Notes under the pieces: generated by a model | Seen by the model: only the letters and a program-made list of their open reading frames with translations | Database searches by the model: none | What the model was told of the DNA's origin: nothing | Assembly (NCBI GenBank): GCA_002633005.1 | Contig: NMRA01000267.1 | Coordinates: forward strand, 124,001 to 188,000 | Length of the DNA stretch: 64,000 nt | Direction: 5' to 3' | Source: Phoronis australis | Taxonomy: Eukaryota; Animalia; Phoronida | Made by a program: the position numbers and the translations under genes | Part shown: in pieces, positions 1-64,000 of the stretch | Numbering within the stretch: the first letter of the stretch is position 1 | Layout of the letters: each line of letters opens with the position of its first letter

Positions 1-2799
1 ATTGGAAATCGCCAATTCGTGCCTTTGTCTACCACACATTTGCTGTGACTTTACCAGTTCAGTAGGCTGTAAATATTATGCCATGTTTTGAGTGTGGTTT
101 AGTTCCGCCAACATGGTGTTCGTATTTTATTAAATTTTAACAGTTGTGAGTTGTTCACCAGACTAGTTTTATGTTCTTAACTAATGATTAAGGAAACAGT
201 ATTGTCAATGCAGTTATGTGTAGTTGCTCACTATGAGCATACTGTTGAGTCGAGTCCAACAGTTTACCATTCCTCTGCTCTCCGTGCTGTCGTTTCGTAT
301 GCTAATATTACTCTGCTCACTAAGCTGGCCATCGACAACAATAGTTTTGTTGGGCACTTTTGACTGGAAAGTCATTTCTTGTCACAGTTGTGTCTATGGC
401 AACCAGTTAAAACAGTGCTTAGGTTGAGTTATCCAGTCATGTAGAAAAGATTAATAGTTACTCACTTTGTGAAAAGATAGCTAGGAATGGTCTTTGTATC
501 TGTTGATGTTGTACAATTGTACAAAAACCAAAGGAGGTAATCGCCATTTATGTGTCAACTGGACTAATTATATTGCATCTCAGTTGTGGGTTGAGTGGTC
601 TCATTTTTGGCAGTATTTCACACAGATGTCTGTATACTGTATAAATTCAACCATATGTGATCGGCCCATATTGCTGCTGCGAACTCTATTAGGGTGAGGC
701 AGCACATAATAGACACAAGTATAAGCTGGAGTTTGTTAGCTTATACCCTTCTGAGAGTTGAATATTTTGATATTGGTGGTGCATATATTTAGAATTTGGC
801 CATCAACTTTGATGTGTAGCTCTGGTTAATATGTCTAGCAGACTGAACTGAAAATGGAGGTAGTCTTAACTAAAGTTGACCTGGCTAAAAATCTGGGTTA
901 ACCTTGCTGCCTCTTTAGGATGAGGTAATATTGAATAAGATGGATCACTGTAGATAAGAACACCACTGCTTTGGCAGCTGTTGTGGTATCTTTATGGTGA
1001 TGTGGTGTTGTTATTCAAGTTCCTGGTTTGAGTTCAAGAAGTAGTACACTAAAATGGTCACGTAGTTAGTCTATGCTAGCTTGTTGTTAGTTTACTCGTA
1101 AAATGCTGTTTTGTTTAGAGTTCAATTTTTTGTATTTAAGTTTCAGAAGATTTTTGTTTAGAATTGTTGACTTGTTATTACAGCATCGTTGAGAAGAGTG
1201 TTGTTTTGTTTTTGGATGTCATGTGCGAATATTTTTCACAGACTCCGCTAGTGAAGTAGGAGATGGCTGTGTTATGTTACAGAGCCTACACTGTATTGTA
1301 CAGATGATATATGAGAGATTTACTTGGCTGATGGCCTTGGTAATGTTTTGCAAACAAACTTGATCTAGTATTAGTGTGTGTTGTTTGGGGTGAAAAGGTG
1401 AACAAGTACTTTATATTAGATATAGTTTGCTTTTGTAATTGGCAGAACAGTGGAAATGTCATTCAATGAATCTTGTTGGTCAGTGAATTATCTCTTAATG
1501 CAAATGTCTTTGTGTTGTGTTGTGTTCTTCGTGGTTCAAGTCAAATGGACTTCTGGCAGTTGTCCCTATGTTAATCGTAATGGGATTAAACACTGAGGAT
1601 TGTACTCTTTGTTTTGAGCGCAGATCATGCTACTGATAAAGCTATATCTGTGTAATAATTGTACCCTGTGGACATAAACTGTATTAGACTCACCATCGTT
1701 ACCTATCTCTTTATGGCGTGAACAAAAGATGGCACTAGCGACTATTTCATACTAGTGTTGTGTTACTGTACATAGAAACCCTTTCTGCAGATCGTCTTTA
1801 CTTTATTTCCTAATGAAAGTGAAGCCATGTTGGTCATGGTGACACTAACTTGGCTTGCTGTAGCTATTTTGAAGACATCATTAGGTTATTTTTGACTTAC
1901 AGCAGCTGTCGATTTAATTTATCAACTGGAGCTTTAGTTATGACCAACATCACTTCCCTGATTTTAAAGTCTGTGATTCTTCATGAGGATAATCCTGTTT
2001 GACTTGTGTCCTGTCTAGTCAGGAAGGCTTGTTGATGTAGATGTGTGATACAAATGCTGTTGTTTATAGTTCCGATCTGATTTTAATCTGTGCTTTTGGC
2101 TATTAATCATAGATGGGGAATAGTCGTGGAATGTTTTGTGATTCATTAATGAAGGTTACTGCTCTACCAAACTATTTGACGACGAACATTCACAGGAAAC
2201 AGAGACTAATCTCTTGCATATGGCTTGCAGTTCGTTAAGTTGTGTGATTGGGCAAACAATTATAAAGAAATACTTTGCAAACATCTCTGAGTTTCCTCTT
2301 CTTGAATTTACTCTGTATTGTGATTGCTGTGTATGGCAAGTCTGAAGAAGTTCATTGTATTTAGGCGCTGGTGTCAAATAACCTTATACTGGTATATGAT
2401 GTGACGATGATAATGAAGTTACAGTTCAGTGTATTTACATAGGAGACTTCTATGTGGTTCTTGTACAGAACAGGACTAAAGTCATCAGACAAAATACTGT
2501 TTATCCATCATGACGGCTAATTATGCTAACAACAAAATGACTGGTAATGACTACTGTAGCAACAAAATTCTAATTACAGAGTGGCTTAGCCACCTGTCTA
2601 ACATATGAAGGAAATCTACTCTGAATTTAGTTTCCACACATCCATCGTGACGGGATTTCTGGGTCATTTTTTCCGAATATCTTTGAGTCTTTGACATGTG
2701 CATTGAAACGTTTGTGATGCTGAATGCGTTGACATGTATGAAAGAGTTACAAATAACTTTGGTGCCCCAATCTTAAACATCTTATTTTTGTAATTTCAG

Positions 2800-5700
2800 A
2801 GGCGAGATGAGCGTAAAGTTAAGAACACAGACGTCCGGCTAATTGACTTTGGATCAGCAACGTTTGACCATGAACATCACAGCACAATAGTCTCAACAAG
2901 GCACTACAGGGCTCCAGAAGTCATATTAGGTAGGCTGCCCTGACGCTCACTTGTCTTGGTGCAACTGTTTTAAGATGACATGGCTCCATCGAAAGCTAGA
3001 TAATATGTGTGCCATTTCCCTGAAATTTGTCCGGCTTTATTTCAGACTAACCGTGAAAACCTAGATAGGGTTGAATGAAAAATAAGACTAAACCATTAGT
3101 GAACATGTTTCTTTGAACCAAAATATGTGTGAGAAGAGATTTGTTTCAGTTTTTTAACGTACAACTTGACTGCCATTGGCAATGGATCCCAGCGTCACAT
3201 TTTTATAAGGTGTGAAAATTAATCAATCACCTGCAGTGATGGGTTTTAAAAGCACGTTCTGTGTTATCAGCTAGTACTACTCTGCAGACGCGCAGCTTTG
3301 GGATGCATACCACTCTGCTTAACTACAAAGTGTTTTGCAGCAGAGAGCAGCATCATGGTAGAGGGGTTAGTTTATTCTCTGAATAAGGGGGGGATAATCA
3401 TTCAGGTGTATTCTCTCTTCTGTTTCAGAGCTTGGCTGGGCACAACCTTGTGATGTATGGAGTATTGGTTGTATTATATTTGAACTCTACACTGGTTATA
3501 CGTTATTCCAGGTAAACGATTTTGCTAGATGTGTAAAGTGACTGTGTGCTGTTTGTGTTAATTTCATAGCTTACCAAGCATACACGTTAATCGAATATTA
3601 TATTATATTATATTATATCATATTATATTGTGGGAGTGTATCATTACAATGTTAATGGGTCATTGCAGGTGTCTGTAGATGTATTCATTTAATTAATACA
3701 TTGATTAAATTAAGCATGCTTTTTATAGTCTTCCACTCTCCTGATGTTCAATTAATGTCTCATTTCTCGTGTTTGAGTTCAGTTGGTGTGCAATGCTCTC
3801 TTTGTTGTAACAATTCCGGAAATGCGGAAGAAGTTGTATCAGACATTATGTAAACAAATTTCATTTGGTGACTGTGTTTATCAGTTCCACAAGTTTGGTG
3901 GAATGCTTCTTCCATTTTGTAGAATGTAGTTTTTGATGTACATATGTACATTAACTGCAGGCCCTCAATCTCGACATAAATTATAATTACTAAAAGCGAC
4001 AGTTACTTCACATCAAACGAAAGTCTTCAGAAACTATCAGAAATAATTGTTTTATCAAAGTTATGAAATCAACTATGCAGTCATTTTATTAAATAATGTG
4101 TTTCAAAAAAGACTGCTTCCTGTCCATACTAACAAACTGGTGCTCCGTAGCATTTTAAGGTGTTTGTGGTGTTATCTTTTGAGAGAACTATTGTTTTGGT
4201 TCATGTTATGAAGTAGAACTGTCTGCTTTGGTTCTTGAACATGGTAAGTTAGTGTTCCCTAATTACACAGATAGCACCATGGATAAGATGAGTTGATTGT
4301 TGTGATGGTCACATTCACTGAAGCTAACTTGATTTATTCCAGTTTGATGGTTCAGATTTATGTTCAATCTAATTAGCCATGTGTTGAACTCTAAAACAAT
4401 TGATTTTGCTATGCTAGTTGCTTTGCACTGATAGAAGTGCCAGTGTTAAATGATTCGTACCATAGATGACAGACAACGGATTCACTGCTTGGATATGTTC
4501 TCATGAAATTCCCTAGTAAAGGCACCACTTGCTTCCTGTTCTAATCTCATCTTCCTGGATAGTGTACTCAGGCGTGGAATTCTATTTCACTGCCTAGCAG
4601 TACAAAAGAAAACATTTTGGCTTTGAAAAGCAGTCAACGTCTCCATTTAGTAGAAGTCTTGGTATTGTAAGTAATTTTGCCAGTAGTTCAGGACGTTCAG
4701 TTGCAAAATTCAACCTCTAACAACACTAATCATTGTTAGCAGACGTTCATACCGGGCCAACTCAACAGGGTTTGCCAATAAAAGATGATGTTGCGGCTTG
4801 TTTGCAAAATCACAGATCTGATCTCTTTTCCTATAATATAGAGTCCCGTGTTCAATGTTCTATAATCTCTAGGTTACCATGTGCTCCCTTTTCTGTTTCA
4901 GACTCATGACAACAAGGAACATCTAGCCATGATGGAACGCATTTTAGGTTCCCTCCCCTACGCCATGGTCAGAAAATCAAAGTAAGGTCCACTAAAACAA
5001 TGAAGAGTTTACTTTCCATGTCTAGGAAATGCAAAATGAAGTGAATACTTCTTCCAAATCTTTATTAAATGTGGCAAGTTTATTTGTATGAAGGTGAGAA
5101 CAGGTGACGGCGACTTTCAGACATACCCGAATACAACTGTGTCCCCTAGTGGCAATTTTTTTCCATTTTCCTCAGTATCTTGATAGTTCCTTGACAGATT
5201 GTTATGAAATTCAGCAGATAATCAATGACAGCTTCCCATTTTTATGTAGATTTGNTCACCTGCAGTGATGGGTTTTAAAAGCGCATTCTGTGTTATCAGC
5301 TAGTACTACTCTGCAGACGCACAGCTTTGGGATTCATACCACTCTGCTTAACTACAAAGTGTTTTGCAGCAGAGAGCAGCATCATGGTAGAGGGGGTTAG
5401 TTTATTCTCTGAATAAGGGGGGATAATCATTCAGGTGTATTTCTTCTGTTTCAGAGCTCGGCTGGGCACAACCTTGTGATGTATGGAGTATTGGTTGTAT
5501 TATATTTGAACTCTACACTGGTTATACGTTATTCCAGGTAAACGATTTTGCTAGATGTGCAAAGTGACTGTGTGCTATTTGTGTTAATTTCATAGCTTAT
5601 CAACCATACACGTTAATCGAATATTATATTATATTATATTATATTATATTATATTATATTATATTATATTGTGGGAGTGTATCATTACAATGTTAATGGG

Positions 5701-8700
5701 TCATTGCAGGTGTCTGTAGATGTATTCATTTAATTAATACATTGATTAAATTAAGCATGCTTTTTATAGTCTTCCACTCTCCTGATGTTCAATTAATGTC
5801 TCATTTGTCGTGTTTGAGTTCAGTTTGTGTGCAATGCTCTTTTTGTTGTAACAATTCCGTAAAGTTGTAACAGACATTATGTAAACAAATTTCATTTGGT
5901 GACTGTGTTTATCAGTTCCCCAAGTTTGGTGGAATACTTCTTCCATTCTGTAGAAATGTAGTTTTTGATGTACATCTGTACATTAACTGCAGGCCCTCAA
6001 TCTCGACATAAATTATAATTATTAAAAGTGGCAGTTACTTCACAACAAACAAAAATCTTTAGAAACTAGCAGAAATAATTGTATAATCAAAGTTATGAAA
6101 TCAACTATGCAGTCATTTTATGAAATAATGTGTTTCAAAAAAGACTGCTTCCTGTCCATACTAACAAACTGGTAGGTGTTTGTGGTGTTATCTTTTGAGA
6201 GAACTATTGTTTTGGTTCATGTTATGAAGTAGAACTGTCTGCTTTGGTTCTTGAACATGGTAAGTTAGTGTTCCCTAATTACACAGATAGCACCATGGAT
6301 AAGATGAGTTAATTGATTGTTGTGATGGTCACATTCACTGAAGCTAACTTGATTTATTCCAGTTTGATGGTTCAGATTTATGTTCAATCTAATTAGCCAT
6401 GTGTTGAACTCTAAAACAATTGATTTTGCTATGCTAGTTGCTTTGCACTGATAGAAGTGCCAGTGTTAAATGATTCGTACCATAGATGACAGACAACGGA
6501 TTCACTGCTTGGATATGTTCTCATGAAATTCCCTAGTAAAGGCACCACTTGCTTCCTGTTCTAATCTCATCTTCCTGGATAGTGTACTCAGGCGTGGAAT
6601 TCTATTTCACTGCCTAGCAGTACAAAAGAAAACATTTTGGCTTTGAAAAGCAGTCAACGTCTCCATTTAGTAGAAGTCTTGGTATTGTAAGTAATTTTGC
6701 CAGTAGTTCAGGACGTTCAGTTGCAAAATTCAACCTCTAACAACACTAATCATTGTTAGCAGACGTTCATACCGGGCCAACTCAACAGGGTTTGCCAATA
6801 AAAGATGATGTTGCGGCTTGTTTGCAAAATCACAGATCTGATCTCTTTTCCTATAATATAGAGTCCCGTGTTCAATGTTCTATAATCTCTAGGTTACCAT
6901 GTGCTCCCTTTTCTGTTTCAGACTCATGACAACAAGGAACATCTAGCCATGATGGAACGCATTTTAGGTTCCCTCCCCTACGCCATGGTCAGAAAATCAA
7001 AGTAAGGTCCACTAAAACAATGAAGAGTTTACTTTCCATGTCTAGGAAATGCAAAATGAAGTGAATACTTCTTCCAAATCTTTATTAAATGTGGCAAGTT
7101 TATTTGTATGAAGGTGAGAACAGGTGACGGCGACTTTCAGACATACCCGAATACAACTGTGTCCCCTAGTGGCAATTTTTTTCCATTTTCCTCAGTATCT
7201 TGATAGTTCCTTGACAGATTGTTATGAAATTCAGCAGATAATCAATGACAGCTTCCCATTTTTATGTAGATTTGAGATAGTACGCCTCCTAATGACCATT
7301 TGTATTAAGTTTGTTTCTGTGGTGGCGTTCATCTCTGTCGGCCAAACGACTTACAATCTTTATGAAAATTGATTTTTGGTTAGTTCTAGAGAATTGTGAC
7401 ATATAGATGGCGCTTGCTATTCGCCCTAGCCGCCCTGTCTCTGTTCTTTCAGGTTACGATCATTCGTAGTTTGCTGTAACCAATAAACAGTGAAGAAATA
7501 CTTGCGAGTTATTTTCTAAGTTCTGACTGGTGTGGCGTCACCTAGTGGAAGTTTTGCTTCCCCAGCTGTTTCTCCTAAACCCCTGTAGGATGTTTATGAA
7601 ATTTGGCAAGTGTATTCTTATGAACGTGACAACGCATGACGATGACTTTTGGGCACATCTGACTTACATTTTGCCCCGTAGTGGCATTCATAGTCTTTTT
7701 ACGTTCTTAGAAGCTGTGTTCTTATTGCTGACTTGCTATGCATCCCCGGCAATTTTAAGTTAACTAGCATTGCTCCCTCTTGTGGGAATGTTAAGGATTG
7801 TGATAATCCCTTGTAGACGTATGTGGTGCACATGGTGGACGCATATCAACGCTCCTCATTGTTCTTGTAATTGACGGGGTGACGCAGTAGTTTTGACATT
7901 TTGGCATACAGCACTATTACTGAAGTTAAAAGTCTTGCATCTGTCTCTGGAAGTGTTTTGTCGTCAAGAGACAATTCAACTCACACTATCTCTAGCTCTG
8001 GCCCAAACTTGCNCTGTTGATCATCCTTGTGCTTTTGTTTTTGCATAGTAATGGTTCAGCTTATAATTTTCATTTGTCTCAAATTACCTGTTTGTAATCG
8101 ACTGATATTGGTCAAAGTGACGTACAGCATATATTTTAAAGAACTTTCAACACAGATATCTTTATTTTATTGATTTCTTCCTGGGCTTAGTGAAGTTCAT
8201 TAATCAATCCAGTTTTACTGCCCCTGACTTCAGATGGTGGTGATTCTGATGTGACCTACTCGTGACTGTTTGTGGCTTGAAGGTTGCACAATAAACCTTA
8301 TTCACGCAGTAACCATTTTAATAAGTGAGCCTCTTTTTAGGTTTAAAATACAATGCATTCGAGACATGAATAGAATGAGTGTGCACATGATTAGTGTTAG
8401 TGGTCGAGTGCTTTTGTGGAGATAACTTCATGTTTGATAAATTTTAGCATTTACTAATTTTCTGGAAATGTTGGAGAAAAAATTATCAATGTGTTCGATG
8501 TTATAGATTTTTTAGAAATTAGTATTTTGGTGGCTGTTTTGGCCCTGTTTCAGATCGTAATTTCGCAACTTCGCAAAAGCTTTCGAAATGGAAAACCTAC
8601 CAGAAGTCTTAAAAAGCCTCATTAATTTTAATGTAGGTGGAGTAGTGAACCCTGCCTTTTGGATAATTTGAGTAGTTTCATGGTTTTGATGAACATATGC

Positions 8701-11700
8701 CAATTAAAGTAGGCAACAATTCTAGGTCTTCATTTATTAAAAGGTGGTCTTCTGCTTTTGTCTGGCTCTGGTATATGCAGTACGCGCTGAAAGTATTCAG
8801 ACAAAATGTCCCCGAATTCCCTATCATGGCCACTCGACAGAAGATGATTTCATCATCAGACCAAGAATGAAGTTGTATTAACAGGGAAGTTAGTAACGTG
8901 GCTAAGCCATTCTGTAGAACTTTACAATTTTGCCACAATAATAGTCCTTTTTGTTGTTATAGCAGAATTAGCCATCACAGCTAGGAAACTGTATTGTGTC
9001 TGATAACTTTTTGTCATGTGTTGCATATGCTCTAATTTTGCATGTCTATACGGACGTCTTATTCCTTCAAATGTTGTATTTTAAATACAGTGCATTATTT
9101 GTGAATCTCTCGACTAGACTGAAACGAGCCAATGGTTTGTGATTGTTTCTTAATGTGTTACACTTATGATGTGTGCAAGAGAGTAGACAGAATGGGGCAC
9201 ATGCTAGCATTTACTGAGCAGTAATTAAAGGTGTCTTCTGTGGAAAACAACTTTTGACTTGGACCTCTTTTAAGTGGTGTCAATGTGTTTTTCTCTCAGA
9301 TGAGGAATGATGTCGGGGCAGTGGACAAATTGACAGTTTATTAGCACTTGAGACCATACTCTACACATAAAAGAACCCCTCCTGTTGATAGGTTTGCTTT
9401 TTAAGCCTGGTCTTAAGCAGTAATGAACTACGTTGTCTTACTGAGCTCCGAAATCTTCTCATCTGAGTAAGGAACCAGTTTAGACCTGTTTAGACCAGTT
9501 TTGTTATGGCAAGTGGTCTAAATGAAAAATTAATTTTTCGACAAAATGCGGGATTGTTGCTGCATTAAGTAGATAAATATTTGTCAACATTTTTTCTCCT
9601 TGTGTGAAAGGCTCTGTTTTGGGTGTTTGTGTGTTGGTGCGTGCGTGCTTGACTACTTCTCTCTTTCTACTTGTTGTTTTTTATTTTTCTATGCAAGATT
9701 GGGCTACTATTTTCATGGCCGGTTAGAGTGGGACCCCGACACTAGTGCTGCTCGCTACGTCCGGGAGCAGTGCAAGCCATTACATGTGAGTACGCGCAAA
9801 CGTGCGCTCCGACGTACACGCTGCATGTATTAGTACTTGCCAGCCATCTGGTGTTCAGGATGGACAACACGAGAGGTGGCCCAAGCAATGGGTGCATAAC
9901 ATGCTTGGCTGTGTTCTGGCTGAACATTGCCCATTTGCAGAGTTTTTGGATTTTGGGGTAATCCACCTTGGAAGTTGGTGAATAGGGACTACAAGTCGCT
10001 TGAATCAACTTACTTGAAATAGAAACATTACGCTTAACCATATTTCAAGAAATGGAGTATGCACTTTTGACAAGTTTTGAAAAATAAAGAAAATAACTCT
10101 GCAACATGAGCCATGTATATTCAACTCCCAACTTTTTTTGGAAAATATCAAAATTCTGTGAATGGATATGTATCCTTGTCTAATCACATGGCAAGTGTGG
10201 ATTTCTCTGTTTGTCTTGGGCTAGCTAAGTGTTGTCTGTTCTGGCCTGTCGGCCCCATCTTCGTAGCTTAGAACAAACAGTGCATGCCCGTTTGTTGACG
10301 TTGCCAATTTGTTTTTTTGAAGAAAAACCAAGTACTTCTATAAGAGCAAGTTGGACTGGGACGAACATAGCAAAGAAGGAAAATACGTGCGAGATAATTG
10401 CAAGCCTTTACATGTACGTATAGCTTTCTCACGCACTGTATTACTTTTCCTGCCTCTGTCTGCAATCAAAGTAGGTATCGTGGACAAACTTCTTATCTCA
10501 GTCTTATAAAGCATGGTGAAGATTTCACGTGGGAGAGTGACGCGCTGCCGCCTGGGTATTGACAGACCAGTTGTTACTCCAGTATTTAAGGAGACATATT
10601 TCAGTTAAGTCAGTTTTCCTCCCTCACTAACCGCAATGTTTTCCATCAGCAGTGTCGTTTTGTCCTTCTGATTAACAGTTGACTTGATGTTTGGAAGGTA
10701 ACTATTTGAGTCAAAGATGGCGTTCAGCACATTAGTATTAATGAGGGTATTCCGCGTACCACTCGCTAAGAAGCTCCGTGTCCACCGAGGCGGCGCTTGT
10801 GGAAGTTACTGATGTTTCGAGGTCTTCTACAGGTGGAGTCTGACCATGTTACATCACATCACACTTTTTCTTGCTCGTGCACGTCTGCTTTCTGTGTGCT
10901 GTCCTGAGTCGTCAAAATCTCTTCACTTATTTAGTAATCATTCCAAAAAGGTGAAATTAAATTTTGTCACAAATTCCTTCACAGAAATAAAGGTTAAGAA
11001 AAATTTAATCTGTTACTGCCATGTTTGTTTGTACTGTGAAGATGTCATCATAAAACAACATTTGGTGGACGTTATTAATGTTTGTTACAAAGTAATCAAA
11101 CTTTTGAAAATGGAAAAATTTCAATTTTGGCAATTTTTTTTTTTTTTCGAAATAAGTGGAGAATTAACATATGTCATGTGTGCATAATTCGCTCGATCAG
11201 TATTCTGTGAAGTAACGCTTGTTGAGTGTAGGTCTATCACTAACATGTTGTGCACAAGATGTTTCAGGTATTCTGTTAGTATAGAGCGCAGATGTCGAGT
11301 TTGGCTTCTATCTACATCACCCAGTATAACTGCGCTTCGACCAACCTTCTGTTCAGTCACTGGTTATCTGCCAATGAATTATAAAACCGATGTTTTTATG
11401 ATATCAAAGAACTTGTTTAAGTCTATTTGGATAGGCTTGAGTAAATTCGTATGTACAATAAGATCACTGAAACCAAAGCTTAAAGCATCGTATTTAAATA
11501 AAATATACCTAATTTGATCACTGTATTTTCATTCCTTACATGAGGCATTGGTCTGCATTTTAGTTGAATTTATTCTTCAGACATTAATTTGTTGTGTGAT
11601 TGTGCTACATTAGGCATTAACTCAAAGCTCAAAACATTGTAGAATCCAAAGATCTTCACCACCGTAAGTGTCTAATTTATTATTTCACTTGGAAATATTT

Positions 11701-11958
11701 ATCCCCTTGTTGATGTGTTATGTAACATGGCTCCCATTGTCTTTACAGCGCTACATGTTGGGTAGTGGTTCCGAGCACCAACTGTTGTTTGACCTGATCC
11801 TCAGAATGCTGGAGTACCAGCCAGGAGACAGGATCTCGTTGCGGGAGTCGCTTGAGCACGGCTTCTTCGACCCACTCAAACGCACTGCCACTGCCTCCAA
11901 CCAGTTGGAAGACACCAAGAACGACCTACGTGAGCGTTCTCATAGTCTAAGCAGATAA
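2800..11958 (+). CDS. CLK2: CDC-like (LAMMER) dual-specificity kinase CLK/Doa, 3' part (5' exons lie upstream of the window)
   Basis: GT-AG exons 2800-2929 ([43 protein letters not shown]), 3429-3511 ([28 protein letters not shown]), 4902-4981 ([26 protein letters not shown]), 9698-9785 or 10323-10413, and 11749-11958 (RYMLG...[28 protein letters not shown]...RERSHSLSR*). Phases join in frame. DFG, APE and the diagnostic [11 protein letters not shown] motif are present. The paralog number is nominal; probably the single invertebrate CLK. Confidence 0.96.
5256..7274 (+). repeat. Second copy of 3227-5254, including duplicate CLK exons 5455-5537 and 6922-7001; probable haplotype/assembly duplication
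   Basis: Direct repeat abutting the single N at 5255. The first half differs by SNPs and small indels; the second half is essentially identical. Confidence 0.9.
5620..5670. repeat. (ATATT)n microsatellite; shorter allele at about 3594-3629
   Basis: Pentanucleotide run whose length differs between the two duplicated copies. Confidence 0.85.
7120..7790. repeat. Interspersed repeat with internal CCCTAGTGGC-type subunits; related inverted copy at about 53600-54050
   Basis: 7560-7690 aligns to the reverse complement of about 53860-53990 (CAGCTGT.TCTCCTAAACCCC...TTTGGCA.GTGT...TAGTGGCA). Confidence 0.7.
8870..9020 (+). repeat. Interspersed repeat fragment shared with about 41175-41320 and about 43670-43810
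   Basis: Shared TTAACAGG.AAG.TAGTAA.GTGGCTAAGCCATTC ... AGAATTAG block. Confidence 0.65.
9698..9785 (+). CDS. CLK2: CLK alternative exon A (88 nt), post-LAMMER insert
   Basis: Pyrimidine tract plus AAG acceptor and GTGAGT donor; phase 2 to phase 0; encodes [29 protein letters not shown]. Confidence 0.9.
10323..10413 (+). CDS. CLK2: CLK alternative exon B (91 nt), homologous to exon A
   Basis: TTGAC branch-like site (A at 10298), T-tract plus AAG acceptor, GTACGT donor; phase 2 to phase 0; encodes [30 protein letters not shown]. Not in the ORF track. Confidence 0.88.
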
Positions 11959-13326
11959 AGCGCAAGTTGAAATGAAAGCTTTTCTCACTAGACTATAGAC
12001 TTTTCACTGGATTTACCATTGGTCAGATTCTCTGCAGAGTTGCACAGTTTTGATCAAGTGTTGGAAGAGACGAAACATCTAAATAACTTCCAAATTCGAT
12101 GGGGTTTTATTTTGTCCCTACTGTTATTTAGTCCGGGGAATTACTTTTTCAAGAGACAGTGCAATGCTCTTGTCCCCTGTCCTATTTTGGGTACCGCATT
12201 TATTGGTTTAAAAACTTATGTTAGCTGGGATTGGTTGTGCCATTCACCCGCTGGTTATCTGCCTGTTCACATGATAAATAGCTCCTGGTTGACTTGAGTC
12301 TCAATGCATGACTAGTGAAGCCGCATGATGTAACTGACATCGTTGACTTGTGCCCGTCCTAGCATCGTGTCGCGCTTACAGCTGCAGTTATAGGTATGCC
12401 TGTTGCCGCTTACTCGTAGTCATGTGTTAGAGATTAGAGTTTTATTTATACAACTAACCAGTTGCCTAACTTCACCTTGTCTTTTATAGATTACGACTAC
12501 CCGTTGTTTCAACCAAGTTCCTATAGCCAAAAGTGCTTTGACACATGCTCACGGAACGACGCGTATTTCCATTTGTCTGCTTGAACGTAGGATTGCCAGT
12601 TTTAGTTGTTGTTTAACTGATGAAATCCCGACAGCTGTCGTCACTTTAAGACATACAGCCACAGAGACTTTTTAAAACACTAATATAAGCAACCATTTCC
12701 TTTTTTTATCTCGAGATGTTTTTCAATATCAAGAAGATTGTAGTAATTTGGTTGTGCGAGTCAATACTCTGGACATCATTTTCGGACATTGCATCTTTAA
12801 AATTCTACCGGCATTGGTTTTACAATTGTCATTTATTGTTTTGATATGAAACTACTGCTGTTCGTAATGTATCCAGTGATAAAACTTCTGTAGAAAATGG
12901 TACCAGTTCAAGTTTTTGGTGAATGTAGAGAGATGTTGAGTGGATAGTTGCATTGTTGATATCATCAGTGTCATCCTCATTGTAAGAAACATTGTTTTTG
13001 TTGTTTTATTACTCTTTTAGGTTATTACATTAGTCACTGTCCTGTTTCAGCATTTCTAGTGTAGTTTACAGTGAAGATAATCTTGTTTGATTAATGGCAT
13101 GTCGTAAATATGAGCAATAATCAGCGAGTTTAGACTGTGACGACAGAGAGAAACCACGGATTAATAGATTAGCAGAATATTTCTCATGTGCAATGTTTTT
13201 CAGTTTGAGAATAGAATTATTACTCGAGCAGGTGTTTCATTCACTTCTCAACTTTTGTGCAAAATAAGTAAGCAGAATATGCATGCCGAACGATTCTTTT
13301 TTGACTTTCAGATTTGCTTTGATTAA

Positions 13327-13782
13327 GGTATGTAGGACCGTAAAAAATGTCAAAAAAATTTGGAATATTGATTGGATTCATTTGAAACTTTCTGATATTA
13401 TGCTTCGTGCACTGTTCCAAGCACTATTAGAAATTGTTTCCAAAATGGCCGACTTTTGCATGAGGGTTCAACAAAATTAAGACTTAAGATTTTTATGGAA
13501 AAACAGGTTGCGTGAAACGAAATGATGATTTAAAAACCAATAACTGCATTTGTGAGATTTCCTTCATGTGAAATGCAATTTTATCATGTTACTGATAGCG
13601 TATTGTCATGACTGGACCTTTCTTTTTCGATAAATTTTAGGAAAAAGACTCTAGTCATGTGATATCATTAATGTCATGTACACATTCAGTAAAAAATGAA
13701 ATTGTACAGATTTTTCTGCTTTCAGAAAAAATTGTAGATTGTTGACTAAATGCAGAGCCTAGTTGATGAGGTCCTACATAAC
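13327..13782. mobile_element. Non-autonomous TIR element (Kolobok-like, TTAA|GG start) in the putative CLK 3' UTR
   Basis: TTAA|GGTATGTAGGACC ... GGTCCTACATAAC inverted ends. The interior resembles about 34450-34930 and about 50900-51260. Confidence 0.55.
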
Positions 13783-13893
13783 TTTGAAGTACGTGTAATG
13801 CATAGTGTGTAGATATAGAAGGTTTGCTGTGTGGTCATTGTGTTTTAGTGTCTCCCTGTATGATGAAAGCAATTTGTGCCTCTTCCAATTACA

Positions 13894-13899
13894 AATAAA
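13894..13899 (+). terminator. Candidate CLK polyadenylation signal (3' UTR about 1.9 kb)
   Basis: AATAAA followed by GT/T-rich sequence (TGTGTTTATT); the G/T strand skew fades shortly afterwards. Confidence 0.55.
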
Positions 13900-15799
13900 C
13901 AGTAACTGTATGGCGTTGCCTGTGTTTATTTAAAGACAGGTGTTACCATTGAACGTCTGAAATAGCATGTTTTGTGGTGAGAATGAACATGCTGTAACTT
14001 GCTTTGCTAGTAAATATACTCTTTTTATTAGCCATTATGACAGGTGTTTTGTCTTTCATATGTTACTTAGTCTAAATCGCATGCTCTCACTTGCAACTAG
14101 ACTTTAAAAAATGCTTACAAAAACTACACTTTTATTAGGAGCATAGACAATAAAATTACTCAAGGCTCCTCTCAGAAATTGACTAATCAGGTATGCCTCT
14201 ATGATAAAACTCGTTTCAGTCAAGGATGTATAGGTGGAATTTCCGCTTAACTGGGACAAAGGTCGCTGTACCGTTAGTTGTTTGGGTTGGTATAAATTGG
14301 ATTTCATGTTACTACACTAAACTCTTGATCCAGTCTGATGACTAAACTGATGCAAGTTTTATGAAGGTTAACTTTCGATTGATGCGCCTCATTTTTTATC
14401 ATTTAGCTTTTTATCTTTTTTGGGGGGGGCAGGTTTTACCAGTTTACATTGGGTGCACCTCGAAATACGATGCATGATGCTGTTCCAACAAAAATAATGC
14501 CCCTATGATCATCATGCCACTAATAACGTGACACAGCTGCAAACCAAAGTTAGACCTGCTCTGCGCATGAGTTTTGTTGCTTGCGTTTCCTTCTCTGGTA
14601 TACAACCACTAATTACTCCCTGCATGCGTAGAACGATGGGAAACTTGAATGTTAGGAAAGTGTAGTGGCCCTGACTTACTTCAAGGTATATTGAGCGCTG
14701 TTTAGGACTTATGCCTTGGAATATCCCTTTTCCCACAATATGAGTGTCGAAAGTTTTGGTTTAATTTTGCGCGGTTAACAAAAACCGTGTTTCAAAATGG
14801 ACAAGTCGACACGTCTTGTTTTGTGATCGTAATCATGGAGCTCTTGGGTGTTGTTTTGATGATTATAACACTCGATTTTTATATTCTTTTGAAGTTGAGT
14901 TTTGCCCTGTTCTGTGGGCGAGAAAACGAAAATTGAATTGGATCACTCTCGTAAAATCGTTATTCCTTAACGTGATGGGGGTATTCCATTTTCGTTACCA
15001 ACACGACGTCACAGGAAGTGCGTACATGCTCCATTTTTGAATTTTCAATGTTTGTGTTCGATATTACACCCTGTTAATAAGAATTCGATTTTCATTTTTA
15101 TTCTGCTGAAACGGGGCAAAATGCAATTTTCACTTTGCCAATTTGACCTGCCGGGTAACGCCCAATAGAACTTCCAACAGTCCAAAGCAATCCTGTTTGA
15201 ACAAAGATTACACTGTGTAGTGCACGGGCTCATTTTGTGAACAATGACAAGTTTCGGTTTTGCTGACACGTTCAGGCTGGATTGACCTTCCATGTTCACA
15301 AAACTCACTAGCGTTCTCAGTGGCAGATCTACGTTTTCAGTAAGGGAGGGGGAGCTTTAGGATTCGCGCGAATCCGAGGCTCGTGGCGCCGAGCTGGTGG
15401 AGGTCGAGGGGTAACCCCCTCCCTTGTAAGATTTTTGTTGGTTTTTGTAGCCGATTTCGTTTTCTTGGTGACTTTTTTTTAATTTTTATTTTTGATCCTG
15501 TCCCAGGGAGGAGGGGTTTAAACCACCTGAACATTGTAAGAAAGTGGTGTTACCTGATTTCCGAGGGGCTAAAGAACTGTGGTTTACTGGAAAAGAATGA
15601 AGGTAGCCTACATGAAAAAAATAAATAAACACGTGGGAAAAATGTTTATTTTCTACGACTCGAATTGCTGCTTATCTGAACGCTCGTTTGGTTAGTGAAG
15701 GAGACTCAATCGTAACAATCATTCACAACTTAAAGTAAATAACTCTATCCCACGTTTTTGTTCAAAGACGTGCTACACGACTCTGGATAAAGCAGGCCN

Positions 15800-16784
15800 T
15801 TTTGTGGTCGTAATCATGGAGCTCTTGGGTGTTGTTTTGATGATTATAACACTCGATTTTTATATTCTTTTGAAGTTGAGTTTTGCCCTGTTCTGTGGGC
15901 GAGAAAAACCAAAACGAAAATTGAATTGGATTACTCTCGTAAAATCGTTATTCCTTACCGTGATGGGGGGATTCCATTTTCGCTACCAACACGAAGTCAC
16001 AGGAAGTGCGTACATACTCCATTTTTGAATTTCCAATGTTTGTGTTCCATATTACACCCTGTTAATAAGAGTTCGATTTTCATTTTTAGTCTGCTGAAAC
16101 GGGGAAAAATGCAATTTTCACTTGGCCAATTTGACCCGCCGGGTAGCGCCCAATAGAACTTCCAACAGTCCAAAGCAATCCCGTTTGAACGAAGATTACA
16201 CTGTGTAGTGTACGGGCCCATTTTGTGAACAATGACAGGTTTCGGTTTTGCTGACACGTTCAGGCTGGATTGACCTTCCATGTTCACAAAACTCACTAGC
16301 GTTCTCAGTGGCAGATCTACGTTTTCAGTAAGGGAGGGGGGCTTTAGGATTCGCGCGAATCCGAGGCTCGTGGCGCCGAGCTGGTGGAGGTCGAGGGGTA
16401 ACCCCCTCCCATGTAAGATTTTTGTTGGTTTTTGTAGCCGATTTCGTTTTCTTGGTGACGTTTTTTTTTAATTTTTATTTTTGATCCTGTCCCAGGGAGG
16501 AGGGTTTAAACCACCTGAACATTGTAAGAAAGTGGTGTTACCTTATTTCCGAGGGGCTAAAGAACTGTGGTTTACTGAAAAAGAATCAAGGTAGCCTACA
16601 TGAAAAAAATATACACGTGGGAAAAATGTTTATTTTCTACGACTCGATTTGCTGCTTATCTGAACGCTCGTTTGGTTAGTGAAGGAGACTCAATCGTAAC
16701 AATTATTCACAACTTATAAAGTAAATTACTCTATCCCACGTTTTTGTTCAACGACGTGCTACACGACTTTGGATAAAGCAGGTC
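15800..16784 (+). repeat. Second copy of 14819-15798; probable haplotype/assembly duplication
   Basis: About 1-kb direct repeat with scattered SNPs and indels, joined by the single N at 15799. Confidence 0.9.
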
Positions 16785-17169
16785 CGACTCGGAGGTGCAC
16801 TAACTAGTCTCAATTCTTCACAAATATTTTGTTATCCACGTTTAACAATCAAAAAGGTACTCCGCTAAGTTGTCAAAACTACGTCATTTTTGTGAACCCA
16901 GCGAATTTTGCGGTGCGTTCTTTTATTAGTTATGCTATGCTGAGCAGCACGGTGCCGATAGTTTATGCTACGTAATGCAAATGAGCCACTGCTCAGAATA
17001 TTTCCATTTCGAACGTTTTTACTACGACCAGCATTTGATATGACGAACTGAGAAGTAAAGTCCCTTGTCAACAAAAGACTCTTTCATTTTCCGTTTTACT
17101 CATGAGCTGCACACCATAGGGACCGAGGGGGCTATAGCCCCTCTTTTTTCAGTGCTGTGCCGCCCTGTT

Positions 17170-17975
17170 ACTGTAATATGAACGCAGGAAGCTGTCTTAT
17201 TTTATGCTTAATTATTACGCGAGTGTCTAGTCCAAGTTCGCACTTGAAAAACCCTAGATTCGTGTTACAAACAAGAACTCGAGATTTCAAGTTCAGACTC
17301 GAACTTATTATTGTATTACTAGTGGGGTCATTACGTTCAAGGTAGGATTAGACAGTGCATCTGCGTAAACCAAAAGTGTACTCGGGCACAGAATGATAGA
17401 CAGATGTGGCGTATTTAGAGGGGGCCATGGCTCCCCCTAAAATTTCTCTTACTTCATTTGGCAGTTCGGTCGTGCGAATGTCTGACGGGCAAAATCCTGG
17501 ACAATACTCTGCCACGGCACCCTAACTCAAAATTCTAGATCCGCCCCTGGACAGTAGTTACCTTAAGTCTGCATAAAGTACAATGGAAAATGTAAAAAAT
17601 AATCTAGATTTCTAGTACTAAGATTAGACCGAGGACCCGCCATCTTTTTACTTGAAATCGAACTCGAATTTTATTTTTGACATATTATGTTTTACTTAAG
17701 AATGAACTCAAGGCATATTGTCTATTGTTATGTGCTCGATTGTAATATGGTTCGCTTGGATGAATGTGCAATCCCTCTGTGCACTTGATGACCCCAGCAT
17801 CACAACTATAAGTTTGAATTTGAACTCAAAACCGTGAGTGTTTATTTGAAATCTCGAGTTTTTTGCTCAAGTGGTCACCAAGTGCGAACTTGGGTTAGAC
17901 ATTCGTCTCCGTAAACCATGATATTGTCGAGTGAATAATGATAGAAACTTATCTCGAGTTCGTATTAAAGTAGAA
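17170..17975. mobile_element. Degenerate fold-back (MITE-like) element with a small nested MITE at about 17405-17549
   Basis: Inverted arms GTGTCTAGTCCAAGTTCGCACTTG / CAAGTGCGAACTTGGGTTAGACAT, AACTCGAGATTTCAA / TTGAAATCTCGAGTT and TGGGGTCAT / ATGACCCCA. Inner element GTGGCGTATTTAGA...TCTAGATCCGCCCCTG. Confidence 0.7.
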
Positions 17976-18593
17976 TGGAAAATATCAAAAATAATTTGGA
18001 TTTCGAGACCGGAGATCAGACCTGGCCACAGAAATGCAAAGGTTAAACATAGAAAATTTACTTAGTTCTGTTTATTGACAAAAATTATGTAATGTTGAAC
18101 AAGCGTCGTTTGACGATATGTTTTGTGTTAACTGGTTTGCTTTGAAATTCTTTGAGTAGGGAGACTTAAACGAGCATGGAATGGAATAATTTCACGCAAG
18201 CCTCAGCACAGGCCTAGTCAGAATTCATTACGATTAACGGTTTAAGTTGCTGGATCCTAGTTTAGCTAAAATTCAAATTAAACGGAAATGTGTATGTTAT
18301 ACATCGAAACAAACGGTGTTCTTTGGGCTGGGTACAAAAAGAGTGCCTCATTTCCTTGCATGTTGTATAATTAATGACCAATTGTGGATGAGTTTCTTTT
18401 CCGAGGACCCCGATTAAATTTTCCACGATTATTGTAAAAGAATGCAAGAACACGCGGCTTTGGTGATTTTTTGTACCCTGATCAAATATTATTCGTCACA
18501 CTGAAAATTCGATCAGTCATGTTCGCCAAATTCAAGCCCGTCAACTACTTCTTTCACTTTCTGAACATTTACGTATTAATTAATAATCCACAG

Positions 18594-18760
18594 ATCAAAG
18601 AAGAATAAAGCGAATCTCGGAGCAGCTAATCCAAGCCTTCCCACAATTCTCCATGTCCACTATAATGAAGGTCGTGGAAGAGGAACAAACCGCTAACGGT
18701 GCCGCTGATAAACTGCTCACAATGGACGAGGGTGCAGCTGTGTGCAATGGTGGAACATAA
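18594..18760 (+). CDS. Putative terminal exon encoding a CUE-like ubiquitin-binding domain; upstream exons unidentified
   Basis: CAG acceptor, phase 1: QRRIKRISEQLIQAFPQFSMSTIMKVVEEEQTANGAADKLLTMDEGAAVCNGGT*. FP ... LL spacing is typical of CUE domains; ATTAAA at 18841. Confidence 0.55.
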
Positions 18761-21700
18761 AACTATTGGTGCGATATACGAAGTCCATAGTTTTAGAGTG
18801 GTGTTGTCCCTGTAAATGTCGATGATTGGACAAATAGATGATTAAATAATGCAAATTGATATTTTGAAGAAATGAGTTGTCTGGGACGGGCGCCCTTGTT
18901 TAAACCGTAATAGTTGAGATTGGTTGGTTAAGTAAGCAAATCAACGTCAGATGCAACAAGCCTCTCCGTGTGCTTGTTGCCAATTGAAGTATAGAATCAA
19001 GTTTTCACGCGATGCTCTGATCCGGTGATGGTTATGAGCCACAAACTGGAAATTTGTTTTAAAGAATATTGCCAGTGTTCTTTGCATCCCGCGGCGAACT
19101 GCAGCTATAGTGAAAAGACAGAGTGAAATACTAAATGACACGCTGTTCTTATTTCAGTAAGAAGGTGTTAATATTCAGTTTATTTGATCAGAAATCCTCA
19201 GTGAAAGAAAACCACACAGCAGCTCAATGGAATGACAGGCGAAGTTTATTTTAATCCTCAACTTGTTTTTTACAGATTGAACCGAGAGCTACGCCAAAGG
19301 GGTTGATCCCAAGATCGGGAACGAGCACAATCTGTCTCGGCGCCACGCCCACTACCATACATGATGGCTGCTGATAGGCGTGGCTGGGCACGTCTTTTGC
19401 ATAATACCCTAACTTCAACCGTCCATTCGCTTAAGTTGCCTACAAAACATTGATGGACAGTGAAGATGAGTTTATCACCGATATAAAAAAGAAATCACTA
19501 CATTATGCACTACCATGTACACACTCTGATGCCTCGAATTTTGAAGCCGGAAAAAGGTTTCTCTAGACTCTACTTTTTTGTCTTTTCACATGACCTAAAA
19601 AGGAGCGTTGATATTAATATTCTTCCGGAAACGGACATACTTTTTTCACATACTTGTGAGACTTGGCGCTGTCAATATGTTAATGTGACACCGAGATCGG
19701 GTTGGAAAAAGTCGACGTTCAGATTTTCATTGACGATCTTTGTCAGGCAACTGCAGTGTTAAAAACTACAGTCTGTGATTAACATAAGTTATATCAATAC
19801 CGTTGCAACTCGCCTTCTGCTAGAAAGGTTTTAATTACAGGTTAGCGGCAAGGTCAAACCTCCTGAGTTTTAGTGTTTTGTAGTTAGTGTGTTTATAAAC
19901 CAAGAACGGCTGTATTTATACATAGCCACAGTTCAGCATAGCCGATTATAAATTCTGTGAATTTTGTCATTGTATCATATTGTATTTTATTCCCGAGACT
20001 GCGCAATACTCTCAAGAAAACGTAAAATGAGTATCCTATTTATTGAAATTTCATATTTCATGTTTATATTTTTAACAGCGACAAGTGTTTTCTCTGTCTG
20101 ATTCTTCTTCGAAATATACACACTGTGCAATTCTACATCACATTTACGTTCGGTTTTGCATTTTCTGTTTGCACACAACAGCGCCGCCATACACGTGACT
20201 TCATGATGCAATATTAATTTGTGTCTCACAGTTTTAAGCTGTAATCAAATTGGAAATTATACATGCGTAATATTCGAGTTCTGCTGCATTAATTTACATT
20301 TAGGAAACCAATTTGACCTCTCTGACTACTGAACCGTGTCAGAACTGGTATAAAAATTCTTAATTTGAAAGAATGGGGTTTTACCTTACGTGAGCTTTGT
20401 TCCCACAATATAGACAATGTAGTTACACTTTTACGAATTCTATACACGTGACTATAGACAATTTTTAATTTGCGAACTGTTTCCGCATGAACTGTGAACA
20501 AAACAACGGTCGAGTAGTGCTAGATTTGGACTGCGTTTTGAGGGACCAAAATTGCAAAACACGGTTTGGGCTACCTTAATAATAACATTTTCCATTTTGT
20601 TGTGTATGATGAGAACATTTTTAGAACTCCCGGTAAAAATTCACAATATAAAAACGACTAGATTTTCGATTTTTTGTAAGAAAAATTATTCACTTGCGTA
20701 GATTTTACACACGTTAGAGTACCCGGCAAAAGGTATGACGTTTGATACATGCCACAATTTTATCGGCATTTCAGTCATTTCCTTATTTTTGAACTCTCAG
20801 TTCAAATTTTTAACCAGTCGCTCACAGGGCACTGTGTTTAAAGTTGGCATTTTGATGTGCTTGATAGATATATGAGCAGTTGTAAACCAAAACAGATAAC
20901 GACTGAACATATTTCTTCCGGAATTTGTTAGTGCCAGTTCAAACTAGAAATTTTGAAACTCATCCTGCGTCGTCGCTACCAACTCATTGTTGCCCGTAAA
21001 CGTTCACAAATACTTCACGTCACGCATACTTCACGTGAAAAAACACCTGGCATTATGCAACATTTTCGTGTTCCATACGCGTAATTTTTCAAGTGTTGAA
21101 AAGGGCATGTGTTTGTATGAAGTATAAACAGACAAAAGACATAAGCAAAGCATATAATTGTTTGGTGGTAAAATTTTTTCACTTGAAAAGTGTTAATTTG
21201 GAAACCAACACAACCCAACACAGGCAAGTGATTCGCCAGCCTTGTAAAACAGTGTGCTGTATTCATTCTATGGGTGACAAGAAAATACTCTCCTATTGAC
21301 TGAATTCTTTCGAAGAGACTGCCAGTTTGTTATACCAGTTGCTGCTTTTATTACAGATAACGCCATGTACAAATGTCATCCTATGTCTGTTGTGGTGTAA
21401 TGTTCGTGGAGATAAACATTCTGAGTTTTATGCCAGCGTTCATGGAACATTTCCGAATTAACAACAACACTGCACTTCTGCTACATCAGAATCCTCGCCA
21501 TTAACAAAAACGTTCGGATAACTGTATATAGGCTGTTATACAATAGTTCAAATTCGCAAAAAACTTCCTTTGACTCTCAAGTAATCCTTTTTGAAGTAGG
21601 GGAATAAATTGCACCTAAGATTCTCAAGGCAACGCAAGTCAGCTTTGGGTGGAATCGTGTACTGAGCTTGAAGACTAAGTAATCTAAAGCCATTAGTTGT

Positions 21701-24700
21701 GAGCTTTTTCACTGTTGAGTCCAAGTTGTCAACAAGTTTTTGTGTCTTGGCCAAACCTGGAAGGATACGTACATTTGGACTCATGCACACGTCCAGTAAT
21801 ATTCGTTAACATCTAGGCCTTAGAACGGTTTCTAATCTCTTAGGTCTATGCAGATTATTGCCAGTTTGCATAATTATCCAGCCACCACCTACAGTTGTCA
21901 TCTAAATGGTCTCCCTGTAAGTGTGGGGGGAAGCGTCAAGATGGACAGCCGGAAGGTCTTCGCCCTTCAAGATGGATGGTCGGTGCACAAATGGCTGCGT
22001 GTTTGCGTAATGAAAACTTAACGTTTTCGGGCAAGAAATTGTCAGCAATGGCGTTTAACAACCATCGTAATCTATATTTTGAAAAGGGTTATCAAAAGTT
22101 CAAGTAAATTGGATAGTCCTTGTCTCTTCAGACAAACATTTTGTCCATAAAATATTCGTCAGTTACCAAAATCCCTTCATCTAACAAATTCAAATTCACT
22201 GCCACTAGCTAAGTCGGCGATGAAAGTACTCAAATTATTCCGTTTCTGTAAAATGAAAAGCTGCTTAAATTATAAATAACAATTAATAAATGAGCAAAAT
22301 GGCAAAATATAAACAAGTTTACTATTCTAAAATGGATAGGTTTGAGGTTGAAAAACGACTGTAGTACATGTTTACTGAAAGTATTTTTTAAAAAACCTCT
22401 CAATTTTCCGCCGAATACAGCCATTTCAAATATGCTGAAAACTGGTTCCACAAAAATCGTTTACAATTTGAAACCCCTAATCGCACTCCTCGTCACATTT
22501 ATATGCCATTTCAACCAACTTTTCAAAATTCTTACAATTTGATTTATTTTCAGTTATAACGCGAAATATATTTGCTAACGTATGGTGCGAGAATTACTCT
22601 CTTATCTTAACCCTTCTCCAAAATTACGAAGATTTTTTTTGGTTTCTAGTGTGGAATTCGCCAAAAACGGAAAAGTTAGCGAAACATTTTGTGCCATGAT
22701 ACGTTTCCTGATACGTTGCGTCGAGAGCTATCTCTTGGTACCCGACAACAGTTGACATCCTGAAGGGTGAACCAAACCTACATAGATTATACCGGTATTC
22801 TGGCGGCGAAGAATTAGTTCAAGGCTCAATCAAATCAGCAATTCACCAAAGTAAAAAGGTAACGTGAACTTAATATGTGTGCAAACAAATAATTTGATTT
22901 CATTTTACATTATTTACAAGTGCCACCATTTACTTCCTAAGCTAACACTAATGAATTTTCTTACTTAGATACGGTCAGGTTCATCACCAGATACAACCAG
23001 CCGGTATAATCAGACGAAACAACAGGACTTACCTATCTTGTAATATCGGACATCAAAAGAAATGCCAAGCGACCGCTTTTGCATTCCATAAGCTCTTATG
23101 TTTCCCGTATTCGTAAATATTAATCCCTTTCGTGAACTATTTCTGAGCGGACACGCGAAGTACCGTCGACTTCCACGAATCGAGCAGTGGACGACACGGT
23201 CTCACCACCTGGTGACTGCAAGAACCATAAGTGCTAAGAACGCATAAAATAAGAATTATCGTAGATCTATTAGCAAAATTTTCCGTGGCAATATAACCTA
23301 CTCTCACTAATTTGATATACACGAGGTGCGACTAGAGAAAGAGCCTTGCATGGTTTAGTACAGTATTCGCGAAAAAATCCAAGGACAACCTGTTTCCTGT
23401 AGAATGTTGATCACACCGTAATGAAAACTAAGGTTACACTTCGCCCTGTTTATTATATCAAAAACGCTCTTTCTGTTTTCTCAATAAAAGGTTTAGTTTT
23501 CGTTTTTTTCATAAAAATCTTTTCATTTTGCTCCTAAAAGCCATGTTGCATACAAAAATGAAAAATTTCGAAAACTATTCTCAAAAGCGTTTTGCAGATG
23601 TGCAAAAGGTATTATAGTGTCTGAAAATTTTACTTGACTCCCGATTAGCTATTTCCTAAATTAGCCAATTTTGGATACTTCTCTAGAGTTGCACATAACC
23701 GTTTGAGTGGTACGTTGATTCAACTTTCCACAAAACGTCTAATAATGAAGTTCCACGGTTTTAAAACTTGGCATATCGATTGCTTAGGGGTTCGTTCACA
23801 ATCATCGCCAATTTCAAAGAATCCCAAAATGCAGTACGTTTTTTCGGGGTCTCCCCCTGATGGCGTTTATACTGTTGAAATGTTTGCAGGTTAGAATTCA
23901 CGTTTCATGCAAACTGGTTCAAAGATAAACGTTGGTCTTTATTTGTACAGTGCCAAAATAAAACAGGCATCGTCAAACAATTCATGGTGTATTGTGTTTC
24001 TTAGTAAATCACACTATCTTAACAAACTTCTGTTAAGTGGTTGAACATCCTCGACAAGAAGTAAGATAAAGCACATCTTTGGTTCTGCACTGAAATAATC
24101 TGGTCTTCGTTTTCGACGCTTTGTCCCTTTTGTTGAGTGCCGCTCGTATGAACACGCCAGAGATGAGATTGTGGCAGTTCCGCACGAATTTTGTCCCCGG
24201 ACTATCTTTATGGTGCGACGTTTGTTTATCCGATGTCGATCAAAGTGTAGGTAGCTGTAAAGATTTGGAAGCGCGAATTGATGGCACTGATGTACGAAAT
24301 GATACTAACAATTACAAGTTGTGTTTTTGTGTATGATCCCGGGTTCCTGAACCAAAAGACAGGCAAGGCGGGTTCAAAGCAGCCGGTCGGGAATCAGGCG
24401 CCATTTTTTCGCTGGTTCAACAAGAAAAGCGGGAAACATCCAGTCCACAGTCTCTGTAAAACGTTGCAGTCGGGTCTTGGCGATATTCAACTGATACTTC
24501 GTCGTATTTTATACATGTATTACGACAAATTTTGTTTTACGCTAGCGGCAATCATTTCCCCGGCATCCCTACAGCGTACACTCCGTGAAAATGGCAACAC
24601 GCTTGTGAACGGTTCCTAGATATTTCTTCAAAAATCGACCAGTCGGAAAATTACAAACCAAATAGGAGCATATTTCACATTAATATAGATAAATAATGGA

Positions 24701-26237
24701 TACAATGCCATTAACAGATGGTGACACTTGTCATTGATACTCTCGATTTCTCGAATCAAGGAACATTAAGACACTGATTCCGAATGGTAAGAAGTTGGTG
24801 GTGCCTTGCCACTAGTCTGAATTTTAAGCTTTTAATAATTCATTTACGCTTGAACAATTAATTTGCACCATAACTTGATAATTAATTTACGCCGTTGACA
24901 ACTAGGTTATGCCGTTAATGTCCGCAGTTAAGAATTAATTTACGCCCTTAAAATTTATTGACGCATTAGTTTATGCCTATAAATTTCCGGACGTAACATG
25001 TATGATGTAGAGCTTCATGCATTTCACGTGACGTGAAAGAGTAAATTCTAGTATAGACGGTGGAGAAGAGAAAAGAAACAGGGTCTAAATACGCGCATGT
25101 ACGGCGCAACATAGTTGATTAATCTGATTTCAGTTGAGATTTTATGAAAAGAAGGATTTCCAAAAGAGCCCCCACCAACATAAAGCCCCCATGGGAGCTC
25201 TGTCGGAAGAAACGACCGAAAAAGCTCCATGGGTCATGCATGCTTGGTACGAGGCAAATGCCTGCTGGAAAATAGGTCAAAGTGTCATTATTTACTCAAT
25301 ATTGGTCCTTAAATGATTAATAATTCAAGTTTATTGGAGGCGTCGCCATACTGCTGGTAACATGCACTTTAATAGATATTTAATTTCAAAATTGTCATTG
25401 TTTTCATTCAAACGATGACAAAGAGAAGTCACCGCCAAAATAATCTCAAACGCACTCTCATGACTTGAAAGCCCATTGTTGAACGCGGACATTGTGGTCC
25501 GCCAGTTTCCGATAGAGCCTTAGTTACCGCTTTTTTCAAATGAGCCGCCTGGGTGCGTTTTGTGAACGCAAGTCGAGATCACTTCTGAAAACAGGACAAT
25601 GAGCCACCAGGGGATCTTTCGGAAATCCCCGGTACTGAGCGGATCGTTGTATTTGTTGATGTGATATAAAAAAATTAACTGTGCATAAGTGATGTTGGCG
25701 GCGAATACGCCAAAAAGCACTTTATTATCCGAGTGCCAGAAATATTACATGTTCGTCTAATCATCCAGGGAGCATAATTTCTTGGATAATCGTGGACCAT
25801 AATCAAGTATGGAGAGACTTGTTCACTTTTTCTTTAGTCGTTTCTTAGGCTTAATATGACAGCAAGATGGTGATTTTTCATTCGATGTCCATTTAATATT
25901 GTGCTATTATTCTAAGTCAATCATGAACAGATGAAATATTTTCTAGATTTACACTCTGCAATAATTACCGAAAATATTGTTCGCTTGTCCGAATGTTCGT
26001 TATACATGAAAGCGAACAGCTGTTGACCTCTACAGAGCAGACGTAAACACTGGTCACGTGACTCCCTCATTCAATATTGATGACTAACATTGACCTCTGA
26101 GAAAAGCCCATTTCCAGGTTATTTCTTTGAGAGCAGAATGTGCCACGTAAACTGTGGTAAATGTGCTCAATTTCGGGATATACTGGTGTAGATATAGCGG
26201 CGAAGAGCTCGATTTTTGATACATTCGACAAGTACTG

Positions 26238-29200
26238 ATGATGGAGGAAGAATTTATATCCATTGGCGAAACGATATGGTACGAAAGCGGTAAGTCTGTT
26301 CAATGTGCCTTGCCTTCTAACAGAAATTGATAACAAGGGGTAGCTGGGTACTTGATTCTGCAATGATAACGGTAGTTCAGCTTGATACGATGCCAATTCG
26401 AGCTTTAGTTAGAGACCTCTGTACTCATTTTTCTCTTGGTAACCAGCTATTAAATCAATCGCTTTCAATGTGAGGGCTCTAATACCAGCTAGCAGTATGG
26501 GGTTTATCGATTCAAAGAAGTCATGTAAAGCCCGAAGTTACTCGAGTGGAAATCGCTTGCTCAATGCAAGTTAACCAGTCAGTCAACCTTAAACAGTCAT
26601 CGGTCGTTGGAGTTGTGGAGCGCGTGGTAGGAAACCCGAAAATGGGTAATCCTACAACCAATTAAATATATTACCATAGGCATTGTTAATTAATTCGCGA
26701 CATGTTGTCGGCAAACGTTAATCCGACTGTCTCACAAATTATGCAACATGCCTTGGTCATACAAGCGATATATATTAAATAAACAAGTGCTGAACTTCGT
26801 ACCTATAGTTGAATATTTAAACAGATCCACTATAGTTTAACTTGGCTGAGCACATTACGCAGTCATTTTTGCCTGGTTGCACTAAAAAACTTTCAACGCT
26901 TATACTGCACTTTCGAATTTAACTGTTTATTCTGATTTATTTTATAAATGCATGGGGAAGGCTGAGCCAGTCCAGTAAAAGCATTTCTATTACACTGGAC
27001 TTTTTAGGAATCATCTTTCTCGGGTGGGGAATCGCGAACTTGTTTTTAACTGGCGATTGTTTCTCAAGCGAAACAACATTAGCACATTGTAACTTGTCCG
27101 CGCTCAACTATGCTGAATACATAAGTAAGAATGGAAGATGTTTAAGTGCTCAATAGTGAAAGAACGATCCCATTCTGTGAACGACGACCGAGTTTCTGAA
27201 GTTTGCTACACAGATGGTAAACTAATCAAAGTCATAACTGTTACCACAGACAAGTGCATTCCAAGACAGTTTTGTTAATTGTAGGTCCATGCATATGCGG
27301 TTATGCACTTTTAAGACATACTTCTCTTTTGTGGTACAACACAGAATGCTGAATCCCAAGTGTGCTGAGTTTTGTAAAGAGTGCATTTTTATTTAGAGTC
27401 TGTCAACAGCACTGAATAGAGACCATTTCGAGTACGCCAGTTTGATAATTATCGGTTTTGCTAGGAAATCTCAAAAGAAATTTCAATCGTCCGGCAGCCA
27501 TGATGTTACTGACTGACCTTTCTAGCTTCATGTCGAATCACTAGAAGAGTTCCATGGCGATATCCATGACTAACAAGATTGGAGGAAAGTGCAGTATCGA
27601 TTTTCCGGCGAAGGGATTGCCAGCAACATTAATATATATATTCGGTTGGTTCGTAACTAACAGTTTCAAGCCATCGATTGAGCTGACGTGGTACAGATTT
27701 AGTCGCTGTTGCTTGGTTCAATCACCAGAACTTTTGCATGTCTCTTATTAAATCAAAGCTAGTATAGTTACAAAACACTTTTACAAACCAACAGCGACCC
27801 GAACAGAATGTCATATGTCATACCGAAGTCCGCGTTCAGACCCAACTTCTGTTGAAGGACATTTAAGCACTCACAATACGCATAAAAATTTTCGTGTGTG
27901 ATAAAATGACAATTTCCTTCCGACTCACGACCTTATGATTGAAGTCAGGAAACAGGCTTACGAACTTAGACAACAGACTCAACAATATCCTTTCTGTGAC
28001 AGCAGAGTGGTTTTTAACAACAGAACGAGTTAAATCAAACCAGTCTTGGAACGGTTGACTAATCCTGTCAAAACTGGTGACGTTTTATACTTTTGATTGG
28101 GGATGGAAAAGTTTTATGGCATGGTATGAAAAGGTTCGAGTCGACTGATTTTGAGTGGGTAATTGACTAACGTACGTTTTAGGTGGAAATTAGGAAATGC
28201 TCCATTAGTAAATGTCACAGAGATTAAAAATGTCAATATTTATCATGAACTTGAATGCGGATCATAGCTACTCATTAACATTGGTGAAATGGTGACCGTT
28301 AATATTTCATCAACCCCGTTAAGCGCGGAGAATAGAACGAATTCATTATGTCACGAGAAGTCAGAAGAGACATAAAACCCATTGAACACAGCCACGTGGA
28401 TAACTTTCTATATTCATTCCCTGTTGTTTTCAGCAACAACAAAATCAGATCTAGGTAAACTGGTTACTAGAACAGGCCAATAATTGAGCGTTACATGTTT
28501 GTCAGATTTACAGTTAGCCGCCGAGATTGGGAAGACACTGCTTGAGCGCAACAAGGAATTAGAAACTCAACTTCACCACGCACAGCGACACTTGACGGAC
28601 AAGTCTGCAGAAATTGAGGTTTGTGGCTACCGATTCTACTGATACAGTGTAAAGGACCACACGTGAAATGTTTCCTGGAAGACCCATACCCAAACGAAAT
28701 AGTTAAATATATAGGAAGATACGTTAAACGCGTAACACGAGTTTTGGGCATGTACTCCAAAAACTAAGCGTTCACGCGCTTTTTTCGTTGACATGTCGAT
28801 TAATTTGTGTGAGGTATTTTCAGTACAGATTCACGTGAAAAACTGCATAACCAATCATATACCCACACTGATATTTAAATACTGATCCACTATGTACCGG
28901 GTACCTGCAAGTGTATAGTTCACCCATCACCCTTACAGTTCCTTAATCACCAACTCGAAACACTGCGAGATCTGAACGAGTCTCGCGTGAAAGTCTTCGA
29001 CGAGGTGGAAAAGCATGCGACTGAAACAGAGAAGGTGAACAATCGCCTGGCAAAGGAACTAACGGCAGAAAAAGAAAAATGCGACAGGTAAGTTGTCTAA
29101 ATGGCGTTTGGAAAGTTGTCCTTCACGCATGAGTGAACTGTCCCAGCTGAAAAATGCCCGTTGTTGTCATACGGTAAGAATTCCGAGTGGAGTTTTGAAA

Positions 29201-30738
29201 TTGGCCGTGAAGATTGTCTCGTGTCTGAATAATAGTTAGAGTCTTGGGCTCGTGCAAATCCAATTTCGCCGAGCTCGTCCTAAACTCTTCTGGTGTGGGG
29301 ACGGGTGGAAACGGACAGCGTTGACCAAAATCATGCATTGAATGCAACACCCAACGAACGGAGTCTTCTCAGATTGTACAACTTAGGTTTCCAACAGTTA
29401 TTCAGTTCCCATTCTGTTTTAGTCGGTTGTGTCAATTTTAGTGAGAACTGCCTTGGTCTGCTACGGCCCGTGGACATGTTCAGTGAAAGTAAGAGTCGCA
29501 ATCACAGCTTTTTCGCAGGTTACTGCTCAAGTTGTAAGCACTGCCGCCATCTTCTGTAACGTCTCGAACACAGTGTGTTGTAACAAAATACAAAACAAGT
29601 AAGCAACTGACTTAATGCAATGTCTGCGGCAGCCTACAAAATGTTGCGATTGGGAGCCCGTGAATATGCATCGCTTAGGAAAGTGTTGAAGGAATTTGTC
29701 CAACCTTTTTATTGCCAAACTTTTTATTGCCAAAGTCAATGTCAGATCATTTTTATTTTTAGATTAACGCGGAATCTTGAAATACTCGAAGAAAGGGCAG
29801 CTGAACTTGAAAATTCTCTACAGGAAATGAAGAACACGGAACGGCAGCGCGCGCAACGGGAATCTCGTGTAAGAACTTCCAGCGTCCCAAGCATCACCGA
29901 CGCCCTGAAATACGACAACTTCTGGCCGGTTGATATTCACGAACTCACGGGTTACAAAAAGTTGCAAAAGAACCCATACGAGTCCGAGATTATTCGTCTC
30001 CAACAAACTGTTAAACACTTGAAAGCTCAAAAGGCCGTGGAAGACAGGAAACGAACAGACCTGGAATCAGAAATGAGTTCTATTGTTGAGGAAAACAACG
30101 AACTCCAGTATAAACTGAGAGATTACGGCCAAATGAAGAAGAGGGTTCTTAGTCTGGAAATGGAAGTTGACGAGCTCCATAAAACTGCTCGTAACAAATT
30201 CAACACAGAGATTGAGAATTCGGAAGCAATAAACAAAACAAATGTTGATCCAACGGCGGAGATGATTGCCGAGCATGACGATCCTCAAACAAACAGTGCA
30301 GAACTGCTGAAACTCAAAAACGGCGGCAGCGCTTACGGCAGCAGAGAATCGCTCAACAAAGCTGGATTACAATCGCATGATTCTCCGAACAGCCAGGCGG
30401 CTTTTCTGCCGGGCGAATCTCTGCTGAGCGAATTAAACGCGCAATACATGTTTCTTGTTCGAAAGTACGAAGCAATGTTGGAAGCGAAGCGAAACTCCAC
30501 CGTTAGCACGGCAACCGATGCCGAGCCCAAACCCACCCTTGCTTCTACCGAGAGCCAAGCGAGCACAGTTACATCTCACCGGGAATGTCAAACATCGAGG
30601 AACTTCCAGCTGGAGTACAATCTGGAGAAGAAAACCAAGTCATTCGACTATGATAAAGACCCACCCGAGTACAGGAAGATATTTAAAGAAATATTCGAAA
30701 CTCTGAGAAAAACTTCTGCCATCTGCGAAGAAAAATGA
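26238..30738 (+). CDS. CDR2: Cerebellar degeneration-related protein 2 (CDR2/CDR2L)-like coiled-coil dynein adaptor
   Basis: Exons 26238-26289 (MMEEEFISIGETIWYES, GTAAGT donor; best first-exon candidate), 28506-28618 (DLQLAAEIGKTLLERNKELE, CC1-box AAxxG), 28939-29087 (FLNHQLETLRDLNESRVKVFDEVE) and 29763-30738 (…GESLLSELNAQYMFLVRKYEAMLE…PPEYRKIFKEIFETLRKT, resembling the CDR2 C-terminal helix). Phases join in frame. Confidence 0.9.
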
Positions 30739-31056
30739 GGTCTTGTAGGAGTGCGGACCTTTCTCTCATTCAAGAGTAAAACGTAGCCTTAACATTGTAA
30801 TGCGACCATGTGCAATATCCCAGGCAGTTGTTCCTGACCTATCAATACTCTCGTCTCCATTACGCACGAATGCCTTAGCAAATGACACACCAGTCAAGAA
30901 CAGCGTCCGAATGACCTCCAACCACAACTGAAGTGGAAATGGCATAAACCTATTTTGTGTATGTTCTGTTTTTCGTTTATATTTAGACGGTGTACTGAGT
31001 TGTCTTTCTTTTACTATATGTTTTAATGGTGCTTTATTTTAAAAACGAATTTATGT

Positions 31057-31062
31057 AATAAA
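31057..31062 (+). terminator. Candidate CDR2 polyadenylation signal
   Basis: First AATAAA seen after the stop at 30738, following a U-rich UTR. Confidence 0.6.
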
Positions 31063-32962
31063 CCTACACAAACAAAAATAGACAAAACCTCATTTTTGTA
31101 ATACTCTTGGTACAAAATTTAATAAGGATTTTAACATTAGTTGCTGGTGGTCACTAGAACAAAAGAACTTGGAACTTGTCCATACAGGGCATGTACAAAC
31201 TAACTTGTTTGAAAATCCACAACAGAGTGCAGAAAAGTGGTTCCAACTCAACCACGGCAGTCGTAGTTGCTTTGCCAACAGGAAAATCACTGGCACTCAT
31301 TTCAGCGAATGAGTGGAAGGCTATGTTGAGAACCCACAATTTGTACTGAAATTTTGCTGTTTCTTACCTGTGATCAATGCTAATAACTTCCAAGTTCATC
31401 ACATCCAACAAAAATCCCCAGGGTTGAAATTTACACAAAACTATCCTTCAGCAAAAATTGATGTTCAACAAAAACGCTATTCTCAAAAGTAATCTAACAT
31501 TCCCTTAATATACAAATTGCTTAAAACTATAGCCATCGCTACAGAGCAAAGCCTGCACTAGCGACATATAAAACAAACAGAATTAACACTCTTCAAAAAT
31601 GATTTATTGAGTTTCTCACCTTATAAAGAAGTGTTTTCTTTGCTGGTGAAAATTTGAAACTTCATTTAAATCAGAAAAAGTGACATTACCCTTTTCTCAA
31701 TGAGCTACCAACAAATAAATAAAGCGAGTCAGTTGTGCTATTGGTCGCATTCCTTAAGGATACCTTTGGGTACCAAGGTTACTCACCTCTCACCAACAGG
31801 ACAATGATAAAACTAATGTTCCTGAACACCTGTAGTTCCATACACAACAATCCATAATTAATGAGTACTCAATCACTTTTCTGACTAAAACCTTTGGGTT
31901 GCTTCATAAGACTTTTCACCAGTGAGATGCAATCATGGAGATATCTTGATTTAGGCAATGGAAATGATGAAAACTGTGTGCTTAATACCATCAAATAAAC
32001 CATTTTCAATGACAATTCAACTAGTCACACAATCATTTGCAGCGGCGGCCATGTTCAAATAATGTCAGGGCGGCGCTCCGGAGAGCAAATCTCTAGCAAG
32101 AAAACATAGATCATATAAAATCATGTTTCTCAAGATTGGTTAGCTAGGCTGGAGTGTAAAATTATGGAACACAGCTGTAAATAAACACACTGTTTCTCTA
32201 CATAAATCAAGTGTCTCAAAACCATACTTGCATTATTAAAAATCGTGAAGTTCAACTGTTGTGTCTTTGAATACCAAGCACAAAACACTAAAAGTTGTCC
32301 TGAACATGGACTATGACAGGGGCTCTAATGCAGATGACTTACAAATGCAACACACATGACAAAAACGACAACACAGTTTCCACTTCTCAACAAAGGCTTA
32401 TAGTACAGTAAAATCTCACCAATTTCGGACAAAAATAATTGCCAAAAATGACATTTTTCATTTTACAAGATCTCCAAACATTATTGTGAATGACCACATA
32501 GTTTCAAAACTTTGTAGCTGTAACACATAACTTGATGAAGGAAAAGCATTTACAATAATTTGGTGCTGCATGTTTCATTGAAAAAAGATAAAACAAAATT
32601 TCATTATCCAGCCATTATTGTTTCCTAAATTGGTGAGATTTTACCCTTGAAGAAAATTATTTGCAAATCAAAAATCTCTTCAAATCAGATGCTAACTCCC
32701 TGTGAACACCATTCAACTGTCCCTGTACAGGAAATTTGTTCCTTGCAGTGTACTTTCCGTCTTTAACAATTATGCCAGGCAACTGACACAGAGCAGGAAA
32801 GTAACATTCTTTAGGGCACACCTACAAGGCCGACCTTTTTTTGTGAGCACATCATCTGAACCACCAAGCTGAGTAGACACTTGGAATGTTCTAATCTCCT
32901 CTGCGACATACTTGCTTTGTCCTGATGGTTTTATTGCACTTATTACTGGAATGTGCCTTACA

Positions 32963-35900
32963 CTATGGCTCTGTTCCCTTGAGATACCACATGAGGCCTT
33001 TGGTGACACAGTAGTCCTACAAAGAAGCAAATCTCTATGTACTACATGATCAACCAAATTAGACCTGGACTAGACCTAACCCAAGTCTTCATTGAAAAAT
33101 GGCTACACTAAAAATTTATTTTTGGATGAACGCACAAGTCGAAATTGCAAATATAGGATATTTGTTCTAGCTGAAAGGATTTTACAAAAAACAATAATGG
33201 ACTCAGGAGATATCCCTCTATGCTCAACAGGTACTTATAGCACCATGTCTTTGATGGTTTAAACATAACTCGACAGGTACTTATAGCAAAATGTCTTTGA
33301 TGGTTTAACCATAACGAGATATAACGTAAAAGTTTTTATTTAAAAAAGTTTCAGTAAAATTGGCGGGGGAGTTAGATTGCTACTAATGTAACTTTCTTGC
33401 ACATGAAAACTTGACTTAAAAACATAGTAACGTGACAATAATAAAGACATAGTAGTAAGGATATTTTTAGAATCCTCGATCTTTCTCCTTTCAGAAAATA
33501 TATACTTCTATGGTTGACAAAGCAAAGTTCTTTCGATATTTAACTTAGAGTTGAGGTCATTTATTAAGGTCCTTGATAACCTTAAGAGGAACTGGTGCAG
33601 AATACTGACTTAGGAATAAATTGCAGAGTAAAATAAGAATGAACACAGAACTTCAAGAAAATAAACACATTGAATTGTAACCGAGACCATGGATCCTTAA
33701 TTCCATAATGCTTCACAAACGCAACACAGCGAAGGTAACTACCTTTTGCAATTTCTTGATTTCACTGTCTGTCAACGTTGTGTTGAACTCTTCTTCAATC
33801 CTCTTTTTAAAAGCAACACTCTTTATTCTGTGGTGTGTCGTGAACATTGATACCAAGAGGCCCCTGTATTGATCATATTTATCACCCAGTTTTGGCAAAA
33901 CAAAGACAGGTTCGGCTGGAGCACTTGCTGGCCACTGAAATACAAGAAACATTCTGTCAGGTCTTTGCCCTTCACAACAAAGGAATGGGTTCAACTTACA
34001 ACGAAAAAAGTTATTAGAGTTCAAAACTGACTGATTAACTTCCGCAAACATTATTTTGTGACAGAAAGATAACAACCACTTTGTGATGAACTAAGAGCTT
34101 TTTGAAAATTGGTTGGCTCAGGTAATGCTACTCACACCACACAAAACTCTATTGCGTACTGTACAGCTTCACACATGCTGTAAGATGGATTTTTCAAAGC
34201 ATGTAATTGCATATATGATAATCATGAAAACAAGCCACGTACTTTTACTGTCTGATAAACATGGACTATTTTCAATAGCATCTGGTGTAAAACCAACCTC
34301 ATTTTGAAATTGTACGTCATGTCGCATATACAAAGCATGAAACTTACAAAAAGGTACACACCACATTGAGAAACGCAATCTACCAAAACTATCAAAATAC
34401 ACAGAACTTTAAACTCAAGTGTGTTCTAAGCAGTTTCTCAAAAATTCACTTAAGGCTATGCAATACCCAAGAAAAAATTACAAATTTGGCCAACCTCAGA
34501 ACATATCTCAAAAAATGGGTTATTGGATTCCTATGAAACTTTCAAATACTATGGGTTATGCAGTTCTCCAACACGGTGTTAGGAATTGTTTTTCAACTTT
34601 GTATGAGGAGCAACCAAAAATTGAACTTCTATGATTTCATAACAATAAAAATTAGAAAACTGTAACTGTGCTTTTTTGACATTTCATCTTGAACATTTAT
34701 ATCGAATGAAATTTGGTCATGCTATCAATACTGTTGCTTTACTATCAATGTACCTTCCGTTTTGCTAAATTTTACTACAAACACATGGTCATGTGACCCA
34801 ATTTATGGCAGACTGATAGAGAGTAAAAAAATCAAATTTTACAGCCATTCTACTTTCAGAAAATATGTACTTTTACTGAGCTTTTTGATAGAGTACAGAT
34901 CTACCAATAAGGTCCTACATATTAATCTTAAAAGTTCCTATATCACATTGACAGCATTATGGCAGTTCTACTCTCTGCAATTATACGAGGTTCACAACCA
35001 CAGCTTTCTTAAGTTCAAATTTCTGAGAAAAATTCCTCATCACATTCATTAAGAACTGATCAGCAATTGACTCTCACAGCAAAAAGCAGAAATCTGTTTT
35101 CATGACCAATAAATACAAACCATTAATTCAGCACAATGCCTCTCCTACCTTGTCTCCAAGCTTTTGCCCCCCGGCCTCCATCACAGTCTGTTCTAGCAGC
35201 TTAGTAGAAACCCCACTGCCTAGCACATGCCCAGGGGGACACTCCATCAGCCGCAAGCTGAACAGTTTCTTCAGCTCACTCAGTGATAGCACCATTCGAC
35301 TGCGCAGCTTGTCGCTCATAAACTTCATTAGCTCAAGTTTCAGCTCTGTTGAGGCTGGAGCCGATGTCTCTATACTGCCATTGGACAAACAGTCCGCAGT
35401 GGACGGAGATTCAGAAACATTATTCGCTGTAGTGTCAGAGCCATCACCACCTACGCTACTGCTGCCCCCAGCACTGCCACTATGAGATCGCGATCGTTTG
35501 CACACTTTTTGATCAGACTTCTTATGAATTTTTTCAGTGTCTGTGTCACTTATGTCTGATCGGTCACTCGACTTAGTCCTTGAGCGAGACGTGGTGCGCC
35601 TCCTCTTGGGCTTATCACATTGTTTCATTTCATGGTCATCGTCACCTGAATGGATACACACATCACGTGAGTACAGTTTTCAAAAACTTAGCAGATGATT
35701 TCAGCTTAAAGTGGAATGCCAACACTTTTAATGTTACCTTTAATGAAAATACAGATCCTTGTCGAGGCCAAAAACATTACGTACCATTCTCCTGGAGTGT
35801 AAATACCAAGAAATTTCCAGCATCAGGATCTAACCTAGAATCACGTTCGATTAAACTTGTCAAGCAAGCCTTTTGTGTTGGTACACAATATATGGTTAAG

Positions 35901-38900
35901 CTGGTCAGAGCTTACAGTCACACGAAGGAATCAACAGGTGAAAGTTAAGTCTAAATTCTCGTTAACCTACATTCGAAGTTTATTGGAGAGACTATTTCAT
36001 ACAAAACACACCTGCTTCACGACATTTGTTGAAAGCCGTTTGCAAATAGTATATTTAAATATCGGTTGGTGCCAGGTGCGCGGTTTGCAATGTAATTGCT
36101 GGACTACGTGAGCTTATCAGATGAAAGCAAACAATAAGAGAACTGTACTATGTGAACAATGGTTTGCTACTGTCAAGTGGTAACAACACGGCTGTATCCA
36201 GACTGGCTGACCAGTCAGTTGGGATACTCATTTCACTGCCACGAGCTGTGTCAGTAATGCGGTATTTTTTGGTTGTACTCTTTTGAACAAAGATAATCCA
36301 TCCGAGACAGGCAAAATTGATGTGGGATTTATGTTTTTATTCATTGCTTGACAAATCATGGCATTTCAAACCTTGCTTGCTACATTGTGGTGCAATCAAA
36401 TTTATTGTATATTACGTCATATCTTACAACTAACTTTTTTTATTCTGGCCAGAGCTGCAGCTAGCAAGATAAGATAAACAAGTTAAAAAGGACAACCAAG
36501 CATACTAACTCACTTTACTTGGACGTTCGAATGGTGAACAGGGCGTAACTGAGAAGTCAAAATATGAGTCAGCCCTGCTGCAGGGCAGAGTCAGCCAGGC
36601 TTGTTGCAGGGCAGAGTCAGCCAGGGAATGTTTTAAAGTCTTTGGGTGGTTATACCTTAAGTTAATATTATCACAAATCAGGGAGTTTCCTGTCAACACG
36701 TACATTCAGTAATTTTGCTTAAATTGTCTATTATTAGAATACGTACATATTCCTGATGTAAGATTGCGAGACAACTGTTGGTATTTCAGTTCCCACACCT
36801 TCTCTTGTCGCTCAACAACTTCGGGGTATCTGCAATAGCACAGCAATTAAAGACATAGTCCCAAGGTTAAACAAACAATGGCACAGTCGAGGTATGATTC
36901 CAAGGTTAAACACTCATATGATTATGATTTGATAAGTTGTACAGCTGAAAGAAACCAGCTTAAGGTTGTGCATATAATTGAAAACCTGTCAATTATATGC
37001 ACGACCTTAAACTGGTTACTTTGAACCTACTTATGTTTGAACATTGCAACATTTTATGTACTTTGAATATTTGTTTATGAGTTGAAAAGGCCAACGCTTC
37101 TCTCTTAAACTACAAATCTTTCATTAACTGGGAGTCTTAGTAATCTACAATTTTAGAGTCCAAACTGGAGAAAGTCTCATTGACAGGGGCCATCCTTTCT
37201 AGGACATCCTTGCTAGGGCATCCTTGCTAGGGCATCCTTGCTAAGGCATCCATTTGGATGCCCAGGACATAGGCTGCACGAAGGCCCATCTGTATCAATT
37301 ATTGTGGTCAGCTGTAGTGAATTATAGTAACAGAACAGTTCCATTACAGTTCTTCATTAACACTAAGTTGATTAAAAACACAACTGCATTTTAGGCTGGA
37401 TAGCTTCACAGATACTGTAGACAGAATACAAGCCCGTGTCTGTGAAGTTGTCCAGCAGACAATCAGGGCTTGGAATGACCCATGACAAAAAGAGGAAATT
37501 TTTACGACCCTAAATACACATGTCAATCTAAACCATACCTCAACAGATCGAAAGTAAACATTTGTATCACAAGATGCCGTTACTATGTCGTGTTGGCAAA
37601 ACGCACTCTTAAGCAGTACCTGACATCTATTTCAGCAACAACAATGAAGGCAATTAGATGCAACAAAAGATATTTTTGAAATTAAAATAAAGATGATGAA
37701 AATTTTGCAGTGTGAGTAGCAGGAGCTTATTCTTGATTTGCTGCAGGGAGACGTATAGAATTATTTTCAATTCTTATAATTACGATCATGCAAAATTACA
37801 AAAAAAATTGAAAATCGATCCATAGATTATCTAGAAAGCCTGAAATACATACAATTCCAACAAACAATTTAATTCCAACCCAAATGGAAAAAAGTCAAGA
37901 TGAAAACCTGTGGCTCATACCCCAACAGTTAGCATGGAAAAATGAAAGTCAAAAATAATATACTTTAAAGGCAAAGGCAACCTTTTCATGTCTTTTTAGC
38001 AAAAATAAGGTTCACTGGTTATCCCAGACATATTTTCCCCTTAATTACAGCTTTTCGTAATTTGATTAATTATTCGTTCTCTACTCCGGAAGTGACGTTT
38101 TGGGAGGCAAGAATTTCCCACCTATTTCTTTTCGTACAGTCTGACTGTGAGAGCTGCCCAGTCGGTCATTGTTCTATCTCGCAGTTTTGATCAGTTCGGT
38201 CATCGTGTGCTGATGTTGCGTACTGGGATGTACTCATTATCGTCCCACGGACAGAGGAACAACTGCCCCACTTGCCCGAGTGTCCCGCGACACACTCCCA
38301 CTGAGAGTGACTAGAGCACACAAACTGCTTACACCACCCCGTGTGACACCCTCGCCACACACCTGGCACCTTCTAAATAGCTCCAATACTTTAGACAAGT
38401 CCACAATAAACTTATCAAAGTTTGGCTCACCGATCTGTTCATTGAACGACGAACTGTCCTCTTCACTGGGTGTTGAGTGGGGCCTGTATTCACTCCCACT
38501 ACTCAATATCGTAGCAGGGCTGCTTACAGGCTTTGGGCCATAATGAGTACATCCCGGTAGGCAGCAACAGTGTGGCATGTTGACTGACTCGTAAACAAAA
38601 GCAAAGCATGACTGAACTTATGACAACCGAGGTAGATCTATGACTGACTCATCAATGCTCATATAGTCAGACTACGGGAAAAGAAATTGGCGCGAAATCC
38701 TTGCCTCCTAAAATGTCACTTCCGGAGTAGAAAACGAATGATTAATCAAAATACCAAAAGCTGTAATTAAGTGGAAAATATGTCTGGGATAATCAACGAA
38801 CCTTATTTTTGCTAAAAATGACATGAAAATAGGTTGCCTTCACCTTTAAACTATAGAATGCATCAAGCACAATCCTAAGTTGGCCAAACTTTTCAGTTTC

Positions 38901-41900
38901 AAACAGGAATTACAGGAGTTAATTGTTCATAAGCTACGCTGGTGTAGAAGAAACTATGTAGAAATAACTACTAAAAATGGGCTGGCAGAATTTGTAAACA
39001 ATGGCTTAAACCAATCAGATCATTCAGAATCTGTCACGTGATCACTTCTCTCGAACTGCAAAACTTGAGTCAAAAAATTGAACATGAAAAATATCAAAAT
39101 AAATTGAAATACATAAAAGGCAATTTAAAACACATTTGCAGTAACGAAAATAGCACTTTGTATCCCGTTTCGGTGGCACGTAGAAAATCGCACTCAAATG
39201 GTCAGGTCTAGTACTAGCAGCCAACGGCAACGGGCGTGCATGTGGGATCAAACAAAAGAATTTCATACATCACTCACATCCCACGATTCCAATCCAATGA
39301 ATAACCAGTTACAGTTGAATTTCCTTTCAGGAAGCGTTGTTATTTGTAGTGTTTCATCGTTTTCAGTCGGTCCTCCAACTCCAACTTAGTCCAAGGCGAC
39401 TCCGTAATTGTTCCTCTCTCAAAATTTACAGAACACAAGCCTTGGTTTGTGAAGACATTGACCGTTTCTTTTACCCACTTTTTCCATGAAATATTCAGTC
39501 TACTCCACACTCCACGCATTTTTGACCAAAGAATCGCACTATATGTCACCGCGATTTTATACCAAATGCCGACGTCATTGATGAACCACGCTATCCCAGG
39601 CACAGGCACTTGAATTTATCTGTTCCTAGAATGCCACTGACATCACTCACTACTAAGAAAACATGCCTCTTATATATGGTAACGAGTCATTGGCAAATTC
39701 AAGCGCCTGTGATCCGCAATTACAATTTTCGTTCCTCCGAAACATAAAGAGCAGTTTCCGCTTTTCGAGTCGTCAGCAACGCTGCGGTGAGAAACCAATT
39801 TACCACGATAATTTTATGGCAAATTCGATTTTTTCCGCGGAAATATAACAAAAATACGCGGATCGAATAAAAAAAGCAGAAATCCGCGTTTCCGCGGACA
39901 ATTCCAAGCCTTGAGAAAATAGACGTTATACAAGCCTACAGAGAACATCCGTGAATGGCTTCTCAAAATCAACAGATATGTCTTCTAACGCATACCACAA
40001 ACCCACACATATCAGGAAACCACAGGAAATGTTTCCCCAATCCATACCTATCAGTAAAGGCCTTGTCAAAGTCAAACACAAACTCCCAGCCCTGTTTCAC
40101 ACGTAGCCGGGACATCTGCTCCAGGATAGCTTTGACATCATCTGCAGGTAACTGAAATAATGATAAAAGTTTGCAAAACAACAGAAGGAACTGGATCTTC
40201 ATTTTCAATAATTTATTCTAAAGGCAGCAGATTTTACTTCTAATTATGAATTATGTTTAGAGCATAAAAACGATGCAAAGACACAGCACCCATATCTTTT
40301 TACATTTTCTTTTCAAATTTTTAACAGCATAGACTGGCATAATACTGATGTCACAAAACACATAGAAAGACATGGTTCACAATGTGTTGACCCGAAAAGA
40401 TGACAGATATACTTCTCTATAGGATTATCCACATTTTAGCTCCAGTTTTCCAATATAAACAACTGACTTAACATTCTTGCCCATTAATTGTTAATTAAGA
40501 CCCATGAAGAGAAACCCCACAGTTTTAGGTAGACGTAAATGAATATTGTGAAAATCAATGGTTTTTAAGTATATTAGACACAGAAAACCATTTGATCAAA
40601 ATCACATTTACTTTTGCACCGATGCTTGGCCCAGAAAATCAAAAGAAGATCTGTTTGGGTTCAAATTCAGTGCGTTCAACGTAGCAATGTCAACATAGCC
40701 AAAATCATAAAGTTCTCAATCTTGGCAATTGTTTAATGCCACAAACTTCTGTAGCAGACAATTACCACAAAAAGGTGAAGGCTACTTCCGTCAAGAGTTC
40801 AAGGTTCTTGACTGAAGCACATTATCTTGACCCAACAGTTATGCTAAAAAAATATTGCTGTGAAAACAATCTGGCTCCTTTCCTAAACACAAGTTGGAGT
40901 TACCTGCTTCCAAGTATTTTGTGCCTTCACTAGAACTTTTCAGAACCTACACTATGCACTGCCATGACTTAAGTAGTTCACTGGCACTTTTTCTTACTTT
41001 AACTACTGAAGTTATGTCTTTTCTCACAACAAATCTGCTTTGCCTGAACTTCCACATCTGAAAAACAAAAATTCCCATAAGGAGCACACCTCAGACAGTT
41101 CCCGCTGGTTACCAGGATGCACAGACATTTCCTGTCATCACGTGGACGCCATATTCATAACCGAGAATGAAGAGGATTTAACAGGAAAGATAGTAAAGTG
41201 GCTAAGCCATTCCATAATTAGAACTTATAGTCCTTACCAGTAATTTTTGCTGTTCACAGAATTAGTCGTCATGACTGGGAAACAGTAATTTTGTTTGATT
41301 AATATTGTCCTGCACTGTATACATAAAAACCACAGTTATGTACTAAGATTGAACATAATGCGAAAAATTGTTTAGCTGCACAAATTGTTAAATCCTTAAT
41401 AACAAGAGAAATATAAAGAAAAACACNCTAAAAATAGGCAGAATTTGTAAACAATGGCTTAGACCAATCAGATCATTCAGAATCTGTCATGTGATCACTT
41501 CTATCGAACTGCAAAATTTGAGTCACAAAATTGAGCACGAAAAAGGTCAAAATAAATTGAAATACATAAAAGGCAATTTAAAACACATTTGCAATAACGA
41601 AAATAGCACTTTGTATCCCATTTCGGCGGCACGTAGAAAATCGCACTCAGGCGGTCAGGCCTAGCACTAGAAGCCAACGGCAACGGGCGTCCATGTGGGA
41701 TCAAACAAAAGAATTTCATACATCACTCACATCCCACGACTCCAATCCACAAATAACCGGTTACGGTTGTATTTCCTTTCAGGAAGCGTTGTTATTTGTA
41801 GTGTTTCATCGTTTTGAGTCGGTCCTCCAACTCCAACATAGTCCAAGGCGACTCGGCCACGCACTCCGTAATTGTTCCTCTCTCAAAGTTTACAGAGGAC

Positions 41901-44900
41901 AAACCTTGGTTTGTGAAGACATTGACCGTTTTTTTTACCCACTTTTTCCATGAAATATTCAGTCTACTCCACACTCCACGCATTTTTGACCGCAGAATCA
42001 CACTATATGTCACCGCGATTTTATACCAAATGCAGACGCCATTGATGAGCCACGCTATCCCACGCACAGGCACTTGAATTTATCCGTTCCTCGATTGCCA
42101 CTGACGTCACTCACTACTAAGAAAACATGTCTCTTCTATATGGTTACGAGTCATTGGCAAATTCGAGCGCCTGTGATCCGCAATTACAATTTTCATTCCT
42201 CCGAAACATAAAGAGTCGTCAGTAACACCGCGGTTAGAAACCAATTTACCGCGATAATTTTATGGCAAATTCGATTTTTTCTGCGGAAATATAACAAAAG
42301 TACGTAGATCGAATAAAAGAAAAAAGCGGAAATCCGTGTTTCCGCAGACAATTCAAAGCCTTGAGAAAATACAGACGAGTTTTCAATCAAACATAAGCAA
42401 AAATGTTATACAAGCCTACAGAGAACATCCTTGAATGGCTTCTCAAAATCAACAGATATGTCTTCTAACGCATACCACAAACCCACACATAGCAGGAAAC
42501 CACAGGAAATGTTTCCCCAATCCATACCTATCAGTAAAGGCCTTGTCAAAGTCAAACACAAACTCCCAGCCCTGTTTCACACGTAGCCGGGACATCTGCT
42601 CCAGGATAGCTTTGACATCATCTGCAGGTAACTGAAATAATGATAAAAGTTTGCAAAACAACAGAAGGAACTGGATCTTCATTTTCAATAATTTATTCTA
42701 AAGGCAGCAGATTTTACTTCTAATTATGAATTATGTTTAGAGCATAAAAACGATGCAAAGACACAGCACCCATATCTTTTTACATTTTCTTTTCAAATTT
42801 TTAACAGCATAGACTGGCATAATACTGATGTCACAAAACACATAGAAAGACATGGTTCACAATGTGTTGACCCGAAAAGATGACAGATATACTTCTCTAT
42901 AGGATTATCCACATTTTAGCTCCAGTTTTCCAATATAAACAACTGACTTAACATTCTTGCCCATTAATTGTTAATTAAGACCCATGAAGAGAAACCCCAC
43001 AGTTTTAGGTAGACGTAAATGAATATTGTGAAAATCAATGGTTTTTAAGTATATTAGACACAGAAAACCATTTGATCAAAATCACATTTACTTTTGCACC
43101 GATGCTTGGCCCAGAAAATCAAAAGAAGATTTGTCTGGGTTCAAATTCAGTGCGTTCAACCTAGCAATGTCACCATAGCCAAAATCATAAAGTTCTCAAT
43201 CTTGGCAATTGTTTAACGCCACAAACTTCTGTAGCAGACAATTACCACAAAGCGGTGAAGGCTACTTCTGTCAAGAGTTCAAGGTTCTTGACTAAAGCAC
43301 ATAATCTTGACCCAACAGATATGCTAAAAAAATATTGCTGTGAAAATAATCTGGCTCCTTTCCTAAACACTAGATGGAGTTACCTGCTTCCAAGTATTTT
43401 GTGCCTTCACTAGAACTTTTCAGAACCTACACTATGCACTGTCATGACTTAAGTAGTTCAATTGCACTTTTTCTTACTTTAACTACTGAAGTTATGTCTT
43501 TTCTCACAACAAATCTGCTTTGCCTGAACTTCCACATCTGAAAAACAAAAATTCCCATAAGGAGCACACCTCAGACAGTTCCCGCATGAAAAACAAAGGT
43601 TTATTTGCTACAAGTAGCTAGCTGGTTACCAGGATGCAGACATTTCCTGTCATCACTTTTGGGAGGACAAGGATTTAACAGGAAAGATAGTAATGTGGCT
43701 AAGCCATTCCATAAATAGAACTTATAGTCCTTACCAGTAATTTTTGCTGTTCATAGAATTAGTCGCCATGATTGGGAAACAGTATTTTGTTTGATTAATA
43801 TTGTCCTGCACTGTATACATAAAAATCAGTTATGTACTAAGATTGAACATAATGTGAAAAATTGTTTAGCTGCACAAATTGTTAAATCCTTAATAACAGG
43901 AGAAATATAAAGAAAAACAAAGTACAGAAGTACATTTTTCATTAGTTTTTGCCTTTTCCGTAGTTTAAGTCAGAAAAATCTATATTTGATTTCTGAAGAT
44001 CGATGTTTTGATATCTTAGAACACTTCCGAGTTCTGATTTTGTCTCATAAACAGCTATAAAGTACATGTTGCATCTAAATATCGCTCACATGGCTTACCA
44101 TGAAAAAATAAGCAGAACCGAGTCAGCTGTGATCACTTACCATGTAGTCTCTACCTCTACACAAGATGTCAGCAGGCACCCCGCTGTGTGGACTGAATGT
44201 GTCTTTTGGATGGAGCACCTCACTAAAACAGACAAAAGATGCAGTAAGAAACCATGAAAGGTAAAAATTAAGAATTGTTAATAAAACCACCGTTTGCCTA
44301 ATAGAAGAAATTTCATCATTTTTGTACAAATGTCCACAGAAGACATGAACACAGAATACTGGATACTTATATGAGCCAGTAAACACTCAAAACTGGCAAA
44401 ACACTGACCTTTTGACTACCCAGCACCCTTGGACCAACATGGCTACTTGCTGCACAGCCTTGAGCGCTGCATTGTGATCAATGCCTTTTGGAAGTAAGCT
44501 CAGCAACTGACTGAACTGCAGCACTTTAGCTGAAAACACAAACAATTGCATTACATTAACATTGCATTACAACAAATAACTGTATTACATTAACATTGCA
44601 TTACAAACAACTCCACTAGGTTAACATTGCTTTACAAATAAGTGCATTATGTTAACATTACGCTACAAATAACTGCATTACATTATTAACATTACATTAC
44701 ATTACAAACAACACTGCATTAATAAGTGGAAAAGATACTGACACACTATTCAATGGTTCCTAAAGAAATAATACATTCACTTCTGGCAATTTTAATGTGA
44801 AAACAATTAACTTTGGAACCACACCACTTACTGCTATAAAACTAGTCTCAATTAGTAGCTTAGACAAAATAGAAATGACTGACAAATCCTAGTATAAACT

Positions 44901-47900
44901 GAAGCTGATTGCTTAATAACTTGGGAGTTGAGGGGCTCCTCACTTTGCACCAGAACTACTATGTGGATATAGGCTAGTTCAGTGACCAAACACAAGATGG
45001 GGATACTAGTAGGAACATTGTGACTTCACAGATAAACCTCCAGGGGGCACTAAATTAAAGTCCAACTGTCACTACAACATTTTTCACTTGTCACTACAAT
45101 ATCATGATCAGGTGCACAACGTAAGTTTTGTCGTAGAAATATCATGCCATAGGCTTTCTGAAAATTTTAAGTGACTATAAGCTGGTGTTCTGTCCAAGAA
45201 GCAAACTTATGATTAAGACAACTCACATACTTAAACTGGTCTCAACTTGTTATTTCTCACATGAGAAGTGACTTCTGGGTTTACAAACAACTAACAGTTC
45301 GTTATTCCTCAAGACTATGTTTGGGGCACAACACGGCATGCTTCGACAAACCAACTTGTAGAGCCTGGTCTCATGCAATAATGAACTATCAGTTCTTCCA
45401 AAGTCCTGAAATCACCTCCAAGTTGACTAACAAACAACTTGAGACCAATTCCATAACGATAAATGTCAGAATTCAAGCGTTGGTTCTTGGGATGTAAGAC
45501 AGGTTAATAGCTGCTTTGAATACCAACCATAGGAAGTTTAGCAGCAGAGATCTATTTGATAAAATCACCCAAGTAAATGCCACGACACAATGAATCAAAT
45601 GAACAAAGACTATAGGAGCAGAATGCTAACCTACCACTGACAAATAATGCCTTGACTTGATCTGCCAAGTTCATGAACTTTAACTGAGCTAAAGAAAGCA
45701 CGTTGTCAGGCAAGTCAGGTTTCTCTCTGAAATAGAGCATATTTGATGCATGTCAGATTGAGAAAATGAAAGGTCCATTACTTTCAAAATACATCCCCTT
45801 TGCAGTAGTGCAAACTACATGGTAGTATCAATCATAGACAGCAAATTTACAACTCCAAAAATTTCTTAAGAAATTCCCAGCAGAGGCGCCACTTACTTCA
45901 TGTACTAAACTCTGCTTCTGGCAAGTGAACTCTGACAAGGAATTTCGTTATGTATTTTATTGTCGACAAGCACGAAAGAAAACCTTTCGGCAATGAAAAG
46001 ATGTTCAACACCTCCCTTTAGTTCAGTGACGTGAGAATTTTGGTAATAGTTCAGGAAGTGCAATTGCAAAATTCAAGCCATGGTGACACAAGCCAGAATT
46101 AACAGACGTACAAACTAGACGTAACATGGGTCAACTCTGCAGGCATCACTAGTGAATAAGGACGTTACGACTTGTGTAAAAGAAAACAGACCTCGTGCAC
46201 TTAGAATACACAGAGTTGACATTACGTCATGGCAGAAAGAGTAAACATCACAGCTGCCGTCACATAATTAAGACAAGAAAAGGCTAGCTACCCGAACAAC
46301 ATAACTCATGCAATCATGAACATGGCTTGCAGAACTGGAGGCCCAACTCAGTAACTTAAAAACACACCCGCACTCACAAACATCGCTGACACACCCGCAC
46401 TCACAAACATCGCTGACACACCCAATCACAGGGCTCACTGACTTACATTACCAAAAATCCAANACTGCGTGACTCAACAAAGAGTCTGAGCCATGTTTAC
46501 AGCTGCTGGAGCAAGTCTCTAAGTCATGTTCATGAGCGTGGAGCAAGGTCCACTAGTGCGTGAGTTGTGTTGTTCGCGTAACCTGAAGAGCTTAAAACGC
46601 CACCATTTGCTCACTGTCAAGTCAAAAGAAGATTCATGGTATCACTTACTCTTCAAGATTTGTTGCCTCAGGTAACAACATGTGCAGGTACTCATCAGGT
46701 GAGGCTGTGAACAAGGTCTCCTCTGTGCACCTTGAACACAGCAGGTTGGCTCGTTCTCTCTCACACTCGCTGTCCTGTTCATCAGCATAAACACCAAGTC
46801 ATCAACCATTATTACTGTCACTACTTTACAGCCCACAAAAAGGGAGCTCACCAAAAACTAAGACCACATAACAGTAGTTCATCTTACTCGAGCATAACAA
46901 AATGTTTTCATCAGAACATGCTCAGCTAAGATCACTGACCTCGTAAACCTGCAGGAGTTTTCAGGAAAGTGTCAGTATTAAAATTACACCTAGTGTATGT
47001 AGGTCAGTTTTGCAAATTAAATCTAAATTAAGTGGTTCAACTCTTGCAAACTGATCCATGAATTTCTTTAGCACCAGTAAGCAGCCTTGAGCCTCAGAGA
47101 CAAATGAGATACAAGGTTCATTGTAGGTGCGCACGGTCCCGTCAAAACAAGACAAGATCAGCTACATTTGGATGGCAATACTGATTTAACTAAATTTGAC
47201 AACAATGAAACATAAGCACAACTCAAAGGACCCCTTTAGAAAGCAAAAAGTCCTCATTTTTAGCATTCAGGCTACTGAAAAGCATCACAAAACCATTGGC
47301 TCACTCATATTGGGTTTTCATTTTACCATAGGAAGTCACAATTAAACTTGAATCTGACTGACTAGTATTTCTCACAAACTTGGTGGCAGCAAGTGTGTAA
47401 CTTTATTTCATTTCATATTCTTTAGGTCTGAACAAGTCAGAACTACTGTCAACTGTTTTCAAAAAGCAATCTTTGGAGATAAAGACAAAACCCAAATGCC
47501 AACAGCTTCTTTTCAGGAAAAAGCTTCAGCAGACGCGAGACGTTTTAACAGCCTTGAGTTCGGCTGCATTTTCAACTGACTGATACATACCGCTGGATCA
47601 CTATAGACGCGCACGTCTACCCATGGTTCATTCTGCCTCGTCTTCTGAAGGTGGTCAAAGGAAGCCAGACGGCGTGCCTTCGCTTCAGCCGATTCAGCAC
47701 GAGCAAACTTGACAAGCACTGGTTTGGCCTCCTCCACTTCAGCCTCATCTTGGGAGTTGTCAGCTGAGGTTATAGAGACAGGTGGAATAGTACCATGTAT
47801 GTCACAAAATGAAATGATATGGAGGCATTTTTTAAGTGGTTACAAACTTGTGTGCCATCCTAAAACGCGAACTTTTGACTTAGGATCACGCACTTCTACA

Positions 47901-50900
47901 AAAATTGGTCGCAACTTGTTCATTACTCATAAGAGAAGAGATTTCTGGGTTTGCAAAGAGATGAAGGGATTCTTATTTTACTTGAAACCCTGCCTGAATG
48001 ATAGTGACATGTCATGACAAGACAACATGTAGAGCCTAATCCTCAAACGATAACAAACCGAGTTCTTTCAAAGCCCTAAAATCACTCAGAGTTTGACTAA
48101 GGAACAACTTAAAGACACATTTCAAAACAGAAAGTGGTCTCAATCTAAAGTTGGTTATTTGATAGAAGGCGTTTTTAGCTATTTTTAAATTTTCAAATTT
48201 ATTTTTCATCATCTTTATTTCCACAACAAAAATATCAGGTGTAAATTGACCAATAAAATTTCCAATCATGCCAAAAAGTGATCAATTTGCATGCAAAACT
48301 AATGACAATTCACACAAACTACAACTGACTGCAGGTTGCATTTCAACAACAATTCCTATTCCATTAAAAGAAATCGCTGAAGCTAGCACGTCATGCATCG
48401 ATTTCATGCTTTTCACTTTCGTTACTCTCATCTATCATTCCCACATCGTCTTGAGCGCAAGAATACATTAGACGCACCTTAAATAAAACTACAGCAAATC
48501 GTTCCTACCTGCATCCCCTGTTTGCTCCTTGGTCTTCTGATCCACTTTGTCCATATACCCAAAACTTGGCCGCAGCTGGATCATACCATGTACTGGTGTT
48601 AGGTGTAGCTCACCTATGAAGAGAAGGCCCACTCCCATATAAATGAGGCTACACATATTGCGATTAACATCCTCTCACACCAACCTGACACAAAATCTTA
48701 TGAATTTGCTATACAACAATTCACAATAAATGATATTTCATGCTGGGTGAAAATAGAGTTTGTGTATAGATTGATACGCAAATTAACATAATAAAGTTCT
48801 CTGTTCCAAAACACATCGATAATTTGACACAATTAAGAAGTGAGTTCAAGGTTGCATAGACCACACATGGGAGATAACTTCAAGCAAAAACTTGTTTCAG
48901 CTTACTGTCTTTTAAAATGCCTACAGCATACTGTGCATGATCCATGGCAGAGGTGGTTGAGGTAAGTACTTGCTTGTCCATCTTATCACTGAAAAATAAA
49001 TGCAATACAGTCATCAAAACTGACTAGAATTTTACATGAACAAATTAAAGATGCCAAACAAGTGCATCGTCTCCACTGCTTAACGTGCACTTCTAACAGA
49101 TCAATGTAGACTAACAAAATGTCCGATTGTAAATATCTGAACACTTAATAATCTTAGTAACAGTACCACAACCATACTACACCTTTTCTGTGAATTTAAA
49201 TTAGTGACAATCACATCCTTTGATAGCCATCCAGATGGCTGTACAGCAAGCAACCACTGTGTTTAAGTTCCAACAGACCTTGAAATTTCACACCATCAGG
49301 GTAGTTTCCTTTGCACTTCATAATCAGTCAAACTTAAATGAGGTCCAGGATTTTCTTTTGTCAAAAATCCAAACATTTGTCAAACTGTACATCACCAATT
49401 CACGTCCTGATCTTCCTTTCAGCTACTCCACATAGTCAAACTCACACAATTGCTAAACACACCATTATGATTTTAACAGCATAAGATTTAAGCTAAAATC
49501 ACAATGCAATTTTCAACCACTTGTCTTGCAGAGCAAGATGCCGATGCTTCTCAAGCATAACACGAGATTTTTGAACATGGCTCATTGCTTTTAAAATACA
49601 TGAAGAGGGAACCTTGGATAATGAACGGTGTAAGGTTTATAAATTACAACCCGAAAACTTTGAGTCAGATATCAATTATTTTGACTACCTAGTTTGTCCG
49701 AGATGAATGACCAAAACAATACGCTATTTTCCACAACGTAACAATCAAGAAGAACAATGAACATTACCTGTTGAAATGTGGTGTGCCTGAAACACCAAAC
49801 GTCCCATCCACATTGAGAGCAATCTGTTCCCCTTTACTCTGAGCATAGTTTACACTTGATGTGTTGATTGCCAACTCAAGTTCAACCTGCAAGAAAATCG
49901 GTGCGAGAAGTCTGCAGACAGGGAATGAACAACAGAAATTGAATAGAGCAAACCAGAGGTTACAAGGGCTTGATTTGGCAACATGCAGCTCACCATTGGC
50001 AATCTGGTAAACAATACCAAGTCAGCACAAAGTCACCACAATTGTGCACATATCTGACCCCGTGATCAAATACCACAGAAATTGAACAACAGGAGTCGGG
50101 AATTGTTCAGCAAAAACAAACAAAAAGCTCGTTCCAGATGTCTCGTTTTATCATTTTCAGGCCCATATTTTCATACCACCACATGCAGGTTTCGGCAAGC
50201 TCATTTCCCATTAGGTGAATGGGGAATTTTGCATAAAAACATTCCACATCACTGAGCAACTAGAAAATACCACTGACTATATTTTCAAAAACAGACCACG
50301 ACCAATTATGCTTTTTGGCCAAACATTTAAATTGAAAAACGTGAAAATAAATGAGTGGAAACATAGATGAACATGACACAATGTGGGCACGTAAAGGCAG
50401 CCTTTTAAGAGCAATAACCTGAATAGGAACATCGTTTTAGGTACCTTTTTCTGCTTTGGCTTTACACGGGCACTAGTGTGAGCAATGTCCTCATAGGGAG
50501 CAGTGGCAGGCCGAACTGGATACTGAAAACGCAAAAAAATCAAGTGATATCAACACTCTCGTAACAAATGATTGTTGTCATCAAAGTTATTAACCAGTCT
50601 AATTTCAAAAAAGCGAACACTGCATCAACTTTTACTATTGATCAAATAAAAATACATACAAAACAAAATGCAGCGCGACTCATGAAACACAGGGTTATTT
50701 AACTTTCAAAATGGAAGCGATTGAAGTTAAATTTTATCTTCAAGAGCACAAACAGAAACAATTAGTGGAATGAGTGTCCTAAATTCAATATAGTTACACC
50801 CTAGCCCTGTTTTATTGGGTGAGAAAGTCAAATGGTTATGTGTAATCCTAGAAAAAGTCCAAAATTAGGCTAACGACAGAACATCATCTGTGAGAAATAG

Positions 50901-52769
50901 CCGATCAGATTCAAACTTACAGATACTGCACTTTATGTATTGTTCTCCAAAACGTAGTTTGGCATAGCTTTTCAAAATGTTTCACTTTGGCATGAGGGTT
51001 ACCAAAAAGTGGTACCTTTAGGATTTCACGAGAAAAATTCACAAGTTGCATAAATCAAAAAAAAAAAAGAAAACAGTTTAGAAAACTGCAACAGCATTTT
51101 TAAGATTTCATCTTGAATTTTAACACCAAATGGAATTGGGTCATGTAAATGATACCGCCATTTTACTTTGAATGCTCTTAGGATTTTGCATGAAAGATTG
51201 GAATAAAGTCAAAAATCAATTTGTCTAGCCTTTCATTGTCATAAGGTCTCATATAACCATTTACTTACTTGATGCAATGGGTGATTGAGCAAGGATCACC
51301 ATGGGAACTAATCAGCGATGAGACAGATGTTAGTAAAACATCTCTAGACCAAACAGAGCAAACCAGACAGAAAACTGCACATGCAAACCAAATGAAGATT
51401 TACCTGAAAGACATACAGACTATCTGCAAGCGACTTGGACAGGAAGACGTCTATCTGTAAAAAGAACGATCCATCTTACTAATAGTTACACATACAGACC
51501 TAACAAATCCAGATTCTTATTTAGCAATCCTGGATTGCAAAACATACAAGTCAGCTCGCCAACCGAGAATTACAATGCCACTTTTTGTTGCCATTAACTT
51601 TTTCACCACCAGTAATATGTTCACCAATGTGACAGGTGATATAATGAAATATATCAATCAGAGCGCCTCACTTGCTGAATTCCTGTTATTTCTGCAAAAT
51701 TTGCTCATCTAAAACATGCGGTGACCAATTTCAATTTGTAGATACTCTGTTATAGTTGACATTCCAAAGCCTAAACCAGGCTTGTGGAGCACGACAGGTC
51801 TCGTCTAGTACCCAGCCGTTCGACTACACACAACTAAGTTCAATGAACCTCAAAGGCAACAGTTCACAAAATTTTAGGTGCGGTCATGAATCTGTGGGCC
51901 TGAATGAACTGCAGTTGTACTGTAACTGTGATGGATTCATGCCTGTTGCCAGTATGAAATGTATGGAGTGTGCAAGATCACCAGTAAATTGCAGGGAGCT
52001 AGAATCCCTTTCTAGGGATTACTACAGATTAAATTTTCACATACATAAACTGCAATGAACATCTCACTAGAAAAACTGCAGGTTACCGTAGCAATACAAA
52101 GCCTTTACCACGTCATTCTGTAGAGTGAAGGTCAGCTACTCAGGTTTGAGTGTCATACCAAAGAAAGATAGCCTTGGCTTTAATGCCATGGTTACTTGCA
52201 AGACTATAGAAGTACACGGCAAATTATCGTAACTAAGTGGTTCAATTTTTGGGTACATGTAGAAACTAGTAGACAAAATTCATATCAAATTTTGCATTGA
52301 TAGATTTGTCACTGAGCTTTGAAAAAGATAGCGATTAGCGTGTGCGGCAAATCCCCTGGCGCGAGCGGTAATATGGCTACTTGCCGATTTGGGCAACTGA
52401 ACGAAGGACTCTTTGAAAAAAGTTTGATTGTGTGAGTATTTGAGCTGGCAAGAGTTAAAAACATCAACAGCCTACTAAGGCGTACCATATGTACAAATAG
52501 TACTTTTGCAACATGACCAATGACTTTGATGGTTTGATCAGCGTGAAGCGTAATTCGCCGGCGAAAGCTTCAGCGCATGAAGGTTGGAGAGCCTATGGGA
52601 TGGAATCGTATCTACTAGGACATATAACAAAGCACATTAACTATGCGTTAAACTCAAAATTTCGTGAAGAACATTTCAATAATCGTTTCGAGCAAACATG
52701 AACACGGACATGAGATTAATAGGAAAATTATCAGAGAACCTCGTGAACAACTGGATCGTCTTCGTCCAT
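32963..52769 (-). CDS. POLR3E: DNA-directed RNA polymerase III subunit RPC5 (SIN-like)
   Basis: Minus-strand GT-AG exons: 52740-52769 (MDEDDPVVHE), 51404-51454 (IDVFLSKSLADSLYVFQ), 50445-50522 (YPVRP…KPKQKK), 49768-49886 (VELEL…KGEQIALNVDG), 48906-48988, 48509-48613 (ELHLTPVHGMIQLRPSF), 47591-47763, 46650-46774, 45635-45726, 44409-44529 (AMLVQGCWVVK), 44141-44222 (SPHSGVPADILCRGRD), 43478-43537 (MWKF), 42528-42631, 36747-36829, an uncertain stretch at 35650-36550, 35149-35645, 33743-33934, 32963-33016 (DYCVTKGLMWYLKGTEP*). Collinear with human RPC5 as I recall it. Confidence 0.96.
37187..37251. repeat. 14-bp minisatellite (GGGCATCCTTGCTA) about 4.5 copies
   Basis: Direct tandem units visible. 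Confidence 0.85.
37464..39913. mobile_element. hAT-like non-autonomous element hosting the Kolobok-like insertion
   Basis: CAGGGCTTGGAAT at 37464 and ATTCCAAGCCTTG ending at 39913. Both ends match the ends of the shorter copy at 54972-55461. Flanks CAGACAAT / AGAAAAT resemble a decayed TSD. Confidence 0.65.
37969..38845 (-). mobile_element. Internally deleted Kolobok-like DNA transposon with transposase remnants
   Basis: TTAA on both sides (37965-37968, 38846-38849) and about 190-bp imperfect TIRs starting AGG. The inner minus-strand ORF has a THAP-like start (MPHCCCLPGC), KFIVDLSKVLELFRRCQVCG and, frameshifted, WECVAGHSGKWGS. Confidence 0.8.
38971..41426 (+). repeat. Copy of 41428-43920, including duplicate POLR3E exons 40998-41057 and 40048-40151; probable haplotype/assembly duplication
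   Basis: About 2.45-kb direct repeat joined by the single N at 41427, with a near-identical core and diverged flanks. Confidence 0.9.
44545..44722. repeat. Degenerate ACATT/GCATT-rich minisatellite
   Basis: Repeated TGCATTACATTAACATTGCATTACAA units. Confidence 0.75.
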
Positions 52770-53024
52770 GTTGTCGTAAGTCACTTTTGCGCATGCACAG
52801 GAAGTTAGCGCGTATTTTTATAAATGATTTGGTAATTTTTGCAACATTTTGACCATTTGAGGGCGATAAGAAACGTTAATTTTTCAGCAGTTTAACATAT
52901 GGATTTTTCAAACTGCCTTATGGGAAATATTTTCATTGCATTACAGTTTGATATTTAGATCACATGAGATATCATGTGACCAAACAGTGGCCAAGCGATC
53001 TATCTGCTGCGTTTGCCTTTGGCC
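52770..53024. promoter_or_regulatory. Bidirectional promoter between POLR3E and CLCN7
   Basis: Divergent ATGs 255 bp apart. NRF1-like TGCGCATGCA (52788-52797), ETS-like CAGGAAGT (52798-52805), and paired TCACATGA / TCATGTGA (52960-52979). Confidence 0.75.
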
Positions 53025-56000
53025 ATGGCGAGCTCTTCGGATGAACGATCTCCCCTATTAAGGAGATTTAGAGAAACAGGTACACCTCGCACGCACGATG
53101 GGGTGAGTGATTGTGTTCATTTTTGTCCTTAAGTTGGTTATTGGGTTAAAATGATTGATATCGCCAGATCATATAAGATAATAAGTAAAATAATGTCCAT
53201 GTGACAGCAGTCACTGTGCCAAACAAAGTCACTCTCTGTCCTTGTCAAAGTTACTCACTGTCACTGTGTCATCTGGTTTGTCAGACATTCAACTGGGCCA
53301 GCACATCTGGCACAGATGGTAGCCATCCAGTAGGGCTATACTCCAGAAGACCTCTCTCAATATGGACTGGGGTATCCAGTCCGATGTCATCATTATAGAT
53401 TTTAGTAAAGCTTTTGACACAATACCTCACTCTAGACTTGTAAACAAAATTGATTTCTTTGTTGTCCTTGGCCGCACAGACTTACAATATTCTATAAAAT
53501 TGTCCATCAGACCATCACCATTCCCGTTACCTATTTGTATCCTCCATTATTATAGTCTTGTTGTATTACTGCAGGTTCATTAGCTAGGACAGTAATACAA
53601 CAGCTGCCCTCAACGTACTAATAACATATCCGCCAATTTTCAAAATCATCCTCAGAGCGGTTTGGTTGAAAGAAAGGCGAACGCCAAAAACAGAATCGAA
53701 AACTGTAAAAATTGCCACTAGGTGGCACAAAGTACCTCAAATTCACGGCATCCAAAAGCGAGAGGATGACATCATCTCGTTAATAGATGCCTATCTGCCA
53801 AATTTTATGAAAATCCTTTGAGGACCTCCAAAGATACAGTGGTAAGCGTAAAAAATAATATTGCCACTAGGGAGCACAATGGCAGTCGGAGAGGTCTGAA
53901 ATTCGTCATCATCCGTCGTCAGCTTGATATAACACACCTGCCAAATCTCATCCAAATCCTGTAAGGGGTTTAGGAGATACAGCTGTGGACGCCAGAGTCC
54001 CAGACAGAGATGACCGCAATATGTGACCTCATACAAATATGTGGGCCCATAAAAATAAAATTGGTGAGTTTCTAGACATCTGACCTACTATATTTTTATC
54101 TCCAACAGAAAGACAATCACTGAAAAGATGAGTCTTAAAGTGAAAGCGAGATCACAAGGCAGATCTATCTCATGTGGAACTTGAAAGTATAGAAGTGCTG
54201 AAATTAAACTTGTAATTGTGCTTTTTCTCCTCCGTTTCAAATGGAGGTGCAAAATGGAAATTAATATCTATTCTGGGCTTGAGATTCGTTGGCAAGACAA
54301 GAACATAACGACCATAATGACTGTGATCGCATTGGTGGATTACAGTGCCACAATGTGATGAGCACAGTCACAATGATTCGGGGTATACCCAGACCCTGAG
54401 AGCAAAATCCACAAACACAATTTTATGAGTACAACCAAAATGATTTGGGGTGTACTCAGTGCCTGAGAGCTGAATACACCAACACAATTTTATAGGTACA
54501 CACCCAGAGCTTCAAAACTGAATACAGAAACACAAATTTATGAGTACACCCAAAATGGTTTGGGGAGTACCCAAGCCAGTCTAGATGAAGTCCAGTCATG
54601 CAAGGCCATTCAGGTATACCCTTAACTTGACTTGACTGTGAGCTCTTTCACAAGGCTTCCTGAAACCCTGCATATCAATTGTTCATTTCCATGATAAAAG
54701 TTCAAACATGTTTTTTGTGTAATTCACAAAAAGTGGTCGTCATGTTCTTCCAACTTCCATCCTTTTGATGACAGTCAATCATATTGTCTTTTTCTCATTT
54801 TTTGTGAATGCTTGATACTGCTATGATGTGCAAGAATCAAGAATCTTTATTTAACGTCGTTCGAAGAACAAATGTATGAAATTAAAGACTGTTTTGTGTT
54901 TTTTGATGTATTAGAATCTTGGCTCATTCCCTCATGAGTACTTGGGAGTGCCAGATTAACATACCATATATCAGGGCTTGGAATTTTCCGCGGAAACGCA
55001 GATTTCCGCTTTTTTCAAATGTTCTGTCCACGCATTTTATTATATTTCAGCGTAAAAAAATCGGATTTGATATAAAATTTTGGGCAAATTCCTTTCTTAC
55101 CGCGGCGTTGCAGACGACGTTCACCTCGAAAAGCGGAAGTTGCTCTTTATGTTTCGGAGGAACGTAAATTGTCAACATTGCCGGGGCATCTGGGATAGCG
55201 TGGTGGGATTTTCAATGGCGTCTCGTGTTATTATAAACCGCGGCGACAAATACTACGGCTATGCAGCCAAAAATGTGTGGGTTGGGAGTGGACGGATGAG
55301 CTAAAAGGACGCAGACGCATGCTACTGATGGTGGTAACGTTTTTTTTTTAGTCCTCCCGATTTTTGAAAGGTTCACATCGACCATATCAAGGCTGGGTAG
55401 CGCGCATGATTTGGGCCGTAAAAGTTTCCGCGTATTTTGTCATTGGTCATTCCAAGTCCTGGTATATAGAGGGACAAACTTCCCCCAAACCGACCCACTG
55501 AAAGAGGACCCCTTCTGAAGGGGGACCCCTTAAGATGAAATCATTAAGCATGGAAAAGACCTAGCTCAACATGAAAGGTTGTACGTTTTCCTAAATTGGG
55601 CCCTCTGTCCGTGAGTGACCCCTTAAGAATTTATCAAGAAAAAAATGAAAAAGATTGCCACTTGAATGTCATCAATGGCCCCCATTCCAAGACTGGGCCC
55701 CTAATTATGAAAGGATGAATAATTTCAAAAAACGAAATGTGGAGCAATTGATGCTATCTGTTAGGTCACCAACTTTCCTCAAGTGAAACAAATGAAAAAA
55801 TAGTGCGACAGTTGTCTTCATTACCCTTGCCAGAGTGAGGCCTCTGGAAAAAATATACCGTAATCGTTCGGGTTAACACCCATGCTCAGTTAACCGCCCA
55901 CCCCCTACTTTAGGTGGATTTTCGATTTAACCGCCCACTGCTCAGTTAAGCGCCCCCCTACGATTTTTGAAGATTTCCAGTTAAGCGCCCATCCCGGACT

Positions 56001-59000
56001 TTTAAAGAATGAAGATTTAGCGCCCAGTGCTAAGGAAACGGTGATTCCCCGACTTTTACAAAAAGATCGATGATCACAATGAGCGTAACAACGCCGGGCC
56101 TTCAAGACGGTGGTTTAGCAATGTGAATTACAATACAAGTAAGGAGTTCTTGTCTTGGGTCATGGACTCACTTCAAAATATAATACTTTAACGTTTTTGT
56201 CACTTTATTTTCTTCCCATGTTTACAAAGTTTAAGAACGGCGCCGGCGTCAAAACCTCCGCTTTCAGCGACTTTGTCTGCCGCACTGAGTTTCGGTCTGC
56301 AGTGCACTAGATAAAATATATATTCGAAAAAATCAGGCCAGACAAATGTGACAATGGTTTTGCCAACCCTCCAAATTCTCTTAAGGTGGGAAGCTCTCGT
56401 ATTTTGAAGAAATCTCACAACTCACGGAAAGATTTCAAATTCTCATTTTGATGAATGTAACTGCCGGGTTGTAGAGGACGTGTGGCGACCGAAGGGACAG
56501 TACAAGTGCCTTACTGGGTTACCGATTTCGTTGCTGCCTATCGATTTCTGAATTCAAAGGTTGGCAATAATGTTTGTTTGTGTATGATCTTGAAGTAATA
56601 AAAAACAGCTAGTCAAATTTTGTTTTTTGCTTACTGCATCTCAGTCAAACTGGCGTTACCAGATTTAACTATTGTCGCTGGCTGTTCTTTATTTTTTCTT
56701 GCGTCAGCCCCCACGTATAAGCGTGACTGTGAAATATCGTTTCCACATCCCCTTTTTGCCATCCAGAATAATTTTGTTTATACATTGGCCAGTTTCTTAC
56801 CATTCGAGTCTGAAATATCTACGACGTAGACTGACTGAAAATTGGCGATAGTGGGTAGGAGATGCACACAGCTAGCTACGGGCATGGGCTTAGGGAGCAT
56901 CGAGCGGGAAATATCGGAATAGACTTGACATCGCAGTTTTGGGGAACATTGGCAACGGAGGAATATCGTAAAGAACTGGGTCTTTCGTAACAACAGCTTA
57001 AAAGTACATAGTCACGCCCGTTTTTGTTACTTAGGGCTATTCTCTTTTGATGTGTGACTTTGTAGTCATTTTGGTGCACGTGCGCAAGTTCCCACACTTT
57101 GCAGTGCATGTTACCTTGACATCAACATGTGATTGACAGGTGCTCACTCGTAGGCCCTACGTGCGTGCTGATTCCCGCCGCTATCTTTGGCCATAAAAAA
57201 CGAGATGCATATTGGAAGAGGCCGTTTTATTACTTGACGGCATTTCCAAGTCACGACTGTCAGCCGACTGAGACATTGCTTGCTAACAGCGAGACCGAAC
57301 AGTGCCGCAGTGCGATAGGCCTATTGCAAGTGATATAAATAGGATAATCTGGACATCTTGCATGAAAAATAAATGTTTTTCCACCACGAAGTTTGGTAAG
57401 GCGATTGTTTAAGAATGAATTGAAACATCGCTGTTTTGTGGCGTTTTATCACATATTTATGTCGTGGCTCGAAATTTTATTCTTGATTGACGAGTAGCTC
57501 ACGGCCGCTTAACACCGATTCTTGTCTTAGGCCTAATTCTTTGCCGAGCATGTTTGGCGCAACGGCAAGTGAGCAATGCCGGGCGGTCGAGATAAAACAG
57601 CTAGCCGCAGAACCATACGCTGAAAATGTCATTGAGTCACAGAGTGTCGACTATAAACATCCTAAACACAAAAAACATCTGAATTAAGTTTTTCAAACTT
57701 TTATTACAACTCATTTTAAAACTGCTCTCAGACTATGAACTTGGCAGCTCAGTACGAGACTGCAACCATAAATTTGATGTCTGCTGTGACCTCTGCAACA
57801 CGTGAAGCTTGCACGCGCGCACTTTAACAAGGTCACATCTTAAAATAGTTGCAATCCAAGTAGAGGCTGCGTGGTCACTGGTCGTCTGCGCTCTAGAGGG
57901 CAAAGTAACAAGACCGCAGGACGCCACGGGGCTATTACTCAGTAATTCTGTAAATTTAACAGTGAATAACTAATCTGAGGGCAAGAGAATCTTTGTTGGG
58001 ATCATCCGCTGTTATGACATTTTTCTCGTCATGTGGCGACGTGAAGATAACGCTCTTTGAAAAGTACTACGCGTTCCGAGTACGAGGTAAGATTAACCGC
58101 CCAGGGCGGTTGCCTGTCGTAATAAGCGCCCATGTTCGGTTAACCGCCCACCCTGGATTTCTTGAAATTTCACGTTTAAGCGCCCATGTCTGGTTAACCG
58201 CCCACCCCCGATTTTTTGGGTTTGCCAATTTAACCGCCCAGGGCGTTAACCTGAACGATTACGGTAGTTTTGCATTCACAAAATTGTCTTATTGAATTTA
58301 AAAACCTCGCAAATTCAATACGCTCCACAAAAGCTGCACTTTACAAATGTTCTTGATTTTTTCGAAATATGTGTATGCATGATTAAGTGTGCGATTTCAA
58401 GTGCGTTTAGGTGACCTATGCCGCAAAAAAGGAGGCCCCTAACAACAATGTCCTGGCTAGGACTATCAAAGGATAAGTCATGCACTGATAGTTGTCAAAT
58501 TTTCTCTAGGCTTATGACACTTGAAAAATGTAAGGTTTGTGTGCCTTGGATCTTTTGTTCGTGAAGTGGCATAATTTCTCATAATGTTCTCAAAATGACA
58601 CCCAGCGCGGGAGCTTGAGTGAGCCTCGACATATTTTCATGGATGTTAAATTTATGGTGTATCAAGAGTCATGTGGTATGTGTTTATAACTCAATGCATA
58701 TATTTATGCATGCCTCATTTGATATCATTGGCTGTACTTTTTTACTTTCAATAGGGGTAGTCTATTACCTGTGGCGATGTAATTGCCTGTTACAGTCAAT
58801 GTGCTTGTGGTCAAACGGAAACGTACAGAGGGTTATCACTGGTTATGGGGAGGGGTTGCGGGATTGATGATGAGATTTGCATTACTTCACAAAAGGTTTT
58901 GAAATGAATTAAAATTGCATTACCATAGCAACATTCGGTATGAAGGTGTGAATGTTCAGTATGGAGAATCATTGACTTTGAAACACGATCTTACAAGTTC

Positions 59001-62000
59001 ATTAACTGTCCAAATCATACAATAAAGGTATTTATTTCAGCCAGTGTTCATTGATAAAGTTATTGCTTTGTAGTGATATTGCCCTACTCCAGTCAAATAC
59101 ATAGATTACCTTTGATTTTCGTGATTGATTTTGTCAGTGGTTCTTGTTCAAATATATTGAATGCAGTTCAAGGTGTGGTGAAAGAGCCACGTTTCTATTG
59201 TGTTGTAGAGCTGTAAACTGATAATGGTTGGGATAATCTTTGGCAGCAGCTGATGTACATGTTTAGCAATCTAGATAATGTGATTTTTTACCAGAACTTC
59301 CAGCATTTGTTCTTTAAATTGACAGTGAATGATCATAATACTTGCAATGTGTTTTGCAAAACTATTCAGATGTGACATTTTAAACTTAATTCGTTTCATC
59401 AGTATTTAGGTGCCAAAAACAACAAGGGCTTAATCCTTAAGCTCATTAAGTCATGTCATAATATTCCTAACTTGATTTCCAAGTGGTGCCTGTTATTCAG
59501 GAGAGAAAACTAGTTCTCAAAATGCGGAACTCCTGAAAGTGACTACATGTTACGGGTTCATTTAGCATATGTAAGTGAAGAGACGTGTCTATTGCAGTGA
59601 CTATTTATATTGTTTGTTGTCCTTTAATTTTCTATTTTATTTTATTTCCTGTGACTTACCTTCTGCTAGCACATAGCTGTGTCCAGCAAAAAAACTTTGT
59701 GGCTGTGCGTGAATGTAAAATAAGTCAATATACCGTATACTGTAAGTTTCTCAAGGATTTTGTGCTCACCTGGGCCAAGCATAATACTCAAATGGACATA
59801 TACACAGTAGGAAGTACTTCAGAGTTGAGCTGAATATGTCAAATGTTAACAATTTGCAACATGACCCAAGTCAATTTCACTATTGTGTTGAACCCCACTG
59901 TCTGGTATTACACAATAGCTATTGTACGATGTTATGTAACATGCATCTTGCCCTATTGTGTAGTAGGTCAGCCAACTCAGCATTTGGTGAAGCTGTTTTC
60001 CCCAAGCATGTAACAACTTTGTGTAATCTCAGACCTCTAAACAAATTTTTTGATCTGATAACCTATCTATCAACAAAGTCACCTTCTCACAGTGGTACTG
60101 CTTCACACAATGCATTGGTTGACCACTTTTAAGAATGTGGAAACAGTTGATTCACACTTTAATGATCGAGCTCACAATGGAAAAAGTCAACATTGACTCA
60201 TTGTGTTCTGGAATTCAAAATTTCTTTGGATTTTGGTTTGCCATTCGTTTTTCTTCTATTTTTATATTTTTATTTTTAAAGACATATAGCTTTTAAAAAA
60301 TGTCTTATATTCTGTTTTTTTTTGCTTTCTATTTTTGTGAGCTAACTAAATTTTAAAACGAAAAAAATCATTTTGGCTAAACCTGGTTTCCCTCCCAGTC
60401 TTACAGCTGTTTCTTGTCTATTGCAGCCTTGGTATACAGTCAACAATATATTGGATGATCACTCCATATCTGAATCTCAAGCTATTTCAACAGAGACATC
60501 TATTGAACCACCTGATGAGGAAAAAATTTTAAATGCACGTTATCAGGTAAGCACCCATCTTGTAGACTAAAATAAAATTTGAAATTTTTTTAGTGTCTGA
60601 ACGTGGCTAATGCTGCAAAACTAAATTTTTGTTTATTTTGAACTGTGATATTTTAACCTACGATTTTCTGTATTTTTAGTCCAAGTTTTACTTTCCGTCG
60701 GAGTGCATTCTGTATGTATACATTAATTTCAGAAGTCTTTTGTTTTGCTGCTGATTCCTAATTTCTTATTGCAAGTACTTGGTCTTATTTGCAATTTGTC
60801 TGCTTTTTTATTAATATTACTTTTCATCTGTTTCTGTGGTAACCATTTATTAATATTTCTGTTGTAATATTATATTGTATATTCATTTGCCCAGAGGTGG
60901 TGTTATTAGTGTTCTCTAGTGTTCTAGGTACTTATTTGTGGTAAGAAATAAAAAGAAATAAATGGTGTGCTTCATCAGTCAATTCAGCTTTTATGCAGTT
61001 GATATTGTGTTGATGTGCAACTTGGAATTGTAGAGTGCATGGCTTAATGCTTTCATTGCAGAGTTTAGACTATGATCCGTGTGAAAATGTGTTGTACCAA
61101 AATGAGGCGAATGCATCCTCAACTGGGGTAAGTATTGTTGAATAAAAACTCATTCAGTTCACACTTTTATAGCTTTGAGTATTTTCACAGATTGTCTTTA
61201 CTTTTTGGTAGTTCTGGCTGGCTAACTTTTGCAGAATTGCTTGGAATATATTGGTTTTTCTGAAATCCTTTTGATTTGTACACTGTTTGGAGTGTTTTAG
61301 TCATCTGCCACATGATCTGTGAGAAAAGTACATGGTGAATCCAAATCGGTCTTTTTTCAATTAGCTCTGGTGCACATGACTTGAACAAGACGTATGAGAA
61401 CGAGTCATTTGCTCGTCTTTCATTCATTATGGGGTAGTCATACTTTTTCGATTTGTCAATCCTTTCAGGTTCACAGCACAAGAGATAACACGATTGATCA
61501 TGACCAACTCAAAGTGCAGCTAACAAATTAACCAAATGGATTTGATTATCTATCACTTTTTGTCTGATCTTGCTGTTTCAAAATCATAATATTAAAGCGC
61601 TAGTGTGGAACATCACCACCAACAGTGTATGAAGAAAATAATTAGATTTCTGTGTTCGACTGGTTGTCTTGATGGCTCAGTGGATAAGAACATTTGTACA
61701 AAATGCAGGCCTCTAGTTTGAGCTCCTGTTGGGACAGGAATCAGATTCCTGTCCCGATCCCTGCTCAAATAGAGAGCCCTGTGGTTATGTCACATTGTCC
61801 AACGTAGGACTCTGTTTTAAAAAATAATGAAAGCTAGTACAATAAATTTGCTTTTCATTGAGTATGGTTCACCCATCAGGATAATTTCTAAATGATTTCT
61901 CTTGATGAATTTTGTTTGCATAAAACAGGTTACAGCTTTGGTCCTTTAAGCTGCATCATGTGTAATATAATTATACTCTACCATGATCGAGTGTACTGTA

Positions 62001-63335
62001 AGATTTTTACAAGGTTGCAACATAGTGACAATGTGAGATTACCAGTTCATCATCATTGTTGTCATCACTGTCTCCATCATTACCATCATCATCTTTGTGG
62101 TTAATTTTTACCTTGATTCACCCATTGCAGTTCAGACTCTTGTCTGATGCCTTCATATTGTTATTCACTTTTGTAGAATGTAATAAAAATCCAAGTGCAA
62201 CGATGGGTGGTGATGTTCTTTGTCGGTGTACTCACAGCCCTGGTTGCCTTTGGCATTGACGTGGGAATAGAGACCTTGTCCTCATTAAAATACACAGTGG
62301 TGAAATACTGTATCCTTTTGAGCCATAGTGGTGTGCATATGATACCAGCTCACGTGCTCAGCTACATGTAACTTGTGGTAAATAGTTACTGTGCTCTTCA
62401 ATTTAGCTCACACTATAGCAGACATATTTTGTTTTATTTTATTTTATTTTGTCAAATTTGTCAACAGAAATTTAAAATTTGGATATCGTTACTTCATGGA
62501 TAGTTTATACTGTTGCAGCTATCATTAAATGAAACTTGAACAAAAATTTGGGGATTTTGATAATATAATCAGCGTTTGAAAAACTTCAGTTTCAGCAATT
62601 ATTTTAGTACTTGGTTCAACAGAAAAATAATTCCTACGGGTGATTGTTGACTCTGACTGATGGTCCATGGCCTCTACTCCATTACAAAGTTTATTTTGCT
62701 AGAAACATCAGTTAGGAAACGTGACAGTTTCTTGCATTTTGGATGTAGTTCTAGTTATAGCTGACTGTCTATATTGTCCAGATCATCCTCTTGTAAACAG
62801 GCAATTGGGATTGCTGCTAAAACCTGAGCTGGGAATTCAATTTCATCTTGGTTTTCAAAACCATTGACAAACTTAAATACCATATCTGGTCGATATAAGA
62901 CAAATTCAGATAAAATTTTGATTAAAAAACCTTTAAAATCCTGCACGTACATAGAAGCCTTTTACCAAGCTCCATATATTGTCTGGTCAATTTGTAACAG
63001 CTGGCTAAAGTACACACAGGGTGCAGTCAAACCCTTGACTCAGTTTGCATAGAGTCTAAATCCCAAAAGACTTCTTGAAAAGTTTAGCCTTTGCCAATTG
63101 TTGGTCAATGTTCAGAAACAAACATGGCTAATCCTTACAACAATAGTGGAAACACTGCATGACTATTTGTTGACCATGTGGAATCATTTCAGCATACGGA
63201 TTATCACCTTAACTCTTCATTACAGATATTGACAAGTGTATCAACTCCCACTGTTTATCAGTCCCTTTTGTTATATGGGTATTTTTCAACATCTGCTTTG
63301 TTACCATAGCTTCTATACTTGTTGCCTATGGAGAG
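53025..63335 (+). CDS. CLCN7: H+/Cl- exchange transporter 7 (ClC-7), 5' part; gene continues past the window
   Basis: Exons 53025-53102 (MASSSDERSPLLRR…, acidic dileucine motif), 60427-60546 (…EEKILNARYQ), 61062-61127 (SLDYDPCENVLYQNE…), 62177-62309 (QRWVVMFFVGVLTALVAFGIDVGIETLSSLKY) and 63226-63335 (IDKCINSHCLSVPFVIWVFFNICFVTIASILVAYGE). All in frame; closer to ClC-7 than ClC-6. Confidence 0.92.
53362..53465 (+). mobile_element. LINE (CR1/L2-like) reverse-transcriptase fragment
   Basis: DVIIIDFSKAFDTIPHSRLVNKI matches the non-LTR RT motif DFxKAFDxVxH; short and truncated. Confidence 0.8.
54370..54572. repeat. Degenerate tandem repeat of about 55-70 bp, about 3 units
   Basis: Recurring ATGATTTGGGGTGTAC…GAGAGC…AACACAATTTTATGAGTACA blocks. 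Confidence 0.6.
54972..55461. mobile_element. hAT-like MITE (490 bp)
   Basis: TIRs CAGGGCTTGGAAT … ATTCCAAGTCCTG with flanks CCATATAT / GTATATAG. The first about 200 bp is the reverse complement of about 39710-39913. Confidence 0.75.
55858..58264. mobile_element. Tc1/mariner-superfamily non-autonomous element (about 2.4 kb) in CLCN7 intron 1
   Basis: TA|CCGTAATCGTTCGGGTTAACACC … GGCGTTAACCTGAACGATTACGG|TA, with multiple subterminal TTAA(C/G)CGCCCA repeats at both ends. No intact transposase ORF. Confidence 0.8.
62310..63225 (+). other. U12-type (minor spliceosome) GT-AG intron in CLCN7
   Basis: 5' site GTATCCTTT; branch point CCTTAAC at 63207-63213, about 12 nt from the 3' AG, with no long pyrimidine tract. 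Confidence 0.92.
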
Positions 63336-64000
63336 GTAAGAGATTTTCAATTATTCCTAGGTTACAATAACAATTTTCAGCTTTAGGATCATGCCTCGTT
63401 ATTAGGATTTATTTTCTTAATTATTATTCAAGAGAAATGCCTTGGTCTTATTGAAAAATTTCTATTACTCCAAAAACAATACTTATTACGTTTTTATTGG
63501 CATTTTTAGCAAGAAGTTTTGCGCGAAGTGACTGAGGAATTGCCATATGTGGGCTAATTAGGTTAAGGTGAAATTGCAAAATTCTAAATGGCAATAAATC
63601 AGTAAGTTAATGGTGCTGGCTGCTCCTGAGCAATCAATGAACACTATTCTGTCAATGGTTTTATATAATTAGACACGCTAACTATTTATTAAAGTCTTCT
63701 GCATATACATTTTTGTTATTCTAGATATATTAGATCATACAAATAGTCCTATCAATGCTTTAGCAACACCAGAAAACACAGTTCAACACTTAAACACATG
63801 CATGTCTAATGATACATTAAATAGTGTTTTTGTAACATATTGCATCACCAATCAAAGAACTGTGGTTAAGAGTACTGGTAGTTCTGAAAATTTGCCATAC
63901 CGGTGGTATAAATATGTGTGTGTTGCCGGAACTAGAGTATATTGAATATCTGATGCAGGCAGGTGATGTTTGTAGCTGTTGGAATTATATTTAAGTAAGG

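Follow-up and report, generated by a model that had tools for sequence, protein, structure and literature searches.

Tandem homologous exons spliced as apparent alternatives in a CLK kinase gene of the phoronid Phoronis australis

The CLK gene and its surroundings

We analysed a 64,000-nucleotide stretch of the Phoronis australis genome (the window, to whose first letter all positions refer), which carries on its forward strand the 3′ half of a gene for a CLK (LAMMER) kinase, as judged from open reading frames and tblastn. The LAMMER motif, the DFG motif and the activation segment are all present, and the best matches are CLK/Doa proteins; the exons for the HTD catalytic loop, the beta-hairpin insert and the N lobe lie upstream of the window, tblastn giving no match before position 2797. 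Splicing was followed in three raw-read RNA-seq runs (X2, X3 and X4, from one study with the tissue unstated, about 18–19% of each run's reads being used) and in one contig run (X1, assumed to be RNA), two studies in all, and a joint was listed when it had 3 reads from 2 starts. The features of the gene are as follows, with read counts in the order X2/X3/X4:

2800..2929, + strand: CLK exon with the DFG motif, the activation segment and the P+1-loop histidine linked to temperature sensing; 79–100% identity to CLK/Doa proteins
5455..5537, + strand: CLK helix F exon, second copy; found by tblastn, joint to the LAMMER exon in 41/32/45 reads
6922..7001, + strand: LAMMER exon, ending in phase 2; found by tblastn, its donor joining both A and B
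9698..9785, + strand: exon A, 88 nt, 29 residues, apparently derived spiralian type with 4 Lys/Arg; junction reads and X1 contig, grouping with A types
9786..10322, + strand: intron between A and B, 537 nt, long enough for splicing; no joint across it listed
10323..10413, + strand: exon B, 91 nt, 30 residues, ancestral-like type with 8 Lys/Arg; junction reads
11749..11958, + strand: final kinase exon with an internal donor at 11929; its read-through finishes with the conserved tail ERSHSLSR
12490..13853, + strand: alternative terminal exon 2, a 31-residue tail and 3′ UTR; 11929 to 12490 in 11/16/9 reads, end taken from a contig
18594..18767, + strand: alternative tail exon 3, a 55-residue tail, spliced on to about 19275; 11929 to 18594 in 21/13/37 reads

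Loose read ends join the exon at 2800–2929 to the next exon. At the other end of the gene, the exon at 11749 had been taken for the last one in the first-pass annotation of this DNA, made from the letters alone; it is indeed the final kinase exon, but its donor at 11929 is spliced onward to 12490 or 18594. From the RNA joints and their translation, three C-terminal tails are available to the kinase (9 residues by read-through, 31 residues and 55 residues), the longest with a weak match to the TTC3 helical domain that falls below the Pfam cut-off.

Two tandem duplications, each across a single N, lie at 3227–7274 and 14819–16782 and are 95–96% identical between copies; both are likely to be haplotype overlaps in the assembly. 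Within the former, 3227–5254 is repeated as 5256–7274 (96% identity, a single N between them) and two CLK exons are doubled: the first copy of the helix F exon lies near 3430–3511, and the duplicate LAMMER exon near 4902–4981 is likely an assembly artefact. Elsewhere in the window we noted exons of POLR3E (RPC5) on the minus strand (33713–47839) and, on the plus strand, a 375-codon open frame (29611–30738) of coiled-coil appearance with no Pfam match.

Sequence and alternative use of exons A and B

The first-pass annotation had described two tandem homologous exons of 88 and 91 nt with intact splice sites, and AG acceptors and GT donors do lie where it placed them. Both lengths are 1 mod 3 and both exons run from phase 2 to phase 0, making these adjacent homologous exons of similar length and the same phases. 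Its reading of the frame also holds: behind the phase-2 LAMMER exon either exon alone keeps the frame open to the end of the kinase, while inclusion of both brings a stop inside B at 10341–10343 and inclusion of neither a stop at 11795. The peptides share 12 of 29 residues (41% as protein), and over the last 27 codons, which hold 12 identical residues, four of these are written with a different codon. In keeping with the proposal of an old, selected duplication rather than an artefact of N-joining, A and B are diverged, whereas the N-join duplications are 95–96% identical over 1–2 kb; a self-comparison of the window gave no A–B match at E 1e-8, and there is no N between 8013 and 15799. The charges likewise differ as had been suggested, with 4 Lys/Arg and a net charge of 0 in A, and 8 Lys/Arg and a net charge of +3 in B.

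All four joints expected of alternative use were present in each of the three raw-read runs, on a single strand and with GT..AG borders. The LAMMER exon was joined to A (7001 to 9698) by 18/14/21 reads (53 in total) and to B (7001 to 10323) by 39/21/39 reads (99), while A was joined to the next exon (9785 to 11749) by 6/12/26 reads (44) and B to the same exon (10413 to 11749) by 20/13/33 reads (66); the X1 contig represents isoform A. Both exons are therefore spliced, rather than one of them never being used, and with A accounting for 97 of 262 junction reads both are major forms in the RNA. The A share was 29, 43 and 39% across the three runs of this one study, with no significant difference among them (p 0.16). 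Joints from A to B, which would be common if the exons were not alternatives, did not appear in the runs mapped to the window: neither an A-to-B nor a skip-both joint was listed in the three runs at the threshold of 3 reads and with about 18–19% of each run, which bounds unlisted A-to-B joints at 6 or fewer against 44 A-to-next reads. We conclude that, at the level of steady-state RNA, the CLK gene almost certainly uses A or B, one at a time.

Exon pairs in relatives and the origin of the pair

Homologues were collected with the activation-segment exon (the best 120 of 5103 matches) and with a profile of the A-type segment (the best 120 of 305), and three protein-cluster look-ups, each with up to 15 members listed, gave CLK isoform records; the relatives' isoforms are protein records from annotation pipelines. 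Among the matches listed, 12 of 21 named spiralian species (10 molluscs and 2 nemerteans) have both types at the protein level: three Haliotis, three Octopus, Magallana gigas, Ruditapes, Pomacea, the chiton Liolophura, and the nemerteans Lineus and Tubulanus. At this level, both types are kept in relatives instead of one being unconserved or in decay. The other nine species have one type only among the matches listed, which are protein records and not genomes, with A in seven (Argonauta, Crassostrea angulata, Physella, two Patella, Macrostomum and Dimorphilus) and B in two (Adineta and Owenia). No annelid species has both types among the records listed. Further A-type records come from Helobdella and Pecten, and further B-type records from Lottia, Solemya, Potamilus, Bulinus and Pinctada. 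Two CLK paralogues of Helobdella robusta (P0220, P0259) both carry A-type segments; loss of B, or a division of roles between the paralogues, is possible there. Outside these groups, horseshoe crabs, a spider, Daphnia, wasps, flies and corals had a single type per gene in the isoform records listed (15 of 47 members for the arthropod set and 15 of 38 for the coral set).

Within each of the relatives' 12 pairs, 60 of 60 upstream residues are identical, and 30 of 30 downstream residues are identical in nine; of the other three, two Haliotis pairs reflect the molluscan swap of the last exon and Tubulanus an artefact of segment cutting, its flanks in fact matching. In the annotated Lineus isoform X3, A is followed by 13 residues that correspond to exon B in a frame shifted by one base (13 of 13 steps are compatible, against a maximum of 6 across 20000 shuffles), and this record fixes the exon order as A then B in that species also. 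A search of 50% representatives with exon B gave 240 matches, and among the proteins examined two carried the motif twice: a 66-residue fragment, and a Steinernema model with two LAMMER motifs, which we read as two copies of the kinase rather than an exon pair.

Molluscs show a second swap, in which the last kinase exon exists in two homologous forms; by tblastn the window has one copy of that exon. All four combinations of A or B with either last exon are on record in Ruditapes (P0016, P0175, P0018, P0176), Octopus (P0077, P0012, P0136, P0144) and Magallana (P0149, P0006, P0148, P0150), and three of the four in Haliotis and Liolophura. In Tubulanus polymorphus (P0289, P0290) the B exon (residues 522–551 of P0289) is strongly diverged and has lost the invariant tryptophan; its low-confidence model lacks the two strands and keeps helix alphaH, and this may be a repurposed or low-activity isoform.

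With regard to origin, the window's A is nearer to A than to B, and its B nearer to B than to A, in all six species compared. An unrooted tree was built from 40 rows and 30 columns, without four congeners from Haliotis and Octopus and without the diverged B of Tubulanus. All 16 A-type rows fall on one side of a branch with support 95/88, a grouping that leans partly on common length and charge features, whereas B types intermix with vertebrate, coral, rotifer and arthropod segments, so that on this unrooted tree B looks ancestral and A derived. The arthropod segment is B-like in its letters and A-like in its length. Constraining A to group with B from the same species gave p-AU 0.002 both in Lineus and in Octopus, a rejection in each case; for the window the corresponding grouping had p-AU 0.07, and a window-specific duplication is not rejected by this test. 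The placement of A types on one branch points to one old duplication, and it appears very probable from these sequences that the window's pair shares this single ancient origin. The best reading would be one duplication before the split of molluscs, nemerteans and annelids, and before that of flatworms as well should the A type of Macrostomum be orthologous. We presume an age of more than 500 million years, on the divergence dates that we assume, and exon A may serve as a shared character when spiralian phyla are placed.

Predicted effects of the swap and comparison with known systems

In human CLK1 the insert spans residues 400–432, with a two-strand sheet at 409–418 and helix alphaH at 424–432; Trp419 packs on the LAMMER alanine, and alphaH covers the groove that SRPK1 uses for docking, blocking the site, according to the available text of PMC2667211. 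The first-pass annotation had equated the swapped segment with the C-lobe insert of CLK; it corresponds to the second half of this MAPK-like insert together with helix alphaH, and not to the whole insert. An AlphaFold model of the Lineus A isoform, which superposes on human CLK2 structures with a TM score of 0.95 (target length) and an rmsd of 1.9, has two short strands and a helix at 420–428 within exon residues 405–433, at modest confidence in the insert (block means of 50–68 over residues 401–430). By homology and from this model, the exon would encode the strand pair, the tryptophan, a loop and helix alphaH, with the strand pair, the tryptophan and alphaH together covering the LAMMER helix.

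The two types differ consistently in charge. In all 13 pairs the A segment contains 4 Lys/Arg; the B segment contains 7–10 in 12 pairs and 7, counted by eye, in Tubulanus. Across 11 pairs, the position two residues into the exon is Lys in every B and Asn/Gly in A, B has Tyr where A mostly has Trp, the residues after Trp-Asp are mostly Glu-Lys/Arg in B and mostly Pro-Thr-Thr in A, and the last residue is mostly basic in B and Tyr/His in A. The K-x-K start of B prolongs the basic run left by the LAMMER exon, while A, one residue shorter, drops basic residues and has a mostly Pro/Thr/Ser loop before alphaH. The core residues (Trp, Tyr-Val-Arg and Cys) are kept in both types, and so both isoforms are predicted to be active. 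On this basis the swap would be expected to tune surface electrostatics and not catalysis, and the single gene probably yields two kinase forms that differ in the charge of a surface patch.

Taken together, we consider the best explanation, with a probability of roughly 0.8, to be splicing of A or B from one old spiralian duplication, giving two kinases that differ in the lid of the lower lobe. The CLK gene would splice in one or the other exon and so make two kinases with different lid charge, both expected to fold and to keep activity; the basic patch of B against the neutral, Ser/Thr-rich surface of A could let phosphorylated SR domains or partners bind the lower lobe differently, and the exchange of lids could in turn lead to different phosphorylation of SR splicing factors. 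That such tuning of substrates or partners would be the main effect we place at a little under even odds; CLKs are argued to choose targets through the active site and to lack a docking groove (PMC2667211, in its available text), in which case exchanging the surface could have little bearing on SR substrates. The one-of-two output would most likely be kept by competition between splice sites, with nonsense-mediated decay of double-inclusion transcripts as a backup. Neither steric nor U2/U12 exclusion is suggested by the locus, where the intron measures 537 nt and the donors (GTAAGG, GTGAGT and GTACGT) are all of the major type. Nonsense-mediated decay applies to stops more than 50–55 nt before a junction; the double-inclusion stop lies 70 nt before the B donor, so that decay probably contributes, and the skip-both stop lies 132 nt before the donor at 11929.

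Those same distances, both beyond the 50–55 nt rule, would also suit loosely coupled cassettes whose function is control of dose, double inclusion or skipping sending the mRNA to decay in an autoregulatory loop. The absence of a steric block across the 537-nt intron, the GT donors all of the major type, and the A-then-B frame of Lineus X3 are compatible with this; however, no such joint was listed in the three runs (6 or fewer unlisted against 44 A-to-next reads), and it leaves unexplained why two distinct amino-acid types are conserved across phyla. We rate it as improbable as the main function, and it can coexist with a kinase swap between A and B. Comparably improbable is that the basic run completed by B acts as a signal for nuclear import or speckle retention, placing A and B forms in different compartments. 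The Lys/Arg cluster is extended over the exon junction by B and broken by A in 12 of 12 named pairs, and the related kinase DYRK1A has its second import signal in this insert. Fly and worm CLKs, however, are placed by alternative N termini, and no import signal is mentioned in the available part of the paper that reports this (PMC12795684).

Somewhat less doubtful, yet still unlikely, is that the swap mainly tunes the temperature–activity curve of CLK, providing two thermometers from one gene in a cold-blooded marine animal. The thermosensitive histidine is present in the exon at 2800–2929 and the swapped lid packs on the LAMMER helix (PMC2667211, available text), but the source on CLK temperature sensing names the N terminus as the likely contributor, and the conserved differences between A and B are mostly in surface charge rather than in core residues. 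We give a negligible chance to a pair that merely persists neutrally or stems from misassembly in the manner of the two N-join duplications in the window, one of which doubles two CLK exons, since A and B agree at only 41% of protein positions and have no N nearby; the splicing of both exons and the retention of both types in the 12 named relatives rule it out for practical purposes. Beyond the preferred reading of a lid exchange by A-or-B splicing, a far broader proposal seems speculative and on balance doubtful: a spiralian-wide splice switch of half a billion years would rebuild the kinase lid, the molluscan second terminal exon would raise this to four lower lobes, the choice would be regulated by tissue or temperature, possibly by CLK itself, and the whole would stand in for the four CLK genes that vertebrates have.

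Homologous exons that are spliced in as alternatives form a known and rare class, with 236 human events and 154 fly genes reported in the available text of PMC9741552. The closest counterparts are MAPK14 (p38 alpha) and MAPK8/9 (JNK), likewise CMGC kinases, in which homologous internal exons of the lower lobe substitute for one another as in the CLK pair (PMC8373072, consulted text). Placed from the peptides given there, the swapped exon of MAPK14 encodes helix G with the first part of the MAPK insert, and that of MAPK9 encodes helix F, whereas the CLK pair is the next tile downstream, the end of the insert and alphaH; the same source dates those events to Vertebrata and Chordata, while the CLK event is spiralian. 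FYN exons 7A/7B and the alternative arms of PRKCB are likewise homologous exon swaps that change kinase binding (PMC9741552 and PMC8373072, as available), but they belong to different kinase groups and lie elsewhere in the domain. Within the CLK family, Drosophila Doa is listed with a duplicated-exon substitution, its place unstated (PMC9741552, table S4), and with mutually exclusive exons (PMC3303723), in the accessible portions of both. Among 42 fly records, 40 have one type of the A/B segment and two have no such segment, so that, at the level of protein records and not of the fly genome, the listed Doa event seems to lie elsewhere; in flies this junction varies too, through 6 residues inserted where the segment begins.

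For vertebrates, single-exon status was examined on protein records and the human list of duplicated exons, and CLK1–3 are absent from that list in the consulted part of the PMC8373072 supplement. The insert and alphaH of human CLK1–4 are the same structural element, and human and amphibian CLK2 are of B type, with 30 residues and 7 Lys/Arg. While vertebrate CLKs diversified by gene duplication, molluscs, with one CLK gene according to the available text of PMC12795684, diversify the domain by splicing. That 2025 survey describes invertebrate CLK domains as highly conserved, single-copy in molluscs, and the insert as a divergence hotspot with a conserved splice site, without mention of the A/B pair in the text available; isoform records give two lower lobes, and four in molluscs. 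We found no description of the CLK A/B pair in the open-access literature, which was the scope of the search and excludes subscription papers, and the relatives' A and B isoforms are already in RefSeq, unremarked. The kind of event is known from MAPK14, JNK and FYN, and the CLK case seems new. It offers a natural swap experiment on the CLK insert and alphaH, whose role is known from structures only, and a direct way to test which features beyond the activation segment determine how CLK handles its substrates and over what temperatures it works.

Concerning RNA structure around the pair, three tests of potentially competing regions gave no competing pairings beyond those of shuffled sequences (10, 1 and 5 of 15 shuffles as good), and RNA folding near the two exons is unremarkable (A, z +0.7; B, z −1.1); a fourth pairing test (0 of 15 shuffles) reflected a local hairpin judged to be repeat-like. 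A GU-rich stretch upstream of A, at 9625–9654, can pair with the first part of the A–B intron, at 9786–9815, which would loop out A (1 of 15 shuffles as good, region z +0.7). The A–B intron contains the octamer GTATCCTT at about 10170–10177, which resembles what we take to be the minor-spliceosome donor consensus; no joint from it was listed, and it is probably a chance occurrence. A hairpin at 9284–9477, 220 nt upstream of A and picked from a scan, has z −5.7 against shuffles; a stretch resembling it in both orientations lies at 45357–45414, there is no Rfam match, and the hairpin is likely a palindromic repeat.

What the first reader, a model, noticed from the sequence alone, without database searches (positions are those of the whole stretch)
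9823..10287. The intron between the alternative exons folds into a long G.U-rich hairpin that could enforce exclusivity
Seen by manual pairing, nested helices: 9855-9870 with 10229-10244 (16 contiguous bp, 4 G.U); 9874-9888 with 10211-10226; 9900-9907 with 10192-10199 (8 bp, 2 G.U); 9931-9946 with 10150-10165 (16 contiguous bp, 3 G.U); 9972-9978 with 10128-10134; apical 10013-10021 with 10041-10049; and an outer helix 9823-9830 with 10280-10287. Non-Watson-Crick positions in these helices are almost all G.U rather than A.C, as expected if the sense RNA structure is selected. Caveat: the strand is G/T-rich and I picked helices by eye. Inference: folding leaves about 37 nt from the exon A donor and about 11 nt to the exon B branch A (10298), roughly 50 nt in total, near the steric limit for splicing A to B. 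It might also act as a temperature-sensitive switch or an ADAR substrate.
Basis: partly seen in the sequence, partly recalled or inferred. Interest (0 to 1): 0.85.

Follow-up and report, generated by a model that had tools for sequence, protein, structure and literature searches.

The report
Folded intron between CLK either-or exons
RNA reads show that this animal's gene for the splicing kinase CLK uses one or the other of two duplicated exons, molluscs carry the same pair, and the intron between the two is predicted to fold into a long stem that likely assists, rather than alone enforces, a choice probably steered by an RBFOX protein site.

Summary
The window holds the 3' half of an animal CLK2/Doa (LAMMER) kinase gene. 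RNA reads show exons A (9698-9785) and B (10323-10413) spliced one at a time; no A-to-B join is listed. The pair is old: molluscs and an unnamed, probably annelid, clade keep it in the same order.

The helices pair as described. The core stem (9855-10244) is stable in silico (z -5.8) and weaker on the reverse strand. Two listed helices fail: 9972/10128 is absent from the ensemble, and the outer helix vanishes once exon A is included. The core alone leaves 123 nt, not about 50, between donor and predicted branch point, so steric blocking is doubtful. Four other introns after exon A also hold 12-13 bp perfect helices, with no sequence match to the window's.

The best-conserved element is a (U)GCAUG RBFOX-type motif upstream of exon B (4 of 4 species). 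Joining A and B shifts the frame to an early stop. Likely mechanism: RBFOX represses B, decay removes double inclusion, the stem assists. No thermoswitch is predicted; editing is untested. Known mechanism types, in a gene where I found no published description.

The parts
6922..7001 (+). Constitutive upstream exon encoding the [11 protein letters not shown] (LAMMER) helix; a near-identical copy at 4902-4981 lies in a probable assembly duplication
   Evidence: tblastn; RNA joints from 7001 to 9698 and to 10323; duplication
9276..9490 (+). Second predicted long hairpin, in the intron upstream of exon A
   Evidence: -74.4 kcal/mol, z -5.7
9698..9785 (+). Alternative exon A, 88 nt (3n+1), encodes the end of the MAPK-like insert and helix alphaH region
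   Evidence: RNA joints 53 in, 44 out over three runs; matches human CLK2 412-438; groups with mollusc and other A exons, support 96/91
9741..9834 (+). Predicted hairpin of exon A's 3' half with the first 50 intron bases, covering the A donor; competes with the outer helix
   Evidence: pair probability 0.86-0.92; p 0.03-0.13 against shuffles and not significant in other species
9822..9827 (+).
   Evidence: sequence; a GCAUG at +27 in L001 only, not near the donor in L005, L006, L007, L009, L010
9855..9946 (+). 5' arm of the core stem (four colinear helices)
9972..10141 (+). Apical multi-branch region with local hairpins 9972-10011, 10013-10049, 10055-10122
10150..10244 (+). 3' arm of the core stem
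10281..10286 (+). UGCAUG (RBFOX-type motif) 42 nt upstream of exon B, 12 nt upstream of the predicted branch A
   Evidence: (U)GCAUG upstream of B in 4 of 4 loci that hold B, upstream of A in 0 of 11
10292..10303 (+). Predicted branch-point block of exon B (branch A 10298); the same 12-mer follows the GCAUG in bivalve locus L007
   Evidence: only TNAY candidate in -80..-8; best local match to L007, p 0.09 on its own; branch point not mapped experimentally
10323..10413 (+). Alternative exon B, 91 nt (3n+1), one residue longer than A and more basic (8 vs 4 K/R)
   Evidence: RNA joints 99 in, 66 out; matches human CLK2 409-438
11749..11957 (+). Downstream exon joined by both A and B; holds an internal alternative donor at 11929

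Best explanation
Exons A and B are an old, mutually exclusive pair in a CLK kinase gene; the choice is likely set by an RBFOX-family protein that binds the UGCAUG beside exon B's predicted branch point and represses B, any A+B transcript would be destroyed by nonsense-mediated decay, and the predicted intron stem likely assists by looping out about 390 nt rather than by sterically blocking the A-to-B splice. Shown: either-or splicing in RNA, the frameshift and stop position, the motif in four species, the in-silico stem. Inferred: RBFOX binding, decay, folding in cells, and the stem's role. In this model B is the default (about 60-70% of joints); where RBFOX is abundant, B's branch point is blocked and A is joined to the last exon. 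The stem brings the two UGCAUG motifs and the regions next to the A donor and B acceptor close together, as an approximating structure. The product would be two kinases that differ in the insert and helix alphaH that bury the LAMMER helix and cover the SRPK-type docking groove.
For: Either-or use: upstream exon to A 18/14/21 reads, to B 39/21/39; A to last 6/12/26, B to last 20/13/33; no A-B and no skip-both joint listed at a threshold of 3 reads from 2 starts (three runs of one study, 18-19% of each read; a contig from a second study shows the A form). A+B gives a stop 70 nt before the last junction; 52, 49 and 73 nt in L001, L005, L007; frameshift-NMD applies to 60% of human MXE clusters against 9% for steric interference (PMC5740500, passages). 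(U)GCAUG at -41, -40, -8 and -68 from exon B in the window, L001, L005, L007; 0 of 11 upstream of A; per-locus chance 0.075-0.146, product 0.0009 for the three other loci. Upstream (U)GCAUG represses exons by blocking branch-point recognition in egl-15 exon 5B and calcitonin exon 4 (PMC2777236, passages). Stem recurrence: perfect Watson-Crick helix of 12-13 bp after exon A in 4 of 4 other loci tested (p 0.007-0.013), 0 of 14 control intron pieces, 3 of 159 and 3 of 110 background tiles; L007 has 8 helices of 11+ bp against 2.3 expected (p 0.02). Between near-identical L006 and L010, two changes inside long helices keep pairing and 17 differences fall in the loop.
Against: No binding, knockdown, tissue or structure-probing data. 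Exon A share does not differ between the three runs (0.29-0.43, p 0.16). The motif position varies (-8 to -68), L001 and L005 are related, and the 70-nt window was set after seeing the data. The Watson-Crick-run statistic was chosen after seeing the L001 and L005 helices; the window's own intron fails it (10 bp, p 0.14), and on a gapped stem score L005 and L009 fail while one control (the window's upstream intron) passes. L006 and L009 are cut before exon B; L009's helix lies in a short repeat and its upstream intron has a 26-bp run. No intron sequence is shared with other species beyond the branch block, so no covariation test was possible. Two L006/L010 changes (positions 22 and 186) break predicted pairs.
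Confidence: 0.45

Rival explanations
1. Structure-assisted steric hindrance: the whole intron folds into a rod that brings exon A's donor within about 50 nt of exon B's branch point, so U1 and U2 cannot assemble across it and A is never spliced to B.
For: Folded alone, the intron closes from 9810 to 10303 with probability about 0.9; a strand-neutral alignment pairs 9796-10016 with 10085-10312, above 300 of 300 shuffles; L001's intron alone also folds almost end to end (end-to-end duplex p 0.05); no A-B joint is listed; a threshold near 50 nt is documented (PMC7969005 and PMC5740500, passages); a precedent is named in the title of Yue et al. 2013 on Dscam exon 17 (seen in reference lists only).
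Against: Outer helices drop to probability 0.00 with exon A included and cost 4-7 kcal/mol at 37 C; the core leaves 123 nt; L001 and L005 stems leave about 140 and 220 nt; L007 is 2384 nt; end-to-end pairing is not significant in the window, L005 or L007 (p 0.38, 0.35, 0.68); in the outer state the branch A is itself paired, so masking would do the work, not spacing; NMD can explain the missing A+B reads.
Confidence: 0.2
2. Two-state RNA switch: the stretch 9806-9834 pairs either with exon A (hiding the A donor, so B is used) or with B's branch region (hiding B, so A is used), with the core stem holding the partners together.
For: Both states are predicted, are mutually exclusive and lie 4-7 kcal/mol apart at 37 C; the favoured state hides A, in line with B being the commoner form; the upstream UGCAUG sits in the contested strand.
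Against: Neither pairing is clearly above shuffles (exon pairing p 0.03-0.13, branch pairing p 0.38) and neither is significant in L001, L005, L007; no docking site in flanking introns (p 0.15 and 0.65 for the window; 1 of 6 tests at p 0.04).
Confidence: 0.13
3. The stem is incidental (a decayed inverted duplication in a G/U-rich intron); exclusivity comes from proteins and NMD alone.
For: Comparable folds occur elsewhere in the window, including the upstream intron; the arms are colinear within 4 nt, as an old inverted duplication would be; G.U excess is not significant after composition (p 0.06-0.07); no sequence conservation.
Against: Helices recur after exon A in 4 of 4 other loci against 0 of 14 controls; pair-keeping changes in L006/L010; the two listed allelic differences in the 5' arm region (9854, 9892; 2 of 4 shown) fall outside the well-supported helices (centroid); no second copy in the window.
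Confidence: 0.22

Closest known systems
C. elegans egl-15 exon 5A/5B and mammalian FGFR2 IIIb/IIIc (Fox-1/RBFOX-regulated mutually exclusive exons; PMC2777236, passages)
   Same: Duplicated exon pair; (U)GCAUG next to the branch point of one exon. An approximating intronic stem between FGFR2 IIIb and IIIc is recalled from memory, not checked here.
   Different: Different gene and phylum; here the motif precedes the downstream exon; binding and partner proteins (SUP-12, ESRP) untested.
Dscam exon 17 steric hindrance combined with RNA secondary structure (Yue et al. 2013, RNA Biol 10:1822; title seen in reference lists only, text not held)
   Same: Two-exon cluster with a folded intervening intron proposed to shorten the donor-to-branch distance.
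   Different: Here the robust stem leaves 123 nt, the distance is not kept in other species, and no mutational test exists.
Distant-branch-point steric MXEs such as OGDH 4a/4b (PMC7969005, passages)
   Same: Two-exon cluster, exclusive use.
   Different: Predicted branch point is 513 nt from the donor and 25 nt from the acceptor; no long AG-free zone.
Docking-site/selector competing pairings (Dscam exon 6, 14-3-3zeta, srp; PMC6071210, passages)
   Same: Tandem duplicated exons with structured introns; a possible two-state pairing.
   Different: No docking site found in flanking introns and no conserved selector sequence.
Human CLK1-4 / Drosophila Doa kinases (PMC2667211 and PMC12795684, passages)
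   Same: Both exons encode the region matching CLK2 409-438, within the insertion that the CLK1 paper places at 400-432 (MAPK-like insert and alphaH).
   Different: The vertebrate, insect and sea star proteins retrieved each show one version; this gene and mollusc gene models have two.

Membership tests
Mutually exclusive exon pair | Tandem homologous exons of similar length in the same frame | tested here: met
   88 and 91 nt, both 3n+1, both match CLK2 409/412-438
Mutually exclusive exon pair | Transcripts carry exactly one of the two | tested here: met
   152 joints into A or B and 110 out; no A-B or skip-both joint listed at the 3-read threshold
Steric-hindrance MXE (distant branch point) | Linear donor-to-branch distance under about 50 nt | tested here: not met
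   513 nt to the only branch-like candidate in -80..-8; branch point predicted, not mapped
Structure-assisted steric MXE (Dscam exon 17 type) | Intron stem cuts the effective donor-to-branch distance below the threshold | tested here: inconclusive
   48 nt only with the outer helix, which is lost with exon A present; 123 nt with the core
Structure-assisted steric MXE (Dscam exon 17 type) | Disrupting and compensatory mutations switch double inclusion on and off | not testable with these tools
   needs a minigene
Docking-site/selector MXE | Conserved docking sequence in a flanking intron that pairs with selectors | tested here: not met
   window p 0.15 upstream, 0.65 downstream; 1 of 6 tests at p 0.04; only about 1 kb of each flank was scanned
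Frameshift/NMD-coupled MXE | Double inclusion gives a stop more than 50-55 nt before the last junction | tested here: met
   70 nt in the window; 52, 49 and 73 nt in L001, L005, L007, two of them borderline
Frameshift/NMD-coupled MXE | A+B transcript rises when NMD is blocked | not testable with these tools
   needs UPF1 depletion or translation block
RBFOX-regulated exon | Conserved (U)GCAUG in the flanking intron upstream of the repressed exon | tested here: met
   4 of 4 loci with exon B; 0 of 11 upstream of A
RBFOX-regulated exon | Binding and response to RBFOX depletion | not testable with these tools
   no CLIP or knockdown data
U2/U12 incompatibility MXE | One flanking intron is U12-type | tested here: not met
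   donors read GTAAGG, GTGAGT, GTACGT, all GT-AG U2-like; U12 consensus recalled from memory
MITE / multicopy inverted repeat | Other copies and near-perfect terminal inverted repeats | tested here: inconclusive
   no copy in 64 kb (best E 0.098); no opposite-strand reads in the intron bins, unlike repeat bins; 124 Watson-Crick of 209 aligned columns; no genome held for a copy count
Rfam RNA family | Match at the gathering score | tested here: not met
   two matches at E 2.9 and 4.4, far below threshold

The most novel reading that the evidence does not exclude
Lophotrochozoan CLK carries a Cambrian-age splicing switch in which an intron stem, kept as structure without sequence conservation, physically prevents A-to-B splicing and works with RBFOX to swap the helix alphaH module, giving one gene two kinases with different substrate docking or temperature set-points.
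Probability: 0.12. Interest if true: 0.8.

Novelty: new member of a known kind. Interest (0 to 1): 0.5.

Why it matters
CLK kinases set SR-protein phosphorylation and act as temperature sensors. [quoted passage not shown] An either-or exon pair that swaps exactly this module, kept in gastropods, bivalves, cephalopods and at least two other lineages, gives a natural within-gene comparison for that question. It also gives a compact test case (537-nt intron) to separate stem, RBFOX and decay as causes of exclusivity. The isoforms already exist as predicted database models; the mechanism types are known.

Tried and rejected
Genome-wide copy count: no genome held. Protein search with the last exon: 21 candidates, none significant. 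Run search: no RNA holder listed among indexed runs; raw-read runs were laid instead. Allelic variation in DNA runs was not obtained, so polymorphism inside the stem rests on two positions. A-to-I editing: intron depth about 1x, below the listing threshold, and only 40 of 137 difference rows were shown; untested. Conserved hairpin over the exon A donor: not significant in any of 11 A donors on the local fold (best p 0.06), while two control donors reached p 0.02-0.03. Intron sequence homology to six other post-A introns: none significant (p 0.09-0.92). Docking/selector pairing with flanking introns: not significant for the window. Thermoswitch: rejected in silico for 10-40 C. Ensemble path lengths from donor to branch (window 10 steps alone, 83 with exons; L001 31/30; L005 6/36) had no null and are not used as evidence. 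Rfam: nothing. Earlier scan findings: three look-ups returned nothing. The Fisher test used 12 controls; the true count is 14. The first G.U count lost one helix to a script error and was redone. Kinase tree did not resolve the organism's phylum. Literature searches for this exon pair listed no paper on it by title or abstract opening; subscription papers and supplements were not seen.

Full report
Gene and exons. The first 12 kb of the window hold the 3' half of a CLK2/Doa (LAMMER) kinase gene on the + strand. Two tandem exons flank the intron in question and both match the same stretch of human CLK2, residues 409/412-438. The CLK1 structure paper places this region in the insertion at 400-432 (MAPK-like insert and helix alphaH), which buries the LAMMER helix and covers the groove that SRPK1 uses for docking (PMC2667211, passages). 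The organism is probably a lophotrochozoan: a neighbouring CDR2-like protein has its best named hits in Lingula, cuttlefish and abalone at about 33-35% identity (10 of 81 hits looked up), and a kinase tree leaves it outside the mollusc and ecdysozoan groups without support for a sister.

Splicing is shown, not only predicted. Three stranded RNA runs of one study (18-19% of each read) and contigs of a second study were laid on 5300-12700. Exon A is 9698-9785 (88 nt) and exon B 10323-10413 (91 nt). Joints: upstream exon to A 18/14/21, to B 39/21/39; A to last exon 6/12/26; B to last exon 20/13/33. No A-to-B and no skip-both joint is listed; the listing needs 3 reads from 2 starts, so rare events are not excluded. 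Exon A makes up 0.29-0.43 of joints, not different between runs (p 0.16). Both exons start in phase 2 and end in phase 0, so A+B shifts the frame and stops 70 nt before the last junction, a position that would trigger nonsense-mediated decay by the usual 50-55 nt rule (established knowledge).

The pair is old. Gene models of Haliotis (three species), Ruditapes, Magallana and Octopus include both a 29-residue A form and a 30-31-residue B form. A pattern scan of metagenome contigs gave 10 loci. L001, L005 and L007 hold A then B, with introns of 261, 409 and 2384 nt; L006, L009 and L010 end 621-672 nt after A with no B seen; L002, L004 and L008 have one A-like exon followed directly by the last exon, and L003, a near copy of L002, is cut short. 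L006, L007 and L010 are bivalve-like by peptide identity to named records. Calling L001, L005 and L009 annelid is my inference; no call names them. In a 32-row exon tree the window's A groups with all other A exons and the single A-like exons (96/91), apart from all B exons; with 30 columns the tree is rough.

The stem. The intron folds at -161.9 kcal/mol (z -3.35; reverse strand z -1.99). The core 9855-10244 gives z -5.77; its ends were picked from the fold, which inflates this value. Core helices keep probability 0.82-0.99 with any flanks, and two helices of 16+ pairs occur in 0 of 500 shuffles. The four core helices lie within 4 nt of one register. In sliding scans of both strands (1270 windows each) the intron ranks among the top few loci; of 13 other top windows rescored, 9 reach z -4.1 to -8.4, one overlapping this intron and one in the intron upstream of exon A. 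The stem is real in silico and uncommon, not unique.

Is it a repeat? No second copy in the window, no Rfam match, and the intron bins collect no opposite-strand reads, unlike four repeat-like bins nearby. A genome-wide count was not possible.

Other species. The window's intron shares no significant sequence with six other post-A introns, so covariation could not be tested. A perfect Watson-Crick helix of 12-13 bp follows exon A in L001, L005, L006 and L009 (p 0.007-0.013 each), against 0 of 14 control pieces and about 2-3% of background tiles (3 of 159, 3 of 110). L007 has 8 helices of 11+ bp against 2.3 expected (p 0.02). Caveats: I chose this statistic after seeing two of the helices; the window's own G.U-rich stem fails it (10 bp, p 0.14); on a gapped stem score the window, L001 and L006 pass, L005 and L009 fail, and 1 of 14 controls passes; L009's helix is in a short repeat. 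Between L006 and L010 two substitutions in long helices keep pairing, two others break pairs, and 17 differences lie in the loop. So a structured intron after exon A probably recurs, but the evidence is moderate.

Steric model. The documented threshold is about 50 nt between donor and branch point (PMC5740500, PMC7969005, passages). The linear distance is 513 nt; the robust core leaves 123 nt; 48 nt is reached only with the fragile outer helix, in which state the branch A is itself paired. The L001 and L005 stems leave about 140 and 220 nt. End-to-end pairing is significant in none of four introns (p 0.38, 0.05, 0.35, 0.68). The model stays possible, since proteins on exon A could free the intron strand, and its precedent is the Dscam exon 17 study, of which I saw only the title.

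What is conserved. (U)GCAUG lies 41, 40, 8 and 68 nt upstream of exon B in the four loci that hold B and within 90 nt upstream of A in 0 of 11. In the window and L007 it is followed by the same 12-base block holding the predicted branch A; in L001 it overlaps the branch candidate; in L005 it sits in the pyrimidine tract. Fox-1 family proteins repress exons from such sites by blocking branch-point recognition, including a mutually exclusive exon of egl-15 (PMC2777236, passages). The second motif, 37 nt after exon A, fits the activating position but is seen near the donor only in L001.

Verdict. Most likely: RBFOX-type repression of B sets the choice, decay removes double inclusion, and the stem assists (0.45). 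Rivals: incidental stem (0.22), structure-assisted steric block (0.20), two-state RNA switch (0.13). A thermoswitch is not predicted between 10 and 40 C; editing is untested. Five searches for this exon pair listed no paper on it, and the 2025 CLK survey has no occurrence of 'mutually exclusive' in its main text; its supplements and subscription papers were not seen, and the isoforms are already in databases as predicted models. Other papers seen as passages only: PMC11802352, PMC13762713, PMC12962786, PMC6071210. This is a new member of a known kind, of real interest because the swapped module lies in a temperature-sensing splicing kinase.

Noticed in passing
window 11929 to 12490 and 18594-18760: An alternative donor inside the last kinase exon removes the RERSHSLSR tail and joins either an exon at 12490 (11/16/9 reads) or one at 18594 (42 loose-end reads in X8); the latter encodes about 54 residues with a weak helical-domain match (TTC3_9th, E 5e-4, below cutoff)..
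   Followed up: partly
window 9276-9490: A second long sense-strand hairpin in the intron upstream of exon A (-74.4 kcal/mol, z -5.7); this intron has higher RNA depth (2-5x) than the A-B intron (about 1x)..
   Followed up: partly
window 3227-5254 / 5256-7274; 14819-15796 / 15800-16782; 38949-41425 / 41407-43919: Tandem 91-96% duplications at single N bases, probably two haplotypes joined by the assembler; the first duplicates two CLK exons..
   Followed up: no
window 37959-38855: Element with about 260-bp terminal inverted repeats (82% alike) that folds on both strands; likely a non-autonomous DNA transposon..
   Followed up: no
proteins P0016, P0021, P0023, P0133, P0007, P0159, P0166, P0167: Mollusc CLK models also have two alternative versions of the next (terminal kinase) exon, combined with A or B..
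   Followed up: no
L007 about 1685-1775 and L006 about 5400-5500: Two bivalve-like loci share an intronic block after exon A that starts at a conserved pyrimidine-AG; possibly a further small or poison exon..
   Followed up: no
L002, L003, L004, L008: Unassigned animals with a single A-like 29-residue exon and no B (L003 is cut short), while coral, sea star and frog proteins show a 30-residue B-like form; the duplication may be older than lophotrochozoans..
   Followed up: partly
window 29611-30735 (+) and about 33700-47840 (-): Neighbouring genes: a CDR2-like coiled-coil protein and POLR3E/RPC5..
   Followed up: partly
window 17551-18087 (+), 46201-46737 (-), 54251-54787 (-), 45101-45637 (-), 12101-12637 (+): Other strongly folding 537-nt stretches (duplex z -4.4 to -8.4)..
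   Followed up: no
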